From a virus (Duplodnaviria; Caudoviricetes), in the IMG/VR virus record IMGVR_UViG_3300020414_000001, positions 1 to 60,906 of that record: a DNA stretch of 60,906 bases. One strand, written 5' to 3'. The position numbers and the translations under genes are program-made. A model generated the notes under the pieces. The model was not told the origin of the DNA, ran no database searches, and saw nothing but the letters and a program-made list of their open reading frames with translations. Of the stretch, positions 1-60,906 are shown one piece after another; the first letter of the stretch is position 1; every line of letters starts with the position of its first letter.

Positions 1-77
1 ACAGCTTTAGGATATGATTCTGTAGTAGCTATAACAGATAGCGAGTTGTTAGTGTCACCTCAAAAAAGAGCTGATAT
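1..77. repeat. 77-bp terminal overlap, identical to 60830-60906 (circular assembly)
   Basis: Exact sequence identity; the overlap lies inside a continuous ORF. Confidence 0.97.
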
Positions 78-3000
78 ATACAAAGGAGTAACTAGAACAG
101 GGGCAAAACAAGACAAGGTCCCTATGGCAGGTGGCTATGGTGCAATATCTAAAATATCTATACAAGAAATAACAAATATAATAGATAACTCTGATGATGT
201 CCTTTCTTTTAATCCCGGCAGAGAATCTGCTGGTATAAACGGAGTTCATTTATTTGTAAATAAAGATGGCTATGCAGTTAAATCTATAGAGGGAACTGCT
301 GTACATTTTGGAGGAAAGGTTTTTGTAAAAGGGAAAGTTAACTTCTGGACAGAGCAAGAAGCACCAAAGCCATTAGACAATATACCAACTGACGTAAAAT
401 ATATACCATCAGAGCCTAAATATTCTTTGATAGGCAAGAGACAGCAAGAAAAGTTTAGTAAACTTAGAAATGAGATACGAGTAAATCTTTCTGCGGCAAC
501 AGGAACAATTACTGGTTTAAAGAATTTACAAGACGCAGCAAATGCTGGAGACGAAGATGCAATGACGGCTCTTCAAGAGGTTGCTATAAACTCTGTAAAT
601 TATTTAACTGGCGCAATACCAAGTGTTGAAGTAACACCTACACCTGCTTACGGCCTTTATGGCAGCGCGTTAGAACCGGCGGTAGGTCTAAACATAGAAT
701 TTGATACTGATAAAAAAGATTTAGCTTTATCCGCATTAGCTCAGTTTGCAAGTAATTTTAATCAAGAGCAAATACATGTTAGAGAAAAAGCTCAAAATAG
801 ATTAGTCGGATATAAATATGGAGATGGTAGTTTTAACACACCTATTGTGACATTTAAACTATCAGAGAGTATACCAAAAAAAGAATTATCTAGTATTATA
901 GATAAATCTGGTTTAGCTGGATTCACGGTAACTGACAAATCATTACAGTCATATTATTTAGGAGACCCAAATGACAGAACAGAAATACGAAAATTTAGAG
1001 CAGCCACTAGACGAGCCGGGCAACTTCTTGGAACAAGAGTTTCAGCTATTAGTACAGGACTTGAAAGACTCTGGGCTTACGGTAGAGGATATGGGGCAAC
1101 AAACACCTATGAACAAATCGAGGGTATCTTTCCACTCCCTAAAACAGACCAAGCAGACAGGACAGCAAACAGAATAGCAACAAGATTAGCTCAAAGAATT
1201 GTTGATCCAACTATACAGGCAAAGACATTAACTGAACAACAAAAATTATTACAAATGGATATAGCTAAAGAGTATGATGCTATGTCTCTTAATAATTTAG
1301 ATAATGATATTGTAAGAAGAGCTTATAGTGAATTAGCTCAAGAAGTTACAGAGCAATATAATGCTATGCCTATAAAGGTAGAGATTTATGAAGGCCAAGG
1401 TGAGCCTTATACTGGTGCTAAAATGTCTGAAGCAATGCGCAAAGATATATTGCAAAACAATCATTTATATATATTTGGAACAGATGTAAATACATTTGGA
1501 CCAGAAGGTGTTGTGTATGACAATCATCCTTTATTAGAAACTACAGGAATTGTAGATATAAATGGAAGGCCAATGCTTGTTAATGACTTGTTAAGAGCCG
1601 TTCATGATTATTATGCTCATACAATGTCCACTGTTGGTTTTGGCCCATTAGGAGAAGAGGCTGCTTGGCGTAATCATATGATTATGACTAAAAGTCCTTA
1701 TGCAAGATGGGCGCTTACATCAGAAACTAGAGGTCAAAATAGTTGGGTTAATTTTAATGAACAGGCTTTAGATGTAGAAAAATTATCTGACAGACCTTTT
1801 GCAGAACAAAAAGTAGATTTACTTCCTGTAAAATATTTGATTACTAACGATCAAGAAGTAGATGCAACTTTATCAGAGTTGCAAGATTTAAACTTACAAG
1901 AAGATGATGAAAAGTTTTCTATAAAAGGAATAAAGCCAAAAAGTATAACGATAGTAAATAGATTAGATGATAATGGAAACTTTATACAATCTGCAAAACC
2001 AGAAAGTGTAAAGATGACGAATGCTATAAAGAAACTTCATCAAGAGAAAGGCGGCGTTGTTCTTGATATAGAAGATGCTCAGGATAGAGAGATAGCAGAA
2101 AGAGCTATATTAATAGAGTTAAAAGAGTTTGTTAATGCAGATGAGTCTGCAATTGGTTGGTATGACGACAAAATTAAAACAGCTAAAAAGTTATACGCTA
2201 TAAAAATTCCAGAAATAGCTAATGATAAGAATGCTGAGTCTGCATTTGATTTTGCTCTTGCTATTACATCTAATGGTGAAGCTGTTAAGTCTCAAAGTTC
2301 ATCTATTAAAAGGCAAATGGAAAATTGGAAAACAACAGGTAGGTTTTTAGAAGATAATCAAGGGAATCAAGCTACTGGAATGACTAAATCTTTTAAAGTT
2401 TATAATTTATTAAAAGATAAAGGTTTAACAGACCAAGATATAAAACAATTTTTACAAATAAAAAAATCTAAAAAAGAGATAGAAACTTTACCCGAGATTC
2501 AAGAATTAAATCAATTTTTAAATAAAGATATAAAAATTACTGGAGAGTTAATTGATGAGATGGTTCCAATGTCTTTTATATTTGGTAGCAAGATAGGTTC
2601 TTTTTATCAAAATATAATTGGCAATTATGAATACCTGACTATGGACAGATGGTTTATGCGTTCTATGAACAGGATATTTGGCACACCGTTTAAGATTATT
2701 AAACCTGACACATTAACAAAGAATAGAAGAGAAGCATTAGATGGCATTAATGATGCTTTAGAAAATGGTACAGCAGATGAAAAAACAAGAATAAAAGTTG
2801 CTACAGATGAGCTGGGAATTGATATTATAAATGAGTCTAATATTGTTGATTTGTCTATTATTATAAACAATAAGCTACAAAAAGATATCGAAAGAGTTGG
2901 TAGAGCTGGTCCAACAAAGCCATTTATAGAAAAAACTAAAACAGACATGTTAAAAGCAACACAAAGACTTGCTGAAAACTCTGTCGATACTTTGCAAGAA

Positions 3001-6000
3001 TCTCCAAAGAATGGCACTCAAAGAAAAGTTTTTAGAAATATGTTCGCAAGGATTGTTACAAAGTTTAACAGAACATCAAACAGACAGATTACAATAGCAG
3101 ATGCCCAAGCAGTTTATTGGTACGGAGAAAAAAGATTATTTAAAAGTTTAGGAGTTAGAACTGGGCAAGGTAGCGACAATGATTATGTAGATGCTGCTAT
3201 AGATTTTTTAAGAAAGGAAGGCGTAAATGAAGAAACAATTGGAGAAGCACTCCCCTCAGCAGAGCGAGAGCAACGCCTTGGTGACAGAAATACCAGACAA
3301 CAAGCTCTCCTCTCTACTGGACAGGTTGCTGAAAATAACGGGTATGCAAAAAGAAAGTTTACAGAAGAAGAAATAGCTGATCGTGATGTTTTAGAATCTT
3401 TTGATAATGATGAAATAAATAATCTTAAAGAAGATATTGATAATGTTAAGTATGCATTTTTAAAAAGACCAAGTGTTAATAAAAAGAAAAGGAACTTTAC
3501 AGAAGAGCATGAAAATTCAAAGAGTGATTTTTCTGATTATGTGTATGGATTTATTAGAAGAAAGAATGCTAATAATCAAGAAGTAACTGTTCCTATATTA
3601 TATCCTACAGGAGAGCACTCTGAGATTGGGCCTTATAGATATAAGGGCTTTGGAAAAAAGCATGTTGATGCAGTAAGACCTTTAAGAGTTAGAAACAGAT
3701 TTAATAAACTTGTTGAGATTGGAGAGAAAAGTCATGCACAAGAAATAATGGATATATTTGGAGAAGGTTTTGACTCTGCTGATGAAGTTATAGAAGATGC
3801 ATTGCATAAATTTGAGTTACAACAAAGTAGAAATGTTGATTATGGAATATATCCTGACCCAGCAGAGCGGTCTGGAGAAACGTTATTTTTTGATAAATTA
3901 AAATCTTCTGGTGATAGACAGTATAGATTAGTTATATCTTTGAAAGAAGTTAAGCCCGGTCAGCCTGTTGACAAAACAGTTGCCACTGATGATGATCCTA
4001 GTGCTCCAGTCACTTTTAAATCTAGAGTTTTTGTTGTTCAAACAGCTTATCCAAAAGAAAAGAAGTATAGTTACTCAACTTTAGGTTCACCAACAATGAA
4101 TCTACAAGAAACACCAACAAGTCAAACTATATTAGAAGGTGTTGCTAACGCAAGATTAAAAATAAGATATGATAATTTATCAAAAGTTTTAGCAAGATTT
4201 GGGCATAAATTTACAATAGGAAGAGCTGATGAAGAGAAATTAAGAAAAGCTGCTCAAGATTTATTGATACAAACACAAGATAGGTTTTTGCCTATTGGTG
4301 CTTTAATGGATAAATTTAGAGAAGCTGGAGTAAATATTACAGATGCAATGGATGTGTATTTACAAGAAGAACTCTATCATGGAGTTGCTGGTGCAAAGGT
4401 TGATAAGGCTCAAAAAGAATTATTTGAACCTATGATGAAACAAGTAGATTCATTAAATGTTAGTGAAGAATCATTAAACGATTTAAAATCATTATCAAAG
4501 TTTTATAGAATAGCCTCTGGTGGAAGATATATTAGCAATAAGTTAGCACTTGCTGATGCCATCCTTTATGCATCGCATGCGGAAGAAAGGAACATAGAGT
4601 TAAATAATCCAAAAGCTTCTGGGATGCATACCAACGAGGCTAATAGAATATTAGGTTGGATTAATACTTTGCCACAAACAGAAAAAGATAAAATAAACTT
4701 AATTATAAATTCTGCAAAATCTATAGTTAAAAATACAAATGAAGAAAGAGTGCAAGGTGGTTTAATACCAGAAGTTTTTGTAAATGACAAAGGTGAACAA
4801 TATACAAATATATATGAAAACTATGTGCCATTGAGAGGTGATTTAGGTTTTGAAGAAGAAATAAATGCAGACAATAATTTTGAAGAAAGAGAAGAAAACT
4901 TTATAATACAAAATTTATTTGGAGCATTAGGTAAGCCAGACAGAAAAGCTAAAGGAAGAATTAGAAGTGATGAAGGTGGCGATTCTGATTATTATGCAGA
5001 GAATATAATAGCATCTTTATTTGCCCAAAATAATAAATCTATAGCAGACGCAGAAAGAAACAAAGTTGGTTTATCATATTTAAATTTAGTCAGAGGAATA
5101 GAAGAAGGCGAAGTCGTTGTTAACAATGATTTAAAAAAAGAAATGCAACACTTGTCTGGTGTTTATTTTAAAAAAGATGACATACCTAAACAGCAAAGAG
5201 GAGATGGCAGTCCTGATAAAGTTAAAGAACCTTTTTTGACTGTAAGAGAAAATGGCAGAGAAGTTTATATAACTTTTAATGATCCTAGAATAGCAAGGGC
5301 TATGAAAGGCATGATGACCCCAGAGAGCGTTGGTAGATTTACAAGAGCTCTTGGTAAACTTAACAGGTATTTGTCTAATATTAACACAACATATAATCCA
5401 TCTTTTGTTATACCAAACTTTGCTCGTGACTTAGCAACCGCTGGTGTTAATGTTCAGCAATATGATGAAAAAGGATTAACTTCTGAAGTTTTAAAAGGCA
5501 CATTTGGTGCAGTAAATGGCATTCGTAAAAATCTTCGTGATGGAGATACAAATAATTTTTGGTCAAAAGAATACCTCAAGTTTGTTGATGCCGGAGGAAA
5601 GAACGCAACAAACCAAATGAATGACTTGCAAGATCAAATGAACAGAATAAAAGGAATACTAAGTGATGTGTCCGATAATAGTAAAAAAGGAAAGTTAGGT
5701 TTAGTTAAAAACGCATTTAAAGGACTGGGTAAATTTTTAGATGATTACAATACAGCAGTGGAAAATGGTGTTCGTGTCTCTACTTATACAGCGTTAGTAA
5801 AACGTGGCGTTACTCCTGCCCGCGCAGCACAAGCGGCAAGGAACATAACAGTAAACTTTGCAAAAGGTGGAGAACAAAAACAATTTTTAAATTCTTGGTA
5901 TCTGTTTTATAATGCATCATTTCAAGGATCAATGGCACTTATTAATGCTGCGGTTAAATCTAAGCGTGTAAGAAAAGTTTGGGCTGGTCTTGTTGTCTAT

Positions 6001-7029
6001 GGAATTGTTCAAGATCAATTTAATGCATTTCTTTCAGGTGATGAAGATGATGATGGTGTATTAGATTATGATAAATTAAATAGACACGTTCTTGAACACA
6101 ACTTTATTTTACCTACATTTGGTTTAGCTGATGATAAATATATATCTATACCACTTGCATATGGATTGAATGTAGCAGTTAATTTAGGCCGCTCTATGTC
6201 TCGCGCAGCAAGAGGCGAGTACACTGCGGGCCAAGCATCAAGATCAATATTTGGAACTACATTTGAAAGTTTAAGCCCATTTGGTGGTTTTGATAATTTT
6301 TATAACTTAGCAGCACCTACAGTTCTGGACCCATTTATCAGTGTGGCTATCAACGAGGATTACAAAGGTGATCCAATATTTAAGGAGAGCCCTCAGTTTG
6401 CATCAAGACCTGTTCCAAATAGTCAGGCATATTGGTCAAGCACTTCTAGAATACCAAAAAGTATTGTGGACTTTATAAATACAGCCACAGGTGGAGATGC
6501 AGTAGAAAGTGGTTTAATTGATATGTCGCCAGATGTTTTGGAGTTTTGGTTTGATTATGCAACTGGTGGAGTGGGTAGATTTGTTCAAAGGTCAGTAGAA
6601 GCACCATTTAATATAATTGACGCTATCAACGGTGATTTCCAAGCTCCGATTACAACGGCAATACCATTTGCAAGAAAAGTAATTATATCTCCAAGTGAAA
6701 GGCAAGATGTATCTGATTATTTAGAAAACAGAAAAGCATTGTTTACCATAATGGCTAGGTACGATTTGGCTAGGAGGTCTGGAGATATTGATTCAATAAA
6801 TGATGTGTTAGAAGATAATAAAGAGCAATTAAGAATAGTTCCAAGATTAAAGGCTATAGATAACGCAAGAAATAGACTGTTAAGACAAATAAGAGAATTA
6901 GAAAGAAATGTTAGGTTAGACGAAACAACTAGAAAAAACTTAATTAGAATAAGAAGAGAAAGAATAAACGATCTTATGAGAAGAGGGCTTATCTTGATGA
7001 GATCTGTTGGTCTTAGAGAGGCAAGTTAA
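1..7029 (+). CDS. Giant polyvalent virion/ejection protein, C-terminal part (continues from 58157 across the circular junction; ~3233 aa in total)
   Basis: Frame is open from base 1 and in frame with the ORF starting at 58157. Contains an RAVHDYYAH domain, an HhH-glycosylase-like block (AITSNG, GSKIGSF, TMDRWF, AQAVYW), a PBECR-like block (GFGKKH...VQTAYP) and an LPD38-like C-terminus (ISIPLAYG, NEDYKGDPI, SPDVLEFWF..TGGVG). Confidence 0.85.
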   Translation, partial: TALGYDSVVAITDSELLVSPQKRADIYKGVTRTGAKQDKVPMAGGYGAISKISIQEITNIIDNSDDVLSFNPGRESAGINGVHLFVNKDGYAVKSIEGTAVHFGGKVFVKGKVNFWTEQEAPKPLDNIPTDVKYIPSEPKYSLIGKRQQEKFSKLRNEIRVNLSAATGTITGLKNLQDAANAGDEDAMTALQEVAINSVNYLTGAIPSVEVTPTPAYGLYGSALEPAVGLNIEFDTDKKDLALSALAQFASNFNQEQIHVREKAQNRLVGYKYGDGSFNTPIVTFKLSESIPKKELSSIIDKSGLAGFTVTDKSLQSYYLGDPNDRTEIRKFRAATRRAGQLLGTRVSAISTGLERLWAYGRGYGATNTYEQIEGIFPLPKTDQADRTANRIATRLAQRIVDPTIQAKTLTEQQKLLQMDIAKEYDAMSLNNLDNDIVRRAYSELAQEVTEQYNAMPIKVEIYEGQGEPYTGAKMSEAMRKDILQNNHLYIFGTDVNTFGPEGVVYDNHPLLETTGIVDINGRPMLVNDLLRAVHDYYAHTMSTVGFGPLGEEAAWRNHMIMTKSPYARWALTSETRGQNSWVNFNEQALDVEKLSDRPFAEQKVDLLPVKYLITNDQEVDATLSELQDLNLQEDDEKFSIKGIKPKSITIVNRLDDNGNFIQSAKPESVKMTNAIKKLHQEKGGVVLDIEDAQDREIAERAILIELKEFVNADESAIGWYDDKIKTAKKLYAIKIPEIANDKNAESAFDFALAITSNGEAVKSQSSSIKRQMENWKTTGRFLEDNQGNQATGMTKSFKVYNLLKDKGLTDQDIKQFLQIKKSKKEIETLPEIQELNQFLNKDIKITGELIDEMVPMSFIFGSKIGSFYQNIIGNYEYLTMDRWFMRSMNRIFGTPFKIIKPDTLTKNRREALDGINDALENGTADEKTRIKVATDELGIDIINESNIVDLSIIINNKLQKDIERVGRAGPTKPFIEKTKTDMLKATQRLAENSVDTLQESPKNGTQRKVFRNMFARIVTKFNRTSNRQITIADAQAVYWYGEKRLFKSLGVRTGQGSDNDYVDAAIDFLRKEGVNEETIGEALPSAEREQRLGDRNTRQQALLSTGQVAENNGYAKRKFTEEEIADRDVLESFDNDEINNLKEDIDNVKYAFLKRPSVNKKKRNFTEEHENSKSDFSDYVYGFIRRKNANNQEVTVPILYPTGEHSEIGPYRYKGFGKKHVDAVRPLRVRNRFNKLVEIGEKSHAQEIMDIFGEGFDSADEVIEDALHKFELQQSRNVDYGIYPDPAERSGETLFFDKLKSSGDRQYRLVISLKEVKPGQPVDKTVATDDDPSAPVTFKSRVFVVQTAYPKEKKYSYSTLGSPTMNLQETPTSQTILEGVANARLKIRYDNLSKVLARFGHKFTIGRADEEKLRKAAQDLLIQTQDRFLPIGALMDKFREAGVNITDAMDVYLQEELYHGVAGAKVDKAQKELFEPMMKQVDSLNVSEESLNDLKSLSKFYRIASGGRYISNKLALADAILYASHAEERNIELNNPKASGMHTNEANRILGWINTLPQTEKDKINLIINSAKSIVKNTNEERVQGGLIPEVFVNDKGEQYTNIYENYVPLRGDLGFEEEINADNNFEEREENFIIQNLFGALGKPDRKAKGRIRSDEGGDSDYYAENIIASLFAQNNKSIADAERNKVGLSYLNLVRGIEEGEVVVNNDLKKEMQHLSGVYFKKDDIPKQQRGDGSPDKVKEPFLTVRENGREVYITFNDPRIARAMKGMMTPESVGRFTRALGKLNRYLSNINTTYNPSFVIPNFARDLATAGVNVQQYDEKGLTSEVLKGTFGAVNGIRKNLRDGDTNNFWSKEYLKFVDAGGKNATNQMNDLQDQMNRIKGILSDVSDNSKKGKLGLVKNAFKGLGKFLDDYNTAVENGVRVSTYTALVKRGVTPARAAQAARNITVNFAKGGEQKQFLNSWYLFYNASFQGSMALINAAVKSKRVRKVWAGLVVYGIVQDQFNAFLSGDEDDDGVLDYDKLNRHVLEHNFILPTFGLADDKYISIPLAYGLNVAVNLGRSMSRAARGEYTAGQASRSIFGTTFESLSPFGGFDNFYNLAAPTVLDPFISVAINEDYKGDPIFKESPQFASRPVPNSQAYWSSTSRIPKSIVDFINTATGGDAVESGLIDMSPDVLEFWFDYATGGVGRFVQRSVEAPFNIIDAINGDFQAPITTAIPFARKVIISPSERQDVSDYLENRKALFTIMARYDLARRSGDIDSINDVLEDNKEQLRIVPRLKAIDNARNRLLRQIRELERNVRLDETTRKNLIRIRRERINDLMRRGLILMRSVGLREAS

Positions 7030-7045
7030 AAGTTAACTTTAACTT
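7030..7045 (-). promoter_or_regulatory. Palindromic motif AAGTTAA-N2-TTAACTT, copy 1
   Basis: Reverse complement is AAGTTAAAGTTAACTT; directly after the giant-gene stop. Confidence 0.65.
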
Positions 7046-7054
7046 TTATGATAG

Positions 7055-7134
7055 CTAAAAGTTCGTGATTTTAATACTCCTTCTTCTCGCAGCCCGAATC
7101 GGCATGACAGAAACATACTAAAAGTTCATGATTT
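7055..7134. repeat. 17-bp direct repeat CTAAAAGTTCRTGATTT (7055-7071, 7118-7134)
   Basis: Two copies with one mismatch, 63 bp apart. Confidence 0.8.
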
Positions 7135-7221
7135 CATGACCCTATCTCTGAGCCCACGCACCTGCGTTTTTAGACGGAGGTACTAGAACGCCACCCCAAT
7201 CCCTTGGGCTCTACTGCGAGA
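7085..7221 (-). ncRNA. Candidate structured RNA at the end of the leftward operon
   Basis: GC-richer intergenic segment with nested stems UCUCGCAG/CUGCGAGA, GAGCCCA/UGGGCUC and CAGAGAUA/UGUUUCUG; the G-U pairs favour the minus strand. Confidence 0.5.
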
Positions 7222-7269
7222 GGCATAAATACCTCTCTTGTTTTGTAACTTAATCTAGTGGGATTGTGG

Positions 7270-7479
7270 TTATGCTGTAACCTTGTGTTGTCTCATTGAT
7301 CTAACCTTTATCTCATTTTCTATTTTACCTATAGTTTGATTAAGGTATCTTTTCTCTTTAGAAACTGGGTGGTTATACGCATAAGGGTGTGGGTGGTCTT
7401 CGTCTATCTTTCTCAAGTACACTTTCATACTTGTAACAAACAATTCTAGTTCTTTTGTAGATATCTTGAGATGGGACAT
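7270..7479 (-). CDS. Hypothetical protein
   Basis: ORF tightly packed in the leftward operon. Confidence 0.7.
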   Translation of the reverse strand: MSHLKISTKELELFVTSMKVYLRKIDEDHPHPYAYNHPVSKEKRYLNQTIGKIENEIKVRSMRQHKVTA

Positions 7480-7481
7480 CT

Positions 7482-7811
7482 TTATATCTTTATTGCTCTA
7501 ATATTAGCTTGTTGGGTTCTCCAAGCCTCTATCTTGACCTCTGCTGAGGCACGAAAGAATCTAAGCCTCTCATCTTGATATATAGCTTCTTTTAGTGTCT
7601 TTAAATGGCTTATATAATCATCATGTGCATAAGCCTCTCTTTCTTGTGCAGAAACAGACAAGTCTTGATATTTACTCATTAGCAATGCCTTGATAGACTT
7701 TCTATACTCTTCTAAATATATTCTTGTTGCTCTGGCTTTAGCACAAGCATCAGCGTTATCTCTTAGCCAATCTACGGCTTTCTGTACGTCATCTTCACTA
7801 ATAGCTTTCAT
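7482..7811 (-). CDS. Helical hypothetical protein (UvsY-like coiled coil?)
   Basis: All-helical 109 aa with SAQEREAYA and IEAWRT..AN motifs; recombination-operon context. Confidence 0.55.
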   Translation of the reverse strand: MKAISEDDVQKAVDWLRDNADACAKARATRIYLEEYRKSIKALLMSKYQDLSVSAQEREAYAHDDYISHLKTLKEAIYQDERLRFFRASAEVKIEAWRTQQANIRAIKI

Positions 7812-8029
7812 TTCTTTCCTTTCTTTATTTTAATTAATTCTTTGAGATACCAAAACGCTTTTTCTAAATCTTCTGTTTTATTTTTATGCTCATGTCTCCA
7901 TAGATATTTCATAATATTACCTTGAAGATAATATTGATATCCATTTCCAAGAGCAGATTTTATGGCATCTATACATTCAACACTACCTTTTCTGTAGTGT
8001 CTTGGTCTGTTTACATTATCTTTTTTCAT
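7808..8029 (-). CDS. DUF3310-type (SaV-like) protein
   Basis: VNRPRHY..G..ECIDAI, GNIMKYLWR..K..EDLEKA.WYL. Confidence 0.9.
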   Translation of the reverse strand: MKKDNVNRPRHYRKGSVECIDAIKSALGNGYQYYLQGNIMKYLWRHEHKNKTEDLEKAFWYLKELIKIKKGKK

Positions 8030-8303
8030 TTTCTTTCCTATATATTTTATGTTTTAAAATTAACTTTAACTTTTCGTTGATTCCTTTATTACTATGAACT
8101 TTGTTATGGCAACTTCTACATAGTGGGAACAAGTTATCAATCCTATTTAAACGATTTCCCTTAACTCCACCCATTCCTTTTTGCTCAATGTGATGTATGT
8201 CAACTGCCACTTCTTTAACACAAAGCCAACATATGGGTACATCTTGCTCACAATACCCCCAGTAGTCAGCAAATAGCTTTTTATAGTTCTTGCTCGTCTT
8301 CAT
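8016..8303 (-). CDS. HNH endonuclease
   Basis: CxxC...DIHHI...NL..LCxxCH; ATG at 8303 preferred to the track start at 8315. Confidence 0.85.
   Translation of the reverse strand: MKTSKNYKKLFADYWGYCEQDVPICWLCVKEVAVDIHHIEQKGMGGVKGNRLNRIDNLFPLCRSCHNKVHSNKGINEKLKLILKHKIYRKENEKR
8057..8072 (-). promoter_or_regulatory. Palindromic motif, copy 2 (one mismatch, intragenic)
   Basis: Reverse complement AAGTTAAAGTTAATTT; may be coincidental. Confidence 0.35.
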
Positions 8304-8433
8304 CTTCTTCCTCAAACTTCTTTACCAGACATATTGGGCAACCATATGCAATCATAACTCTGCCCTCATCAAACTTAACACCAAATCTCTTCATTGAGAC
8401 TCTACATCTATCGCACAAAACAAGTTTTCCCAT
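8281..8433 (-). CDS. Small Zn-ribbon protein (50 aa, not in ORF track)
   Basis: MGKLVLCDRC...GCPICLVKKFEEEDEDEQEL; GGAG RBS upstream. Confidence 0.7.
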   Translation of the reverse strand: MGKLVLCDRCRVSMKRFGVKFDEGRVMIAYGCPICLVKKFEEEDEDEQEL

Positions 8434-8442
8434 TACTCACTC

Positions 8443-8661
8443 CTAAGATTTGTTAACACGAATACACTCATCTATGATTACCCTATGGTAAGATGATATC
8501 TCTTCTGTCTTGTATTTAAATAACCTCATCTGGCATTCTCTTTTAGTTTCAAACTCCCATTTAAACATATGGGTAAAACAACCTTGCTTTGCTCTTCCGT
8601 CAGCTATCCATACACTACATATTATCGCCATTGCTTTAAACATAATTATCCTTAATGCCAT
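8443..8661 (-). CDS. Small Cys-containing hypothetical protein
   Basis: Packed ORF with hydrophobic N-terminus and FETKRECQ motif. Confidence 0.6.
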   Translation of the reverse strand: MALRIIMFKAMAIICSVWIADGRAKQGCFTHMFKWEFETKRECQMRLFKYKTEEISSYHRVIIDECIRVNKS

Positions 8662-8974
8662 GCTCTTTATGATGGCAAGTTATGCAAAGTAAACGACACT
8701 TCTGTATTTCTCTATGTATTTTGTCCATAGAATGATTTTTACCAACCAATCTAGATACGTTAGCAATTTTGCTTGTTGGGTCTACATGGTGAAAATGCAA
8801 AACATCTGGATTATCTTTATATCCACATCTTTCACAACCAATTTGTCTTTTGTATTCTTTGATTTGTTGTCTTTTTTTAGACTTTGTTCTTGCATTTAAT
8901 ATATTATGAGTTTTTCTTTTTTCTTTATACTTTAGAGAAATATTAAACTCCCAATTATTGAAAAATATTCTCAT
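8636..8974 (-). CDS. HNH endonuclease
   Basis: CERCG...LHFHHVDP...EIQKCRLLCITCH. Confidence 0.9.
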   Translation of the reverse strand: MRIFFNNWEFNISLKYKEKRKTHNILNARTKSKKRQQIKEYKRQIGCERCGYKDNPDVLHFHHVDPTSKIANVSRLVGKNHSMDKIHREIQKCRLLCITCHHKEHGIKDNYV

Positions 8975-9414
8975 ACACTAATCTCTTCTTTCATTTTTAC
9001 ATCTTTAAATTTTGATATTTTAAAATGACATACTGGCTCTACATCTTGCCAATCGTTTCTGTCATTTCTTCCACCTCTCTTGCACGAGAAGTTTTCATTT
9101 AAATTAATCCAACCCATTCCGTCTAGCCACGATACCAACAGAATAGATTTTGTATTTGTGATATTCGATAATTGATTTGCCTTAATAACTTTGTCTAGGG
9201 ATATGATATAAGTTTCAAAATCTGATCTTCTGTACTTTCGCCGTTTTATTTCGCAGAACCCCATCAAAGAGTTATTTCTATACATGGCATAATCAAGTTT
9301 ATATGATAAGGGCAGTTTACTAAAGTTCACATTCCATAGATTTGAAACATGGTTAATAATACTGCCCTCATTGTTCAAGTCTTCACTTGTTTCATATTTT
9401 GGTCTAGTGTTCAC
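8971..9414 (-). CDS. PD-(D/E)xK-family nuclease-like protein
   Basis: YKLDY...FCEIKRR motif. Confidence 0.65.
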   Translation of the reverse strand: MNTRPKYETSEDLNNEGSIINHVSNLWNVNFSKLPLSYKLDYAMYRNNSLMGFCEIKRRKYRRSDFETYIISLDKVIKANQLSNITNTKSILLVSWLDGMGWINLNENFSCKRGGRNDRNDWQDVEPVCHFKISKFKDVKMKEEISV

Positions 9415-9419
9415 AAAAG

Positions 9420-9635
9420 TTACTCTTCACTTTTAGTAGAGACCCAATCGTCAAGTTCTTGCTTTTTCCAAAGCTTCTTTGCTTTTAATATAGAATAACC
9501 TTTTGGGAAGTTTTCATCTGATTTAATTATTCTATATAAAGAGGCTCTGTTTATGTTCAGGTACTCAGCAACATCAGTTGTAGTTAGCCATTCTTTACTT
9601 ACTTTACTACTATCATTGTATTTATTGTTATCCAT
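9420..9635 (-). CDS. AlpA/excisionase-type HTH DNA-binding protein
   Basis: LTTTDVAEYLNINRASLYR....FPK......LW...ELDDW. Confidence 0.85.
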   Translation of the reverse strand: MDNNKYNDSSKVSKEWLTTTDVAEYLNINRASLYRIIKSDENFPKGYSILKAKKLWKKQELDDWVSTKSEE

Positions 9636-9644
9636 GAAAATCTC

Positions 9645-9983
9645 CTAGAATGGATTGCCTTTTTTCTTCTTTTCTTTGTAAGGTATTGTTGCAATTAATC
9701 TAAGCCAATTAGTTCCCCTCTTGGTTTGCTTTCCCCAAGCGATCATATCACATTCTAGGTCAAACATTTTTGTTTTATCTACAGTATTCCAATCTATATT
9801 AGGGTTTTTCTTTTCCCACAAAGCGACTTGTTTTTTTCTTTTCTCTATCAAGTAATCAAGGACTTCAGATGTTATTTTCATATAACCATTATAATCTGGG
9901 TCATTTGCACCTCTTTTTCTTTCATTGGTAAATATAGAACCACTAGGCTCATACTGTAATTCTTGTATATTTTCTTCAGACAT
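9645..9983 (-). CDS. Putative ssDNA-binding (DUF736-like) protein
   Basis: GSIFTN.RK...DPDYNG...AWGK; C-terminal PF; follows the annealing protein. Confidence 0.5.
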   Translation of the reverse strand: MSEENIQELQYEPSGSIFTNERKRGANDPDYNGYMKITSEVLDYLIEKRKKQVALWEKKNPNIDWNTVDKTKMFDLECDMIAWGKQTKRGTNWLRLIATIPYKEKKKKGNPF

Positions 9984-10771
9984 TATTTTTCTCCTTGTTT
10001 AGTATTGTCTTTTAACCATTTCATTAACTCTGTATGTTTTTCACTATCTTTTTCTTTGTATAGATCAAACAATTCTTTATTTAATTCCCACAACTCAATA
10101 GCTTTGTCATAGTCATTTCCAGACAATTCAACAAAACCTTTCATTGTAGTTATAAAGTCTTCTTCAGAAATTACCTTTTGCTCTCCATCATTTAAGTCTT
10201 TGAAGTATTTTATCTCTCCAAAGAACGGAACAACCTCAGCATTAGGAAAGTGTTTTTTGATTTCTTTTACAGTTTCATCTTTTTCTGCAAGTTTATCTAA
10301 CTCTTTCTTACCATCAAAAATTTCTTTTTTTGGTGGGTCTGCCTTTGGTGGATCAGATTTTTTAAATTCATCAGCCTCTTCTTCAGAGTAAAAATCTCCA
10401 TGCACACCTAATAATTTTAAGATAACTCTGTCGATTGCTCTTTTCTCAGCCATAGCGTAGATGTATTTGTTAGATGTATTTTGTGGACTTACTTCTCCAA
10501 TAGACCAAGCAGTATTCTTCCCCTTGCCATCATCTATGTAACCTTGAACAGACAAAGCAACTATGCCTTTTTCTGTACTGTTTTCAATCATGGTCGGTGG
10601 GTCAAACCACATACCTAAATGTGCAGAGACCTTTTCTAGTGCTTTGTGTTTTACTATTAAAGCGTTCCTATTCTGAGGCAAAGACCAAACTGCACTATTT
10701 CTATCTTTTACATCAACGATCTCTCCAACCTCTTGTAAAAGTTTTTTTAGTTTGTCGTTTATCTCTGCCAT
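9983..10771 (-). CDS. Putative single-strand annealing protein (Rad52/Erf-like)
   Basis: SIGE...N...Y.YAMAEKRAIDR.ILKLLG..G.FYSEEEAD; neighbours an exonuclease. Confidence 0.6.
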   Translation of the reverse strand: MAEINDKLKKLLQEVGEIVDVKDRNSAVWSLPQNRNALIVKHKALEKVSAHLGMWFDPPTMIENSTEKGIVALSVQGYIDDGKGKNTAWSIGEVSPQNTSNKYIYAMAEKRAIDRVILKLLGVHGDFYSEEEADEFKKSDPPKADPPKKEIFDGKKELDKLAEKDETVKEIKKHFPNAEVVPFFGEIKYFKDLNDGEQKVISEEDFITTMKGFVELSGNDYDKAIELWELNKELFDLYKEKDSEKHTELMKWLKDNTKQGEK

Positions 10772-11034
10772 TACTTAACTCCAAAAATAATCTTAAACCA
10801 TCTTACTAAGAAAAAATCTTTTTCTGGCTTTTGTGCTTTATCTGTAGCTTCTCTTATGTGAGAAACTGGCACTTTGGGTTTTGAGGCTTTCTTTATTTCT
10901 GCCTTTACCTTAACATCAGCTTTAACAAAAGCCTCGTTTTCTGGTGTGTCTGGATTGTCTGCGACAAATCTACCCTTGCTAGTTCTTGCTCTTTTCAACT
11001 TACTTGCAGTTTCTTTAGTTTTCTTCTTTGCCAT
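10771..11034 (-). CDS. Basic hypothetical protein
   Basis: RARTSKGRFVADNPDTPENEA motif; packed ORF. Confidence 0.7.
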   Translation of the reverse strand: MAKKKTKETASKLKRARTSKGRFVADNPDTPENEAFVKADVKVKAEIKKASKPKVPVSHIREATDKAQKPEKDFFLVRWFKIIFGVK

Positions 11035-11974
11035 TTTTCACTCCTTTGTTGTATTGTTGACAAAAATCTGCAACGGAACAATAGTTGCCCTTGCATCTGT
11101 TATATTCGCCTTGACGAAAATCTATTTCATAGCCACCAGTATATTTAGGCATATAGGCACTATCTGTATTTTTATGCCATTCCATATACTTGATAGCCTC
11201 TTCTTCTGTATCTAAAACTCTTAATGCTCTTTTCTGTGCTTTCTTTCTAACTGCCCAACTGTCTTTCTTTTTCCATCTCTCGTCATCAGAGCATAGGGGT
11301 AATTTATTTTGCAGATCGTAATTTATTTGAGCGTTTTGATGTAAGGAAATTCTTTCGTTTATATATTTTTTTCTTTCCTCTGGTGTCCATAAAGGTATAT
11401 CAACCAACACAACTGGTGTTTTGGGATAGTCCTCTTTTTTCTCAGCGTCTCTTCTATTCCAATCTCTTAGTATGGCACATATGTTTAGCTTGTTTACTTT
11501 CTTTTTTTCTTTTGAGAAAGGTGTAAAAACTGCATGGTAATTTTGTTCACATAGGTAGGCATAGCAGTTTAACTGCCTCTCCCATTCTATCTTTCCAAAG
11601 ATAACAGACCAAACAGAGGTAACTTTGTAATCAACTATGTTAACACTACCATCTTTTTTATCTATCTCTTGCCTATCAATAGCACCAGAGAACTTCCAAC
11701 CATTTACCTCTGCATACAATCTTTGCTCTGTCTCAGAAAACATTGTGTCTTCAGACCTTTCAAGAATGGCATGAACTGATGTTCCAAACAAAGACCATAT
11801 CTGATCTACTGCATCTATTTCTATTTCATCTTGGTGTTTTTGCCTCATCAAGGCAACTCTAGGACTATCAATAAGTGAGGTTACTGATATATCAGCATCT
11901 CCTCTGCTATACTTATCGTTTTTAATAAAATCAACAAAAGGTTGTGGTAACCCAAATTTATTGGTAATCTTCAT
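11015..11974 (-). CDS. PD-(D/E)xK exonuclease (Cas4/RecB-like)
   Basis: ISVTSL, GTSVH, E.R, GAID, IVDYK, QLN.YAYL and C-terminal Cys residues. Confidence 0.85.
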   Translation of the reverse strand: MKITNKFGLPQPFVDFIKNDKYSRGDADISVTSLIDSPRVALMRQKHQDEIEIDAVDQIWSLFGTSVHAILERSEDTMFSETEQRLYAEVNGWKFSGAIDRQEIDKKDGSVNIVDYKVTSVWSVIFGKIEWERQLNCYAYLCEQNYHAVFTPFSKEKKKVNKLNICAILRDWNRRDAEKKEDYPKTPVVLVDIPLWTPEERKKYINERISLHQNAQINYDLQNKLPLCSDDERWKKKDSWAVRKKAQKRALRVLDTEEEAIKYMEWHKNTDSAYMPKYTGGYEIDFRQGEYNRCKGNYCSVADFCQQYNKGVKNGKEEN

Positions 11975-11999
11975 GTAAACTCCTATGTGTTAGTTTCTA

Positions 12000-12027
12000 T
12001 GTATATCATGCAGTAACATTATGTCAA
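12000..12027 (-). promoter_or_regulatory. Putative sigma70 promoter of the leftward recombination operon
   Basis: TTGACA (12027-12022)-N16-TATACA preceded by TGn. Confidence 0.5.
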
Positions 12028-12413
12028 ATAAAATTTATCCATCAACTAAATTTGTTATTTACGGAGAACCAGCAAGTAAAAGCAATAGCAGAAAAATCGT
12101 TAAATTTGGAAAAAGATTTGGCGTAATAAAATCAGAAAAAGCTAGGAACTATGTAAAGATATTTGCTGAACAATGCCCACAATTAGAAAAACTTATTGAA
12201 CTTGATGTCAAAGTTGAGATAAAAATATATTATCAATCAAGGAGACCAGATTTAGATGAAAGCGTGATATTAGATTGTATGCAAGGAAAGATATATGTTA
12301 ATGACAGACAAGTTAAACAGAAACATATATTCTGGGGAATTGATAGGGAACAACCCAGAACTCACATCAGAGTTACGCCTATGGAGATTTGTGATATGCC
12401 AAGCGATTTCTGA
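12021..12413 (+). CDS. rusA: RusA-family Holliday junction resolvase
   Basis: GEPASKSN, RRPDLD, D.MQG.IY.NDRQV. Confidence 0.85.
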   Translation: MSNKIYPSTKFVIYGEPASKSNSRKIVKFGKRFGVIKSEKARNYVKIFAEQCPQLEKLIELDVKVEIKIYYQSRRPDLDESVILDCMQGKIYVNDRQVKQKHIFWGIDREQPRTHIRVTPMEICDMPSDF

Positions 12414-12624
12414 TAGTTATCTAGGCACGAACAAAGAAAAGATAACCATAGGACTTTGGATAAGAGGAGATGACTTTACAAAAGTATGCGATCTTGCTGA
12501 CTTAAATTCAGAGAATGTTAGAAAATCTATTTACGAAATATTAATAAGCAAACCAATTATTGCCAGACATCTTGGCGAGAAGTTAAAAAAATTCATACAA
12601 AATCACGCCTCAAGACATCACTAA
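12295..12624 (+). CDS. Hypothetical protein
   Basis: LW..VI.QA..D...W....DF..VC.LA pattern typical of phage hypotheticals; start uncertain. Confidence 0.65.
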   Translation: MLMTDKLNRNIYSGELIGNNPELTSELRLWRFVICQAISDSYLGTNKEKITIGLWIRGDDFTKVCDLADLNSENVRKSIYEILISKPIIARHLGEKLKKFIQNHASRHH

Positions 12625-12697
12625 CTAGATTAGTTCTACTAGTCTAGTATAATATATATTATAACTACTAGACTAGTATAATACTAGTACTAGTATA
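12624..12697. repeat. CTAG-rich palindrome array 1 (candidate replication origin)
   Basis: 7 CTAG; TACTAGTCTAGTA inverted pair around an AT palindrome, then ATACTAGTACTAGTAT; upstream of primase-helicase. Confidence 0.75.
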
Positions 12698-12787
12698 AGG
12701 GGGTTCTAAAAGTTTTGAATTTTAATTTTCATTTTGAGATTTTTGTGGCAGCCAAAAAATTACGAAGACTTAACATCTTGAACTTAT

Positions 12788-12803
12788 AAGTTAAAATTAA
12801 CTT
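12788..12803 (+). promoter_or_regulatory. Palindromic motif, copy 3
   Basis: AAGTTAAAATTAACTT abutting the probable -35 of the primase-helicase gene. Confidence 0.7.
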
Positions 12804-12864
12804 TTGTCTTGATTATGGATTATTTTATGATTATGTTTTTCGTTGTAACACATGGAGTAAATTA

Positions 12865-14664
12865 ATGGAAAATAGTGAAAGCATCAAGAGTGATGCATTA
12901 AGATTAGGGAGTGGTCAACATAAAGTTAATTGTCCATTCTGCACCCACCTTAGAAAAAAGAAACATTTAAAAACTCTGTCATTAAAAGTAGAAGAGAAAA
13001 GCATTTTCTTTAACTGTTGGCATTGCTCAAAAGATGGAGTGATAAAGATAAAGCAAGACAATTTTAAATTTATACGGAGAGAACCTTTGAGCCAGACGAT
13101 AGAAAAGAAATGGAATGATATTGATAATAATGTTGTAACTTATTTAAAATCCAGAGGCATATCAAAAGATACTGCGATTAAATCTGGATTAAAATATACG
13201 AAACAATTTATATCTGGCACTAACAAAGAAGAGAACTGCATAGTTTTTCCATACTTTAACAAAGGCAAAATGGAATATGCAAAGCTGAGAAGTTTTCCAG
13301 AAAAAGGATTTTCAAGTCATGGTTCAGCATTGAATTTTTACAACATAGATAGTGTTGAGGAAAAGGATTGGGTTATTATTTGTGAGGGAGAAATAGATTG
13401 TTTAAGTTTTAAAGAGATTGGATTAAACCAAGTTGTTTCTATTCCTCATGGTGCTGTAATGAAAGTTACAGACGGAAAAATAGACCCACAAGAGGACACA
13501 AAGTTTAGGTTTATTTGGAACGCTAAATCAAAACTAGATAAATGTAATAAAATTATATTGGCATTGGATAATGATAAATCTGGTCAAGCTATGGCTGAGG
13601 AGATAGCCAGAAGAGTTGGTAAGGATAAATGTTGGAAGATAGAATACCCAGATGGTTGTAAAGATGCCAATGAAGTTTTGGTTAAATTTGGTGTAGAAAA
13701 ATTAGACGAGATAGCTACGAGACCAATACCTTATCCAGTAAGTGGATTGTATGATGCAGAACATTTTTATGAGGAAGTTGATGATATTTACGACAAGGGT
13801 GTAGGTACAGGAATATCGACAGGGTACAAAGATGTAGACGATATTTATACTGTTGTTGAGGGTCAGCTATCTGTGGTAACAGGACACCCCTCTTCTGGTA
13901 AATCTGAGTTCATAGATCAGATAATGGTCAATATAGCAAAAGAAAAAAATTGGAAGTTTGGCATATGCTCTTTTGAGAACGAGCCAAGAATACACATATC
14001 AAAACTTATTAGTAAGTATTTAGAGAAACCTTTTTTTGGAGATGCATCTAAACGTATGTCAAAAGAAGAATTAAAAGAGGGAAAGGAGTTTGTACAAAAA
14101 CATTTTAGTTTTTTGTATCAAGCTGATGGTAGTTTATCTTCTCTTGATAGCATCATAACCAGAATGAAGATTGCAGTTATGAGGCATGGGGTTAGAGGAA
14201 TAATTATAGACCCTTATAACTACATAGCCAGAGATCAAGACACTTCTGAAACAGATTGGATATCTGAGATGCTTACAAAGTTAAGAGTATTCGCACAAGC
14301 ACATAGTATACATATTTGGTTTGTTGCACACCCAACTAAGATGATGAGACGAGATGACGGCACAGTACCACCACCTAAAGGATATGATATTTCTGGAAGT
14401 GCATCATGGTTTGCTAAAGCTGATGTTGGATTAACAGTTCATAGACCAAATCCATCTTATTCTGATATCAGCGAGATATTAGTTTGGAAATGTAGATTTT
14501 CTTGGGTGGGTGCTATAGGTCAATGCAGTTTGTTATTTAACAAATTAACAACGACATATTCCTCTACTAGCGAGTACTATGAAAGAGATAAATTCTTAGC
14601 ACCAAGACCTATTGAGGGGTCTGTAAAAACTGAAGAACCAGATAAAGATGAAGTCCCATTCTAA
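12865..14664 (+). CDS. Primase-helicase (Twinkle/T7 gp4 type)
   Basis: Zn finger CPFC/CWHC, TOPRIM CEGEID and DND, KDANE, Walker A GHPSSGKS, IDPYN, VAHPTK, DISGSA. Confidence 0.95.
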   Translation: MENSESIKSDALRLGSGQHKVNCPFCTHLRKKKHLKTLSLKVEEKSIFFNCWHCSKDGVIKIKQDNFKFIRREPLSQTIEKKWNDIDNNVVTYLKSRGISKDTAIKSGLKYTKQFISGTNKEENCIVFPYFNKGKMEYAKLRSFPEKGFSSHGSALNFYNIDSVEEKDWVIICEGEIDCLSFKEIGLNQVVSIPHGAVMKVTDGKIDPQEDTKFRFIWNAKSKLDKCNKIILALDNDKSGQAMAEEIARRVGKDKCWKIEYPDGCKDANEVLVKFGVEKLDEIATRPIPYPVSGLYDAEHFYEEVDDIYDKGVGTGISTGYKDVDDIYTVVEGQLSVVTGHPSSGKSEFIDQIMVNIAKEKNWKFGICSFENEPRIHISKLISKYLEKPFFGDASKRMSKEELKEGKEFVQKHFSFLYQADGSLSSLDSIITRMKIAVMRHGVRGIIIDPYNYIARDQDTSETDWISEMLTKLRVFAQAHSIHIWFVAHPTKMMRRDDGTVPPPKGYDISGSASWFAKADVGLTVHRPNPSYSDISEILVWKCRFSWVGAIGQCSLLFNKLTTTYSSTSEYYERDKFLAPRPIEGSVKTEEPDKDEVPF

Positions 14665-15109
14665 AAAATTCTATCAACGAGACCATAGGAAGATAAAGCC
14701 AGAGTTCGTTGGTAATACAAATAAAGTTAGAATGAGGGTTGTAGATCAAACAATCCTAGATACGCTATTGCTAACAGATACTATCATGCTTTCTGATTAC
14801 AAGATACTAGACAAGCTACAAGGCGATTATAATAAATCTGGAATGGTAGGAGTGAAAGCTACAAGCTATATGATTAAGCCTAAAAGTTCTGGATTTGAGT
14901 TCTCTCACAATTTAGGACGCATGAAAGTGATGAGTTGTGTTCAGTATATTAAGGACAAGTTAGGTGGTGAATACCAAAAAATATTATTAAAATTGTTAGA
15001 TGATAATAAATTATCTAATAAAGAATTAGAATGGTTTGGGGATAATAAAAAGGTGGGAAAGCTATCTACGATAGTTAATGAGTTCTATAATTTGTGGAAT
15101 AAAGGTTGA
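14648..15109 (+). CDS. Hypothetical protein
   Basis: Overlaps the helicase stop; same operon. Confidence 0.7.
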   Translation: MKSHSKKFYQRDHRKIKPEFVGNTNKVRMRVVDQTILDTLLLTDTIMLSDYKILDKLQGDYNKSGMVGVKATSYMIKPKSSGFEFSHNLGRMKVMSCVQYIKDKLGGEYQKILLKLLDDNKLSNKELEWFGDNKKVGKLSTIVNEFYNLWNKG

Positions 15110-15134
15110 CATGGAACTTCTGCAAGACTAATTA
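15106..15134 (+). promoter_or_regulatory. Putative sigma70 promoter for the small RNA
   Basis: TTGACA-N17-TAATTA with no plus-strand ORF downstream. Confidence 0.5.
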
Positions 15135-15140
15135 TATATT

Positions 15141-15188
15141 TGAGGAAACTCATTATGTGTTACAAAGGGGAGTAAAAACTCCCCTTTT
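15141..15188 (+). ncRNA. Candidate ~50-nt antisense sRNA
   Basis: UGAG-GAAA-CUCA hairpin, unpaired UUAUGUGUUAC, then a terminator; the seed is complementary to three RBS regions. Confidence 0.55.
15164..15188. terminator. Intrinsic terminator between convergent units
   Basis: AAAGGGGAGT-AAAA-ACTCCCCTTT hairpin with U-tail. Confidence 0.85.
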
Positions 15189-15196
15189 ACTTTTAA

Positions 15197-15212
15197 AAGT
15201 TAAAGTTAACTT
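15197..15212 (+). promoter_or_regulatory. Palindromic motif, copy 4
   Basis: AAGTTAAAGTTAACTT, flanked by AA/TT. Confidence 0.7.
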
Positions 15213-15446
15213 TTAGTCTCTTGTATAATTCACGATTAGTGAAGTGCCAAACATGGTAAACAAAATACCAGATAAAATATATACAGATGCAACAGACCAG
15301 ATAAAATAATCAAAGTAAGTTGCTAAAGAAATAGTGGTCTCTGATGTCTCCAGTATAACAAAAGATACTGGGATAGTGCTGAAACCAAACAAAATTAAAC
15401 ATATTCCAACTATAAGTCTGGAATGATCTATTAAAAAATTAATCAT
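15213..15446 (-). CDS. Small membrane protein (2 TM)
   Basis: Two hydrophobic segments; AAGGAG RBS. Confidence 0.75.
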   Translation of the reverse strand: MINFLIDHSRLIVGICLILFGFSTIPVSFVILETSETTISLATYFDYFIWSVASVYILSGILFTMFGTSLIVNYTRD

Positions 15447-15470
15447 GTGTTACTCCTTTTTGATTAGAAA

Positions 15471-15540
15471 ACCATACAGAGGGTGGTAAAATCTTAGGGT
15501 GCAATCATACCCAGAGATATTGTTTCGCCTCTGTATGGCT
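15471..15540. repeat. Inverted-repeat element CCATACAGAGG...CCTCTGTATGG with inner GGGT/ACCC stem
   Basis: 11-bp perfect arms; one arm recurs at 22240-22251. Confidence 0.7.
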
Positions 15541-15721
15541 CTTAAATCAAGATAATTTGGTTAGTTTCTATGTCTTAAATGGTGTATATTGCCATGATGC
15601 ACATTTTTACCCACCTACAAGAGCGATTACTAATGAGGTAGGGGAACTCATGTATTAGGGAGACATAGCATTGGATAGAGGCACTAACCAGACCTCTCTT
15701 AGGAGAGCATCATTCCCCAAT

Positions 15722-15817
15722 TCAAATAAAGATTATATATAAAAAAAGTAGAAATACTATTGCCATGTAAAACCCTAGCATCTCTACAAATAATTTAAGC
15801 CATTCAATCAAGTTCAT
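15722..15817 (-). CDS. Small hydrophobic peptide (31 aa, not in ORF track)
   Basis: MNLIEWLKLFVEMLGFYMAIVFLLFLYIIFI; GAGGAG RBS. Confidence 0.5.
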   Translation of the reverse strand: MNLIEWLKLFVEMLGFYMAIVFLLFLYIIFI

Positions 15818-15995
15818 CAAATAACTCCTCTGAATGTCCCTCGTTATTATTCTCTTGATCTGCATAAGGTTTGACAATCTGTATCATCTTATCAAGTCTT
15901 TTCATGTAATCCTCTTTATATCCATGAAAAGTAATTTGCTTTTCAACATCAAGTCTTAACTCATACAACATAGTTAATAGTTCAATCATTGGCAT
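15804..15995 (-). CDS. Hypothetical protein
   Basis: ATG at 15995 follows an AGGAG RBS (track start 16046 less likely). Confidence 0.6.
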   Translation of the reverse strand: MPMIELLTMLYELRLDVEKQITFHGYKEDYMKRLDKMIQIVKPYADQENNNEGHSEELFDELD

Positions 15996-16005
15996 AACAA
16001 ATCTC

Positions 16006-16377
16006 CTATCTCTCAAAGCTACCAAATGTTTTAATCTGCCAATCATGTATTTCTTTCATACATTCTTCAGTAGATTTCTTTTCCTCTGGAATAAAAACTT
16101 TAGTTCTGACCATGTAGTGATCGTCATCAGCTTTCATATCATTGTATGGCATCTTATTAATTAGGGCATCAGTATAATTTTCTTCAACCCATTCTTCTAC
16201 TGCATTACTAATAACCCATCTGACTTCCTCACAAAATTCCTTTGGAGTATTTTCTTTAGCCAACTGAACACCTTGCTTGTCATCAGATGAACCATGAAAG
16301 ACCTCTTTTAAAAACCAATTAAATCTTTCTTCATCAAGGGTAAATTCCCCTTTAAATTTTACAGTTAATTTCTTCAC
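16006..16377 (-). CDS. Hypothetical protein
   Basis: Packed early-operon ORF. Confidence 0.7.
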   Translation of the reverse strand: MKKLTVKFKGEFTLDEERFNWFLKEVFHGSSDDKQGVQLAKENTPKEFCEEVRWVISNAVEEWVEENYTDALINKMPYNDMKADDDHYMVRTKVFIPEEKKSTEECMKEIHDWQIKTFGSFER

Positions 16378-16379
16378 TA

Positions 16380-16571
16380 TTAATATCCTCTCTTTATTAT
16401 GTTTAGTGATTTATTTAAGAGTAAAGCTAACTCTGTAGATTGGTCAGTTCTTTTCTTCATAAGTCTACTGACCTCTTCATTAACTACACCCTCGATCTCT
16501 AACATAGCCTCTGACCATGTTAAATCTTTTGGTGGTAAATCCACCCATGTTTTTATTTTATTCATTGCCAT
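16380..16571 (-). CDS. Hypothetical protein
   Basis: Packed early-operon ORF. Confidence 0.65.
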   Translation of the reverse strand: MAMNKIKTWVDLPPKDLTWSEAMLEIEGVVNEEVSRLMKKRTDQSTELALLLNKSLNIIKRGY

Positions 16572-16818
16572 CTTCCCACTCCTCTATTCTTGATAACAAT
16601 CCCTCTGCACATTCACTTCTTCCAAAAAATACTTCTGGTGCATCAGCAATATTTTCTGGTTCTTCTCCATCAGAAATACGAGTTTGTATTTCTTGATATG
16701 TATTAACCTCATCAACTAACCAAGATTTAATTCTGCTTATGATTTGTGCTTGGCTATCCAGAGCAGACCTAGTGTTATCTAGTTCTGTCTGTAATGCTTT
16801 TATTAAATGTTTAGTCAT
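16558..16818 (-). CDS. Hypothetical protein
   Basis: Packed early-operon ORF. Confidence 0.7.
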   Translation of the reverse strand: MTKHLIKALQTELDNTRSALDSQAQIISRIKSWLVDEVNTYQEIQTRISDGEEPENIADAPEVFFGRSECAEGLLSRIEEWEDGNE

Positions 16819-17046
16819 TTAGTACCCACTTTCTGTTATTCTAATCATTTTATCTACATAAGATTTAAATTCATCTTCAAGTAATGGTCTCTCTCTTATT
16901 CCCCAATACATGAAGACAACATTACTAGGCTCTCGTCTCCTAGTAATGTTATGAACAAAATAAATCTCTCCATCATCTGATACCTTGTACTTTGGTGCAT
17001 AGGTGTAACCTTTATGCATAAAGATATATTTTTCTTTAGCTTTCAT
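16819..17046 (-). CDS. Hypothetical protein
   Basis: Packed early-operon ORF with AGGTG RBS. Confidence 0.7.
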   Translation of the reverse strand: MKAKEKYIFMHKGYTYAPKYKVSDDGEIYFVHNITRRREPSNVVFMYWGIRERPLLEDEFKSYVDKMIRITESGY

Positions 17047-17054
17047 GTTAGCAC

Positions 17055-18182
17055 CTATATATCCAGAGCATTGGCAATGCCAGATACAACTCTGCCAGAC
17101 ATAGTTCTTTCAGCTATTGATAAACTCTCATTACAAGCAGTATGGCACTCTCCAAGAGTATCAAACCTATGAGGTGCAAAAGTCCTCTCTGGGTTGTCAA
17201 AATTTTGCTTACCCTCTGGGTGTCTTGCCCATTTCTTAGCTTGGTAAGATATCAAAAACAAATCTTGGATTAATGATATCTCTCCATTCTTAGAAGAAAC
17301 TATATCAGCTTTGTAAACATCAAAACCTTTATCTTTTAATCTTTGTATTGGCTTAGGATTGGCTTTAATAACCATACAAGGTCTGCTTTTATAAATAACA
17401 GTAGATAAACCATGTCTGTAAACATTGAGATACCAAAGGCTTGGAACTTCAATAGCGTTATCTTTGTAATAGTCATATTCTTTCTTCTTAACATGAGGCT
17501 GAACAACGTAACCATCTCCTTGAATACATGGATTTTCATCTTTGATAACTCTTTTATCTTGTCTTCCATCACTACCATACTTGTCTTTAGATAAACCATC
17601 TTGACCAAATACACCTAATCTAACATCTGTTCTCTGGTGTTTTTCTCTCCACCATTCAGAGGCAACCTCTAAGGATATCCTCGCCCATTTTTTAGTAATG
17701 TCTGCTTTCTCATGATACTTTTCATCAAGTAAAGAAAATCTTTTAGCAGTAGTTCTATACTGTTTAACAGATGAAACTAAGTCAGCAACAAATTCAAATG
17801 ACTTTCTTCTGTCATACTCTACATCTTCGTATAAGGATTTTAACTTATCATTAAACTCTGAATTTCTCTTAGGCTTTGAGTAACCATGATAATTGCCATA
17901 ATTTCCATGTTGACCTTTTTCATAGTAAGTTACTAAGTCAGCCATTTCATCATTAGTAATGCCATAGATTTCTTTAAAGGCAACCAACATCTTTTTATTT
18001 TTACTAGCCAGATAATAGTCAAAAGCAGATATACAATGCTTTTTATTTGTATGGTCATCTCTTGTTCTGTATCTGGTTTTCTCTTCATTAACGATAGGGT
18101 TTTCAACAACACTATCTCTATAGTCTCGTAAATATTTTACAAAATTATTAAAAGTAAAATTATCTTTTTTCGTAATAGTCAT
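17055..18182 (-). CDS. Hypothetical early protein (375 aa)
   Basis: Long ORF with GGAG RBS; no recognised motif. Confidence 0.8.
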   Translation of the reverse strand: MTITKKDNFTFNNFVKYLRDYRDSVVENPIVNEEKTRYRTRDDHTNKKHCISAFDYYLASKNKKMLVAFKEIYGITNDEMADLVTYYEKGQHGNYGNYHGYSKPKRNSEFNDKLKSLYEDVEYDRRKSFEFVADLVSSVKQYRTTAKRFSLLDEKYHEKADITKKWARISLEVASEWWREKHQRTDVRLGVFGQDGLSKDKYGSDGRQDKRVIKDENPCIQGDGYVVQPHVKKKEYDYYKDNAIEVPSLWYLNVYRHGLSTVIYKSRPCMVIKANPKPIQRLKDKGFDVYKADIVSSKNGEISLIQDLFLISYQAKKWARHPEGKQNFDNPERTFAPHRFDTLGECHTACNESLSIAERTMSGRVVSGIANALDI

Positions 18183-18210
18183 ATTATCTCCATGTTTAGA
18201 TTAATTGAAA

Positions 18211-18240
18211 CCTCTAGAAGTTAAAGTTAACTTCCAGAGG
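18211..18240. promoter_or_regulatory. Palindromic motif, copy 5 (18218-18233), inside a 30-bp inverted repeat
   Basis: CCTCTAGAAGTTAA-AG-TTAACTTCCAGAGG. Confidence 0.7.
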
Positions 18241-18345
18241 TGTATATAGATTTTAATTTTCGAGCATTACACTATCTTTTCTTTCAAGTTCCTTAGAACA
18301 TTAGATAGACACGAGCAGTTCCTAATAACTGCAATGTTTTGTCTA

Positions 18346-19476
18346 TCAGACATTGATAAATGTAATCTCTCCTATAGGTGGCTTTTTTGCTCTTAGATTA
18401 GTTGATACCCAGAGCAAAGGGTAATCGACATGGCTAGGAAAATTATGAAACTCCATGTCAGTTATACAAACCATACTATCTACATTTACATTATTATCTT
18501 CAATGTATTTAAAGATAGGCATAGGGTCTGTACCACCACCACCCTTAGAATTTAAACATTCTATGATATCGCCTCTTTCGTATCTTTCGATATTCTGAAC
18601 ATTGGCATCTCCATAAAATATTGTAACTGAGTTAGGTTGCATATCCTCAGCTATAGCGTTTAACTCTCCCAGAGCGTGTTGCTTTTCTTTGTCTGATACA
18701 CTTCCAGAGGTATCAACCCAAACTGCAACATCTCCACAAGAAATTTTTAATGTGCTTGGATTGTATATATCCATGCAATGTAACGCTCTTCTATTAGGTC
18801 TGCGATAGGTGTAATCTTCTGGCTGATCTCCACCTACAACCCTCCTAATAACTGAAGACCAATCAACTTGCGATCTCTCCATTTCTGTTATGATTTGCTT
18901 GATATCGCTAGGCAACTGACCAACATTTTTAGATTGCTGAACTGCCATAGTAACTTCTGCTCTAATCATATTCTCTTCAGCTTTGATCTGTTCTTTTGTC
19001 ATCTGTTTACCACCAGACATGACTTGACCCCAATTACAAGGCTGAGGCTTAGATTTACCAGATTGATTTAATATCTCGTAAATCTTTTCAGCACTCATAC
19101 CCTCGTATTCTCTACTATACAATCCATCTTTAGGCATTGTCATACCAGATTTTTTGAGGATAGAATTAATAGCGTAATCAGTTGCAATATTCCAGAGTTC
19201 GCTATCTCTATCATTCATTCTAAGATGATGTCTTAAAACTCTGTGCATACCCTCATGGCATCTAACAAAATCCATTTCTTCATCTGTTAAAGTATTACTC
19301 CATTCTGGATTATAAAAAATACTTTTACCATCAGTAGCCATTGTCTGAACATCATCTTTAGAGATCATAGGCATCTTAAAAAGGATTGAGGCATAAAATC
19401 CCCAACCCTTTTTCTGCTTATCTACCATAAGTCTAACATTAGACCTCGATATTTTGGTTTTGATATCTCGTTCCAT
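18346..19476 (-). CDS. HExxH metallopeptidase-like + VWA protein (DUF2201 type)
   Basis: TMATDG, HEGMH, WNIATDYAIN; VWA motifs DTSGSV, GGGGTD, ITD. Confidence 0.9.
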   Translation of the reverse strand: MERDIKTKISRSNVRLMVDKQKKGWGFYASILFKMPMISKDDVQTMATDGKSIFYNPEWSNTLTDEEMDFVRCHEGMHRVLRHHLRMNDRDSELWNIATDYAINSILKKSGMTMPKDGLYSREYEGMSAEKIYEILNQSGKSKPQPCNWGQVMSGGKQMTKEQIKAEENMIRAEVTMAVQQSKNVGQLPSDIKQIITEMERSQVDWSSVIRRVVGGDQPEDYTYRRPNRRALHCMDIYNPSTLKISCGDVAVWVDTSGSVSDKEKQHALGELNAIAEDMQPNSVTIFYGDANVQNIERYERGDIIECLNSKGGGGTDPMPIFKYIEDNNVNVDSMVCITDMEFHNFPSHVDYPLLWVSTNLRAKKPPIGEITFINV

Positions 19477-19484
19477 TTTCTCTC

Positions 19485-20531
19485 CTATAAAACGATTTCT
19501 CTAATTTTCTCATCAGTAGACAAGTAAACTCTAAGGTCTTTATTCTGTAATAAATCCCTATTCTTGGCTACACTATCTTTAATAAAGAACGCTACAAATT
19601 CTCCATCAAATCTTTTTACAAACTTGATAATAGAACCCATGTTGTCGTTATTAACTTTATTAACCAGACCAGATATAGTTGCATATTGAATAGCTATATC
19701 TGTAGGCACTTCGATTGTCTCTGGTGCTTTTACAATCTCATCTAAGTCTGGACATTTATCGTGGATATTTAAATGTGTAATCAGACTAGCTGAGGCAGTT
19801 TCTCCAATCTGGCAAGATATAGCGTGATATCTAGTATCATCATCTAATTCTTTCCATGATAGTATATCACTAACTCTCTCAAGACTTCTAGGAGTTGGAA
19901 AAGCGTTAGCATCTCTGTCAAACTTATGGAGATACTCTGGCTGAAATCTAACCCAAGAGACAACCCTACTATCTTTATTTTTGCTAAACATATAATTAGC
20001 AAAGTCATCTAGGTTAGGCTCAATCTCGATAGTTGTAAGTCTATCTTTTAAATGCATAGGCATTTGGTTAGTCCCAGACCTATCAGACATTTTGTTACCA
20101 GCACAACAAACAAAAGAGGTTAAAGGTAATACAAAATCTCCAACTCTGTATTCGTTACAAATCTGAGCGAAAATATTTTGATTTAATATTGGTGCTTGGG
20201 GTAGTTCATCAAAGAAATAAATTACACCTTTGTAACCTTGATCTAAAATAGATTGATGATCTTCTTCAGATAATAACCATTTAGGTTTCAGCACTTTCAT
20301 ACTGTCTCCATCTGGCATCTGCATACCACCTATATCAGTTGGCTCATATTGTGCCAAATTAACTTCTACAACAAACATATTTAAATCTTTTGCGACCTCT
20401 CTAACAAGGTAAGATTTACCAATACCCATGCTACCCAATAAAAAAGGGCAAATAGGCATTTGTCCATTAGGTCTACCCATTGTATTTTCGATAGACTTCA
20501 TAATTATTTTTTTAGCTATTCTTAATCTCAC
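19485..20531 (-). CDS. MoxR-type AAA+ ATPase
   Basis: Walker A GSMGIGKS, Walker B FFDEL, AGN, DR, TPRS. Confidence 0.9.
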   Translation of the reverse strand: MRLRIAKKIIMKSIENTMGRPNGQMPICPFLLGSMGIGKSYLVREVAKDLNMFVVEVNLAQYEPTDIGGMQMPDGDSMKVLKPKWLLSEEDHQSILDQGYKGVIYFFDELPQAPILNQNIFAQICNEYRVGDFVLPLTSFVCCAGNKMSDRSGTNQMPMHLKDRLTTIEIEPNLDDFANYMFSKNKDSRVVSWVRFQPEYLHKFDRDANAFPTPRSLERVSDILSWKELDDDTRYHAISCQIGETASASLITHLNIHDKCPDLDEIVKAPETIEVPTDIAIQYATISGLVNKVNNDNMGSIIKFVKRFDGEFVAFFIKDSVAKNRDLLQNKDLRVYLSTDEKIREIVL

Positions 20532-20541
20532 TACTATTCTC

Positions 20542-20781
20542 CTATTGGTTGTTAATGTGAAAAGTTGTATTTGCTACATTTAGAACAATGTTACCTACAT
20601 CTAATCTAAATCTGCGATACTGTTTTTTACGATAATCAAAGACAGTTACAAGGTAGTCTTTGTCTCTGTCTTCATGCTTTAGAACACCCCAAAATTCTCT
20701 GGTTGTGTTATCTAATTTTGTAAACTTACCAGATACTATTTTGCCTCTGGCGAAGTCTATTATTTGTTTATGTTTATTCAT
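20542..20781 (-). CDS. Small SH3/Sm-like (WYL_2/DUF2693-like) protein
   Basis: FTKLD.T.R...VFDY.K..YR.F pattern. Confidence 0.55.
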   Translation of the reverse strand: MNKHKQIIDFARGKIVSGKFTKLDNTTREFWGVLKHEDRDKDYLVTVFDYRKKQYRRFRLDVGNIVLNVANTTFHINNQ

Positions 20782-20818
20782 ACATTCTCCTTTTTTTATA
20801 GTTTCAAATAAACAAGCA

Positions 20819-20839
20819 AGGGCAGTTTAGAACTGCCCT
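20819..20839 (-). terminator. Intergenic hairpin (weak terminator or processing site)
   Basis: AGGGCAGTT-N3-AACTGCCCT. Confidence 0.5.
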
Positions 20840-20854
20840 AATTTGTGCATTTGA

Positions 20855-21547
20855 TTAACTAGCCAATGCCTCGTCTAGTCTGTTGATTATGTCGTTGCTA
20901 TTCTTAGCGTTCTTAGTTGCATCAGAGCAAGACTTATCAAACTCGTCTCTTTCTCTTTTTGCATCTTGTAAAACTTCCCAAGCGTTTTGTATTTCTTGAG
21001 CAGTATATTTACTAGGAACATACACTTCTTTTTCTTCAACAGTTCCATCATCTTTCTTGACTTTTTCTGTTTTCCATTTGCCAAATAACTTTCTGGCTAA
21101 AGTGTCTCCAATATTGTCATCAACTTGCTTAGATACCTTTTTCTTTAGATCGTTTTGTGTGTTGATATCCATTGATGAAAAGACTTCTAAAACGCTCTCT
21201 GGTGTAGCTTGGCTTGGTATTTCCTTATCAAACTTAGCTACAAATTTCACAGTATTTTCATAAAGCATTTTAGAATTTGCTTTACTCATACCTACATCAT
21301 TCATTAAGTCTTCACGAATTTGAATACCAACTTGTCTAGGCAAGTTATCGCTATCAGTTTTGTTATCATTAAAAATAACTTTGACATGACTTATAAGCGT
21401 AGCGTATTGGTCTAGCTTTTTCTCTTGGATAGAGTTGTAGGCATCTGCTCTTTCGCCTTTTAACTTTTGAAACTCGCTTTCAGTTTTAGCAAGTCTGTCA
21501 ATGTTTGTCTGGGACATTGCAACCACAGTAGTTTTTTTCTTACTCAT
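20855..21547 (-). CDS. Hypothetical early protein
   Basis: 230-aa helical ORF with AGGAG RBS. Confidence 0.8.
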   Translation of the reverse strand: MSKKKTTVVAMSQTNIDRLAKTESEFQKLKGERADAYNSIQEKKLDQYATLISHVKVIFNDNKTDSDNLPRQVGIQIREDLMNDVGMSKANSKMLYENTVKFVAKFDKEIPSQATPESVLEVFSSMDINTQNDLKKKVSKQVDDNIGDTLARKLFGKWKTEKVKKDDGTVEEKEVYVPSKYTAQEIQNAWEVLQDAKRERDEFDKSCSDATKNAKNSNDIINRLDEALAS

Positions 21548-21555
21548 AATATCTC

Positions 21556-21753
21556 CTATTCAAAGTCTGGTAAGTTAACGTCATTTATTAATTCAATATT
21601 AAAACCCATCTCTTTTTTTATGATGGATAATTTTTCTGGTGTTAGAGTTTTAGTTTCGCATAGCTTGGCTAAACTCTTAGACATTTCACAACTAGGGTAA
21701 AAATGATTTTTGCCATAGTGTGATTTGATTGTAACTTTTATTAAGTTATTCAT
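21556..21753 (-). CDS. Hypothetical protein (first gene of the early operon)
   Basis: YG...FYP.C...LAKL...KTLT motif; AGGAG RBS. Confidence 0.75.
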   Translation of the reverse strand: MNNLIKVTIKSHYGKNHFYPSCEMSKSLAKLCETKTLTPEKLSIIKKEMGFNIELINDVNLPDFE

Positions 21754-21759
21754 AGCATC

Positions 21760-22081
21760 TCCTAAGTTTTGTTATTGCTCATCAACTGAACAAGACTAGA
21801 CAGAATTAATATCTGTCTAACTTTGTTAAGTTGTTGGTAGTTTGATAAACCCAAATTCCATCAGTTGAAGAGGCTCGTTTTTTCTCTAAATCCCTTTGGC
21901 AGTTTATCGTTATGGCTAGGTTACTTTCGTTTCTAGTGGCAAGAGACTATTAGCTTATTGGGTATCGTCTAGTCTGATTTCTCAGTTAAAGGGTTTCGCC
22001 TAAACATCTTTGAGTTCCCATCTCTTACTTTGGGTTGCCAACCCTTTTTGATTATGGCTAGTATCTCCTATAAAAAGCCTT
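21760..22081 (-). ncRNA. Candidate large structured leader RNA
   Basis: ORF-free stretch between promoter and first gene, with many stems, GAAA tetraloops, a GACUA/UAGUC helix and direct repeats CUAGCCAUAA. Confidence 0.55.
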
Positions 22082-22087
22082 AACCAA

Positions 22088-22116
22088 TCAGTACACTAAT
22101 AATTAATATAGGTCAA
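22088..22116 (-). promoter_or_regulatory. Putative early promoter
   Basis: TTGACC-N17-TACTGA, preceded by an AT-rich stretch. Confidence 0.5.
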
Positions 22117-22344
22117 CAATAAAAATACAATATGAGACAAATAGTTACATTTATTTACACTATGATACTAAAACCCTTAGTGGAGTTAAAAAACGCTGAA
22201 ACACTTTTTTAGGATAAATTATAGCTAAAAGGTCTTAATCCTCTGTATGGTCGTTATTTGGCGTTTAAATGGTATATCATGTAAATTCAGCACTTTTATT
22301 AATTTAAAATTTTATTGGCGTGGAAATTTATGGTAAGTTTGTAG

Positions 22345-22360
22345 AAGTTAAAATTAACTT
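22345..22360 (+). promoter_or_regulatory. Palindromic motif, copy 6
   Basis: AAGTTAAAATTAACTT directly before the terS RBS. Confidence 0.7.
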
Positions 22361-22372
22361 TTAGGATTAAAT

Positions 22373-22858
22373 ATGTCAGATAAAAAAAATAAACCAGACT
22401 TAAAAATAGTCAGCTCGAATAAAAAACCAGATGAAAATAAACTTACGAAAAAACAACTTGGATTTATAGAAAGTATACTAAATGGAAAATCTTTAGTTGA
22501 AAGTTATTTAGAGCATTACCAAGTCTCGCCTAAGACTAAGAATAGCACAATAAGACATATGGCAAGTCAATTAAGAGCTAACCCAAACATTACCCAAACT
22601 CTTAATAAGAGAATAGAGGAAAAGAAGAGGAATAACTTAGCGACAGAACATAAAATAAAAGATCACTTATTAAATTCATTGTTGGGGTTTATTAATGATG
22701 ATGCTGAAAGTACTGCTAATAAGTTAAAAGCTATAGAGATGTATGGTCGTAATCTGGATTTATGGAAACAGAATATTGTTATTGAGGAAAAGAATAACAG
22801 TTCTACAGAAGTTGAAACAAGACTTAGGGAAAAACTAGGTAAACTTCTGGAAAAGTAG
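22373..22858 (+). CDS. terS: Terminase small subunit
   Basis: LTKKQ..F HTH start, AS.L..NP.I, KLKAIEM.G..L; upstream of terL. Confidence 0.8.
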   Translation: MSDKKNKPDLKIVSSNKKPDENKLTKKQLGFIESILNGKSLVESYLEHYQVSPKTKNSTIRHMASQLRANPNITQTLNKRIEEKKRNNLATEHKIKDHLLNSLLGFINDDAESTANKLKAIEMYGRNLDLWKQNIVIEEKNNSSTEVETRLREKLGKLLEK

Positions 22859-22981
22859 TACGCCTATTTACGAAATTTACAGTATTATTGACCCTACCTA
22901 CCCACTACCACCCATATAGTCGGTAGCCTAGCCATGCCCTATACAGTTTATTTTACACATTCAAATTATAATTTTTGATAA

Positions 22982-22997
22982 AAGTGAAGTTTAACTT
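22982..22997 (+). promoter_or_regulatory. Palindromic motif, copy 7 (one mismatch)
   Basis: AAGTGAAGTTTAACTT next to CTAG array 2. Confidence 0.5.
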
Positions 22998-23000
22998 CTG

Positions 23001-23136
23001 GTACTAGACTTAGTCTAGTATTCTACTAGTCTAGTACTCTACTAGTCTAGTATTATTTATTTACTGGATTTAATCTAGTATTAGACTTAGTCTAGTTACT
23101 AGTATATACTAGTCTAGACTAGTACTAGTATTATAC
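23001..23136. repeat. CTAG-rich palindrome array 2
   Basis: 13 CTAG; repeated TACTAGTCTAGTA and TAGACTTAGTCTAG units between terS and terL. Confidence 0.8.
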
Positions 23137-23150
23137 AAACAGGAGAAAAC

Positions 23151-23357
23151 TTGTCAAACATTATTTATCTAAGTGATTATAGAAAGAAAACCATAGAAGA
23201 AGAACCAGAACTTCGTAATCCAATTGTGATAGGTTGGGATGAAGATGATTCTTTGTACATTGCCTCATCTGTTGACACAGATGAATGTTTGTGGATGATA
23301 GACATAGCTAAAAAGATTATGGAAACAAGTCCACCAGATATAATTACAAATGAATGA
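23151..23357 (+). CDS. Hypothetical protein
   Basis: AGGAG RBS; IVIGWDED..LY.ASS motif. Confidence 0.75.
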   Translation: MSNIIYLSDYRKKTIEEEPELRNPIVIGWDEDDSLYIASSVDTDECLWMIDIAKKIMETSPPDIITNE

Positions 23358-24870
23358 GATTGCTCAAATAATAAAAAACAACATGGGGAAGATAGATAAT
23401 CTACCTCATGATGAAAAACTAGAAGTGCTACAGCTTTTAGAAGAATATGAAAAAGCAAAATCAAAAGAACAAGCTCGTGATGAGTTCCTTCCCTTTGTAA
23501 AATCTCAATGGGCAGCTTTTATACATGGCAGGCATCATGAGATAATGGCAGAGGCATTTGAGAGAGTGGCCCGGGGTGATTTAAAAAGATTAATAATCAA
23601 TATGCCACCCCGTCATACTAAGTCAGAGTTTGCAAGTTATTTATTCCCAGCATGGTTTTTAGGGAGGTACCCCCAAAAGAAAATTATTCAGACTGCACAC
23701 ACAGCTGAGTTATCTGTAGGATTTGGAAGAAAGGTTAGGAATCTTATTCAGTCTGAAGATTTTAAAAATATTTTCCCAGACGTAACTTTGTCAGCGGATT
23801 CAAAGGCGGCGGGTAGATGGTCCACAAACAAAGGCGGTGAGTATTTTGCGATAGGTGTAGGGGGTGCGGTAACAGGTAAAGGTGCTGATGTTCTTGTAAT
23901 TGATGATCCTCACTCAGAACAAGAGGCTACGATAGGTGATTATAACCCAGAGGTGTATGACAAAGTGTATGAATGGTACACTTCAGGACCAAGACAGAGA
24001 CTACAGCCCGGTGGAGCTATCATTTTGGTGATGACCAGATGGTCAAAAAGAGATTTAACAGGGCAAATACTAAAAAATTATACCCAAAGAGAGGGCTCAG
24101 GGGAGTGGGAGGTCATAGAACTGCCTGCGATCATGCCTTCTGGTGATGCTTTGTGGCCAGAGTTTTGGAAAAAAGAAGAATTAGACTCACTAAAAGCCGA
24201 ATTACCTGTCTCTAAGTGGAACGCGCAGTACCAACAAGACCCCACATCAGAGGAAGGGGCGCTAATTAAACGTGAATGGTGGCAAGAATGGACAAAAAAT
24301 GACTTACCGCCTTGTGATTCCATCATACAATCATGGGATACGGCATTTTTAAAGACACAAAGAGCTGATTATAGCGCTTGTACCACGTGGGGAGTGTTTC
24401 ATGCGCCTGATGATGAAGGAAGGACACGCCCTAACCTCATTTTAATTGATGCATACAAAGAAAAACTAGAATTTCCTGATTTAAAACGAGCAGCATACGA
24501 TAAATACTGGGAATTTGAGCCAGATCAGATGATTATTGAGGCTAAGGCGGCAGGTTCACCCTTAATTTTTGAATTACGAGCAATGGGAATACCAGTTACT
24601 GAGTTTACACCGAGCCGTGGACAGGATAAGATAGCAAGAGTTAATGCAGTTACGGATTTATTTGCCAGTGGAGTTATCTGGCACCCACCAACAAGGTGGG
24701 CAGATGAGGTTATAGAGGAATGTGCGGCTTTTCCTAGTGGAGACCATGATGACTTTGTTGACTCAACCACGCAGGCGCTGTTAAGATTTAGGCAAGGTGG
24801 TTGGATCAGAACAACAATGGATGAATGGGATGACGAGCCAAAGTACAGAAGACCAGTGGAGTATTATTAA
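23350..24870 (+). CDS. terL: Terminase large subunit
   Basis: PPRHTKS, TGKGAD..IDDP, YQQDP, SWDTA, HDDFVDSTTQAL. Confidence 0.97.
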   Translation: MNEIAQIIKNNMGKIDNLPHDEKLEVLQLLEEYEKAKSKEQARDEFLPFVKSQWAAFIHGRHHEIMAEAFERVARGDLKRLIINMPPRHTKSEFASYLFPAWFLGRYPQKKIIQTAHTAELSVGFGRKVRNLIQSEDFKNIFPDVTLSADSKAAGRWSTNKGGEYFAIGVGGAVTGKGADVLVIDDPHSEQEATIGDYNPEVYDKVYEWYTSGPRQRLQPGGAIILVMTRWSKRDLTGQILKNYTQREGSGEWEVIELPAIMPSGDALWPEFWKKEELDSLKAELPVSKWNAQYQQDPTSEEGALIKREWWQEWTKNDLPPCDSIIQSWDTAFLKTQRADYSACTTWGVFHAPDDEGRTRPNLILIDAYKEKLEFPDLKRAAYDKYWEFEPDQMIIEAKAAGSPLIFELRAMGIPVTEFTPSRGQDKIARVNAVTDLFASGVIWHPPTRWADEVIEECAAFPSGDHDDFVDSTTQALLRFRQGGWIRTTMDEWDDEPKYRRPVEYY

Positions 24871-25076
24871 TGGATTTGGTTCACATAATAGATGGATTGA
24901 TAGGAATAATTGTTCTTGGTGGAGGATGGTTCATTGGAACTCAGTCAAGAGAAGTGAAAAGAATAGATATATTGCTTAATAAAACAAGAGAAGACTACGC
25001 AAAGAGAGATGACGTGACTGTAGCGATAAATAGATTAGAAGAAAAGATAGACAGAATACTTGAAAGAATTAAATGA
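24870..25076 (+). CDS. Small membrane-anchored coiled-coil protein
   Basis: N-terminal TM, then RLEEKIDR. Confidence 0.75.
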   Translation: MDLVHIIDGLIGIIVLGGGWFIGTQSREVKRIDILLNKTREDYAKRDDVTVAINRLEEKIDRILERIK

Positions 25077-25089
25077 AAAGGAGTAGCTA

Positions 25090-27522
25090 ATGGCTGTTGA
25101 AAAACCACTTGCCCCCGTGGACATAGGCCCAAGACCTGTGGAGACACCAGAGGAAAACAAAGTAGAAGTCGAGGTTGTTAACCCAGAGGCTGTATCCATA
25201 GAAACACCAGACGGTGGAATGATAATTGATTTTGGAAAAGATGAAGAAGAAGCTACAGCTGGCTTTGATTCAAACTTGGCAGAGTTTATTGAAGATGATG
25301 AGCTGGATAAATTAGCTAATGAATTGTTGTCTAATTTTAAATCAGACCAACAATCCAGAGACGAGTGGGCAAAAAGCTATGTCAAAGGACTTGACTTATT
25401 GGGAATGAAGATAGAAGAAAGACAGCAACCTTGGGCAGGTTCCTCCGGAGTATTTCATCCAGTATTAACTGAGTCTATCGTGAGATTTCAAGCTCAGGCA
25501 ATGGGAGAGATATTCCCTGCTCAAGGACCAGTTAGAACTAAGACTGTTGGAAAAATATCAAGAGAAAAGACAGAACAGGCAAAGCGTGTTGAAGATGAAA
25601 TGAATTATCTCTTAACAGAAGAGATGACAGAATATCGTGACGAGACAGAGCAGATGCTCTTCAAGCTTCCTCTTGCAGGGTCAGCATTCAAAAAAGTCTA
25701 TTATGATCCTCTCTTAGAAAGACCCTGTGCAATGTTTGTCCCTGCGGAGGATTTTGTGGTTTCCTATGGCGCTTCAGATTTAATGACTTGTGAAAGGTAT
25801 ACTCATGTCATGAAGAAGACACAGAACGAAGTCTTAAAACTACAGAATAATGGATTCTATCGTGATACTGATCTACCAGAACCAGAGCCAGAGTATTCTG
25901 ACATACAAGAAAAATATGATGACCTTGATGGTGAGTCAGCAACATTAGAAGATGATGACAGACACACTCTTTTGGAAATGCACACAGACATAGAATTACC
26001 AGAACCTTTCCAAGAAGAAGACGGCATAGCAAGACCTTATGTTGTTACGATAGAAAAGTCATCTAGAACTATATTATCAATTAGGAGAAACTTTTATGAA
26101 GATGACGAGAAGAAAAAGAAAAGGCAATTTTTCGTTCATTACAAATATCTTCCGGGGCTTGGCTTCTATGGCACGGGCCTCATACACCTCATTGGCGGAC
26201 TTGCTAAAAGCGCTACAAGTATTCTTCGTCAACTTATTGATGCTGGTACTTTATCTAATTTACCGGCTGGTCTTAAAGCTAGGGGTCTTCGCATCAAAGG
26301 GGATGATTCGCCTCTCATGCCGGGTGAGTTCCGTGACGTTGACGTACCGGGTGGTGCAATTCGTGACGCTATTACTTTCATTCCTTACAAGGAGCCGAGT
26401 TCCGTCTTGTACCAATTACTCCAAAATATCGTTGACGAGGGGAGAAGGATTGGCTCCGTTGCAGATATACAAGTTGGAGACATCAACGCGCAAGCGCCAG
26501 TAGGAACAACACTTGCTCTTATGGAGCGTTCTATGAAAGTTATGTCTGGTGTTCAGGCCCGCCTTCATGCCGCGCTAAAGAAAGAGCTTAGGTTGTTAAG
26601 TTTTGTTGTAAGAGATTTTATGGGTCCAGAATACGCCTATGAGATGGAAGGTGATTTTTCTAGGCTAAAAGATTTTGACGACAGGGTTGATGTAATACCT
26701 GTGTCTGATCCAAATGCTGCAACTATGTCTCAGCGTATTATGCAATACCAAAGTGCATTGCAGTTAGCGCAACAAGCGCCACAGCTTTATGATATGGGAA
26801 AGTTGCACAGACAGATGCTAGAGGTTTTAGGGATAGATCAGGCAAAAGAAATAATAAAACTTCCTGATGAGATAAAGCCTGCTGATCCAGTAACAGAAAA
26901 TATGGCAATGTTAAAACAAGAGCCAGTGAAAGCATTTAAATATCAAGATCATGAGGCGCATATACAGGTGCATATGGCAGCAATGGAAGACCCAAAGCTT
27001 AGAGAGATTGTAGGACAGTCACCATTTGCCTCTGCTATACAGGCGGCCATGACTGCGCATGTAACTGAACATGTTGCGTTTCAGTACAGAAAAGAAATAG
27101 AAGAGAGGCTTGGTGTTCCAATGCCAGATGAAGAGAAGCCTTTGCCAGAAGATGTGGAAGAAGAGCTTTCTAGAGTTACTGCTGAAGCTGCATCAAAGTT
27201 ATTGCAAAAGAATACAAAGGAAGCACAAGAGCAAGAACAAAAGAAACAAGAGCAAGATCCTCTAACTCAAATTCAAAGAAAAGAGCTTGAGATAAAGGAA
27301 ACAGAGCTACAGCATAAGATGGCAATGGATAAAGCGAAGCTTGAGTTAGAGAAAATGAAAGCTGAAACAAGTGAAGATGTTCAGATGGAAAGAATTAAAT
27401 CTGAAAACAAAAGAGAAGGTGCGAGACTTGCTGTAGATATGGCAAAAGAAAAAAATAAAATGACTAAAGAAGGCGTTGAACTAGCAATGGATGTGGCAGA
27501 AAAGATGAGTGATAATGCGTAA
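25090..27522 (+). CDS. Portal protein
   Basis: 810 aa after terL; LPLAGSAFKKVYYD, GFYGTGLIH motifs; coiled-coil C-terminus. Confidence 0.9.
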   Translation: MAVEKPLAPVDIGPRPVETPEENKVEVEVVNPEAVSIETPDGGMIIDFGKDEEEATAGFDSNLAEFIEDDELDKLANELLSNFKSDQQSRDEWAKSYVKGLDLLGMKIEERQQPWAGSSGVFHPVLTESIVRFQAQAMGEIFPAQGPVRTKTVGKISREKTEQAKRVEDEMNYLLTEEMTEYRDETEQMLFKLPLAGSAFKKVYYDPLLERPCAMFVPAEDFVVSYGASDLMTCERYTHVMKKTQNEVLKLQNNGFYRDTDLPEPEPEYSDIQEKYDDLDGESATLEDDDRHTLLEMHTDIELPEPFQEEDGIARPYVVTIEKSSRTILSIRRNFYEDDEKKKKRQFFVHYKYLPGLGFYGTGLIHLIGGLAKSATSILRQLIDAGTLSNLPAGLKARGLRIKGDDSPLMPGEFRDVDVPGGAIRDAITFIPYKEPSSVLYQLLQNIVDEGRRIGSVADIQVGDINAQAPVGTTLALMERSMKVMSGVQARLHAALKKELRLLSFVVRDFMGPEYAYEMEGDFSRLKDFDDRVDVIPVSDPNAATMSQRIMQYQSALQLAQQAPQLYDMGKLHRQMLEVLGIDQAKEIIKLPDEIKPADPVTENMAMLKQEPVKAFKYQDHEAHIQVHMAAMEDPKLREIVGQSPFASAIQAAMTAHVTEHVAFQYRKEIEERLGVPMPDEEKPLPEDVEEELSRVTAEAASKLLQKNTKEAQEQEQKKQEQDPLTQIQRKELEIKETELQHKMAMDKAKLELEKMKAETSEDVQMERIKSENKREGARLAVDMAKEKNKMTKEGVELAMDVAEKMSDNA

Positions 27523-27706
27523 CGAGACGATTTACACACCTATTTTAAAAAAAATTAAAGAAGAAAAAGAAGCTGTAACCATTCATATGGCAAACGGAAG
27601 GCCAAAAAATTTTGAAGAATATCAAAGACTTGTGGGAAGAATTGAAGGATTAAATTTTCTTGAAGATGAAATTTTAGGTCTTGAGAAAAAATTTATTGAA
27701 GATTAG
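27515..27706 (+). CDS. Hypothetical protein
   Basis: FEEY..LVG.I.GL motif; lies between portal and groES. Confidence 0.75.
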   Translation: MRNETIYTPILKKIKEEKEAVTIHMANGRPKNFEEYQRLVGRIEGLNFLEDEILGLEKKFIED

Positions 27707-27746
27707 GGGGTTACAAAATGTCAAGTGGGGTGTATAGTTAAAATTA

Positions 27747-27805
27747 GGCTAGTATGTCTAGCCCGGGAATAACCCCGCATGGTAACGGTGAGCCATAATC
27801 ACTGC
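27747..27805 (+). promoter_or_regulatory. Structured leader (two hairpins + compact pseudoknot) upstream of groES
   Basis: GGCTAG/CTAGCC, CGGG/CCCG, interleaved AUGGU/GCCAU and CGGUGA/UCACUG. Confidence 0.45.
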
Positions 27806-27820
27806 AAAGAAGGAACAGGG

Positions 27821-28192
27821 ATGTACTCTGCACAAAAAGTAAATTACGAGGAAGAGTTTAAACTTAAACTACCTCGCCCCAAAGGATATAAGCTGTTAAT
27901 TGCTATTCCAAAGGTCGAAGAAAAAACAGACGCTGGTGTATATATGCCAGACACATTAACGAAAATGGAACAAACTGCATCAATAGTCGGTCTCGTTTTA
28001 GAGATGGGAGAAGATGCTTATGCTGATGAACAGAAGTTTCCGCATGGAGCTTATTGTAAAAAAGGCGATTTTGTTATCTTTAGGTCTTATTCTGGAACAA
28101 GATTTAAAGTAAAGAATGAGGAGTTTCGTTTAATTAATGATGACACTGTTGAGGCAGTTGTTGATGACCCAAGAGGATTTGTAAGAGCATGA
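27821..28192 (+). CDS. groES: Phage co-chaperonin GroES
   Basis: P.G.KLLI, KTDAGVYMP, GDFVIFRSYSGT, FRLINDD.VEAVV; ATG at 27821 follows AAGGA. Confidence 0.9.
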   Translation: MYSAQKVNYEEEFKLKLPRPKGYKLLIAIPKVEEKTDAGVYMPDTLTKMEQTASIVGLVLEMGEDAYADEQKFPHGAYCKKGDFVIFRSYSGTRFKVKNEEFRLINDDTVEAVVDDPRGFVRA

Positions 28193-29151
28193 ATGAAAAC
28201 ACAGCACAAAAATTAGAAAATGAAGTTAGCGAAGAGCAACTTGATTTAGAGGTGGAGGTTATAGATGATACTCCAGATGAAGACAAAAATAAAACAAGGA
28301 ACGAAAGTGCTCCAAAGGATAATATTCCAGAAGATGAGGAAATTAAAAATTATTCTGAAGATGTACAAAAGAGAATTAAGAAACTTAAATATGAGTTTCA
28401 TGAAGAAAGAAGAGCTAAAGAAGCGGCTGAAAGAACTCAAGAAGAAGCTGTTAACAGGCTTGAAAAAATTCTTCAAGAAAACAAAAAGTTAAGAAAAACC
28501 CTTGACGATGGAGAGGGTGTCTTGGTTGAGCAGGCCAAGAAAAGAGTGGGCGCAGAAATAGAAGCCGCAAAGAAAGAATATAAAGAGGCATATGAATCCG
28601 GAGATTCAGACAAGATACTAGCTGCACAGGAGAAGTTGAACAGAGCGCAGAACGAGCAGTTTAAGGTTGAGTCTTATAGAGCTCCGGCACGGGAGGCTGA
28701 AACAGAAGTTTCCCCTTCTTCTAAAGAAAGTAAGCCTCCTGTACAAAAAAGACCTGAACCAACCACAGCTGATAAGTCATGGTTGGCAGATAATGATGAA
28801 TGGTTTAATAAACCCGGATACGAAGAAATGACTGGGTTTGCTTATGGAATACATGAAAAACTTGTTAAGGCTAAGATAAATCCTACATTAGAGCCTGATG
28901 AGTATTATAAAAGAGTTGATGAAGGATTGCGAAAAGCATTTCCTGATTATTTTAACAAGCAGAACGTGGAAGAAAAAGAGGTTGATGCATCGCCACGAGC
29001 TGCTGGTACCGTGGTTGCCCCGGTTGACCGAAGTGCAAAAAAATCACGCAAAGTGCAATTAACCTCTACCCAAATCAGACTCGCAAACCGACTTGGGCTT
29101 ACCCCTGAACAATATGCGCAACAATTATTGAAGGAATCAACAAATGGCTGA
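28189..29151 (+). CDS. Putative capsid scaffolding protein
   Basis: Acidic coiled coil, VQKRIKKL, C-terminal LT..Q..LA.RLGL..EQYA; upstream of capsid genes. Confidence 0.7.
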   Translation: MNENTAQKLENEVSEEQLDLEVEVIDDTPDEDKNKTRNESAPKDNIPEDEEIKNYSEDVQKRIKKLKYEFHEERRAKEAAERTQEEAVNRLEKILQENKKLRKTLDDGEGVLVEQAKKRVGAEIEAAKKEYKEAYESGDSDKILAAQEKLNRAQNEQFKVESYRAPAREAETEVSPSSKESKPPVQKRPEPTTADKSWLADNDEWFNKPGYEEMTGFAYGIHEKLVKAKINPTLEPDEYYKRVDEGLRKAFPDYFNKQNVEEKEVDASPRAAGTVVAPVDRSAKKSRKVQLTSTQIRLANRLGLTPEQYAQQLLKESTNG

Positions 29152-29590
29152 TAATGTATTTGACAGAGAATCTAGAGAAACACAGACTAGAGAAGCAGAG
29201 AAAAGAAAAGTAACATGGCAAAAGCCATCTGCTTTACCTGACCCAGCACCCCAAGAAGGAGTTGAGTATCGTTGGATAAGAACATCTTCACTTGGTCAGA
29301 GTGACATGACTAATGTTTCATCTAAGTTTCGTGAAGGATGGGAGCCAGTTAAAATTGAAGATCATCCAGAACTTAAGATACTGCCTGATGTCGATTCAAA
29401 ATTCAAAGGTAATGTAGAGGTTGGAGGATTGTTACTTTGCAAAAACTCCAAAGAAAACATGGGCGCCAGAAGAGATTATCAGAAAGAGCAGGCAGATTCA
29501 CAGATGGCTGCTGTAGATAATAATTTCCTAAAGGAGTCCGATCCACGTATGCCCGTTCTCAAACCAGAGAAGAGCACACGCACTTCGTAA
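29144..29590 (+). CDS. Conserved head-module protein
   Basis: YRWIR, REGWEPV, VGGLLL motifs. Confidence 0.7.
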   Translation: MADNVFDRESRETQTREAEKRKVTWQKPSALPDPAPQEGVEYRWIRTSSLGQSDMTNVSSKFREGWEPVKIEDHPELKILPDVDSKFKGNVEVGGLLLCKNSKENMGARRDYQKEQADSQMAAVDNNFLKESDPRMPVLKPEKSTRTS

Positions 29591-29617
29591 TGTAATTTTA
29601 ATTTTAAGGAGACAATT

Positions 29618-30220
29618 ATGTCAGCAACAGCAGCTCCTTTTGGATTAAGACCAGTAGGTAATCTTGGTGGAACTTACAACGGTTCGTTTCGTCAATATCC
29701 TATATTGAGTACTTATACAACAAGGATATGCTTCGGGGATATCGTCAAGTTAGTCGATGCCGGAAGCACAACTACTATTGAGAAAGATGCTGGAACATCA
29801 GCAGCAACACCAATAGGAATATTTTTAGGGTGCAGATTTATAGACGTCAGCACTAAACAATTAACATTTAGCCAGCAGTGGTCTGGAGCAGCTCATACAG
29901 AAGGAATGGCTTATGTATGTGATGATCCAAACGTATTGTTTGAAATTCAAGCAGACGGAACTGTAAATGATGACGACATTGGAGCAAACGTTGAGTTAGA
30001 GCAAAATGCTTCAAGTGCGACATTTGGTTTATCAAGAGTGGCATTAGACATCAGCACAGCCGCCAATACAGCATCTTTACCAGTGCGTATAGTTGACTTT
30101 AAAGGTGGATTTGATGGTGATGAAAAGGGTACAGCTTTCCCAATAATGATTTGTAAGTTTAACACAGGTCATCAGATGGGTGTTGGTGTTGTATCTGGTA
30201 ACGCCCCATCATCAGCTTAA
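29618..30220 (+). CDS. Putative capsid decoration/minor head protein
   Basis: APFGLRPV start, DDPN.LFEIQAD; directly before the major capsid gene. Confidence 0.65.
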   Translation: MSATAAPFGLRPVGNLGGTYNGSFRQYPILSTYTTRICFGDIVKLVDAGSTTTIEKDAGTSAATPIGIFLGCRFIDVSTKQLTFSQQWSGAAHTEGMAYVCDDPNVLFEIQADGTVNDDDIGANVELEQNASSATFGLSRVALDISTAANTASLPVRIVDFKGGFDGDEKGTAFPIMICKFNTGHQMGVGVVSGNAPSSA

Positions 30221-30236
30221 TAAGGAGGATTAGATA

Positions 30237-31142
30237 ATGGCGATTTCAAGAGCTCAACTCCTTAAAGAGTTGTTACCGGGTTTAAACGCATTGTTTGGCT
30301 TGGAATATGAAAAGTATGAAGACGAACATACTCAGGTATATGAAGTAGAAAATTCAGAGCGTAGCTTTGAAGAAGAAGTGAAGTTATCTGGCTTTGGCGC
30401 AGCTCCTGTAAAGCAGGAAGGTGCATCAATTGAATATGATACTGCACAAGAGTCTTTTACTTCAAGGTATAACCATGAAACAGTTGCTATGGGCTTCTCA
30501 ATAACAGAAGAGGCAATGGAAGATAATCTTTATGATTCATTGTCAGCTCGTTATACAAAAGCACTAGCAAGAGCAATGGCTTATACTAAGCAGACAAAGG
30601 CTGCTTCATTACTCAACACAGGCTTTGATACATTTCAAAGTGGTGACGGAGTAACATTGTTTAACGCCTCTCACCCAACAGTGGCAGGTGGAACAAATGG
30701 AAACAGACCTTCAACAAATGCTGATTTAAATGAAACTTCACTTGAGCAAGCAGTGATTGATATAGCAGCTTACAAAGATGAAAGAGGCTTATTAATTGCA
30801 GCAAGACCAAGAAAGTTGATTGTGCCACCATCATTAATGTTTGTGGCTACAAGAATTTTACAATCAGATTTAAGAGTTGGAACTGCTGATAATGATACAA
30901 ATGCATTAAGAAGTAACGGTTCAATCCCAGAGGGATTTGCTGTTAATCACTACCTAACAGATACTGATGCATTTTTCTTAACAACAGATATTCCAAACGG
31001 ATTGAAGATGTTTGTAAGAACACCAATGTCTACATCAATGGATGGAGATTTCAACACAGGTAATGTAAGATACAAAGCCCGTGAGAGATATTCATTTGGT
31101 GTATCAGACCCTCTAGGTATCTACGGATCACCGGGAGCTTAA
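30237..31142 (+). CDS. Major capsid protein (Mu gpT-like, HK97 fold)
   Basis: MAISRAQLLKEL.PGLNALFG, ITEEAMEDNLY, LIVPP, YKARERYSFG; followed by a terminator. Confidence 0.92.
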   Translation: MAISRAQLLKELLPGLNALFGLEYEKYEDEHTQVYEVENSERSFEEEVKLSGFGAAPVKQEGASIEYDTAQESFTSRYNHETVAMGFSITEEAMEDNLYDSLSARYTKALARAMAYTKQTKAASLLNTGFDTFQSGDGVTLFNASHPTVAGGTNGNRPSTNADLNETSLEQAVIDIAAYKDERGLLIAARPRKLIVPPSLMFVATRILQSDLRVGTADNDTNALRSNGSIPEGFAVNHYLTDTDAFFLTTDIPNGLKMFVRTPMSTSMDGDFNTGNVRYKARERYSFGVSDPLGIYGSPGA

Positions 31143-31147
31143 ACTAT

Positions 31148-31169
31148 AAGGGGGCTTTGCCCCCTTTTT
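31148..31169 (+). terminator. Intrinsic terminator after the capsid gene
   Basis: AAGGGGGC-TTT-GCCCCCTT plus U-tail. Confidence 0.85.
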
Positions 31170-31171
31170 AA

Positions 31172-31207
31172 CCTTGACTGCGTAAGCAGACATTTGCCAA
31201 GACAAGG
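31172..31207 (+). ncRNA. Probable Mu-gpT-DE-type RNA element
   Basis: CCUUG/CAAGG outer stem covers the next RBS; inner CUGC-GUAA-GCAG; downstream of a gpT-like capsid gene. Confidence 0.5.
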
Positions 31208-31215
31208 AGATTTAC

Positions 31216-31701
31216 ATGGCTAATACTACTTTCTCAGGAGCAGTACGCTCTAAAAATGGGTTTAAATCTATTACAGAAAATGCAACAACAGGTGCATTAG
31301 TAAGTGACATGACCCTTTCCACATATACAGCTAATATAACTATTGCCGCATCAGGCACAGCTTTCAAAGAATCATCTATAGGAATACCAAGTAACTTTAT
31401 ACCTATGGGTGTGGCTATCACAGTAACTTCAGCAACAACAAACAATGTTAATATAAATGACATTGGTACAGATGCAGATACTGATGGATTTGTTGATGGT
31501 ATTTCAGCAGGACTAAACAGCACAGGATTTAAGGGATTCTTTCCATGTAATGGTGTTTTAGGAATGTCTGGAGGAACTACAACGGCAGCAACAGAAACAG
31601 CAGACGAAGTTGAGATGATTATTTCTGGAGCAGCAGGTGGCTCTGGTGGAGCTGTATCTTTAAAATTCTTTGGAATATCATCTAACTCACCAACTGCTTA
31701 A
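31216..31701 (+). CDS. Putative virion structural protein
   Basis: MANTTFSG.VRS..GF start; G/T/S-rich. Confidence 0.7.
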   Translation: MANTTFSGAVRSKNGFKSITENATTGALVSDMTLSTYTANITIAASGTAFKESSIGIPSNFIPMGVAITVTSATTNNVNINDIGTDADTDGFVDGISAGLNSTGFKGFFPCNGVLGMSGGTTTAATETADEVEMIISGAAGGSGGAVSLKFFGISSNSPTA

Positions 31702-31713
31702 TAGGAGGCTAAC

Positions 31714-31998
31714 ATGGCAGGTCGCTCAGATGTCAAAGCCTTTAACGTTAACCAAGGAGATAGCGCTGCTGTCTTAGGGCCAGCTAGGTCTAGAATAAGA
31801 CAAGTAGTAATATTTGGTAATGCAGCAGGAGTTCTCACCATTAAAGACGGTGATGGTGGTGCTGATCTATTGGTTCAAAGTTTTCCAACAGGCTTACATA
31901 CATTAAACATACCAGATCAAGGTATACTTGCAGAGAATGGTGCTTACATTCACGGGTTTACTGGTTCTGGTAATAAGTTAACTGTATTCTTATCATAA
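31714..31998 (+). CDS. Putative structural protein
   Basis: GGAGG RBS; beta-rich, IP..GI motif. Confidence 0.7.
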   Translation: MAGRSDVKAFNVNQGDSAAVLGPARSRIRQVVIFGNAAGVLTIKDGDGGADLLVQSFPTGLHTLNIPDQGILAENGAYIHGFTGSGNKLTVFLS

Positions 31999-32294
31999 TG
32001 GCTGAAAAGAAAAAAAGAGGCTCTATGAAAGGATACACCATCAAAGGTGGTCATAAACGCCCAACAAAATCAGGAGCGGGAATGACTGCCAAAGGTGTTG
32101 CTAAATATCGTAGAGAGAACCCCGGATCAAAGCTTAAAACTGCTGTAACTGGTAAAGTTAAAGCAGGCAGTAAAGCTGCGAAAAGGCGTAAATCCTTTTG
32201 TGCCAGAAGCGCAGGTCAGATGAAAAAGTTTCCGAAAGCAGCAAAAAATCCAAACAGCAGACTTAGACAGGCCCGCAGAAGGTGGAAGTGTTGA
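31998..32294 (+). CDS. Basic protein (DUF6321-like)
   Basis: AKRRKSFCARS, NSRLRQARRRWKC. Confidence 0.75.
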   Translation: MAEKKKRGSMKGYTIKGGHKRPTKSGAGMTAKGVAKYRRENPGSKLKTAVTGKVKAGSKAAKRRKSFCARSAGQMKKFPKAAKNPNSRLRQARRRWKC

Positions 32295-32665
32295 TTAGTC
32301 GTGCCACAATGAAAACTCAATTAAAGGGTAATAGAATGAAAAAGAAACCTGTTATGAAAAAAAATATGGGAAAGATGTTAGAAACATTATCCCCCGTTTA
32401 TAGTATTGCAAAAGGAAAAGGTCCAATGAGTCAACTTGCATCAGCGGGTGGCTTAGGCTTAGTTCCTGCAATGGTCGCAAGGCCACAAAGAAAAAAAGCT
32501 AAAGCTCGTAAGTCAGCAAGAATGGCCGCTGCATCATCTCAAATGCCTAGTCCATCAGCAGGAATGGGAATGCAAGAAATGAATAAAATGGCAATGGGCG
32601 GAAAAGTGAAAAGAAAAAAATCTATAGATGGTATAGCTATGAGAGGCAAAACCAGAGCTGTATAA
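32282..32665 (+). CDS. Basic protein with MxxGG motif
   Basis: K/M-rich; MAMGGKV and DGIAMRGKT; start uncertain. Confidence 0.7.
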   Translation: MEVLISRATMKTQLKGNRMKKKPVMKKNMGKMLETLSPVYSIAKGKGPMSQLASAGGLGLVPAMVARPQRKKAKARKSARMAAASSQMPSPSAGMGMQEMNKMAMGGKVKRKKSIDGIAMRGKTRAV

Positions 32666-32668
32666 ATC

Positions 32669-32923
32669 ATGCGTAATTATAAAAAAGAATATAAAAATTA
32701 TCATGGCAAAACAGAACAGAAGAAAAAGAGAGCTTCTAGAAATACAGCAAGAGCTAGAATGATTAAAGCTGGTAAAGTTTCTAAAGGTGACAGTAAAGAC
32801 GTAACGCATAGAAATGGTAACCCAAAAGATAATAAAAAGAAAAATCTTGGAGTAGCATCTAAGTCTAAGAATAGATCATATGCTAGAACAAGAACAGCAA
32901 AGAAAGTAAATAGGAGAGCTTAA
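32669..32923 (+). CDS. HNH-like basic protein
   Basis: RNYKKEY, RASRNTAR, KDVTH.NGNP.DN..NL.V...S.NRS. Confidence 0.7.
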   Translation: MRNYKKEYKNYHGKTEQKKKRASRNTARARMIKAGKVSKGDSKDVTHRNGNPKDNKKKNLGVASKSKNRSYARTRTAKKVNRRA

Positions 32924-33330
32924 TGAAAAAGCCAATAAGATTAAAATCAGGTGGATTTATGTCATCAGGAACAGATGCTGGTGATTTAGCAATATTAAGA
33001 ACTGCTAAAAATATAGATGACGGATCTGGTATGAAGGCAGGTGGCCCTGTAAAGTCTAAGTTGAAAAAAGTTATTAGTGGCTTAAAGAAAGCATCAAAAA
33101 CTCATGCCGGACAAGCAAAAACTTTAGAAACAATAAAGATGAAAAAGGGTGGTAAAACTAAAAGCAGAGTTAATGAAGCTGGTAATTACACCAAACCCGG
33201 ACTAAGAAAAAGAATATTTAATAGAATAAAAGCTGGTGGCAAGGGTGGAAGACCCGGTCAGTGGAGTGCTAGAAAGGCTCAAATGATGGCTAAGGCTTAC
33301 AAAAAAGCAGGCGGAGGTTATAAGAGCTAA
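32923..33330 (+). CDS. Basic protein with repeated xxGG motifs
   Basis: NYTKPGLRKR, GQWSARKAQ..A..YKK.GGGY. Confidence 0.75.
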   Translation: MKKPIRLKSGGFMSSGTDAGDLAILRTAKNIDDGSGMKAGGPVKSKLKKVISGLKKASKTHAGQAKTLETIKMKKGGKTKSRVNEAGNYTKPGLRKRIFNRIKAGGKGGRPGQWSARKAQMMAKAYKKAGGGYKS

Positions 33331-33815
33331 TGTTAGACCCGGCCTCAATTGGCATAGCCATTACAGCCGCTAATACGGCCTTCAACGCAATCAAACGCGG
33401 ATTTGCAGCAGGTCGTGAAATTGAGTCTATGGGGAAAGACCTCTCACGCTGGATGGGTGCGGTTTCAGATGTTGAGAATACAGAGAAGTCAGCGAAGAAA
33501 GCTTCACCATTAATGAAATTATTTAAAGGAAGAGAAATAGAAGCTAGTGCAATAGAGGCTTTTACTGCAAAAAAGAAACTAGAAGCGCAAAGACAAGAGC
33601 TAAAATCATTTATAAATTTTCACTATGGAGCTAATTCTTGGAATGAAATCCTCCAAATGGAAGCCGAGATAAGAAAGAAGAGACAAAAAGAAATATATGA
33701 GAGACAAGAGCTAATTAGAAAAATATGGGAGTATATTGGCTGGTTTATGCTGTTTTGTACTGTTGTAGGGTTTATAATATTTTTAGCTTGGATATACAAA
33801 GAGAATAGAAGATGA
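33330..33815 (+). CDS. Membrane-anchored hypothetical protein
   Basis: MLDP.SI start, coiled coil, C-terminal TM. Confidence 0.75.
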   Translation: MLDPASIGIAITAANTAFNAIKRGFAAGREIESMGKDLSRWMGAVSDVENTEKSAKKASPLMKLFKGREIEASAIEAFTAKKKLEAQRQELKSFINFHYGANSWNEILQMEAEIRKKRQKEIYERQELIRKIWEYIGWFMLFCTVVGFIIFLAWIYKENRR

Positions 33816-34132
33816 GACAGAAGAAACTACAAAAATCATCCAAGTATAGTCAGTACGATATTGATAATGACGGCATAGTTAGTGACGAAGAATTTGAGCA
33901 CATGGCTGAAATTAAGAGGTTAGAACATGATTTACGAAAGCAAAGGGCGCAAAGACGTATGGCGACAGCTAGTTTGGTTGCAATGGCTTCTTTTACTATT
34001 GCAATGTTCTTGGTCGATCTCGAGAGAGTTAAAGCACTTTCCGATATTAGCAATCTTTTTTATATCACTGGGGGTGGCATTGTGGCTGCATATATGGGCG
34101 CCAGTGCTATAATGAACAGGAATGGTAAATAA
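33812..34132 (+). CDS. EF-hand-like, 2-TM membrane protein
   Basis: DIDNDGIVSDEE loop; two TMs; IVAAYMG. Confidence 0.7.
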   Translation: MRQKKLQKSSKYSQYDIDNDGIVSDEEFEHMAEIKRLEHDLRKQRAQRRMATASLVAMASFTIAMFLVDLERVKALSDISNLFYITGGGIVAAYMGASAIMNRNGK

Positions 34133-34417
34133 ATGGCTAGAAAAGACCCAAAGGTTGGCACAGGCAAAAAGCCTAAAGGTTCTGGAAGAAGACTCTATAC
34201 TGACGAAAATCCAAAAGATACTGTTAAGATTAAGTATGCAACTGTTGCTGATGCTCGTGCAACAGCTAGAAAAGTTAAGAATGTTAATAAACCTTTCGCT
34301 AGAAAAATTCAAATTCTTACTGTCATGGAGCAAAGAGCTAAGGTTTCTGGTAAAAAAGAACAAGCAGCAATTGCTAAAAGGGCTAAAGAATCTTTACGGA
34401 GGCAAAGAAAAAGATGA
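34133..34417 (+). CDS. Basic hypothetical protein
   Basis: GTGKKPKGSGRRLYTDENPKDTV. Confidence 0.75.
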   Translation: MARKDPKVGTGKKPKGSGRRLYTDENPKDTVKIKYATVADARATARKVKNVNKPFARKIQILTVMEQRAKVSGKKEQAAIAKRAKESLRRQRKR

Positions 34418-34452
34418 CTAGTGTTATAACTTATTTATTGGTATAGTTAGTA

Positions 34453-34713
34453 ATGGCATTAAAAAAGACACAAAGGAGCTTAAAAGCGTGGGGTAAGCAG
34501 AAGTGGCGAACCAAAAGTGGTAAACCTAGTACACAGGGGCCAAAAGCTACAGGCGAGCGTTATTTACCTTCCGCGGCAATTAAGGCTCTTTCGCCCTCTG
34601 AATACGCCGCCACTACGGCTAAAAAGCGTAAAGCAACTAGAAGAGGAAAACAAGTGGCTAAACAGCCCAAAAAGATTGCAAAAAAAACGGCGAGATTTAG
34701 AAAATACTCATAA
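34453..34713 (+). CDS. Basic protein (DUF5872-like)
   Basis: SLK.W.KQKWRTKSGK, GERYLP..AI..LS..EY..TT..KR. Confidence 0.75.
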   Translation: MALKKTQRSLKAWGKQKWRTKSGKPSTQGPKATGERYLPSAAIKALSPSEYAATTAKKRKATRRGKQVAKQPKKIAKKTARFRKYS

Positions 34714-34733
34714 TGTTATGGAGAAATTAAAAT

Positions 34734-35417
34734 ATGCCAGTAGTAGTTCCTGATTTACCAGATTTGTTTGAAGAGGCTTATTCAAGAGCTGGTACCACTA
34801 TGCGTACTGGTAATGATCTTAGAAACATTAGAAGAAGCTTTAATATCCTTACTATGGAGTGGCAAAACAGAGGATTGAATCTTTGGACAATAGAGTCTGG
34901 AACTTTGTCCCTTACGGCAGGAACGGCTACTTATACGCTGCCTACAGACACCGTAGATTTGTTAGAACATACAATTAGAACGGGAACTGGCACAAGCCAA
35001 GTAGATACAAATATGGCAAGAATAAGTGTATCTACATTTTCTCAGATATCTTCAAAGAATACCCAAGGAAAGCCAACACAGATATTTATTCAGCGATTGG
35101 CAAATTCAGTAAAGGCGACATTATATCCTGTTCCAGATAATCAAGACACCTATACTCTTTCTTATTTTAGGGTTGTTGGTATTGCAGGAATGAGTTCTGG
35201 TATAGATGGCGCTACAACATCATTTATACCACCAAGGTTTGTGCCTTGTTTAGTTTCAGGATTAGCTTATTACATAGCTATGAAAGACCCAGAGTTAGCC
35301 GGAAGGGTAACAGCGCTGAAGCAGGAGTATGAGTTTCAGTTTGAATTAGCAGCGGGTGAGGACACAGAAAGTGCATCTGCTAGATTTGTTCCATACAATA
35401 CATTTTACGGGAGTTAA
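34734..35417 (+). CDS. Head-tail adaptor / tail tubular protein A-like
   Basis: [28 protein letters not shown]. Confidence 0.7.
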
Positions 35418-35419
35418 AA

Positions 35420-35845
35420 ATGGCAACATATAAAATAAAACCGGGAGATACTCTCTCTCAAATAGCGAAGAAAAATAACACTACAGTTAAGACTTTGCAA
35501 AAAATAAATAATATTGCTGATCCAAACAAGATTAGAGCAGGTAAATCTATAAACATAGGAATAGGTAAACCGGGATTATCAAGTGCTAAAAAGGTAAATC
35601 CTTATGCAGGGCAATCTCCAAGTGAGATGAGAGCTATGGCTATGAAGAAAAAGAAAACAACAACGAAGCCAAAAGCGATAGCTGCAAAGCCAAAATCAAG
35701 GCCAGCTTCAGTTGGTGCTTCTGCTAGAAAAGCAAGAATGGACGCAAGATCAAAAAGAGTTGCAGCTTATAAAACTAAGTCTCCATCAATGGGCACTAGT
35801 AGAATGAAAACAAGAAGAAGAAATACTAGAATGGCTAGTAAGTAA
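35420..35845 (+). CDS. LysM-domain protein with basic tail
   Basis: [19 protein letters not shown]...N.I..PNKI..G..I. Confidence 0.9.
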
Positions 35846-35861
35846 AAGTTAAAGTTAACTT
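35846..35861 (+). promoter_or_regulatory. Palindromic motif, copy 8
   Basis: AAGTTAAAGTTAACTT between a stop codon and the next RBS. Confidence 0.7.
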
Positions 35862-35875
35862 ATAGGAGTGATAAT

Positions 35876-36151
35876 ATGCCAATAAAAATAGTGCCTACAA
35901 ACAAAGGCAGAGATGCAATGGGTGGAGGCGGAATGGATATAGGAAAAACCAAAAAGAAAAAAAAGAAAGCAGCAAGTTATGCTGGTGGTGGTTCATTAAA
36001 ACCAGTTCCTGAAGGAAATAAGGGCAAAGGTCTTAGTAAATTACCAACAGAAGTTCGTAACAAGATGGGCTTTATGAAAAAGGGCGGAAAGGTTATGAAA
36101 ATGAGAGGCGGAGGTATGGCTTCTAGAGGATTAAACTTTAGAATGAGATAA
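35876..36151 (+). CDS. Basic protein with xxGG motifs
   Basis: GLSKLP.EVRNKMGFMKKGG; AGGAG RBS. Confidence 0.7.
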   Translation: MPIKIVPTNKGRDAMGGGGMDIGKTKKKKKKAASYAGGGSLKPVPEGNKGKGLSKLPTEVRNKMGFMKKGGKVMKMRGGGMASRGLNFRMR

Positions 36152-36798
36152 TGTCAAAGCTTATATGTAATCTTCCTGCTATAGAGGTATGGGTAAGAAA
36201 AGAATATTTAAGAGATCAAAAAGATGGTCATGGAAAGTTTGTTAAAGGTGTTTGGGTATCTTGCAAATCGTTACCGGGTAGAGCTTTCTACTTTGAGACA
36301 TATCTACCAGAGTATGGTGCGTTATTTGATAAACTCCCTATCAGTGCATTCTGCTCATCACCAGAGACACCAGAACCAGACCTTGATTTATACAATCTTC
36401 AGTTTTGGAATTGTATGGACTACAATGTTACATGTATACAAAAGCAATTTATTGGTTCTATGACATACGAAGCTTACACAAGAGATGCTGGTAAAATAAA
36501 AGGAAGCTACATAGCGACTTTAGATAATTATCATGGTGATATAGATACGGTTGATTTTAGCACAAGTGAAACACCACAAGAGCATAAATCACATAACTTG
36601 TTAGAGTTAGAAAATGGGCAATACTGTTTGTACCCAAACAACAGAATGAGAGTTTACGATAACAGTTTAACACCAGAAAAGCCTATGACACCTGATTTTC
36701 TCGTAAGCACAGAATATTATCAGGTAGAAAACGAAGGTAAATTAGAAAGATTTGGCGATAGTAATGAATATTTTTATAAAACAAAGAAAGAGAAATAA
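36151..36798 (+). CDS. Conserved phage hypothetical protein
   Basis: VWVRKEYL, DKLPISAF, EHKS.N, GQ..LYPNNR. Confidence 0.8.
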   Translation: MSKLICNLPAIEVWVRKEYLRDQKDGHGKFVKGVWVSCKSLPGRAFYFETYLPEYGALFDKLPISAFCSSPETPEPDLDLYNLQFWNCMDYNVTCIQKQFIGSMTYEAYTRDAGKIKGSYIATLDNYHGDIDTVDFSTSETPQEHKSHNLLELENGQYCLYPNNRMRVYDNSLTPEKPMTPDFLVSTEYYQVENEGKLERFGDSNEYFYKTKKEK

Positions 36799-37319
36799 TG
36801 GCATATTCATCAGGTAAATATTCTTATGGCATATGTGATAAAACAGGATTTAGATACGCAACTAAAGATTTGGTTTTTGAATTTAGGAACGGCTCTAAGA
36901 CAGGGTTAAGAGTTGGAGTAGATGTTGTTGATCCAGATCATCCTCAAAATTTTATAGGAAGAATTAAGTTTGATGACCCGCAGTCTATACAAGACGCAAG
37001 GCCAGATAGAGTTGAGCCTGCAACAGAAGTTATTTTAGACAAAGATTCTTTGACAACAGGATCATCTGGTGGCGGAACAACAGTTATTACAATAAAAGAA
37101 ATAAATCATGGAAGAAGTTCTTCTGACACAGTGAGATTAAGAAACGTGGTAGGGTTTGATGGAATATCTACATCTGTATTCCAAAATGCAAGTGGGTATG
37201 CTATAACTAAAGTTAATAATGATACTTACACAATAACAGTGTCAGCAACAGCCACAGCAGGAAATCAATCTGGTGGCGGTCAGTTTGTTACAGTTGGTCC
37301 TGTTACATTGGAGGCTTGA
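36798..37319 (+). CDS. Neck/tail-associated protein
   Basis: GKY...ICD..GFRY, DHPQ, then a small beta domain (HG...DTV.L). Confidence 0.65.
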   Translation: MAYSSGKYSYGICDKTGFRYATKDLVFEFRNGSKTGLRVGVDVVDPDHPQNFIGRIKFDDPQSIQDARPDRVEPATEVILDKDSLTTGSSGGGTTVITIKEINHGRSSSDTVRLRNVVGFDGISTSVFQNASGYAITKVNNDTYTITVSATATAGNQSGGGQFVTVGPVTLEA

Positions 37320-37967
37320 TTGAGTTTTACATTTGCACAATTAAAAACAGCTATACAGGATTATACTGATAATTCAGAAACTACATTTGTAAATCATTTA
37401 TCTGATTTTATAAAAGCATCTGAAGAAAGAATATTTAAAAATGTAGATTTAGAGCTGTTTAGAAAAAACGCATCATCTACCCTAAGTTCCGCTGATAAGT
37501 TCTTGTCAGTACCCTCAGACTATTTATCTTCTTTTTCCTTACAAATAACACAATCTGGTAGCGAAAGACATTTATTGCAAAAAGATGTTAATTTTTTACA
37601 AGAGGCTTTTGTTGCTTCTGCGTCTACAGGTGTTCCAAGATATTATGCAAGATTTGATGTAAATAACTTTATTGTAGCCCCAACGCCTAATAGCAACTAT
37701 ACAGTTGAGTTGCATTACTATTATAGACCTGCGAGTTTAACAGCAGGAGCTGAAAGCGGAACTACATGGCTTAGTACAAATGCACCATTCGCACTACTTT
37801 ACGGCTCTCTTGTAGAGAGTTATACTTTCATGAAGGGCGAGCAAGACATGATACAACAGTACGAAAAAAGATTTACAGACCAGCTAGTAAGATTAAAAGA
37901 TTTAGCAGAGGCAAGAGAGAATAGTGATGCATATTCAGATGGCTTGCCAAGAATGCAAAGGACATAG
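37320..37967 (+). CDS. Second head-tail adaptor-like protein
   Basis: LKTAIQDY, P.YYA, APTP, ELHY.Y.P, LLYGSLVE.Y.FMK. Confidence 0.7.
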   Translation: MSFTFAQLKTAIQDYTDNSETTFVNHLSDFIKASEERIFKNVDLELFRKNASSTLSSADKFLSVPSDYLSSFSLQITQSGSERHLLQKDVNFLQEAFVASASTGVPRYYARFDVNNFIVAPTPNSNYTVELHYYYRPASLTAGAESGTTWLSTNAPFALLYGSLVESYTFMKGEQDMIQQYEKRFTDQLVRLKDLAEARENSDAYSDGLPRMQRT

Positions 37968-37976
37968 GAGTAAAAT

Positions 37977-38426
37977 ATGGCAACATCAAATGCAGCAACC
38001 AATTATCTAGAAAGAAGACTTTTACATTTTATATTTAAAAATAATTCTCTTTCTTTTGCCACACCGGGAAACAATATTTATGTAGGTCTTGCAACAGCCG
38101 TAAGTGCAGCAGAAACTGGAACAGTTACAGAAGCAACATTTACAAACTATGCAAGACAACAAGTTACACCAACTGCTGTAGGAAATACAGGTGGATGGAC
38201 AATGATAGGATCTGATTCTACGGATACTCAAACAGCAACTAATCAAAATAATATAGAGTTTCCAGCTTCTGGTGGGACAAACAATACAATTACACATGTT
38301 ATAATTGCAGATGCAGCAAGTAGTGGAAATATACTATTTGTAGGAGCATTAGACGTACAAAAGGTAATTGAAACTGGTGATATATTTAGAATTAACGCAG
38401 GAAACCTTACAATAGAGTTGAAGTAA
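37977..38426 (+). CDS. Tail fibre-associated protein
   Basis: YVGL.T, YARQ, IEFP, GN.L..G.L, GD.FRI.AG.L.I. Confidence 0.7.
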   Translation: MATSNAATNYLERRLLHFIFKNNSLSFATPGNNIYVGLATAVSAAETGTVTEATFTNYARQQVTPTAVGNTGGWTMIGSDSTDTQTATNQNNIEFPASGGTNNTITHVIIADAASSGNILFVGALDVQKVIETGDIFRINAGNLTIELK

Positions 38427-40126
38427 TGGCATTAGTAATATCAGATAGAATTAAGGAAACTACAAATACAGTAGGCACCCAAACTTTTCAATTAGAGGGT
38501 GCAGTTACTGGTTTTGAAACATTTGCCGCTAATCTATCTGATGGTGATACAACTTATTATGCAGTTACAGACAATACTAACTTTGAAGTTGGGTTAGGCA
38601 CAATTAATGAGGGAGCTTCTCAAACTATAAACTACACAGTTACAGTTGTTAGTGATGGTGGTAATAAGTTTGCTTTGAATGGTGTTACTAATCCAGTTAT
38701 TACGTTTGTAAAAGGGTTTACTTATGTATTTGATGTTAGTGATAATACTAATGGATCACACCCTTTAAGGTTTAGAACATCTGCTGATGCTTCTTATACA
38801 GATGGCGTTTCAATAAGCGGCACACAAGGACAAGCAGGTTCTACAGTCACAATCGTTGTAGCAAGTGATGCACCATCTACATTAAAATATTATTGTACAT
38901 CTCATGGTAATGCTATGGGTAATACAATCAATGTTATATCTGCTGTAGCCACACTAGCAAGAACAACCATCTTAGCTAGTTCAAATAGTAATAATGCAGT
39001 TAGTTTTGGATCTGGAGCCAAGACTATATTTTGTACATTGCCTGCTGGTAAAGCAGTAATAAAAGATGCAAGTAATAATATCAATGGTACATTTGTTGGA
39101 AACATAACTGGTAATGTTACAGGTAATGCTTCTGGAACAGCAGCAACAGTAACAGGTGCGGCTCAAACAAATATTACATCTGTAGGCACATTAACTGGAT
39201 TAACAATAGATGGTGATGCAACATTTACTGGTGCTAATGGTAATGTAGTCTTTGATAAGTCAGATGATGCATTAGAATTTGCAGATGATGTAAAAGCTAA
39301 GTTTGGCACAGGTGGTGATTTAGAGGTATTTCATAATGGAAATAATAGCTTTATAAAAGATACTGGTACTGGTGCTTTAATTTTAAGCACAAATGATTTA
39401 AAAGTGCATGATGCTTCTGTTAGTGATCTTCTTATAAGAGCTATTCACACTGGCGCAACAGAACTGTATCATTCTGGATCTAAAAAGATTGAAACCACAT
39501 CTGCTGGTGCAACAGTTACTGGTGATTTATTGATTTCAAATTCAGATGCAGACGCAGTTGCAGATCCTACTATAACTCTTTATAGAAACTCATCTTCTCC
39601 AGCTTTTGATGACGAAATGGGAGAAATAATTTTTCAAGGTAGAAACAATAATTCTGAAAATATAAATTATGGTAGAATTGTAGGAAAAATAGCTCAAACA
39701 ACCGATGGCTCAGAAAAGGGAAATATAGAATTTAAAATAATGGAAAGTGGTACAGAAGCTACTTTTGTACAAATGGCATTTGATAATATTTTTGTTAATA
39801 AACAATTAACAATGTTTAATAACATATTTTTAGATGGTAATTATTCTATTAAATGGGATGGTGCTACAAATAATTCTAATACTACATCTTTAGTTGTAAC
39901 AGATCCAACAGCGGTAAACACAATCACATTACCAGATGCTACTGGAACAGTATTAACAACAGGTAACTCAGATACACCAACAACCACAACATCAAGTAGT
40001 GATGCAGACTTTGTTTTAATAGATGATGGTGGAACTATGAAAAAGATTACACCAACTAATTTAGGAATAACTGCTGGTGCAGCTTCATTGGATGATGCAA
40101 CAGCATTAGCAATAGCGTTAGGATAA
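38426..40126 (+). CDS. Tail fibre protein with cupredoxin-like insert
   Basis: DRIKETT...VGLGT...LARTTIL N-domain, fibre repeats, ITLPDATGT, C-terminal ATALAIALG. Confidence 0.8.
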   Translation: MALVISDRIKETTNTVGTQTFQLEGAVTGFETFAANLSDGDTTYYAVTDNTNFEVGLGTINEGASQTINYTVTVVSDGGNKFALNGVTNPVITFVKGFTYVFDVSDNTNGSHPLRFRTSADASYTDGVSISGTQGQAGSTVTIVVASDAPSTLKYYCTSHGNAMGNTINVISAVATLARTTILASSNSNNAVSFGSGAKTIFCTLPAGKAVIKDASNNINGTFVGNITGNVTGNASGTAATVTGAAQTNITSVGTLTGLTIDGDATFTGANGNVVFDKSDDALEFADDVKAKFGTGGDLEVFHNGNNSFIKDTGTGALILSTNDLKVHDASVSDLLIRAIHTGATELYHSGSKKIETTSAGATVTGDLLISNSDADAVADPTITLYRNSSSPAFDDEMGEIIFQGRNNNSENINYGRIVGKIAQTTDGSEKGNIEFKIMESGTEATFVQMAFDNIFVNKQLTMFNNIFLDGNYSIKWDGATNNSNTTSLVVTDPTAVNTITLPDATGTVLTTGNSDTPTTTTSSSDADFVLIDDGGTMKKITPTNLGITAGAASLDDATALAIALG

Positions 40127-40129
40127 GAT

Positions 40130-40498
40130 ATGGCAAATACATTTAAAGTAATAACTCACACAGGAATGGCTGCAAGTGCAGGAACGCCAGAAACCTTATA
40201 TACAGTTCCTAGCTCAACAACAACAGTGGTTATAGGTTTAACTTTATGTAACATTTTAACCTCAAGTGTTTTAATAGATGTAAGATTAGACAGCTCAACC
40301 AGTAACTCTGGTGGGGGAACAAATGTCAGTACAGGTGACGGAATACATATAGCAAAAGATGTTCCTATTGCAGTAGGATCGAGTTTAGAATTATTAAGTG
40401 GTGGTAAATATGTTTTACAAACTGGGGATATTTTAAAAATAGATTCAAACGTAAATGGTGCAGTAGATGTTTGTTTAAATATAATGGAGATTACATAA
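40130..40498 (+). CDS. Tail-associated protein (MANTFK type)
   Basis: LYTVP.STTT...L..CN, K.VL.TGD.L, MEIT end. Confidence 0.7.
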   Translation: MANTFKVITHTGMAASAGTPETLYTVPSSTTTVVIGLTLCNILTSSVLIDVRLDSSTSNSGGGTNVSTGDGIHIAKDVPIAVGSSLELLSGGKYVLQTGDILKIDSNVNGAVDVCLNIMEIT

Positions 40499-41028
40499 TG
40501 CCATTAAGCACAATAGCCTCAAATCAAATTAAACAAAATACTATTGTTGATGCTAATATCAACTCTAGTGCTAATATAGCAACTACAAAACTTGGAACTG
40601 GAGCGATTGTACAAGTAGTATTTTCAAGAGTTGCTGTTAATTCAACAGTAATTACTTCTTCATCTTATGCGGATATACCTCAAGGTGGACATCAAATAAC
40701 TATTACACCAAATTTTTCTAACTCTAAAATTTTAGTTAATTTTCTTGGCTCAAGAATGAGTTACACCACAACAAACGGTAATTGTTTTTTACAGCTTCAC
40801 AGAAGTATAGGTGGTGGGTCTTTTTCATTTTTAGAACAAATAGAAGCTAATAACTATAATAGTGGCACTTATGGATATTCAAGATCACAAGCTGTGTTTG
40901 ACGAGCCAAACACAACAAGTGCAGTTATTTATAAAATGATGGGTAAGTCAACTGGAACTGGAGATGCCCACTATACTGGATATGGAGATGTTCCAGCTAC
41001 ACTTACAGCTATGGAAATAAGAGTATGA
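40498..41028 (+). CDS. Fibre head protein, type A
   Basis: ITP..SNSKILV, D.P.TTSAV.YK, LTAMEI; ATG at 40498 overlaps the previous stop. Confidence 0.7.
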   Translation: MPLSTIASNQIKQNTIVDANINSSANIATTKLGTGAIVQVVFSRVAVNSTVITSSSYADIPQGGHQITITPNFSNSKILVNFLGSRMSYTTTNGNCFLQLHRSIGGGSFSFLEQIEANNYNSGTYGYSRSQAVFDEPNTTSAVIYKMMGKSTGTGDAHYTGYGDVPATLTAMEIRV

Positions 41029-41477
41029 GCTACATTGGAACAGCACCACCACAAACATTTTCTACTGCTACAAGTCAATCTTTTAGTGGTAATGGCAGTA
41101 CAACTGTATTTACTTTAAATAGAGCAGTAAATAGAAGTGAAGACTTGGAAGTGTTTGTTGAAAACGTACAACAAAAACCAGCAACAAGTTATACTGCATC
41201 TGGAACAACTTTGACTTTTCAAGCAGCACCAGTATCTGGAACAAATAATATTTATGTTATATTTAGAAACTTTGCTATACCAAGTGCAGGTGGTCCAAGT
41301 TTAGCGAATAATAATTCTTTTGCTGGAGTTAACAATTTTGCACAACCTTTAGTAAACTCTGGTACAATTGCTAGTGACATAACAATAGCTAGTGGAGAAA
41401 GAGCAATGATGGCTGGAGATATATCCATTAACTCATCAACCACAGTTACAGTAAATGGAGTGTTAACAATTGTCTAA
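41025..41477 (+). CDS. MSYIG-type fibre adaptor 1
   Basis: FSGNGSTTVFTL..VQQ.P..YT.SG.TLTF; C-terminus AG.I.I....TV.G.LTIV. Confidence 0.7.
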   Translation: MSYIGTAPPQTFSTATSQSFSGNGSTTVFTLNRAVNRSEDLEVFVENVQQKPATSYTASGTTLTFQAAPVSGTNNIYVIFRNFAIPSAGGPSLANNNSFAGVNNFAQPLVNSGTIASDITIASGERAMMAGDISINSSTTVTVNGVLTIV

Positions 41478-42030
41478 AATATTTGTAGATCAAATAGCAT
41501 CTAAAACAGTAGGCACTAATTACAACTTTATTAAACAAGTTGGTCATGCAAAATTTCTTGGCAATGAAACTTCAAACTCATCTAGTTTTGTAGATATTAC
41601 AAATTTAACTGTAACACTAACCCCTTCAGAGACAACAAGTAAATTTTTAATTATAGGTAATGTAAGTGCAAATGCAAATCAAAATCAAAGAGGTGGTATT
41701 AAAGTAGTAAGAAGGATAGGTAGTGGTTCTTTTAGTGATTTTGATTTACCTGATTTTAGCGCAGGTTCTTTGGGTGGTGCTACTACTTCTAATAGTGCTA
41801 GACAATTAGCTCATGCTATTTTTGATGGTGGTGGTTCAAATATTCCAAATACACCAGTTTCAATAATGCTATATGATTCTCCAAGCACAACATCAGCAGT
41901 TACTTATAAAGTTCAAGGCATGGTAGAAGGTTCAAGTTATATTTATATTAATACTTTTCAAACATTTTCTGATGCAAATACAGTATTTACACCTATGTCA
42001 ACACTTACTGTTATGGAGGTGGCTGGATAA
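41470..42030 (+). CDS. Fibre head protein, type A
   Basis: MSKIFVDQI; LTP..TTSKFLI; DSPSTTSAVTYKVQ; TLTVMEV. Confidence 0.7.
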   Translation: MSKIFVDQIASKTVGTNYNFIKQVGHAKFLGNETSNSSSFVDITNLTVTLTPSETTSKFLIIGNVSANANQNQRGGIKVVRRIGSGSFSDFDLPDFSAGSLGGATTSNSARQLAHAIFDGGGSNIPNTPVSIMLYDSPSTTSAVTYKVQGMVEGSSYIYINTFQTFSDANTVFTPMSTLTVMEVAG

Positions 42031-42578
42031 TGAGTGGAATTATAAAAGCAACAAACTTAGAAGTCACCACTATTAAAGATAAAACGAATAGTAATACTGC
42101 TATATCTATTGATACAAGTGGTAGGGTAAATATACCAAAAGTACCAGCTTTTGCAGTAAGAGGATTTGGTAGTATACGAGATAGTGAAACTGTAAATGGA
42201 GTTTCAGTATCTGGATCTGGTACAGATATTATATATAATTACACAACTATAGATCTTAATAGAGACAATGCATTTGATAATAGTACAGGCATATATACGG
42301 TTCCAGTTGCGGGTTTATATCAAATTCAAGCAGGTTTTGGTTATAAATCATCAGGTAACTATATGTCCATATCGATCTATGCAACAAGCTCAGACGCTGC
42401 TGCTCATGGTTTTATAAAAACTTGGGCAAACAATGATAATAACCATACTGGCAGGCAACTTGCAACTATCGTATCGGCAAGTGTTGGGCAAGAGTTTGCT
42501 ATGGGTATGTCTGATCAATTTTCAACTCCGAGTTCGGGTGCGCATTACTGTTGGTTTTCAGCTTATATGGTAGGATAA
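42030..42578 (+). CDS. C1q-like fibre head protein
   Basis: PAF, FD.STG.YTVPVAGLY, FSAYMVG. Confidence 0.8.
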   Translation: MSGIIKATNLEVTTIKDKTNSNTAISIDTSGRVNIPKVPAFAVRGFGSIRDSETVNGVSVSGSGTDIIYNYTTIDLNRDNAFDNSTGIYTVPVAGLYQIQAGFGYKSSGNYMSISIYATSSDAAAHGFIKTWANNDNNHTGRQLATIVSASVGQEFAMGMSDQFSTPSSGAHYCWFSAYMVG

Positions 42579-42582
42579 AGAT

Positions 42583-43137
42583 ATGACAAGTAAATTAAAA
42601 GTAGAACAGATAGCACACACCAACAATGTTTCAGCTATGACTATTGATAGCAGTGGTAATGTTTCTGTAGCTAAAAATTTATTAACACCTATTAGACCAG
42701 CTTTTTCTGTACAGTCTGGCAGAAGCAGTGCAATGCAAGATAATAATTGTTTTTCGCAGTCATATGCGTCTCCAACAGTAATTTTAAATCAAGGTAGCCA
42801 TTTTAAAACAAGTGGCACTAATGATGGTAAGTTTGTAGCACCAGTTGCTGGTTTATATTACTTTGTTTTTCAAGGATTTACTTCTGATTCAAGTAATCAA
42901 AACTCTAGTGGTACAACAAGAATGCATTTTACAAAGAATGGAGATTCTATAGGTAATCTACTTGGAAGACACTATTATGATCATCATGCATCAAATGACC
43001 ATGCTAACTTTTCTGCACACGAAATTGCATTATTAGCAGCTAATGATGCAATAGGAGTACGAATAAGTGCGAGATATTTTTACTCTAGTTCAAATTATGA
43101 CGGAAACCCAACATTTTCAGGATATTTCATAGGATAA
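42583..43137 (+). CDS. C1q-like fibre head protein
   Basis: SKLKVEQI; PAF; FVAPVAGLYYF; L.AND; FSGYFIG. Confidence 0.8.
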   Translation: MTSKLKVEQIAHTNNVSAMTIDSSGNVSVAKNLLTPIRPAFSVQSGRSSAMQDNNCFSQSYASPTVILNQGSHFKTSGTNDGKFVAPVAGLYYFVFQGFTSDSSNQNSSGTTRMHFTKNGDSIGNLLGRHYYDHHASNDHANFSAHEIALLAANDAIGVRISARYFYSSSNYDGNPTFSGYFIG

Positions 43138-43140
43138 AAT

Positions 43141-43761
43141 ATGTCTATAAGTAAAATACAATCAGAATCAATGAACTTAGCAGATACCTTTGCTTTTACT
43201 GGTAGTGTTAGTGGTGCAGGCAAGATTTTGAGTTTTGGCAGTTATAACTCTGGCTATGGCTCTGGAGCTAGATTATCAACCACAAGCACATCTTGGGTAA
43301 ATCTTGAAATAAACGGAACCAATCAAGCAGTCTTTGGTCAAATTACAAAAAATTCTGATGATAGCTTAAACTATAATAAATTAAGTAATTCTAGTCATTT
43401 GATAATTGGTATGAACGTTCCTGTTTATAATAATAATGGAAATAATGGACATGGATTTAGATTAAAATTTGAAACTACTCAAGATAGCGGAACTTATAAT
43501 GTTCTTGATATAACAAATGAAGGACCAGCACACGGCTGGGGTTGGCATGGATATGGTGGTGCCACCTCCTCTATGAATAATTGTATATGGAACACCTATG
43601 ATAACGCGACTTATAGAAGTGCAATACAAGGCTATACTGGTAATGTAAGGTTTTTCTTTGAAGTAAGAAACTGGACTTCAAACGATAGTATAGCCTATAA
43701 TGATTATAACGATTCTTATCCAAAATATTCAACATTTACAGTTTTTGAGGTAGCCGTATGA
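43141..43761 (+). CDS. Fibre head protein (type A variant)
   Basis: MSISKI, GAGKIL, ends STFTVFEVA. Confidence 0.65.
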   Translation: MSISKIQSESMNLADTFAFTGSVSGAGKILSFGSYNSGYGSGARLSTTSTSWVNLEINGTNQAVFGQITKNSDDSLNYNKLSNSSHLIIGMNVPVYNNNGNNGHGFRLKFETTQDSGTYNVLDITNEGPAHGWGWHGYGGATSSMNNCIWNTYDNATYRSAIQGYTGNVRFFFEVRNWTSNDSIAYNDYNDSYPKYSTFTVFEVAV

Positions 43762-44462
43762 GTTATATAGGCAACGATCCAAATCAAGGATCATTTTTTA
43801 TACAGAAGTTTACAGGCGATTCAACCACTACATCTTTTGGTTTAAATCAAAATATAACAGATGGATCACAATTATTAGTGACTATAGGTAACGTAGTTCA
43901 AGAAGAAGGCTCTGGCTTTGCGTATACTGCATCTGGCAATACGTTAACTTTTTCAGAAGCTCCAGCTAATGGAGATAAGATTGTTGTAAGGTTTTTGGGT
44001 GTATCACTTGCCACACCAACAAGTTATACGAATGCAGTTAGATTTAGATATATTGCAACAAGTGGTCAAACTGTATTTACAGGTGAAGATTCAAATGGTG
44101 CAACACTAGACTACACAATTAATAATATTGATGTATACTTAAATGGTGTAAGGCTAGATCAATCTGACTTCACACAAACAAATACAAGCACTATAACTTT
44201 AGCATCTGGTGCAGCAACAAGTGATGAATTAGTTATAGTTGTATTTAAGGTTATACAGATAGCAAGTGCAGGTGGTGGTATGTATAAAGGTGATAGTGGA
44301 ACAATAAATAGTGCTGGAGCAGCAGATATATTTAGAGTGCATCAAGCACAACTTGATACAAACACTACGATAGAATCAACAGAAAATGCTATTGCAGCAG
44401 GCCCATTGACTATAGCTGCAAACAAGACATTAACGATACAAGGTAATTTGAGTATAGTATGA
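43758..44462 (+). CDS. MSYIG-type fibre adaptor 2 (two beta domains)
   Basis: FTGD.TT..F.L..VVQE; DVYLNGVRL; C-terminus AGPLTI....LTI.GNLSIV. Confidence 0.7.
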   Translation: MSYIGNDPNQGSFFIQKFTGDSTTTSFGLNQNITDGSQLLVTIGNVVQEEGSGFAYTASGNTLTFSEAPANGDKIVVRFLGVSLATPTSYTNAVRFRYIATSGQTVFTGEDSNGATLDYTINNIDVYLNGVRLDQSDFTQTNTSTITLASGAATSDELVIVVFKVIQIASAGGGMYKGDSGTINSAGAADIFRVHQAQLDTNTTIESTENAIAAGPLTIAANKTLTIQGNLSIV

Positions 44463-44944
44463 GCCAGATAAATGTAGATACAATAGCTAATGTAAGTGGA
44501 ACCAGTGCAATGGGTATCGATAGTAGTGGTAGAGTTACACAGCCACAATTAGTTGCATGGAATGTTTTTAGAAATGCAACAATGTCATCAAGTGGAGATG
44601 TAACTTACACTGGTTCACATTTAAATGTTGGGACTTGTGTAAATTTATCTACTGGAGTTTTTACTGCTCCAGTTACTGGTCATTATTATATCTCTTTTAT
44701 GTGTATAGGTGTTAGTGGTGCTAATAATGCTGATTTATTTCTATATCTAAATGGATCAAAGGATACAAGTGCAATATCGATGCGACCATCAAATCAAAAT
44801 GCAAATGAAGGCTATTCAACAAATAGCAGTGCTTCTTCTATTATTAGTTTAACTGCAAATGATGAAGTTAAATTTAATTCAACTGGAGCATTGTATAGTG
44901 ATGGTAATAACTGGACAAGATTCAGTGGATTTTTAGTAGGATAA
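44459..44944 (+). CDS. C1q-like fibre head protein
   Basis: SQINVDTI; STGVFTAPVTGHY; FSGFLVG. Confidence 0.8.
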   Translation: MSQINVDTIANVSGTSAMGIDSSGRVTQPQLVAWNVFRNATMSSSGDVTYTGSHLNVGTCVNLSTGVFTAPVTGHYYISFMCIGVSGANNADLFLYLNGSKDTSAISMRPSNQNANEGYSTNSSASSIISLTANDEVKFNSTGALYSDGNNWTRFSGFLVG

Positions 44945-44952
44945 AAAACAGT

Positions 44953-45468
44953 ATGAGTACATTAAAAGTAAATAACATAGACACTCAAACTGGCACAACT
45001 ATATCTGTTGCAAGTGGTAAGGTACTGACTCAACCCGGTTCAGTAATACAAGTAGTAAGGAAAACTACAGATCAAACTGGTCATGCTAGTTCAACATCAA
45101 GCTCTTATACAGATATTGCAAGTTCTTCTCTTTCAATAACTCCAAAATTTGCAAATAGCATGATTCGTTTTAGTTGTAGTATATATATGCACTGCCAAAC
45201 AAATAGTACTAGATTTAAGTGGACCATATTTAGAGATTCGACTGATTTATCTACACTTCATTCTTCCACATCATATGGAGAATATGGGTCAGGAGCAGAC
45301 ACTGCAACTAATACTTATGACTGTTGGACAAGAGTTGCAATTGATTTTCCAAATACCACAAGTGCTGTTGCGTACTCTGTTCAATTTGCTAGAACAGCAG
45401 GAAGTGGTGGTTTGTACGCTCATTCTAATGGGGTAAATGAGTTTATTCTTGAGGAGATAGCACAATGA
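44953..45468 (+). CDS. Fibre head protein, type A
   Basis: STLKVNNI; GSVIQVV; ITPKFANS; D.PNTTSAV.Y; LEEIA. Confidence 0.7.
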   Translation: MSTLKVNNIDTQTGTTISVASGKVLTQPGSVIQVVRKTTDQTGHASSTSSSYTDIASSSLSITPKFANSMIRFSCSIYMHCQTNSTRFKWTIFRDSTDLSTLHSSTSYGEYGSGADTATNTYDCWTRVAIDFPNTTSAVAYSVQFARTAGSGGLYAHSNGVNEFILEEIAQ

Positions 45469-45953
45469 CTTCTGAATTAAGAGTATCAACTATTGCAGCA
45501 GTGGGTGGAACCAGTGCCATGACGATTGATAGCACTGGCAGAGTTAACTTGCCACAATTAATTGCTTTTACTGCATATGCTAATAGTAATTCAAGTGTTA
45601 ATGTTTCAGTTGGCAGTAAAATCCCATATGATGTTACCACTATTAATAAAGGTAATGGTTACAATACTTCAACTTATGTTTTCACTGCACCAGTAGCAGG
45701 AGTATATTGGTTTTCTTATTCTGCTTGGTGTAATCAATCAGCCACAGGAAGAACTGGGTTTTATAAAAACGGCACTGCCTATGGAAGAAGCGATTACCCA
45801 ATAGGAACAAGACACAATGCAAGTAGTTATCAAAATGATAGTGCTAGTTCTGCAATAGAATTAGCTGCAAATGATACAGTAGATATTCGTGCTTATAGTA
45901 GTTCAGTTGATGTATTTGGAACAAACTATTTTAGTGGATATTTAATAGGATAA
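45465..45953 (+). CDS. C1q-like fibre head protein
   Basis: SELRVSTI; FTAPVAGVYWF; L.ANDTV; FSGYLIG. Confidence 0.8.
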   Translation: MTSELRVSTIAAVGGTSAMTIDSTGRVNLPQLIAFTAYANSNSSVNVSVGSKIPYDVTTINKGNGYNTSTYVFTAPVAGVYWFSYSAWCNQSATGRTGFYKNGTAYGRSDYPIGTRHNASSYQNDSASSAIELAANDTVDIRAYSSSVDVFGTNYFSGYLIG

Positions 45954-45963
45954 AGGAGTAAAC

Positions 45964-46368
45964 ATGGCATCAATATCAGAAGCACTTATTGCATTAGACA
46001 TAAAAGAATGGACAATGACTGGTGAGCCTACATCAGAAAAAGAGTTTAAAGCTCAATTTAAAAAGGTTATTGGAGTTGATTCTAACGGAACTGGAATATT
46101 AAGTTCAGATCCAAAAGATTTTGGAACAACATGGGCAAAAGTATCTGCCAAACAAAAGGAGTTAACAGATGCAGAGCCTATGGTAGAGCTTAGAAAGCAA
46201 AGAAATGATTTGTTAGCAGAGACTGATTTTTATGCTTTATCAGATGTGACGATGTCTGATGATATGAAAACATATAGACAAGCATTAAGAGATATAACTA
46301 AAGACGCAAAGCCTACATTAAAAGATGGAGTATTAGGTAATGTTACTTTTCCAAATAAGCCGAGTTAA
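45964..46368 (+). CDS. Tail fibre assembly chaperone
   Basis: LR.QRN.LL.ETD, YRQALRDI, FP.KP. Confidence 0.85.
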   Translation: MASISEALIALDIKEWTMTGEPTSEKEFKAQFKKVIGVDSNGTGILSSDPKDFGTTWAKVSAKQKELTDAEPMVELRKQRNDLLAETDFYALSDVTMSDDMKTYRQALRDITKDAKPTLKDGVLGNVTFPNKPS

Positions 46369-46370
46369 AA

Positions 46371-47468
46371 ATGTCTAAGGCAAGAGAAGTTGCAAAATTA
46401 GGCGAAGTAATGACCAATAGTCAGATTGGGGGTCGTAGAAACATTATAATTAATGGTGCTATGATTTGTAGCCAAAGAAGCTTGTCAACCACAACTGGTG
46501 TCAATGCAGGGTATCATACATTGGATAGATTTTTTACATCTGGGAATAGTGCTATTGGTCAATACACAATATCACAAAGCACAGATGCACCAAACGGATT
46601 TTCTAATAGTTACAAAATAGATGTTACCACAGCAGATACTTCTTTAGCAGCAGGTGACCATTTTGGAGTTTCTACTAATATTGAAGCAAAAAATTTATAT
46701 CAAATAGGCAAGGGAACAAGTGATGCTCAGCCTTTAACTTTGTCTTTTTATGTAAAGTCAAATGTGCAAAAACAATTTGTTGTAGAATTAACAGATAGTG
46801 GAAATTCAAGACACATTAACTTTCAAAAAACTGTGTCTGCTACAGACACATGGGAACGAATGATTATTAATATTCCTGCTGATACATCTGGCAGTTTTGG
46901 AACTGGAACTGCTAAAGGTTCAGAGTTAAATTTTTGGTTAGGTGCTGGAACTACATATACAAGTGGTAGCATTCAAAACACATGGGTAAGTAGAACTGCC
47001 GCGAATATAATGGCAGGTGTAGCTAATATTGCTGACAGTACAAGCAATGAGTTTTTTATAACTGGAGTACAATTAGAAGTAGGCTCTGTAGCCACACCAT
47101 TTGAGCATAGGTCATATGGGGATGAGCTTTATTTATGTCAACGATACTTTGAGGTTAGTGGTACAGGCTCTGATAATCCGAGTGGTTGGCATTTTAAAAA
47201 TATGTCTACTGAAACTTGTCATAGTAATGCGTTTGTTCCGGGGCAACAATATAAAGTTGAAAAAAGATCAAATGCAACAGTTGTTTTGTACAGTAGAAAC
47301 GGAACTTCGGGTAAAGTATCCTCCTTTAACACTGGATCAGATGAGGCAAATAGTCATGCAACAAATGTAGCAGGAAAAGTAGGATTTCATGCAGTTCAAA
47401 GAGATACTGGCACTTACACTACGGGACAAGGCTACGAGTATGGATATACAGCAGATGCAGAATTTTAG
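46371..47468 (+). CDS. Carbohydrate-binding-like tail fibre protein
   Basis: RN.IING.M, TLSFYVKS, ITGVQLEVG..ATPFEHR, CQRYF. Confidence 0.8.
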   Translation: MSKAREVAKLGEVMTNSQIGGRRNIIINGAMICSQRSLSTTTGVNAGYHTLDRFFTSGNSAIGQYTISQSTDAPNGFSNSYKIDVTTADTSLAAGDHFGVSTNIEAKNLYQIGKGTSDAQPLTLSFYVKSNVQKQFVVELTDSGNSRHINFQKTVSATDTWERMIINIPADTSGSFGTGTAKGSELNFWLGAGTTYTSGSIQNTWVSRTAANIMAGVANIADSTSNEFFITGVQLEVGSVATPFEHRSYGDELYLCQRYFEVSGTGSDNPSGWHFKNMSTETCHSNAFVPGQQYKVEKRSNATVVLYSRNGTSGKVSSFNTGSDEANSHATNVAGKVGFHAVQRDTGTYTTGQGYEYGYTADAEF

Positions 47469-47476
47469 AGGTTAGT

Positions 47477-47647
47477 ATGATAATAGAAAACGCAAAATAT
47501 ATACAATTTGATGGAAAAAATAGTGCTATAGTAGCAACTATAGATGGCTTGTATTCTTCAGTTCCGCTTGACCCAAATAACAGACACTATGCAGAAATAC
47601 TTAAACAAGTAGAAGCAGGAACACTAACCATCAAGGATGCTGAGTAA
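47477..47647 (+). CDS. Small tail-associated protein (56 aa, not in ORF track)
   Basis: VPLDPNNRHYAEIL...G.LTI.DA; GAGG RBS; stop overlaps the next ATG. Confidence 0.75.
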   Translation: MIIENAKYIQFDGKNSAIVATIDGLYSSVPLDPNNRHYAEILKQVEAGTLTIKDAE

Positions 47648-48123
47648 TGTTAGCTTTCTCTGCATTTGCTGAATCTCCTTTTTCTTCATTAGGGGGAACT
47701 GTTAGATTTGGTAGTACAACACAAGAAGCTATCTTTTCTAAAGTATCGGCAGGTGTAGGAACATTTACTGGAGAAGCTGATTTATCTGCTAATTTTGTAG
47801 TAAGCACGTTGGCTTTTGTCTTGCAGTCAAATGGTGCAACCTTTGAGTTTGCATTTACACAATCGGCAGATGGTGTTAAAATAAAACCGGGAGTTTCATC
47901 GCAAGATATAAACTTCACACAATCTGCTAATGGCATAAGAAAAGCTGTCGGTGTTGCTCCTGTTAGTGCAAATTTTGTACAAAGTGCAAATGGTGAAAAA
48001 TTATATGAAGAAATTATACCAGTAGACAATGAAACATATGCAACTATTACACCAAGCTCTGGTAATACTTGGACAGAAATTGTTCCTACAGGAACAGAAA
48101 CATATACAGAAATAGACGCGTGA
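47647..48123 (+). CDS. Putative tail structural protein
   Basis: MLAFSAFAESPFS start; internal F.QSA.G repeats. Confidence 0.65.
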   Translation: MLAFSAFAESPFSSLGGTVRFGSTTQEAIFSKVSAGVGTFTGEADLSANFVVSTLAFVLQSNGATFEFAFTQSADGVKIKPGVSSQDINFTQSANGIRKAVGVAPVSANFVQSANGEKLYEEIIPVDNETYATITPSSGNTWTEIVPTGTETYTEIDA

Positions 48124-48130
48124 GGATATT

Positions 48131-48757
48131 ATGGCATCAACATTTACAGTAAACACAGGAATAGAAAAAATAGGTTCTGGAGAACAGGCGGGTTCTTGGG
48201 GTGATACTACAAATATAAACTTTGATATTATAGATAGAGTTTTAAATGGTGTTTTTACAATAACTGTTACTGGTACAGTAAATTTAACAACAACTGATGG
48301 AGCTGCATCAGATGGACATTATAAAGTTATTGTTTTAGCCGGAACTCCGGGAAGTGGTTTTGATCTTAATATCATACCTAATGACATGCAAAAATGGTAT
48401 TTTATAAAAAATGGAACTGGGCAAACAGCAACAGTAAAACAAGGTGGTGGATCAGGTAGTACGGTTGCAATAGCAACAGGAACGTCAGCTATAGTTTTTG
48501 CAGATGGCACTGGTGCAAATGCTAATGTAAACAGCATACCAACAGATTTATTAGGTGACACAACTCCTCAACTTGGAGGGGACTTAGATACAAATGGTAA
48601 TGCAATATTGTTTGGTTCTAGCAAATGGGCTATATCACTAGATACTGGAGATAATGAATTACTGTTTAAGTATAATGGAACAACAGTATTTAAATTAGGG
48701 TCAAATGGTGCAGTGACATCAGCTAATAATGTAACAGCGTTTGGAACAAATTTATAA
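48131..48757 (+). CDS. Tail fibre proximal protein
   Basis: GEQAG.WG.TTN.N, DTTPQLGGDLD.NG, ends NVTAFG. Confidence 0.75.
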   Translation: MASTFTVNTGIEKIGSGEQAGSWGDTTNINFDIIDRVLNGVFTITVTGTVNLTTTDGAASDGHYKVIVLAGTPGSGFDLNIIPNDMQKWYFIKNGTGQTATVKQGGGSGSTVAIATGTSAIVFADGTGANANVNSIPTDLLGDTTPQLGGDLDTNGNAILFGSSKWAISLDTGDNELLFKYNGTTVFKLGSNGAVTSANNVTAFGTNL

Positions 48758-50166
48758 TGACATTACAGTCTAGTGGAGCAATATCATTATCAGATATAAG
48801 AGATGAGTATAATACAGGCTCTAATGCTCCAATTGTATTTAACGACTATTATAGAGGTGGCTCTCTAGTAAAAGCAAATGCTGTCAACAATACTTCAACA
48901 AATCTATCAGCAGATGTTCCAACAAGTGCCAACAACAACCCTTTATCTGTAGAAGATTTTTATGGTCAAGGAAAAGGGTTTAGAAGGACATTTAATGCCA
49001 CTGCTACAAATCAAACTGGAGCAACTATGTTTGGTGATGATTATACATTAGACTATCCAAAAGAAATAGTTGTAGATGCGAATGTTACAGTTGGCGCAAC
49101 AAGCACAAGTAATTCTGCAATACAAATTAGCTCAGGTCTTCAAGGAACAATATCTTTAACAAACAATGGAAGCATAGAGGGAGCCGGAGGCGCTGCAAGC
49201 ACCCAAGGGGGAACTGCCTTAACTTGCTCTTCTACTGTTACAGTTGTAAATAATGGAACAATAAAAGGTGGAGGCGGAGGCGGAGGCACTGGTGGTGCTG
49301 GAGGCAAAGGCGTATATACTGGATCTGCTACTTTTTCTAGCTTAGTCGATGAAGGAGGTGGAGGCACTGCAACTCCTCAAAATAATCAACCAACATGGAT
49401 GAACTCTATTTATACGAGTGCTGGAAACTTAGATGGTCAAGGCGTAGTAGCAGATAGACTATGGGGCGGTATTAATGCGCAGTTTAATCGTGGAATCAAT
49501 CCAGCACAATTTGACATAAATCATTCTGGCAGTGCAGGTGCTGGTTTTTCTGGAGCTTGTGCAAACAGAGGTCCAATTTATATTTCTGCACAAACTAATT
49601 TAACAGGTGTATATTCTGTTAGTGCTTCTATTAGCGCACAATATGGAAGTGGCTATGGAACTCCTACCATAAATGTAAGTACAAGTAATGTTACTTCTGG
49701 TACATCAATAAGTAATAGTGGAACTGTTGGCATAGCATCAGGCTCAACATATTATTTTACTGCTTATGGCTCAAGTTCTAATGGCCAAAGTTATTATTAC
49801 AATACTTTAAGTATGTCTGTTTCTGGATCACCATTGGTAACACAAAACGGCGCATCAGGTGGGGCAGGTGGCGTAGGCGAAGGTTATAATCAATCAGCAG
49901 GAGCAGGCGCAAGTGGTAGCTCTGGATCAAATAACGCAGGATCAGGAGGTACTGGTGGTACAGGAGGCGCTTTTGGTCAGGCTGGAAATGCTGGTGGCAC
50001 AGGTGATAACGGATCAGGCACAAGTGTAACTTATCCAGCTACAGCACCAACGAATGGATCGTCTGGCGCAAGTGGAGGTGCTGCTGGATTAGCTGTATCA
50101 GGTATGAGTAATGTAGCTGGAGGAAGTTTAGGTGGGTCTGGCACAACAGTTGGAGGCACAGCATAA
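48757..50166 (+). CDS. Gly-rich fibre-tip adhesin (T-even gp38-like)
   Basis: L.SSGAISL.DI..E start; N.G.I.GGGGGGG polyglycine blocks around a variable insert. Confidence 0.7.
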   Translation: MTLQSSGAISLSDIRDEYNTGSNAPIVFNDYYRGGSLVKANAVNNTSTNLSADVPTSANNNPLSVEDFYGQGKGFRRTFNATATNQTGATMFGDDYTLDYPKEIVVDANVTVGATSTSNSAIQISSGLQGTISLTNNGSIEGAGGAASTQGGTALTCSSTVTVVNNGTIKGGGGGGGTGGAGGKGVYTGSATFSSLVDEGGGGTATPQNNQPTWMNSIYTSAGNLDGQGVVADRLWGGINAQFNRGINPAQFDINHSGSAGAGFSGACANRGPIYISAQTNLTGVYSVSASISAQYGSGYGTPTINVSTSNVTSGTSISNSGTVGIASGSTYYFTAYGSSSNGQSYYYNTLSMSVSGSPLVTQNGASGGAGGVGEGYNQSAGAGASGSSGSNNAGSGGTGGTGGAFGQAGNAGGTGDNGSGTSVTYPATAPTNGSSGASGGAAGLAVSGMSNVAGGSLGGSGTTVGGTA

Positions 50167-52334
50167 TGCCGTTACAATCATTAAAATTTAATGCAGGAAT
50201 AAATAGAGAAATAACATCTTATTCTAATGAAGGCGGGTATTATGATGGAGATAAAATAAGATTTCGTTTTGGTTATCCAGAAAAGATAGGTGGTTGGGAA
50301 AAATACAGTCCTAACCAATACTTAGGTAGTGCTAGAAGATTACATAACTGGATAGCCTTAGATAGTTCTAACTATTTAGGAATAGGAACACATCTTAAAT
50401 ACTATATAGAAGAAGGCACAACTTTATCTGATATAACTCCTACAAGAAAAACATCAACTAATAGCATAACATTTTCTGCATCTACATCAGCCAATAATAC
50501 AAGTGCAGGAACAACAACAGTTACTGTCACAGATACGAGTCACGGTGCAGTTGAAAATGATTTTGTTACAATATCTGGAGCAGTTAGTTTAGGAGGCAAT
50601 ATAACAGCAGCTTTACTTAACACAGAACATCAAATTGTAAATGTTACTGACGCTAATACATACACAATAGTTATTGGAGTTTTAGCCACAGGATCAGATA
50701 GCGGCAATGGTGGCTCAGGAGTTGATGGTGTATACCAGATTAACGTAGGATTAGATGCAGTTGTTGGTGGTAAGGGATGGGGAGCAGGAGCTTGGAACGG
50801 AACTACTACAGGAGCTGTTCAAACAACTGTTAACGATAGTGGTGGCTCTCTTGGTATCTCAGATACAACTTTAACTGTTGCGGATTCAAGTCCAAGTGGA
50901 CATCAGATAGTTGCTACTGATGAGATATTAATTGGAAGTGAAATACTTACTGTAACAAATGTAAGCTCAAATGATTTATCAGTTGATAGAGCGCAAAAAG
51001 GCACAGATGCAGCCACACATACTAATGGAACTGTTGTTAAGTTAATTACAGGTAATGCCAGTACAGATAATGATTTTGTAGGATGGGGTCAAGAAGCCGC
51101 TATTACAGTTACAACTCAAATTAGACTTTGGTCACATGACAACTTTGGTGAAGATTTAATAATAAACGTAAAAGATGGTCAACTTTTTTATTGGGACAAA
51201 ACTGGAGGTACTGGAACAAGAGCGGTTGAATTAAGCACAGCATTGAGTTCTCAGAAAAGCGTTCCTACAGTTGCAAAACAAATATTAGTGTCTGATATTG
51301 ATAGACATGTTATAGCATTTGGATGTGATGGAATTAATACAGCAAACCCAAGTTCAGCTAACGGAGATGGTGTTCAAGATCCATTGCTTATTAGATTTAG
51401 CAGTCAAGAGAATCCTGTAGATTGGTTTCCAACAACCACTAATACAGCAGGAGATTTAAGATTAGGTGCAGGCTCAACATTTGTTCAAGCTGTTGAGACA
51501 AAAAGAGAGATATTAGTTTATACAGATAAATCTTTACATTCAATGCAGTTTATAGGTCCTCCCTTTACATTTGGTATATCGCAGCTTGCATCTAATATTA
51601 CAATTATGTCTTCAGCCTCAGCTATAGCTACAGAGGATGTTGTGTATTGGATGGGTATTGATAATTTTTATGTTCATGCAGGACAAACTGCACAGTTGCC
51701 ATGCACAGTAAAAGACAAAGTATTTTTAGATTTTAACCTAGCTCAAAAAGATAAAGTTATTGCTGGTATTAACTCTGAGTTTGGAGAAGTTATATGGTTT
51801 TATCCATCCGCAGGTTCTTCAGATAATGATAAATATGTTATATATAATTATAACGACAAGATATGGTATTATGGAACATTAGGCAGAACAGCATGGCTTG
51901 ATAGAGGTGTTAGAACATTTCCTCTGGCCACAGGTAATCAATTTATATATAATCATGAATTAGGATTTGATGATGATGGCAGTGCTATGACAGCGTTTAT
52001 AGAATCAGCTCCTATGGATATAGGTGATGGAGATAAATTTACTTTTATTAAAAGAATAATACCAGACCTAACTTTTGATGGATCTACCGCTTTAAGCTCA
52101 CCAAATGCCGTATTTACTATTAAAGCAAGAGATTTTCCCGGCGCCGCATACGATCAATCAGGCACAGGAACCGCTACAAGAACAGCCTCATCACCTGTAG
52201 AGCAGTTTACAAATAAGTTAGATTATAGAATTAGAGGTCGTTCTTTTGCAATAAAACTAGAATCTAATGCTTTAGGATGTAAATTTAAGATGGGAACCCC
52301 TAGAGTTGACATGAGAGAAGATGGAAGAAGATAA
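50166..52334 (+). CDS. Tail nozzle / DNA stabilisation protein (P22 gp10-like)
   Basis: PEKIGGW, WS.DNFGEDL, IRFS.QE, YWMG..NF; precedes ejection genes. Confidence 0.75.
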   Translation: MPLQSLKFNAGINREITSYSNEGGYYDGDKIRFRFGYPEKIGGWEKYSPNQYLGSARRLHNWIALDSSNYLGIGTHLKYYIEEGTTLSDITPTRKTSTNSITFSASTSANNTSAGTTTVTVTDTSHGAVENDFVTISGAVSLGGNITAALLNTEHQIVNVTDANTYTIVIGVLATGSDSGNGGSGVDGVYQINVGLDAVVGGKGWGAGAWNGTTTGAVQTTVNDSGGSLGISDTTLTVADSSPSGHQIVATDEILIGSEILTVTNVSSNDLSVDRAQKGTDAATHTNGTVVKLITGNASTDNDFVGWGQEAAITVTTQIRLWSHDNFGEDLIINVKDGQLFYWDKTGGTGTRAVELSTALSSQKSVPTVAKQILVSDIDRHVIAFGCDGINTANPSSANGDGVQDPLLIRFSSQENPVDWFPTTTNTAGDLRLGAGSTFVQAVETKREILVYTDKSLHSMQFIGPPFTFGISQLASNITIMSSASAIATEDVVYWMGIDNFYVHAGQTAQLPCTVKDKVFLDFNLAQKDKVIAGINSEFGEVIWFYPSAGSSDNDKYVIYNYNDKIWYYGTLGRTAWLDRGVRTFPLATGNQFIYNHELGFDDDGSAMTAFIESAPMDIGDGDKFTFIKRIIPDLTFDGSTALSSPNAVFTIKARDFPGAAYDQSGTGTATRTASSPVEQFTNKLDYRIRGRSFAIKLESNALGCKFKMGTPRVDMREDGRR

Positions 52335-52564
52335 TGGCACAAGTAAACACACCTGCACCAAGATTACCAGAACCACCAGAAACAATTGATAGAAGATACA
52401 TGGAAGATTTAATTAGAACTTTACAACTCTTTATAACTCAAGAGAGGAATCCCGGGGAAATGAGAGGCACTAAGCTTACTTTAACAGATTTGCCTACATC
52501 AGCTACAGGACTAGAAACAGGCGCTCTATACAACGATAGCGGCACAGTAAAGGTGGTTACATGA
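52334..52564 (+). CDS. Small tail protein
   Basis: LPTS..GL..G.LYND.GTVK. Confidence 0.65.
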   Translation: MAQVNTPAPRLPEPPETIDRRYMEDLIRTLQLFITQERNPGEMRGTKLTLTDLPTSATGLETGALYNDSGTVKVVT

Positions 52565-52755
52565 AACCAGCTTTTGTTTTGTTATGTTATTTGGCAGGTA
52601 ACCCAGCGGGACAATTGCACATGTCTAACGTAAATAATTGTACATATTTCAAGGATAGATTAGCCAATCAAACTGTTAAAATTGGTGAGCAAACACAAAA
52701 ATATGATTGTTATTGCAAGTTAGTTAAGGTAAATAAACAAATGAGGTTGTGGTAA
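52561..52755 (+). CDS. Small Cys-containing hypothetical protein
   Basis: Packed ORF with overlapping start/stop. Confidence 0.6.
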   Translation: MKPAFVLLCYLAGNPAGQLHMSNVNNCTYFKDRLANQTVKIGEQTQKYDCYCKLVKVNKQMRLW

Positions 52756-53150
52756 TGATACAAGCACTTATTGGGCCAGCTACAAAGCTGTTAGGAAAAT
52801 TCATAGAAGACAAAGATACTAAGAATAAGATCGCTTTTGAGTTAAGCACTATGGCAGAGAAACATGCTCAACAACTTGCTCTTGCTCAGATAGAGCTAAA
52901 TAAAGCTGAAGCTCAGTCTGGCTCTTTATTTAAGGGCGGCTGGAGACCAGCAGTTGGCTGGACATGTGCGATTGCTTTTCTGTATCACTTTATTTTAAAA
53001 GATTTAATAATATTTGGTTGTGCAATGGCTGGTGTGACAATACCAGAACTGCCGAGTTTTGATATGGGTACACTTCTCACCGTTCTCGGCGGCATGCTAG
53101 GAATCGGAGGACTTAGAACCTATGAGAAGCAAAAAGGATTAACAAAGTGA
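52749..53150 (+). CDS. Holin (3TM GTA type)
   Basis: N.AEA, GWRPAVGW.C, GMLG.GGLRT.EK; next to lysozyme. Confidence 0.85.
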   Translation: MVMIQALIGPATKLLGKFIEDKDTKNKIAFELSTMAEKHAQQLALAQIELNKAEAQSGSLFKGGWRPAVGWTCAIAFLYHFILKDLIIFGCAMAGVTIPELPSFDMGTLLTVLGGMLGIGGLRTYEKQKGLTK

Positions 53151-53192
53151 TATGGGTTTATGTAGCAGAATATATAGCAAGGAGGCAAAAAT

Positions 53193-53639
53193 ATGAATAT
53201 AGATGTTTTGAGGGAAGAGATTGCCGCAGACGAGGGATGCGTCATGAAAATATACAAAGATCATCTTGGATACTTAACCTTTGGGATAGGGCATTTGGTA
53301 AAAAAGACAGACATAGAACACGGATTTGCTGTAGATACACCTGTTTCTAGAAGAAGAGTAAATACTGTTTTTGCAGAAGATATTAACTTATGTATGTCTG
53401 ATTGCAGAAGATGGATTGACAAGTTTGATACACTGCCAGAAGAGGTGCAACATATTTTATGCAACATGATGTTTAATATGGGGTATACAAGAATGAGTAA
53501 ATTTCGTAAACTAAAGGCAAATATAGAGAAAAAGAACTGGTCTGGCGCAAGCGAAGAGATGAAATCAAGCAAGTGGTATACTCAAGTAACCAATAGAGCA
53601 GAGAGATTAGTTCAAAGAATGAAAGCAGTAGGAGCATAA
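53193..53639 (+). CDS. T4-type lysozyme (GH24) endolysin
   Basis: EG....YKD..G..T.GIGH catalytic E/D/T; NM.FNMG; S.WY.QV.NRA. Confidence 0.92.
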   Translation: MNIDVLREEIAADEGCVMKIYKDHLGYLTFGIGHLVKKTDIEHGFAVDTPVSRRRVNTVFAEDINLCMSDCRRWIDKFDTLPEEVQHILCNMMFNMGYTRMSKFRKLKANIEKKNWSGASEEMKSSKWYTQVTNRAERLVQRMKAVGA

Positions 53640-53640
53640 A

Positions 53641-54702
53641 ATGTTACCAGCAATTCTAGGTTATGCGGCATCAGCATTAGCCCCCACAATAGGAATGAAT
53701 GCAGTATTAGCGAGTGCTATTGGTAGTGGAATAGGTTCGTTATTACAAGGGGGAACAACAGAAGATGCTTTGGGTGCAGCTGCATTAGGTGGATTAGGTG
53801 CTGGTATAGGACAGTCATTAGGAGGCACATCATCTGCAATGGGTAGCGATCCTAGTGTTTTTGCAGGTACAAATGCATCAACTCAATTAGGTTCAGCTGG
53901 GCCAATGTCTGTTCCTAATGCATCATTAACAAGTAATATGTCAACCCCAGCATTAGGAGGTAACTTATCAGCAGGTCCTTTAGGAGGTAATGTTGCAGCA
54001 GGGCCAAGTTTAACTAACCCAGACTTTAGTTTAGCTAATTTATCAAGTAAGGCTGCTCTTGGCGCAGGACTAGGCGCATCTCTTGCCCCTCCACCAATGA
54101 TGAAAAAAGAAGAAGATGATTTTGTTGCTCCTAGAGGAGCGCCTATAAGCGGTAAGATAAACAGACCTATGGATGATTATAGGCCCGGATTTGATTCAGA
54201 GTTTGATTATGGATTTCTTCCAAACTTTCAAGAAGGTGGATTAGTTAATTTAGGTGACTCTATGATGCCTGAAGGTGAGATGAATGACAAAGAATTAATT
54301 AATGCAGCAGTAGATGCTATTAAAGGTGAGTCTGAAAACGCAGAAATGATACTAGGTCAGTTCTTAGCAAAGTTTGGAGAAGATGCCTTAAGAGATTTAG
54401 TAGATAAAGTTCAATCAGGTGTTTTTGATGAGAATACAGGAGAAGCAGATGGCATGGTCAAAGGCATGGGTGATGGCATGGATGATATGATACCAGCATC
54501 TATGACAGATTCTGACCAAGATGTACTGCTAAGTGATGGTGAGTTTGTGGTTCCAGCAGATGTTGTTAGTGGTTTAGGTAATGGCTCTTCCGATGCTGGG
54601 GCAGATAAGCTTGAAGATATGATGGATAGAGTTAGAGAGTTACGAACTGGTGGAAAGACTCAACCACCAGATATACCAGATGAAATGATGTTGCCTGCAT
54701 GA
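53641..54702 (+). CDS. Internal virion/ejection protein
   Basis: G/A-rich hydrophobic N-terminus; G.GDG..D.IPA, LSDGEFVVPADVV. Confidence 0.7.
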   Translation: MLPAILGYAASALAPTIGMNAVLASAIGSGIGSLLQGGTTEDALGAAALGGLGAGIGQSLGGTSSAMGSDPSVFAGTNASTQLGSAGPMSVPNASLTSNMSTPALGGNLSAGPLGGNVAAGPSLTNPDFSLANLSSKAALGAGLGASLAPPPMMKKEEDDFVAPRGAPISGKINRPMDDYRPGFDSEFDYGFLPNFQEGGLVNLGDSMMPEGEMNDKELINAAVDAIKGESENAEMILGQFLAKFGEDALRDLVDKVQSGVFDENTGEADGMVKGMGDGMDDMIPASMTDSDQDVLLSDGEFVVPADVVSGLGNGSSDAGADKLEDMMDRVRELRTGGKTQPPDIPDEMMLPA

Positions 54703-55127
54703 TTTGCACAGCCGTGCCAAAGGATGCATTAGACATTGTCTGGGCAGATGCTAGTGGATTATTGAATAAAGCAATACAAACTAGTAAAGGTAAATATCAT
54801 ATAGATGATATCTACCATGATTTAACTAAGGGCTTGTATAGCCTTTGGTTAGTAATAGATGATAAAGGTGATGACAAGGTGATAGCCGCAATAACAACTA
54901 GAATAATAGAATATCCAAGTAAGAAAGCTATGGCACTAGATTGGGTTGGCGGTAAGAGAATGAATGACTGGTTGCCTTTGGTGTTAGAAAAGATTAATAG
55001 TTTTGCCAAAGACTGTGGATGCGAGCATCTTGAGGGATACGGAAGAAAGGCATGGTCTAAAGTGTTAAAGAAATACAAATGGGAGCCAGAATACATTGCT
55101 TATAGAATGGAGTTAAATGATGGGTAA
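54699..55127 (+). CDS. GNAT-like virion assembly protein
   Basis: FAK..GC..LE..GR..W.KV; lies among ejection genes. Confidence 0.55.
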   Translation: MICTAVPKDALDIVWADASGLLNKAIQTSKGKYHIDDIYHDLTKGLYSLWLVIDDKGDDKVIAAITTRIIEYPSKKAMALDWVGGKRMNDWLPLVLEKINSFAKDCGCEHLEGYGRKAWSKVLKKYKWEPEYIAYRMELNDG

Positions 55128-56055
55128 GGGAAGATCAAGAGCACCACAACCAACTGAACAAACCGTAGTACAAAGTAACCTTCCTAAATACTTTGAACCA
55201 TATGCTGTAGATATGATTAAAAGGGCTGAGTCTGAGTCTAAAAGAGAATATACACCATATGAAGGACAGAGACTTGCAGACGAGTCAACTGATTTATTAA
55301 CATCAAGAGACAGAGTAAGAAACATAGCAGATTCTGGTATAGCTGGTCTAGATACAGCTCAGTCAGGAGTTAAGGCTGGTATGGGCCGAGCTTTGCAGGG
55401 GTTAGGTTTTCAAGCAGGGCAGTTTGATAGCGCAGCAGCACAGCAATACATGTCTCCCTATATGCAAAATGTAGTGGATGTTCAAAAAGCACAAGCAATG
55501 TTAGATTTTGATAGAGGTCAAGCTGGTAGAGATGCTCAGGCCGTGCAAGCAGGAGCATTTGGGGGCAGTAGGCAGGCTATAGCTCAAGGCCTTGCAAATG
55601 AGGATTTACAAAGAAGATTAGGTGAAATACAAGCAACAGGACAGCAAAGAGCATTTGAACAAGCTCAACAACAGTTTGAAAGAGATAGAGCTGCTAGAGA
55701 ATCCGCAGAGCGTCTTGGCATTACTGCTGGTGAAAGCTTAACATCACAAGCAGGTCAACTTGCTCAACTTGGAGATTTAGCTAGAAAAGGTGATGTGCAG
55801 GCAGCTGAATTGCTAGAAAAGATAGGCAAAGATCAGCAGGCAAGAGAGCAAGCAGGATTAGATTTAGCATACGAAGACTTTGTAAGACAAAGAGATTATC
55901 CAAGAGAAAGCTTAACATTCTTATCATCAATACTAAGAGGTGTTCCGGTTCAGCCGTCTACTGAGACTGTAAAGTTTCAACAATATAATCCAATACAAGA
56001 AGCTCTTGGAACTGGTATAGCAGGTCTTGGTTTATATAGAGGATTAACAGGATAA
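55117..56055 (+). CDS. DNA ejection/pilot protein
   Basis: Q/A-rich helical; YM.PY...V, AGAFGGSR. Confidence 0.7.
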   Translation: MMGKGRSRAPQPTEQTVVQSNLPKYFEPYAVDMIKRAESESKREYTPYEGQRLADESTDLLTSRDRVRNIADSGIAGLDTAQSGVKAGMGRALQGLGFQAGQFDSAAAQQYMSPYMQNVVDVQKAQAMLDFDRGQAGRDAQAVQAGAFGGSRQAIAQGLANEDLQRRLGEIQATGQQRAFEQAQQQFERDRAARESAERLGITAGESLTSQAGQLAQLGDLARKGDVQAAELLEKIGKDQQAREQAGLDLAYEDFVRQRDYPRESLTFLSSILRGVPVQPSTETVKFQQYNPIQEALGTGIAGLGLYRGLTG

Positions 56056-58157
56056 TGAATATATTACAGATACAAGATGATTTAAAAAACTTTTCTGAGC
56101 AACAACTCATAAATGAAATGCAGAGACCATCTGGCAATGCACCTCAATATCTTGTGTTATCTGAAATAAATAGAAGAAAAAGAGTCAAGTCTGACTTTGA
56201 AGCTAATAAGGCAGCAGATACAAACACTGTTGCGGAAGAAGCTGTAGCTAGTGCAGGGGTCCCTGCGGAAGGCATGCGGGGCATGGCGGAAGCAATGGCT
56301 CCTAGAAGTGAAAGTTCACTTGTAGCACAACCTCAAGGAATGAGAACTGGTGGTCTAATGAATTTTGGTCGTGAGATAAATAGAGAGATATCTGAAGATG
56401 TTAGTCCATTCTTAGATGAAGTTGCAAATATGGCAGAAAATAGATTTAACATAAAACTTGATTCTATGGAGAATCAGTTTGCTCAGATGAGGCCTATGAT
56501 AGACGAGGCACCTGATTATATGCCTAGACCTGCTGTGATGGATAGAATGGTAAGAGAGCCAATGACTCCTTTTGCAAGGATTGGTGGTATTAGCCGTTTA
56601 TCTGGACTAGGAGGCAAAGGAAGATCATCTACTATACCTTTTAATCAGGGTGGTATTATAAATGCAAGAACAGGATTATCTATAGCGGACAGAAATCAAA
56701 ATCCCGGAAACTTAAGATTAACTGATGACCCTTTCTTTGGGACCACTGGGCAAGCAAGTGGTTATGCTACATTTGCATCTCCTGAATATGGTTTAAGAGG
56801 TATAGCATTAACATCTGATAAATATGCAAAAGAAGGCGTTAAAACAATAAAAGATTATGTAGAAAAATATGCTCCTAAAAAAGATAAAAACTTAAACAAC
56901 AAACAATATGCAAAATTATTAGCGGATAGTTTGGGAGTTGGAGTTGATGATGAAATAGATTTTTCTGATGATAATGTTCAAAGAAATTTAATACCTGCTA
57001 TTGCTAAGTTTGAAGGATACAAAGGGCCTCTTGACTCAGGAATGGTAGACAGGGCTGTGGCTGCAAGTGGAGAAAAGGAAAATAGAACTAAAGTTGATGA
57101 GGTATTATCAGGCATAGATTCTTTTAAACAAAATCCTGTTAATTATGGTAAAGACACTGGTAAAGCTAACTTTATGTCAGCAATGGCTAGCGGTAATGTA
57201 AACGTTGATGAAAATAAAATTGACGTAGGGTTACAAGAAGCTTTGAGAAAAAATCCACAATATAGTGAGCTTGGAGATGAGTTTCCAACATTTACTACAT
57301 CTGAAAAGAATCAAAATATGGAAGGTGAGTTTGGTAAAGCAGGATTAGGTAGACCTAATTTAAATTTATTTCAAAAGATAAGCAGATCAATGGGCGGAAC
57401 AAAATACGCACAACCCGGAGAAATAACATTTGAGCCACCATATGGACAAGGATTAAGATATTATGGTGATGATGACGATGAAAAAATGGGGGATGCAAGC
57501 AATATACCTGTAAATGTTGGAACTGATAAAAAGGGTAAATTTATTGAAGAAACTGTGAGTACAGGAGACCCTGATGATGATGCTGCTTCTTTATATGCAC
57601 AAGATCTAGAGACATCATCTAAAGCTGCGGCTAAAGCTGCGGAAGAAAAGGCCGCAAAACCACTTACACTTGATGAGCAGTTAACATCAATGCAAGAGGA
57701 TTTAAAGAAAAGCAGAAATCAAGATAAATGGCTTGCTATTGCACAAGCAGGATTGTCCATTATGGCATCTGACAAACCTACATTAGGTGGGGCAATAGGT
57801 GAGGGTGCTAGTGTTGGTTTACAGGCTTATAGAGACGCACAAGAGCGTTATAATGAGGGTGTAATAGATATACTTAACGCAAGATCAAAGTTAGCAAAAA
57901 ATAAAAATACATTTAGTACTAAAGATATTTTAACAAGAATGTCAGCAGTTGATAGCGATCTTATGAAAGCTGAAGAAAATTTAAATAAAGCCCTATATGA
58001 CAGACCTGCTGATAAAGAAGGGCACACAGCTATTAGAAATCAAATTAGAAAATTGACAGAGTTAAGAGACAGATTGCAAATTTTAGCAGGTTTTGAAGGA
58101 ACAACTACAAATAAAGAATCTAGAGCAAAGCTTATAAAAGAACTTACAGGTCAGTAA
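56055..58157 (+). CDS. Internal virion protein with lysozyme-like domain
   Basis: RNQNPGNLR...F.SPE.G.R...YAP...N...Y...I...E block. Confidence 0.7.
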   Translation: MNILQIQDDLKNFSEQQLINEMQRPSGNAPQYLVLSEINRRKRVKSDFEANKAADTNTVAEEAVASAGVPAEGMRGMAEAMAPRSESSLVAQPQGMRTGGLMNFGREINREISEDVSPFLDEVANMAENRFNIKLDSMENQFAQMRPMIDEAPDYMPRPAVMDRMVREPMTPFARIGGISRLSGLGGKGRSSTIPFNQGGIINARTGLSIADRNQNPGNLRLTDDPFFGTTGQASGYATFASPEYGLRGIALTSDKYAKEGVKTIKDYVEKYAPKKDKNLNNKQYAKLLADSLGVGVDDEIDFSDDNVQRNLIPAIAKFEGYKGPLDSGMVDRAVAASGEKENRTKVDEVLSGIDSFKQNPVNYGKDTGKANFMSAMASGNVNVDENKIDVGLQEALRKNPQYSELGDEFPTFTTSEKNQNMEGEFGKAGLGRPNLNLFQKISRSMGGTKYAQPGEITFEPPYGQGLRYYGDDDDEKMGDASNIPVNVGTDKKGKFIEETVSTGDPDDDAASLYAQDLETSSKAAAKAAEEKAAKPLTLDEQLTSMQEDLKKSRNQDKWLAIAQAGLSIMASDKPTLGGAIGEGASVGLQAYRDAQERYNEGVIDILNARSKLAKNKNTFSTKDILTRMSAVDSDLMKAEENLNKALYDRPADKEGHTAIRNQIRKLTELRDRLQILAGFEGTTTNKESRAKLIKELTGQ

Positions 58158-60906
58158 TGGGACTAATTAGAACTGTAAATCCTTTAACTGGAGATATTAT
58201 ATCTCATGAGATTGAAGGAGACTCACCTACACAAGAAGAAACACTAGAAATACAACAGTATATGTCTTTGCTTGGAAAGCAAAAGACAGCAGAAAATATA
58301 CCAGATGATGATGGTAATTTATTTACAAAAGGTATTTCTATTGGAATAGATCAGCTACAAAGAGCTTATGGTGATGCTTTGGTTGGCGCTGGTAAAGGTC
58401 TTGGTATAGACAGTCTTAGAGATTATGGTCAAGAAGTTGCAGATAGAAATGCAAGAGAAATAGAAGAGCAGTCTGCTGATGTTAGAAGGTTAGATAGTAT
58501 AAAAGATTTATCTACGTTTGGTGATTATGCGGCCTCTACTTTTGGTCAACAGTTACCTAATTTATTACCTTCAGTTGTAGGTGGTATAGCTGGTTCTTTT
58601 TTAGGACCAGCTGGAACTATAGGCGGTATTAAAATAGGAACTGCAATAGGAGCAGGTCTTGCTAATTTACCTTATTTTTACGGAACTTTTGTTCCTTCTG
58701 CTACAGATCCAGAAACTGGAGAAGTAAATCAATTAAAAGCTTTAGCATATGCAGCTCCTTCTGCCGCCTTAGATACATTAGGTGATTTGTTAGTCACTGC
58801 TGGTTTTGCAGGCAAGTTATTGTCTGGAGGAGGCTTGTTTACAAGAGCTGGTAAAGGAGCTGGTAAAGGTGTAGCTGCTGAAGTTCCAACTGAAATTGGT
58901 CAAGAGATATTGCAAAGACACGCTGAAGGCAAGCCTTTATGGAATCAGGAAGCCTTAGATACATATATAGAGGTTGCGGCTGCCGCTGGTCTTGTTGGTG
59001 GGACTGTCTCTAGTGTAGGTAATATTGTTGGTGGTCAAAAGAAAAATGAGCCAGATGAGATTACACAGCTTGAAACAGACATGACAAAACAAGCAAAGCA
59101 AGTTGATATCATGAACGCAAATGCTACAACTTTTATAAATAGAGAAAAGGATATTAATGATTTTAGAGACGATACTGGTAAATTTATCACACTATCTCAG
59201 TTACCAGATCATATAAAAGAAGAAGTAATAGATAAAAGAACACAAAATATTACATATGGTGATGTTGTATCTGGGGCCATTAATCCAGATTTAGAAATAA
59301 ATAAAGAAACTTTGTCTCAAGAAGATTTAGACATTGTTGTAGATAGGGCTAACGATCTTGAGGCAGACGTAACAGATAAAGATTATAATAAGGTAAAAGA
59401 TGCTGTAAAAGCAAAAGGTGAATATAATCAAGGTATAGCAAGACAAGCTTTAAAAACAAAAGATAAGCCAAATATACCTCAATCTAAAATTAATGGAATT
59501 AGAGATAAGTTGTTAAGAAATGGAGTTATTAAGAAAGAAAAAAATAAATTAGTTCCAACTACAACTACACAGCAAGATATTAATTTAAAGGCTGAACAAC
59601 TTAAGTTTAGAGTAAAATCTATATTAAGAGAGATGAGCAAAGTCCAAGCTAAAAAGAAAGAGCAAATGACTATTGAAGATCCATCTATAGAGCAAATAAA
59701 TGAAATAGATGAAATGGATGCACAAATAGATGCTTTAAGCGAAGAATATAAAAAAGTTTCTAATAAAGCGAGCACGCTTGCTAGAGAGTCAGAAAGAAAA
59801 TTAGGCACTCCTATAAGGCTTGCACAGATTATACCTTCTCTAGAGGCTAAAAATGCTTTTAACAATGCTAATGTTAAGACACCTGAGTACTCTGCGAAAC
59901 AATTAAATGTACAAAAGGCTCTTAGGTCTATGTTAACGGGCTTGGGTTTAGGAGGTATTAAATTAGATTTTAAATCAATAATTACACCAAAAGGTGTAAC
60001 GCCAGAAGACATGGTTGCATCTGGTACAGTGGTTGAAGGTGTTCATAGTAATAAGGTTATAGCTTTGGCTATGGAAATATATGACCCTAATTTAACAGAA
60101 GCAGAGTTGCAGCAAAAACTAGCATCAGTAATGAATCATGAGATTATTCATGCATTATTTGAAATGGGCGTTTTTAGTAAACAAGATCAACAAACATTAA
60201 TTAATGTGGCGGATAAAAAGAAATATGTAGAAATAATAGATGGCAAGCCAGTAACTAGAAAATATACATATATGAAACGAGCTGCTCATATGTATCAAAC
60301 AAAAGACAATGGTAAGCCATATACAAAAGCAGAACAAGCTGAAGAGGCTGTAGCAGAATTATATAGAGACTGGGCAGACAAGAAGATAACTCTTGTAGCA
60401 AAACCAAAAAATCTATTTGATAGAATACTTAAATTTTTTCAAGCTATATTTACATCACATTCACAGGAAGGGTTTAGGAAAGCCAACGATTTATTTACAG
60501 ATATAGGAAGCACTGATTTTCAAAAAAGAGTATCTAGAGTTCAGAAACAAAAACAAGATCCTGATGCGTTACAAGAAGTTTTAGAAAGAGAAAGTAGATT
60601 AGGAAGGCCAGTTATACTAACCGATGAGGTTATGAGAAATGCCCAATATAAAACTGCAAAGAAAACAAATTCTCCTGACCAAAAGAAAATACAAAGTAAA
60701 TTATTTAAAAACAGAGAACTTCCTGAAGGTCAAATGGTTACAGTTAGACCTAACTTAAATGGCTTTGTTGAACTAGAAGACGGAAGCATGGGCATGACAC
60801 AAACTGTGCATCCAGCTAGAACTTATGGCACAGCTTTAGGATATGATTCTGTAGTAGCTATAACAGATAGCGAGTTGTTAGTGTCACCTCAAAAAAGAGC
60901 TGATAT
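58157..60906 (+). CDS. Giant polyvalent protein, N-terminal part (not in ORF track)
   Basis: ATG overlaps the previous TAA; frame translated by hand is open to the window end; G/A-rich hydrophobic N-region; zincin HEIIH (60137-60151) and EEAVAE (60341-60358). Confidence 0.9.
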   Translation, partial: MGLIRTVNPLTGDIISHEIEGDSPTQEETLEIQQYMSLLGKQKTAENIPDDDGNLFTKGISIGIDQLQRAYGDALVGAGKGLGIDSLRDYGQEVADRNAREIEEQSADVRRLDSIKDLSTFGDYAASTFGQQLPNLLPSVVGGIAGSFLGPAGTIGGIKIGTAIGAGLANLPYFYGTFVPSATDPETGEVNQLKALAYAAPSAALDTLGDLLVTAGFAGKLLSGGGLFTRAGKGAGKGVAAEVPTEIGQEILQRHAEGKPLWNQEALDTYIEVAAAAGLVGGTVSSVGNIVGGQKKNEPDEITQLETDMTKQAKQVDIMNANATTFINREKDINDFRDDTGKFITLSQLPDHIKEEVIDKRTQNITYGDVVSGAINPDLEINKETLSQEDLDIVVDRANDLEADVTDKDYNKVKDAVKAKGEYNQGIARQALKTKDKPNIPQSKINGIRDKLLRNGVIKKEKNKLVPTTTTQQDINLKAEQLKFRVKSILREMSKVQAKKKEQMTIEDPSIEQINEIDEMDAQIDALSEEYKKVSNKASTLARESERKLGTPIRLAQIIPSLEAKNAFNNANVKTPEYSAKQLNVQKALRSMLTGLGLGGIKLDFKSIITPKGVTPEDMVASGTVVEGVHSNKVIALAMEIYDPNLTEAELQQKLASVMNHEIIHALFEMGVFSKQDQQTLINVADKKKYVEIIDGKPVTRKYTYMKRAAHMYQTKDNGKPYTKAEQAEEAVAELYRDWADKKITLVAKPKNLFDRILKFFQAIFTSHSQEGFRKANDLFTDIGSTDFQKRVSRVQKQKQDPDALQEVLERESRLGRPVILTDEVMRNAQYKTAKKTNSPDQKKIQSKLFKNRELPEGQMVTVRPNLNGFVELEDGSMGMTQTVHPARTYGTALGYDSVVAITDSELLVSPQKRAD
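60830..60906. repeat. 77-bp terminal overlap, identical to 1-77
   Basis: Exact identity. Confidence 0.97.

Follow-up and report, generated by a model that had tools for sequence, protein, structure and literature searches.

A new family of candidate base-pairing phage sRNAs, probably repressing replication and recombination genes of uncultured marine phages

The stretch of viral DNA analyzed here (60,906 nt; IMG/VR record IMGVR_UViG_3300020414_000001, Caudoviricetes), hereafter called the window, carries a rightward operon that begins with a primase-helicase gene and a divergent, leftward operon that begins with an exonuclease gene. At the 3' end of the primase-helicase operon, downstream of two operon genes, a short non-coding stretch is bounded by its own predicted promoter and by an intrinsic terminator, as found by scans and folding. 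The features concerned are the following.

11015-11974, minus strand: PD-(D/E)XK exonuclease gene, first gene of the leftward operon (ATG at 11974)
11977-11992, minus strand: exonuclease leader TAACACATA-G-GAGTTT, complementary to the seed (target 2)
12843-12858, plus strand: primase-helicase leader TTGTAACACAT-G-GAGT, 11-12 bp with the seed, then 4 bp on the Shine-Dalgarno sequence (target 1)
12865-14664, plus strand: primase-helicase gene, Toprim and DnaB_C domains (ATG at 12865)
14648-15109, plus strand: 153-aa open reading frame with no family assigned, last gene of the operon, with the sRNA -35 box at its end
15106-15111, plus strand: predicted -35 box TTGACA of the sRNA promoter (consensus scan)
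15129-15134, plus strand: predicted -10 box TAATTA, 17-nt spacer from the -35 box
15141 to ~15192, plus strand: predicted non-coding RNA of ~50 nt
15141-15152, plus strand: 5' hairpin TGAG-GAAA-CTCA, at the predicted 5' end of the RNA (folding)
15148-15165, plus strand: seed ACTCATTATGTGTTACAA, complementary to the target leaders (duplex prediction)
15164-15194, plus strand: Rho-independent terminator, stem 15164-15187 followed by a T-rich tail
15445-15453, minus strand: GTAACACAT, proposed target 3, between the Shine-Dalgarno sequence and the ATG of a membrane-protein gene (15213-15446)

The last operon gene terminates at the TGA within the -35 box (15107-15109). By the consensus scan, the -10 box is a weak one, and the scan's own pick was AATTAT at 15130-15135 (18-nt spacer, 10/12 matches). 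The minimum free energy (MFE) fold of the 52-nt RNA 15141-15192 consists of a hairpin, a single strand and the terminator (-19.1 kcal/mol; z = -4.71, with 0 of 200 shuffles equally good), and it leaves seed positions 15153-15163 unpaired. The stem at 15164-15187 scores best among the 5 terminator-like sites between 10000 and 18000. This terminator also closes the primase-helicase operon, and there is none between the operon and the unit; any transcript that runs the full length of the operon must therefore carry the seed and terminator at its 3' end. A separate palindrome, AAGTTAA-N2-TTAACTT, is found both at the primase promoter and downstream of the terminator.

The promoter, hairpin, seed, terminator and three complementary sites had been described in an initial annotation made from the letters alone, and each of them lies where it had been placed. 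The accompanying statement that the unit contains no open reading frame requires qualification: a 36-codon frame starting with TTG (15106-15216) exists mechanically, with no Shine-Dalgarno sequence before it. In related loci, the frames running through the unit, read by eye, span 6 to ~31 codons or more, and the units of group B (A to D being informal labels for leader/seed classes) carry an SD-like GGTGGG followed by an ATG in the -10 region. A small-ORF reading was rejected because frame lengths vary by lineage and the units of groups A and C lack an ATG at this position. Rfam 15 gave no match at gathering scores over the whole window, and a tRNA scan found none.

Within this genome taken by itself, the complementarity does not rise above chance level. 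GTAACACAT with at most one mismatch occurs 15 times (17.85 expected) and TAACACAT occurs 5 times (3.65 expected), a number reached by 29 of 100 shuffles; the region likewise shows no excess of promoter-like sites (32 versus 35.2 expected). The 18-nt seed forms predicted duplexes of -17.3, -14.5 and -15.0 kcal/mol with targets 1, 2 and 3, respectively. The expectation that the three sites would rank highest among the initiation regions was borne out for target 1 (rank 1 of 86), the others ranking 3 (tied) and 5. Among random genomic 18-mers (n = 1500), 11.9% had an equally good best hit and 6.2% an equally good third-best hit. The finding is significant because of its relatives only, and counts and energies from the window are not used as support.

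The unit is conserved among these relatives, which were kept as the best 80 of 489. The collection comprises 83 entries (82 relative loci and the window), of which 66 could be examined, yielding 46 distinct leader/seed/terminator combinations. In all 46, a terminator follows 398-628 nt after the primase-helicase stop codon and the seed precedes it. TTGAC stands at the homologous place in 44 of the 46 and is followed by 17 nt and a TA-initial hexamer in 43; it is kept in three different coding contexts, at the ends of two unrelated upstream genes. Representative RNAs (49-77 nt) are predicted to form a 5' hairpin, an open seed and a terminator in 19 of 19 lineages, the sequence of the hairpin differing between lineages. 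In the close relative L004, the stem is that of the window and the loop is GCAA. For 22 of the 42 distinct RNAs (groups B and C, with A and D omitted), RNAalifold was applied to a MAFFT alignment and recovered only 6 pairs, all in the terminator, because this alignment is not structure-aware; single-sequence folds were relied upon instead. A mismatched start codon led to the exclusion of loci L068-L070 and L086; in L069, scanned as a proxy for L068-L070, no obvious unit was seen, and none was recognized by eye in the region of L086 upstream of the match.

The main evidence comes from the covariation of seed and leaders. The seed sequence varies by lineage while its complementarity to the cognate primase-helicase leader is kept, as is that to the exonuclease leader in most lineages. 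Over 40 distinct units, the mean energy of cognate duplexes was -16.23 kcal/mol for primase-helicase (non-cognate, -11.41) and -16.76 kcal/mol for exonuclease (non-cognate, -11.29), and for each target 0 of 20000 permutations were as good as the cognate pairing, counts which overstate independence because the lineages are related. The leader of the gene after primase-helicase, used as a control, gave -6.38 for cognate versus -6.75 for non-cognate combinations, and 17702 of 20000 permutations were as good. When ranked among the initiation regions of its own locus (16.45 per locus on average), the primase-helicase leader was first or second in 26 of the 40 units and the exonuclease leader in 34, both falling within the top three in 32. 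Pairing with the exonuclease leader is weak or lacking in three representatives, namely L077 (rank 13), L078 (rank 10) and L081 (rank 6). Scanning each leader over the whole locus placed the seed window at ranks 1-9 in only 12 of 15 representatives for each target; elsewhere it dropped to rank 21, to rank 23 or below rank 40.

We counted by eye ~15 sequence classes and at least 6 separate compensatory sets. Compensatory changes, which the initial annotation had named as a check, are found between close relatives and include three-way ones, involving both leaders and the seed. Between L036 and L028, whose primases are 88.5% identical, GCG becomes GTG in both leaders and CGC becomes CAC in the seed. 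From the window to L004, the change in the exonuclease leader is TAACACATA to TAGCCTATG, and the seed is altered to match; the differences between L077 and L081 are likewise compensated. The proposal of a self-contained small RNA gene with a seed antisense to the ribosome-binding regions of primase-helicase and exonuclease is strongly supported by the conservation of the unit and by the covariation of seed and targets across many lineages. The membrane-protein gene, by contrast, is not supported as a third target: its site is not kept even in the near-identical relative L013, in which the membrane protein is 97% identical and the seed identical but the initiation region wholly different, and the corresponding region of L004 has no match to the seed. 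The complementarity at 15445-15453 is probably due to chance.

As a hint of expression, the unit is spanned by RNA-library contigs from two studies, although they carry no information on ends, strand or level and may derive from DNA. One (X1, record 3) matches 15083-15226 with 0 differences and another (X4, record 17) matches 15053-15203, DNA carry-over being possible in both libraries. Four metatranscriptome runs contain small shares (0.05-0.16) of the 3-kb stretch, and their contigs extend over the unit and parts of the operon, the uncovered parts carrying no meaning.

We consider it likely, from these comparisons of sequence, that the locus encodes a phage sRNA of ~50 nt with its own promoter, which represses the translation of primase-helicase and exonuclease by pairing with their leaders. 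The sRNA would be driven by a sigma-70-type promoter whose -35 box overlaps the stop codon of the 153-aa open reading frame that comes last in the primase-helicase operon. The single-stranded linker between the 5' hairpin and the terminator would then pair with the short 5' leaders of two mRNAs, one at the head of each of the divergent replication and recombination operons (12843-12858 for primase-helicase; 11977-11992, minus strand, for exonuclease). Pairing would mask the Shine-Dalgarno sequence and the preceding 6-11 nt, which may block ribosome loading and lower the production of both proteins. Since the operon transcripts end in the same seed and terminator sequence, the element could also feed back negatively on its own operon. 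The conservation of the promoter-like element argues for transcription that is at least partly independent of the operon. We infer the use of this internal promoter, as well as repression rather than activation; the biological purpose may be timing, a carrier state or superinfection control.

Two alternatives dispense with a separate or functional RNA. Chance complementarity of an ordinary, functionless operon terminator region to purine-rich ribosome-binding sites would agree with the chance-level numbers within the window and with the lack of conservation of the third site. Nevertheless, it would leave unexplained the cognate-specific pairing of two targets, unmatched by any permutation and absent from the control leader, and the three-way changes that set close relatives apart, and we give it hardly any credence. 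More serious is the possibility that the element is simply the 3' untranslated end of the primase-helicase mRNA, which would pair in cis with the 5' end or be released by processing, the promoter being unused. The location of the -35 box inside the end of the last operon gene, the weak -10 box and the obligatory presence of the seed and terminator on every full-length operon transcript all fit with this, and sequence cannot tell processing from an own promoter. However, TTGAC, 17 nt and TA are kept in 43 of 46 units despite the varied coding contexts, and the predicted start lies at the foot of the 5' hairpin in 19 of 19 lineages. Moreover, the exonuclease leader covaries although its mRNA comes from the opposite strand, so an RNA, of whatever length, must act in trans. 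We thus regard this reading as improbable.

Covariation could also be expected from DNA operators, if a phage protein bound the same asymmetric site at both leaders and at the operon end and the sites coevolved with its specificity; a 9-16-bp word present in three copies at regulatory positions would covary under this view as well. The strand control on duplex energies favors RNA weakly: for primase, the opposite strand was slightly worse (-15.25 vs -16.23), free duplex predictions were better in the proposed sense in 25 units, in the opposite sense in 14 and tied in 1 (24, 15 and 1 for exonuclease), and the G.U counts in these predictions did not differ between strands. Yet in a fixed-register count, single mismatches within the helices, in the proposed strand sense, are G.U-type in 6 contexts, which are not independent, A.C-type in 0 and of another type in 1. 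The Shine-Dalgarno sequence is always part of the word, in the sense of the gene. Downstream of a conserved promoter, the third copy coincides precisely with the open linker that joins a conserved hairpin to a terminator. In addition, the two leaders of L048 match separate portions of the seed region, have the Shine-Dalgarno sequence alone in common and therefore contain no common DNA motif. The AAGTTAA-N2-TTAACTT palindrome is a better operator candidate than the seed/leader word. Taken as sites for a coevolving protein, the operators appear highly improbable to us, and an orientation-independent DNA operator is, on the sequence comparisons, unlikely.

The predicted family of base-pairing phage sRNAs is new, and it probably represses replication and recombination genes. 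A full-text literature search, with supplements and the older papers on P4 CI and c4 beyond its reach, retrieved no description of an sRNA against a phage's own primase-helicase leader. Among the closest known systems is the CI RNA of satellite phage P4, which controls the operon holding the primase-helicase gene alpha. CI acts by transcription termination and c4 of P1/P7 controls an antirepressor, both being processed from the operon leader, upstream of or between their targets, and Rfam contains a C4 antisense RNA family. Unlike these leader-encoded RNAs, the phage unit is a hairpin-seed-terminator arrangement at the 3' end of the operon, after two genes. The lack of a match at Rfam gathering thresholds in the window gives no sign of a C4 fold, and unlike in the c4 phages, no integrase, repressor or other lysogeny gene was recognized among the 24 ORFs screened. 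CopA of plasmid R1 is made constitutively, at a dose that follows copy number, and limits the translation of the replication initiator. CopA-type RNAs are encoded opposite the leader of their target, whereas the phage unit is encoded elsewhere and has two candidate targets. The unit remains reminiscent of c4 in being a phage RNA located in the operon of its targets and predicted to pair at a distance, with seed and target differing between relatives in a compensated way, as in P1/P7 heteroimmunity (excerpts of PMC12197685).

Similarly to sar of P22, which blocks the initiation of ant translation, and to OOP of lambda, the unit would be a small phage RNA pairing with phage mRNA (excerpts of PMC12197685). 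Those two RNAs come from the strand opposite their target and show full complementarity to it, while the unit lies 2.3 kb from the primase-helicase site and 3.2 kb from the exonuclease site and its pairing is short and imperfect (same excerpts of PMC12197685). Stand-alone, trans-acting phage RNAs are represented by VpdS of VP882 (~50 nt), which affects phage and host mRNAs, and PreS of lambda (~88 nt), which acts on dnaN; as portrayed in the portion of PMC12197685 devoted to them, they belong to temperate phages and involve mainly host targets and Hfq competition, in contrast to the replication and recombination genes of the phage itself proposed here.

The architecture also recalls OppZ and CarZ of Vibrio cholerae, autoregulatory sRNAs derived from 3' untranslated regions that inhibit the translation of their own operon (PMC7398697, in part). 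As with these, the unit occupies the 3' end of the operon that it would regulate, with a terminator in common, and its predicted, covarying pairing with the transcript of this operon would allow negative feedback. In the part of PMC7398697 that describes them, OppZ and CarZ lack their own promoter and are released by RNase E cleavage, whereas the phage unit has a conserved predicted promoter. The unit differs further in being viral, in aiming at the ribosome-binding site of the first cistron and in having a second candidate target mRNA, that of exonuclease, from the opposite strand (compared with the same part of PMC7398697).

The diversity of seeds and leaders allows a bolder, and in our view doubtful, reading by analogy with P1/P7 c4 heteroimmunity and plasmid incompatibility. 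The sRNA with which a resident or first phage would flood the cell might act as an "RNA lock," silencing primase-helicase and exonuclease of later genomes of the same seed type, and the phage might also meter its own replication by gene dose; pressure to escape might then diversify seed and leaders in lock-step among co-circulating marine phages and define exclusion groups by RNA. If this type-specific reading were true, lytic marine phages would possess RNA-based control of replication or mutual exclusion. To our knowledge, almost no regulatory RNAs of uncultured marine phages have been described. The phage sRNAs covered by one review mostly target host genes or the lysogeny switches of temperate model phages (excerpts of PMC12197685). 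The present family, with no Rfam match, extends over many related viral contigs, and its candidate targets are the replication and recombination genes of the phage itself. Its ~15 natural seed/leader types amount to a ready series of compensatory mutants, which makes the mechanism accessible to tests in a laboratory host, with no need for phage culture; they also offer a set of orthogonal riboregulators.

No cultured carrier of the unit was found: a DNA search against cultured phages gave no match, and 52 pattern matches in genome contigs included 0 prophage copies from relatives and so gave no clue to the host. The best cultured primase-helicase match is 31.7% identical. The cultured pelagiphages HTVC027P and HTVC023P have the packaging gene in common with the window but no such sRNA module, and they encode primase, helicase and polymerase as separate genes. 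The structural genes of the window resemble those of HTVC023P-type pelagiphages, and its TerL is 52-56% identical to theirs.

The short RNA (sRNA) predicted from the unit at 15106 to about 15194 probably acts by base pairing that masks the ribosome-binding site of the lead gene in each of two divergent DNA-metabolism operons, one headed by a primase-helicase gene and the other by an exonuclease gene. All of the sequence features listed for this unit in the initial annotation, which had also named a membrane-protein gene (15213-15446) as a target, were found in place. The unit and the neighboring genes are arranged as follows.

15106-15111 (+), TTGACA (−35 box); its TGA serves as the stop of ORF 14648-15109
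15129-15134 (+), TA-box TAATTA (−10 box), 17 nt after TTGACA
15141-15152 (+), 5' hairpin TGAG-GAAA-CTCA
15164-15187 (+), strong terminator with a T-rich tail, 3' of the open stretch
11015-11974 (−), PD-(D/E)XK exonuclease
12021-12413 (+), RusA
12865-14664 (+), primase-helicase, a Toprim/DnaB fusion

The predicted 52-nt RNA (15141-15192) folds into the hairpin, an open stretch, and the terminator (−19.1 kcal/mol; z, −4.71). Its seed (15148-15165) forms duplexes of −17.3 kcal/mol with the primase-helicase leader (12843-12858), −14.5 kcal/mol with the exonuclease leader (11977-11992, minus strand), and −15.0 kcal/mol with the membrane-protein gene site (15445-15453). As read from the sequence, both main targets lie in very short leaders. 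The exonuclease operon has a promoter-like TTGACA-17-TATACA on the minus strand (12028-12000), whose −35 box overlaps the RusA ATG of the opposite strand and which the consensus scan missed because its −10 box ends in A; the mRNA is predicted to start 1 to 2 nt before the stretch paired by the sRNA. Similarly, with the promoter-like site TTGTCT-16-TATGAT (12804-12831), the primase-helicase mRNA would begin a few nucleotides ahead of the part that pairs with the sRNA.

In this genome alone, the seed-target complementarity is not beyond chance. Both the seed 8-mer and the 9-mer (one mismatch allowed) have counts in the window at shuffle level, and 6 to 12% of random genomic 18-mers equal the seed's performance. 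The seed parts ACTC and CTCAT are simply anti-Shine-Dalgarno and anti-ATGAG, and the usual ribosome site of this genome is TAGGAG(T/A). The three targets had been expected to rank top among the initiation regions; one did rank first, and the others came third (tied) and fifth of 86, with two unrelated genes interposed. It is the relatives, not the window statistics, that decide the case.

The window is an entire contig of 60,906 bp with 36% G+C, and no DNA-level match to it was found among 50,697 deposited phage records. Its structural and packaging genes include the following.

22373-22858, small terminase
23350-24870, terminase large subunit
25090-27522, portal

The large terminase shares 52 to 56% identity with its counterparts in Pelagibacter phages HTVC027P and HTVC023P and in two uncultured or unassigned phages. 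The replication module of HTVC027P and HTVC023P differs from that of the window, and the primase-helicase reaches at most 31.7% identity to those of deposited phages. A scan of 185,579 species genomes found no prophage relatives. A first scan with the primase-helicase as the query gave 11 viral contigs; a second, built on five aligned primase-helicases, brought in 489 relatives, and the best 80 of these (58 to 99% identity) were used. The resulting 83 entries (82 loci, numbered with the prefix L, plus the window) were reduced by 12 with less than 450 nt downstream, 4 with a mismatched start (L068-L070 and L086), and L014, whose contig ends within the unit. The remaining 66 collapse into 46 distinct leader/seed/terminator combinations, hereafter distinct units. 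No obvious unit was seen in a scan of the L069 locus, and none was recognized by eye in the region upstream of the match in L086.

All 46 distinct units have a GC-rich terminator 398 to 628 nt 3' of the primase-helicase stop, beyond one small gene, and in all 46 the 20 to 30 nt preceding it are complementary to the primase-helicase leader of the same phage. TTGAC is present in 44 of them and is followed in 43 by exactly 17 nt and a TA-starting hexamer. This word carries the in-frame TGA stop of an upstream gene of about 155 to 180 amino acids, codes Val-Asp ahead of the stop of an unrelated gene of about 100 amino acids, or lies within a coding end; since it is preserved across these different contexts, coding alone does not explain it. 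The predicted RNA start falls at the foot of the 5' hairpin, the sequence of which varies by lineage, and all 19 representative RNAs (49 to 77 nt) fold into a hairpin, an open seed, and a terminator. The unit thus looks like an RNA gene. In L067 (6134-6260), two terminators stand in tandem 3' of the seed. The promoter region of L021-L045 contains a conserved G-run, GGTGGGAT, directly 5' of the −10 box, which is Shine-Dalgarno-like and followed by ATG. Frames read from it by eye span 6 to about 31 codons or more and are not conserved, so that a small ORF was rejected; the G-run is more likely part of the promoter, as a spacer or an extended −10 element, than a ribosome site.

Seed and leader sequences vary widely among the relatives, in about 15 classes by eye.

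Leader sequences and the seeds that accompany them
leader TTGTAACACATGGAG; seed CTCATTATGTGTTACAA
leader TTGCGTAGGAG; seed CTTCTTACGCAA
leader ATGCATAGGAG; seed CTTACTATGCAT
leader TGTGTAGC; seed GCTACACA
leader TATAGCA; seed TGCTATA
leader GTTCTATGGAG; seed CTCCATAGAAC
leader AGTTCTTGGAGGAA; seed TTCCTCCAAAGAACT
leader GTCGTGGAG; seed CCTCC..CCACGAC

Over 40 distinct units, cognate pairs (seed and leader from the same phage) averaged −16.23 versus −11.41 kcal/mol for non-cognate pairs with the primase-helicase leader and −16.76 versus −11.29 kcal/mol with the exonuclease leader. A control leader, that of the gene following the primase-helicase, gave no cognate advantage (−6.38 versus −6.75 kcal/mol; 17,702 of 20,000 permutations as good). 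The observed sum was reached by 0 of 20,000 permutations for either target (the test was also run on 37 units), and among the initiation regions of its own locus (mean, 16.45) the primase-helicase ranked 1 or 2 in 26 of 40 units, the exonuclease in 34, and both were in the top 3 in 32, although these permutation and rank counts overstate independence because the lineages are related. When whole loci were scanned on both strands, the seed window ranked 1 to 9 with the primase leader in 12 of 15 representatives (21, 23, and >40 in the other three) and 1 to 8 with the exonuclease leader in 12 of 15 (>40 in L076, L077, and L081). Among the initiation regions of the locus, three relatives have a weak exonuclease target: L077 (rank 13), L078 (rank 10), and L081 (rank 6).

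The compensatory changes anticipated in related genomes do occur, and they cleanly separate close relatives. Between L036 and L028 (primases 88.5% identical), GCG becomes GTG in both leaders and CGC becomes CAC in the seed; a single seed base distinguishes L031 from L033, with a matching change in the exonuclease leader; and L077 and L081 (91%) show a compensated leader and seed change. Between the window and L004 (80%), the exonuclease leader and seed changed jointly at four positions, and one primase-leader position changed with the seed while two others are now mismatches. The membrane-gene site is not conserved. The only homologues found are those of the window, L013, L002, and L004; L013 shares the seed and has a 97% identical membrane protein, yet its initiation region is unrelated. 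We treat this site as chance or very recent.

Less likely, the shared words are a protein operator acting at the DNA level; such an operator would require a single motif common to the sites. In L048, however, the two leaders use different parts of the seed region, the exonuclease leader its 5' part, with 13 pairs of which one is G.U, and the primase leader its 3' part, and they have just the Shine-Dalgarno sequence in common. Single mismatches within the helices are of the type that yields G.U on the proposed strand in 6 contexts, of the opposite type in none, and of another type in 1, the contexts being few and non-independent, and a free-energy strand control favors RNA only weakly. A better protein-site candidate is the palindrome AAGTTAA-N2-TTAACTT, which adjoins the primase-helicase promoter (12788-12803) and recurs directly behind the sRNA terminator (15197-15212). 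Perfect-arm palindromes lie 3' of the terminator in 15 of the 46 distinct units, one clade using a different word, AAACTTTACGTAAAGTTT; they are possibly sites of a phage DNA-binding protein bracketing the primase-helicase operon.

For the base-pairing RNA, we infer repression rather than activation, since the pairing covers the Shine-Dalgarno sequence itself. Action in trans would be required, because the exonuclease leader covaries and lies on the other strand. The sRNA would be transcribed from its own predicted promoter, and its sequence would also form the 3' end of each operon transcript, as there is no terminator between operon and unit; its level would therefore climb with operon transcription and genome copy number, which fits feedback or a replication-to-late switch.

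Literature searches returned no account of an RNA of this kind. The P4 CI RNA is among the closest to it in having type-specific compensated seeds. So is the c4 RNA of P1/P7 (PMC12197685), and an Rfam scan of the window failed to place the sRNA in the c4 family. In placement and logic, the closest are OppZ and CarZ, autoregulatory sRNAs derived from 3' UTRs (PMC7398697). The window sRNA is not of the cis-antisense kind.

In 24 of the 46 distinct units (L015, L017, L021-L028, L033-L045, and L052-L064), CTCC, another anti-Shine-Dalgarno word, is present in the terminator's apical loop; it was flagged in 26, two being set aside since the word sits in the stem. The window's own loop is without CTCC. 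The loops of L015 and L023 match the cognate primase-helicase leader over 8 to 9 nt. E. coli offers a precedent for a role of sRNA terminator loops (PMC11979758).

One run search returned four metatranscriptome runs, each containing a small share of the searched stretch. Contigs from these RNA libraries span the unit in sets X1 (15083-15226, zero differences) and X4 (15053-15203); being contigs without ends, strand, or level, from libraries possibly containing DNA, they give only a hint of expression. One X1 contig tracks the unit to 15170 and then diverges into another terminator loop and tail, and thus represents a co-occurring variant in that sample.

Open frames reach both contig ends (58157-60904, 916 amino acids, 3'-open; 1-7029, 2,342 amino acids, 5'-open) and would join into one ORF of about 3,250 amino acids if the contig is circularly permuted. 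Densely packed CTAG-containing repeats (ACTAGT or CTAGTATAAT-like) at 12624-12700, which separate ORF 12295-12624 from the primase-helicase promoter, might represent an origin or a pile of −10-like boxes. The divergent operon headed by the exonuclease gene ends 3' in a non-coding stretch (7085-7240, minus strand) that is a candidate folded RNA.
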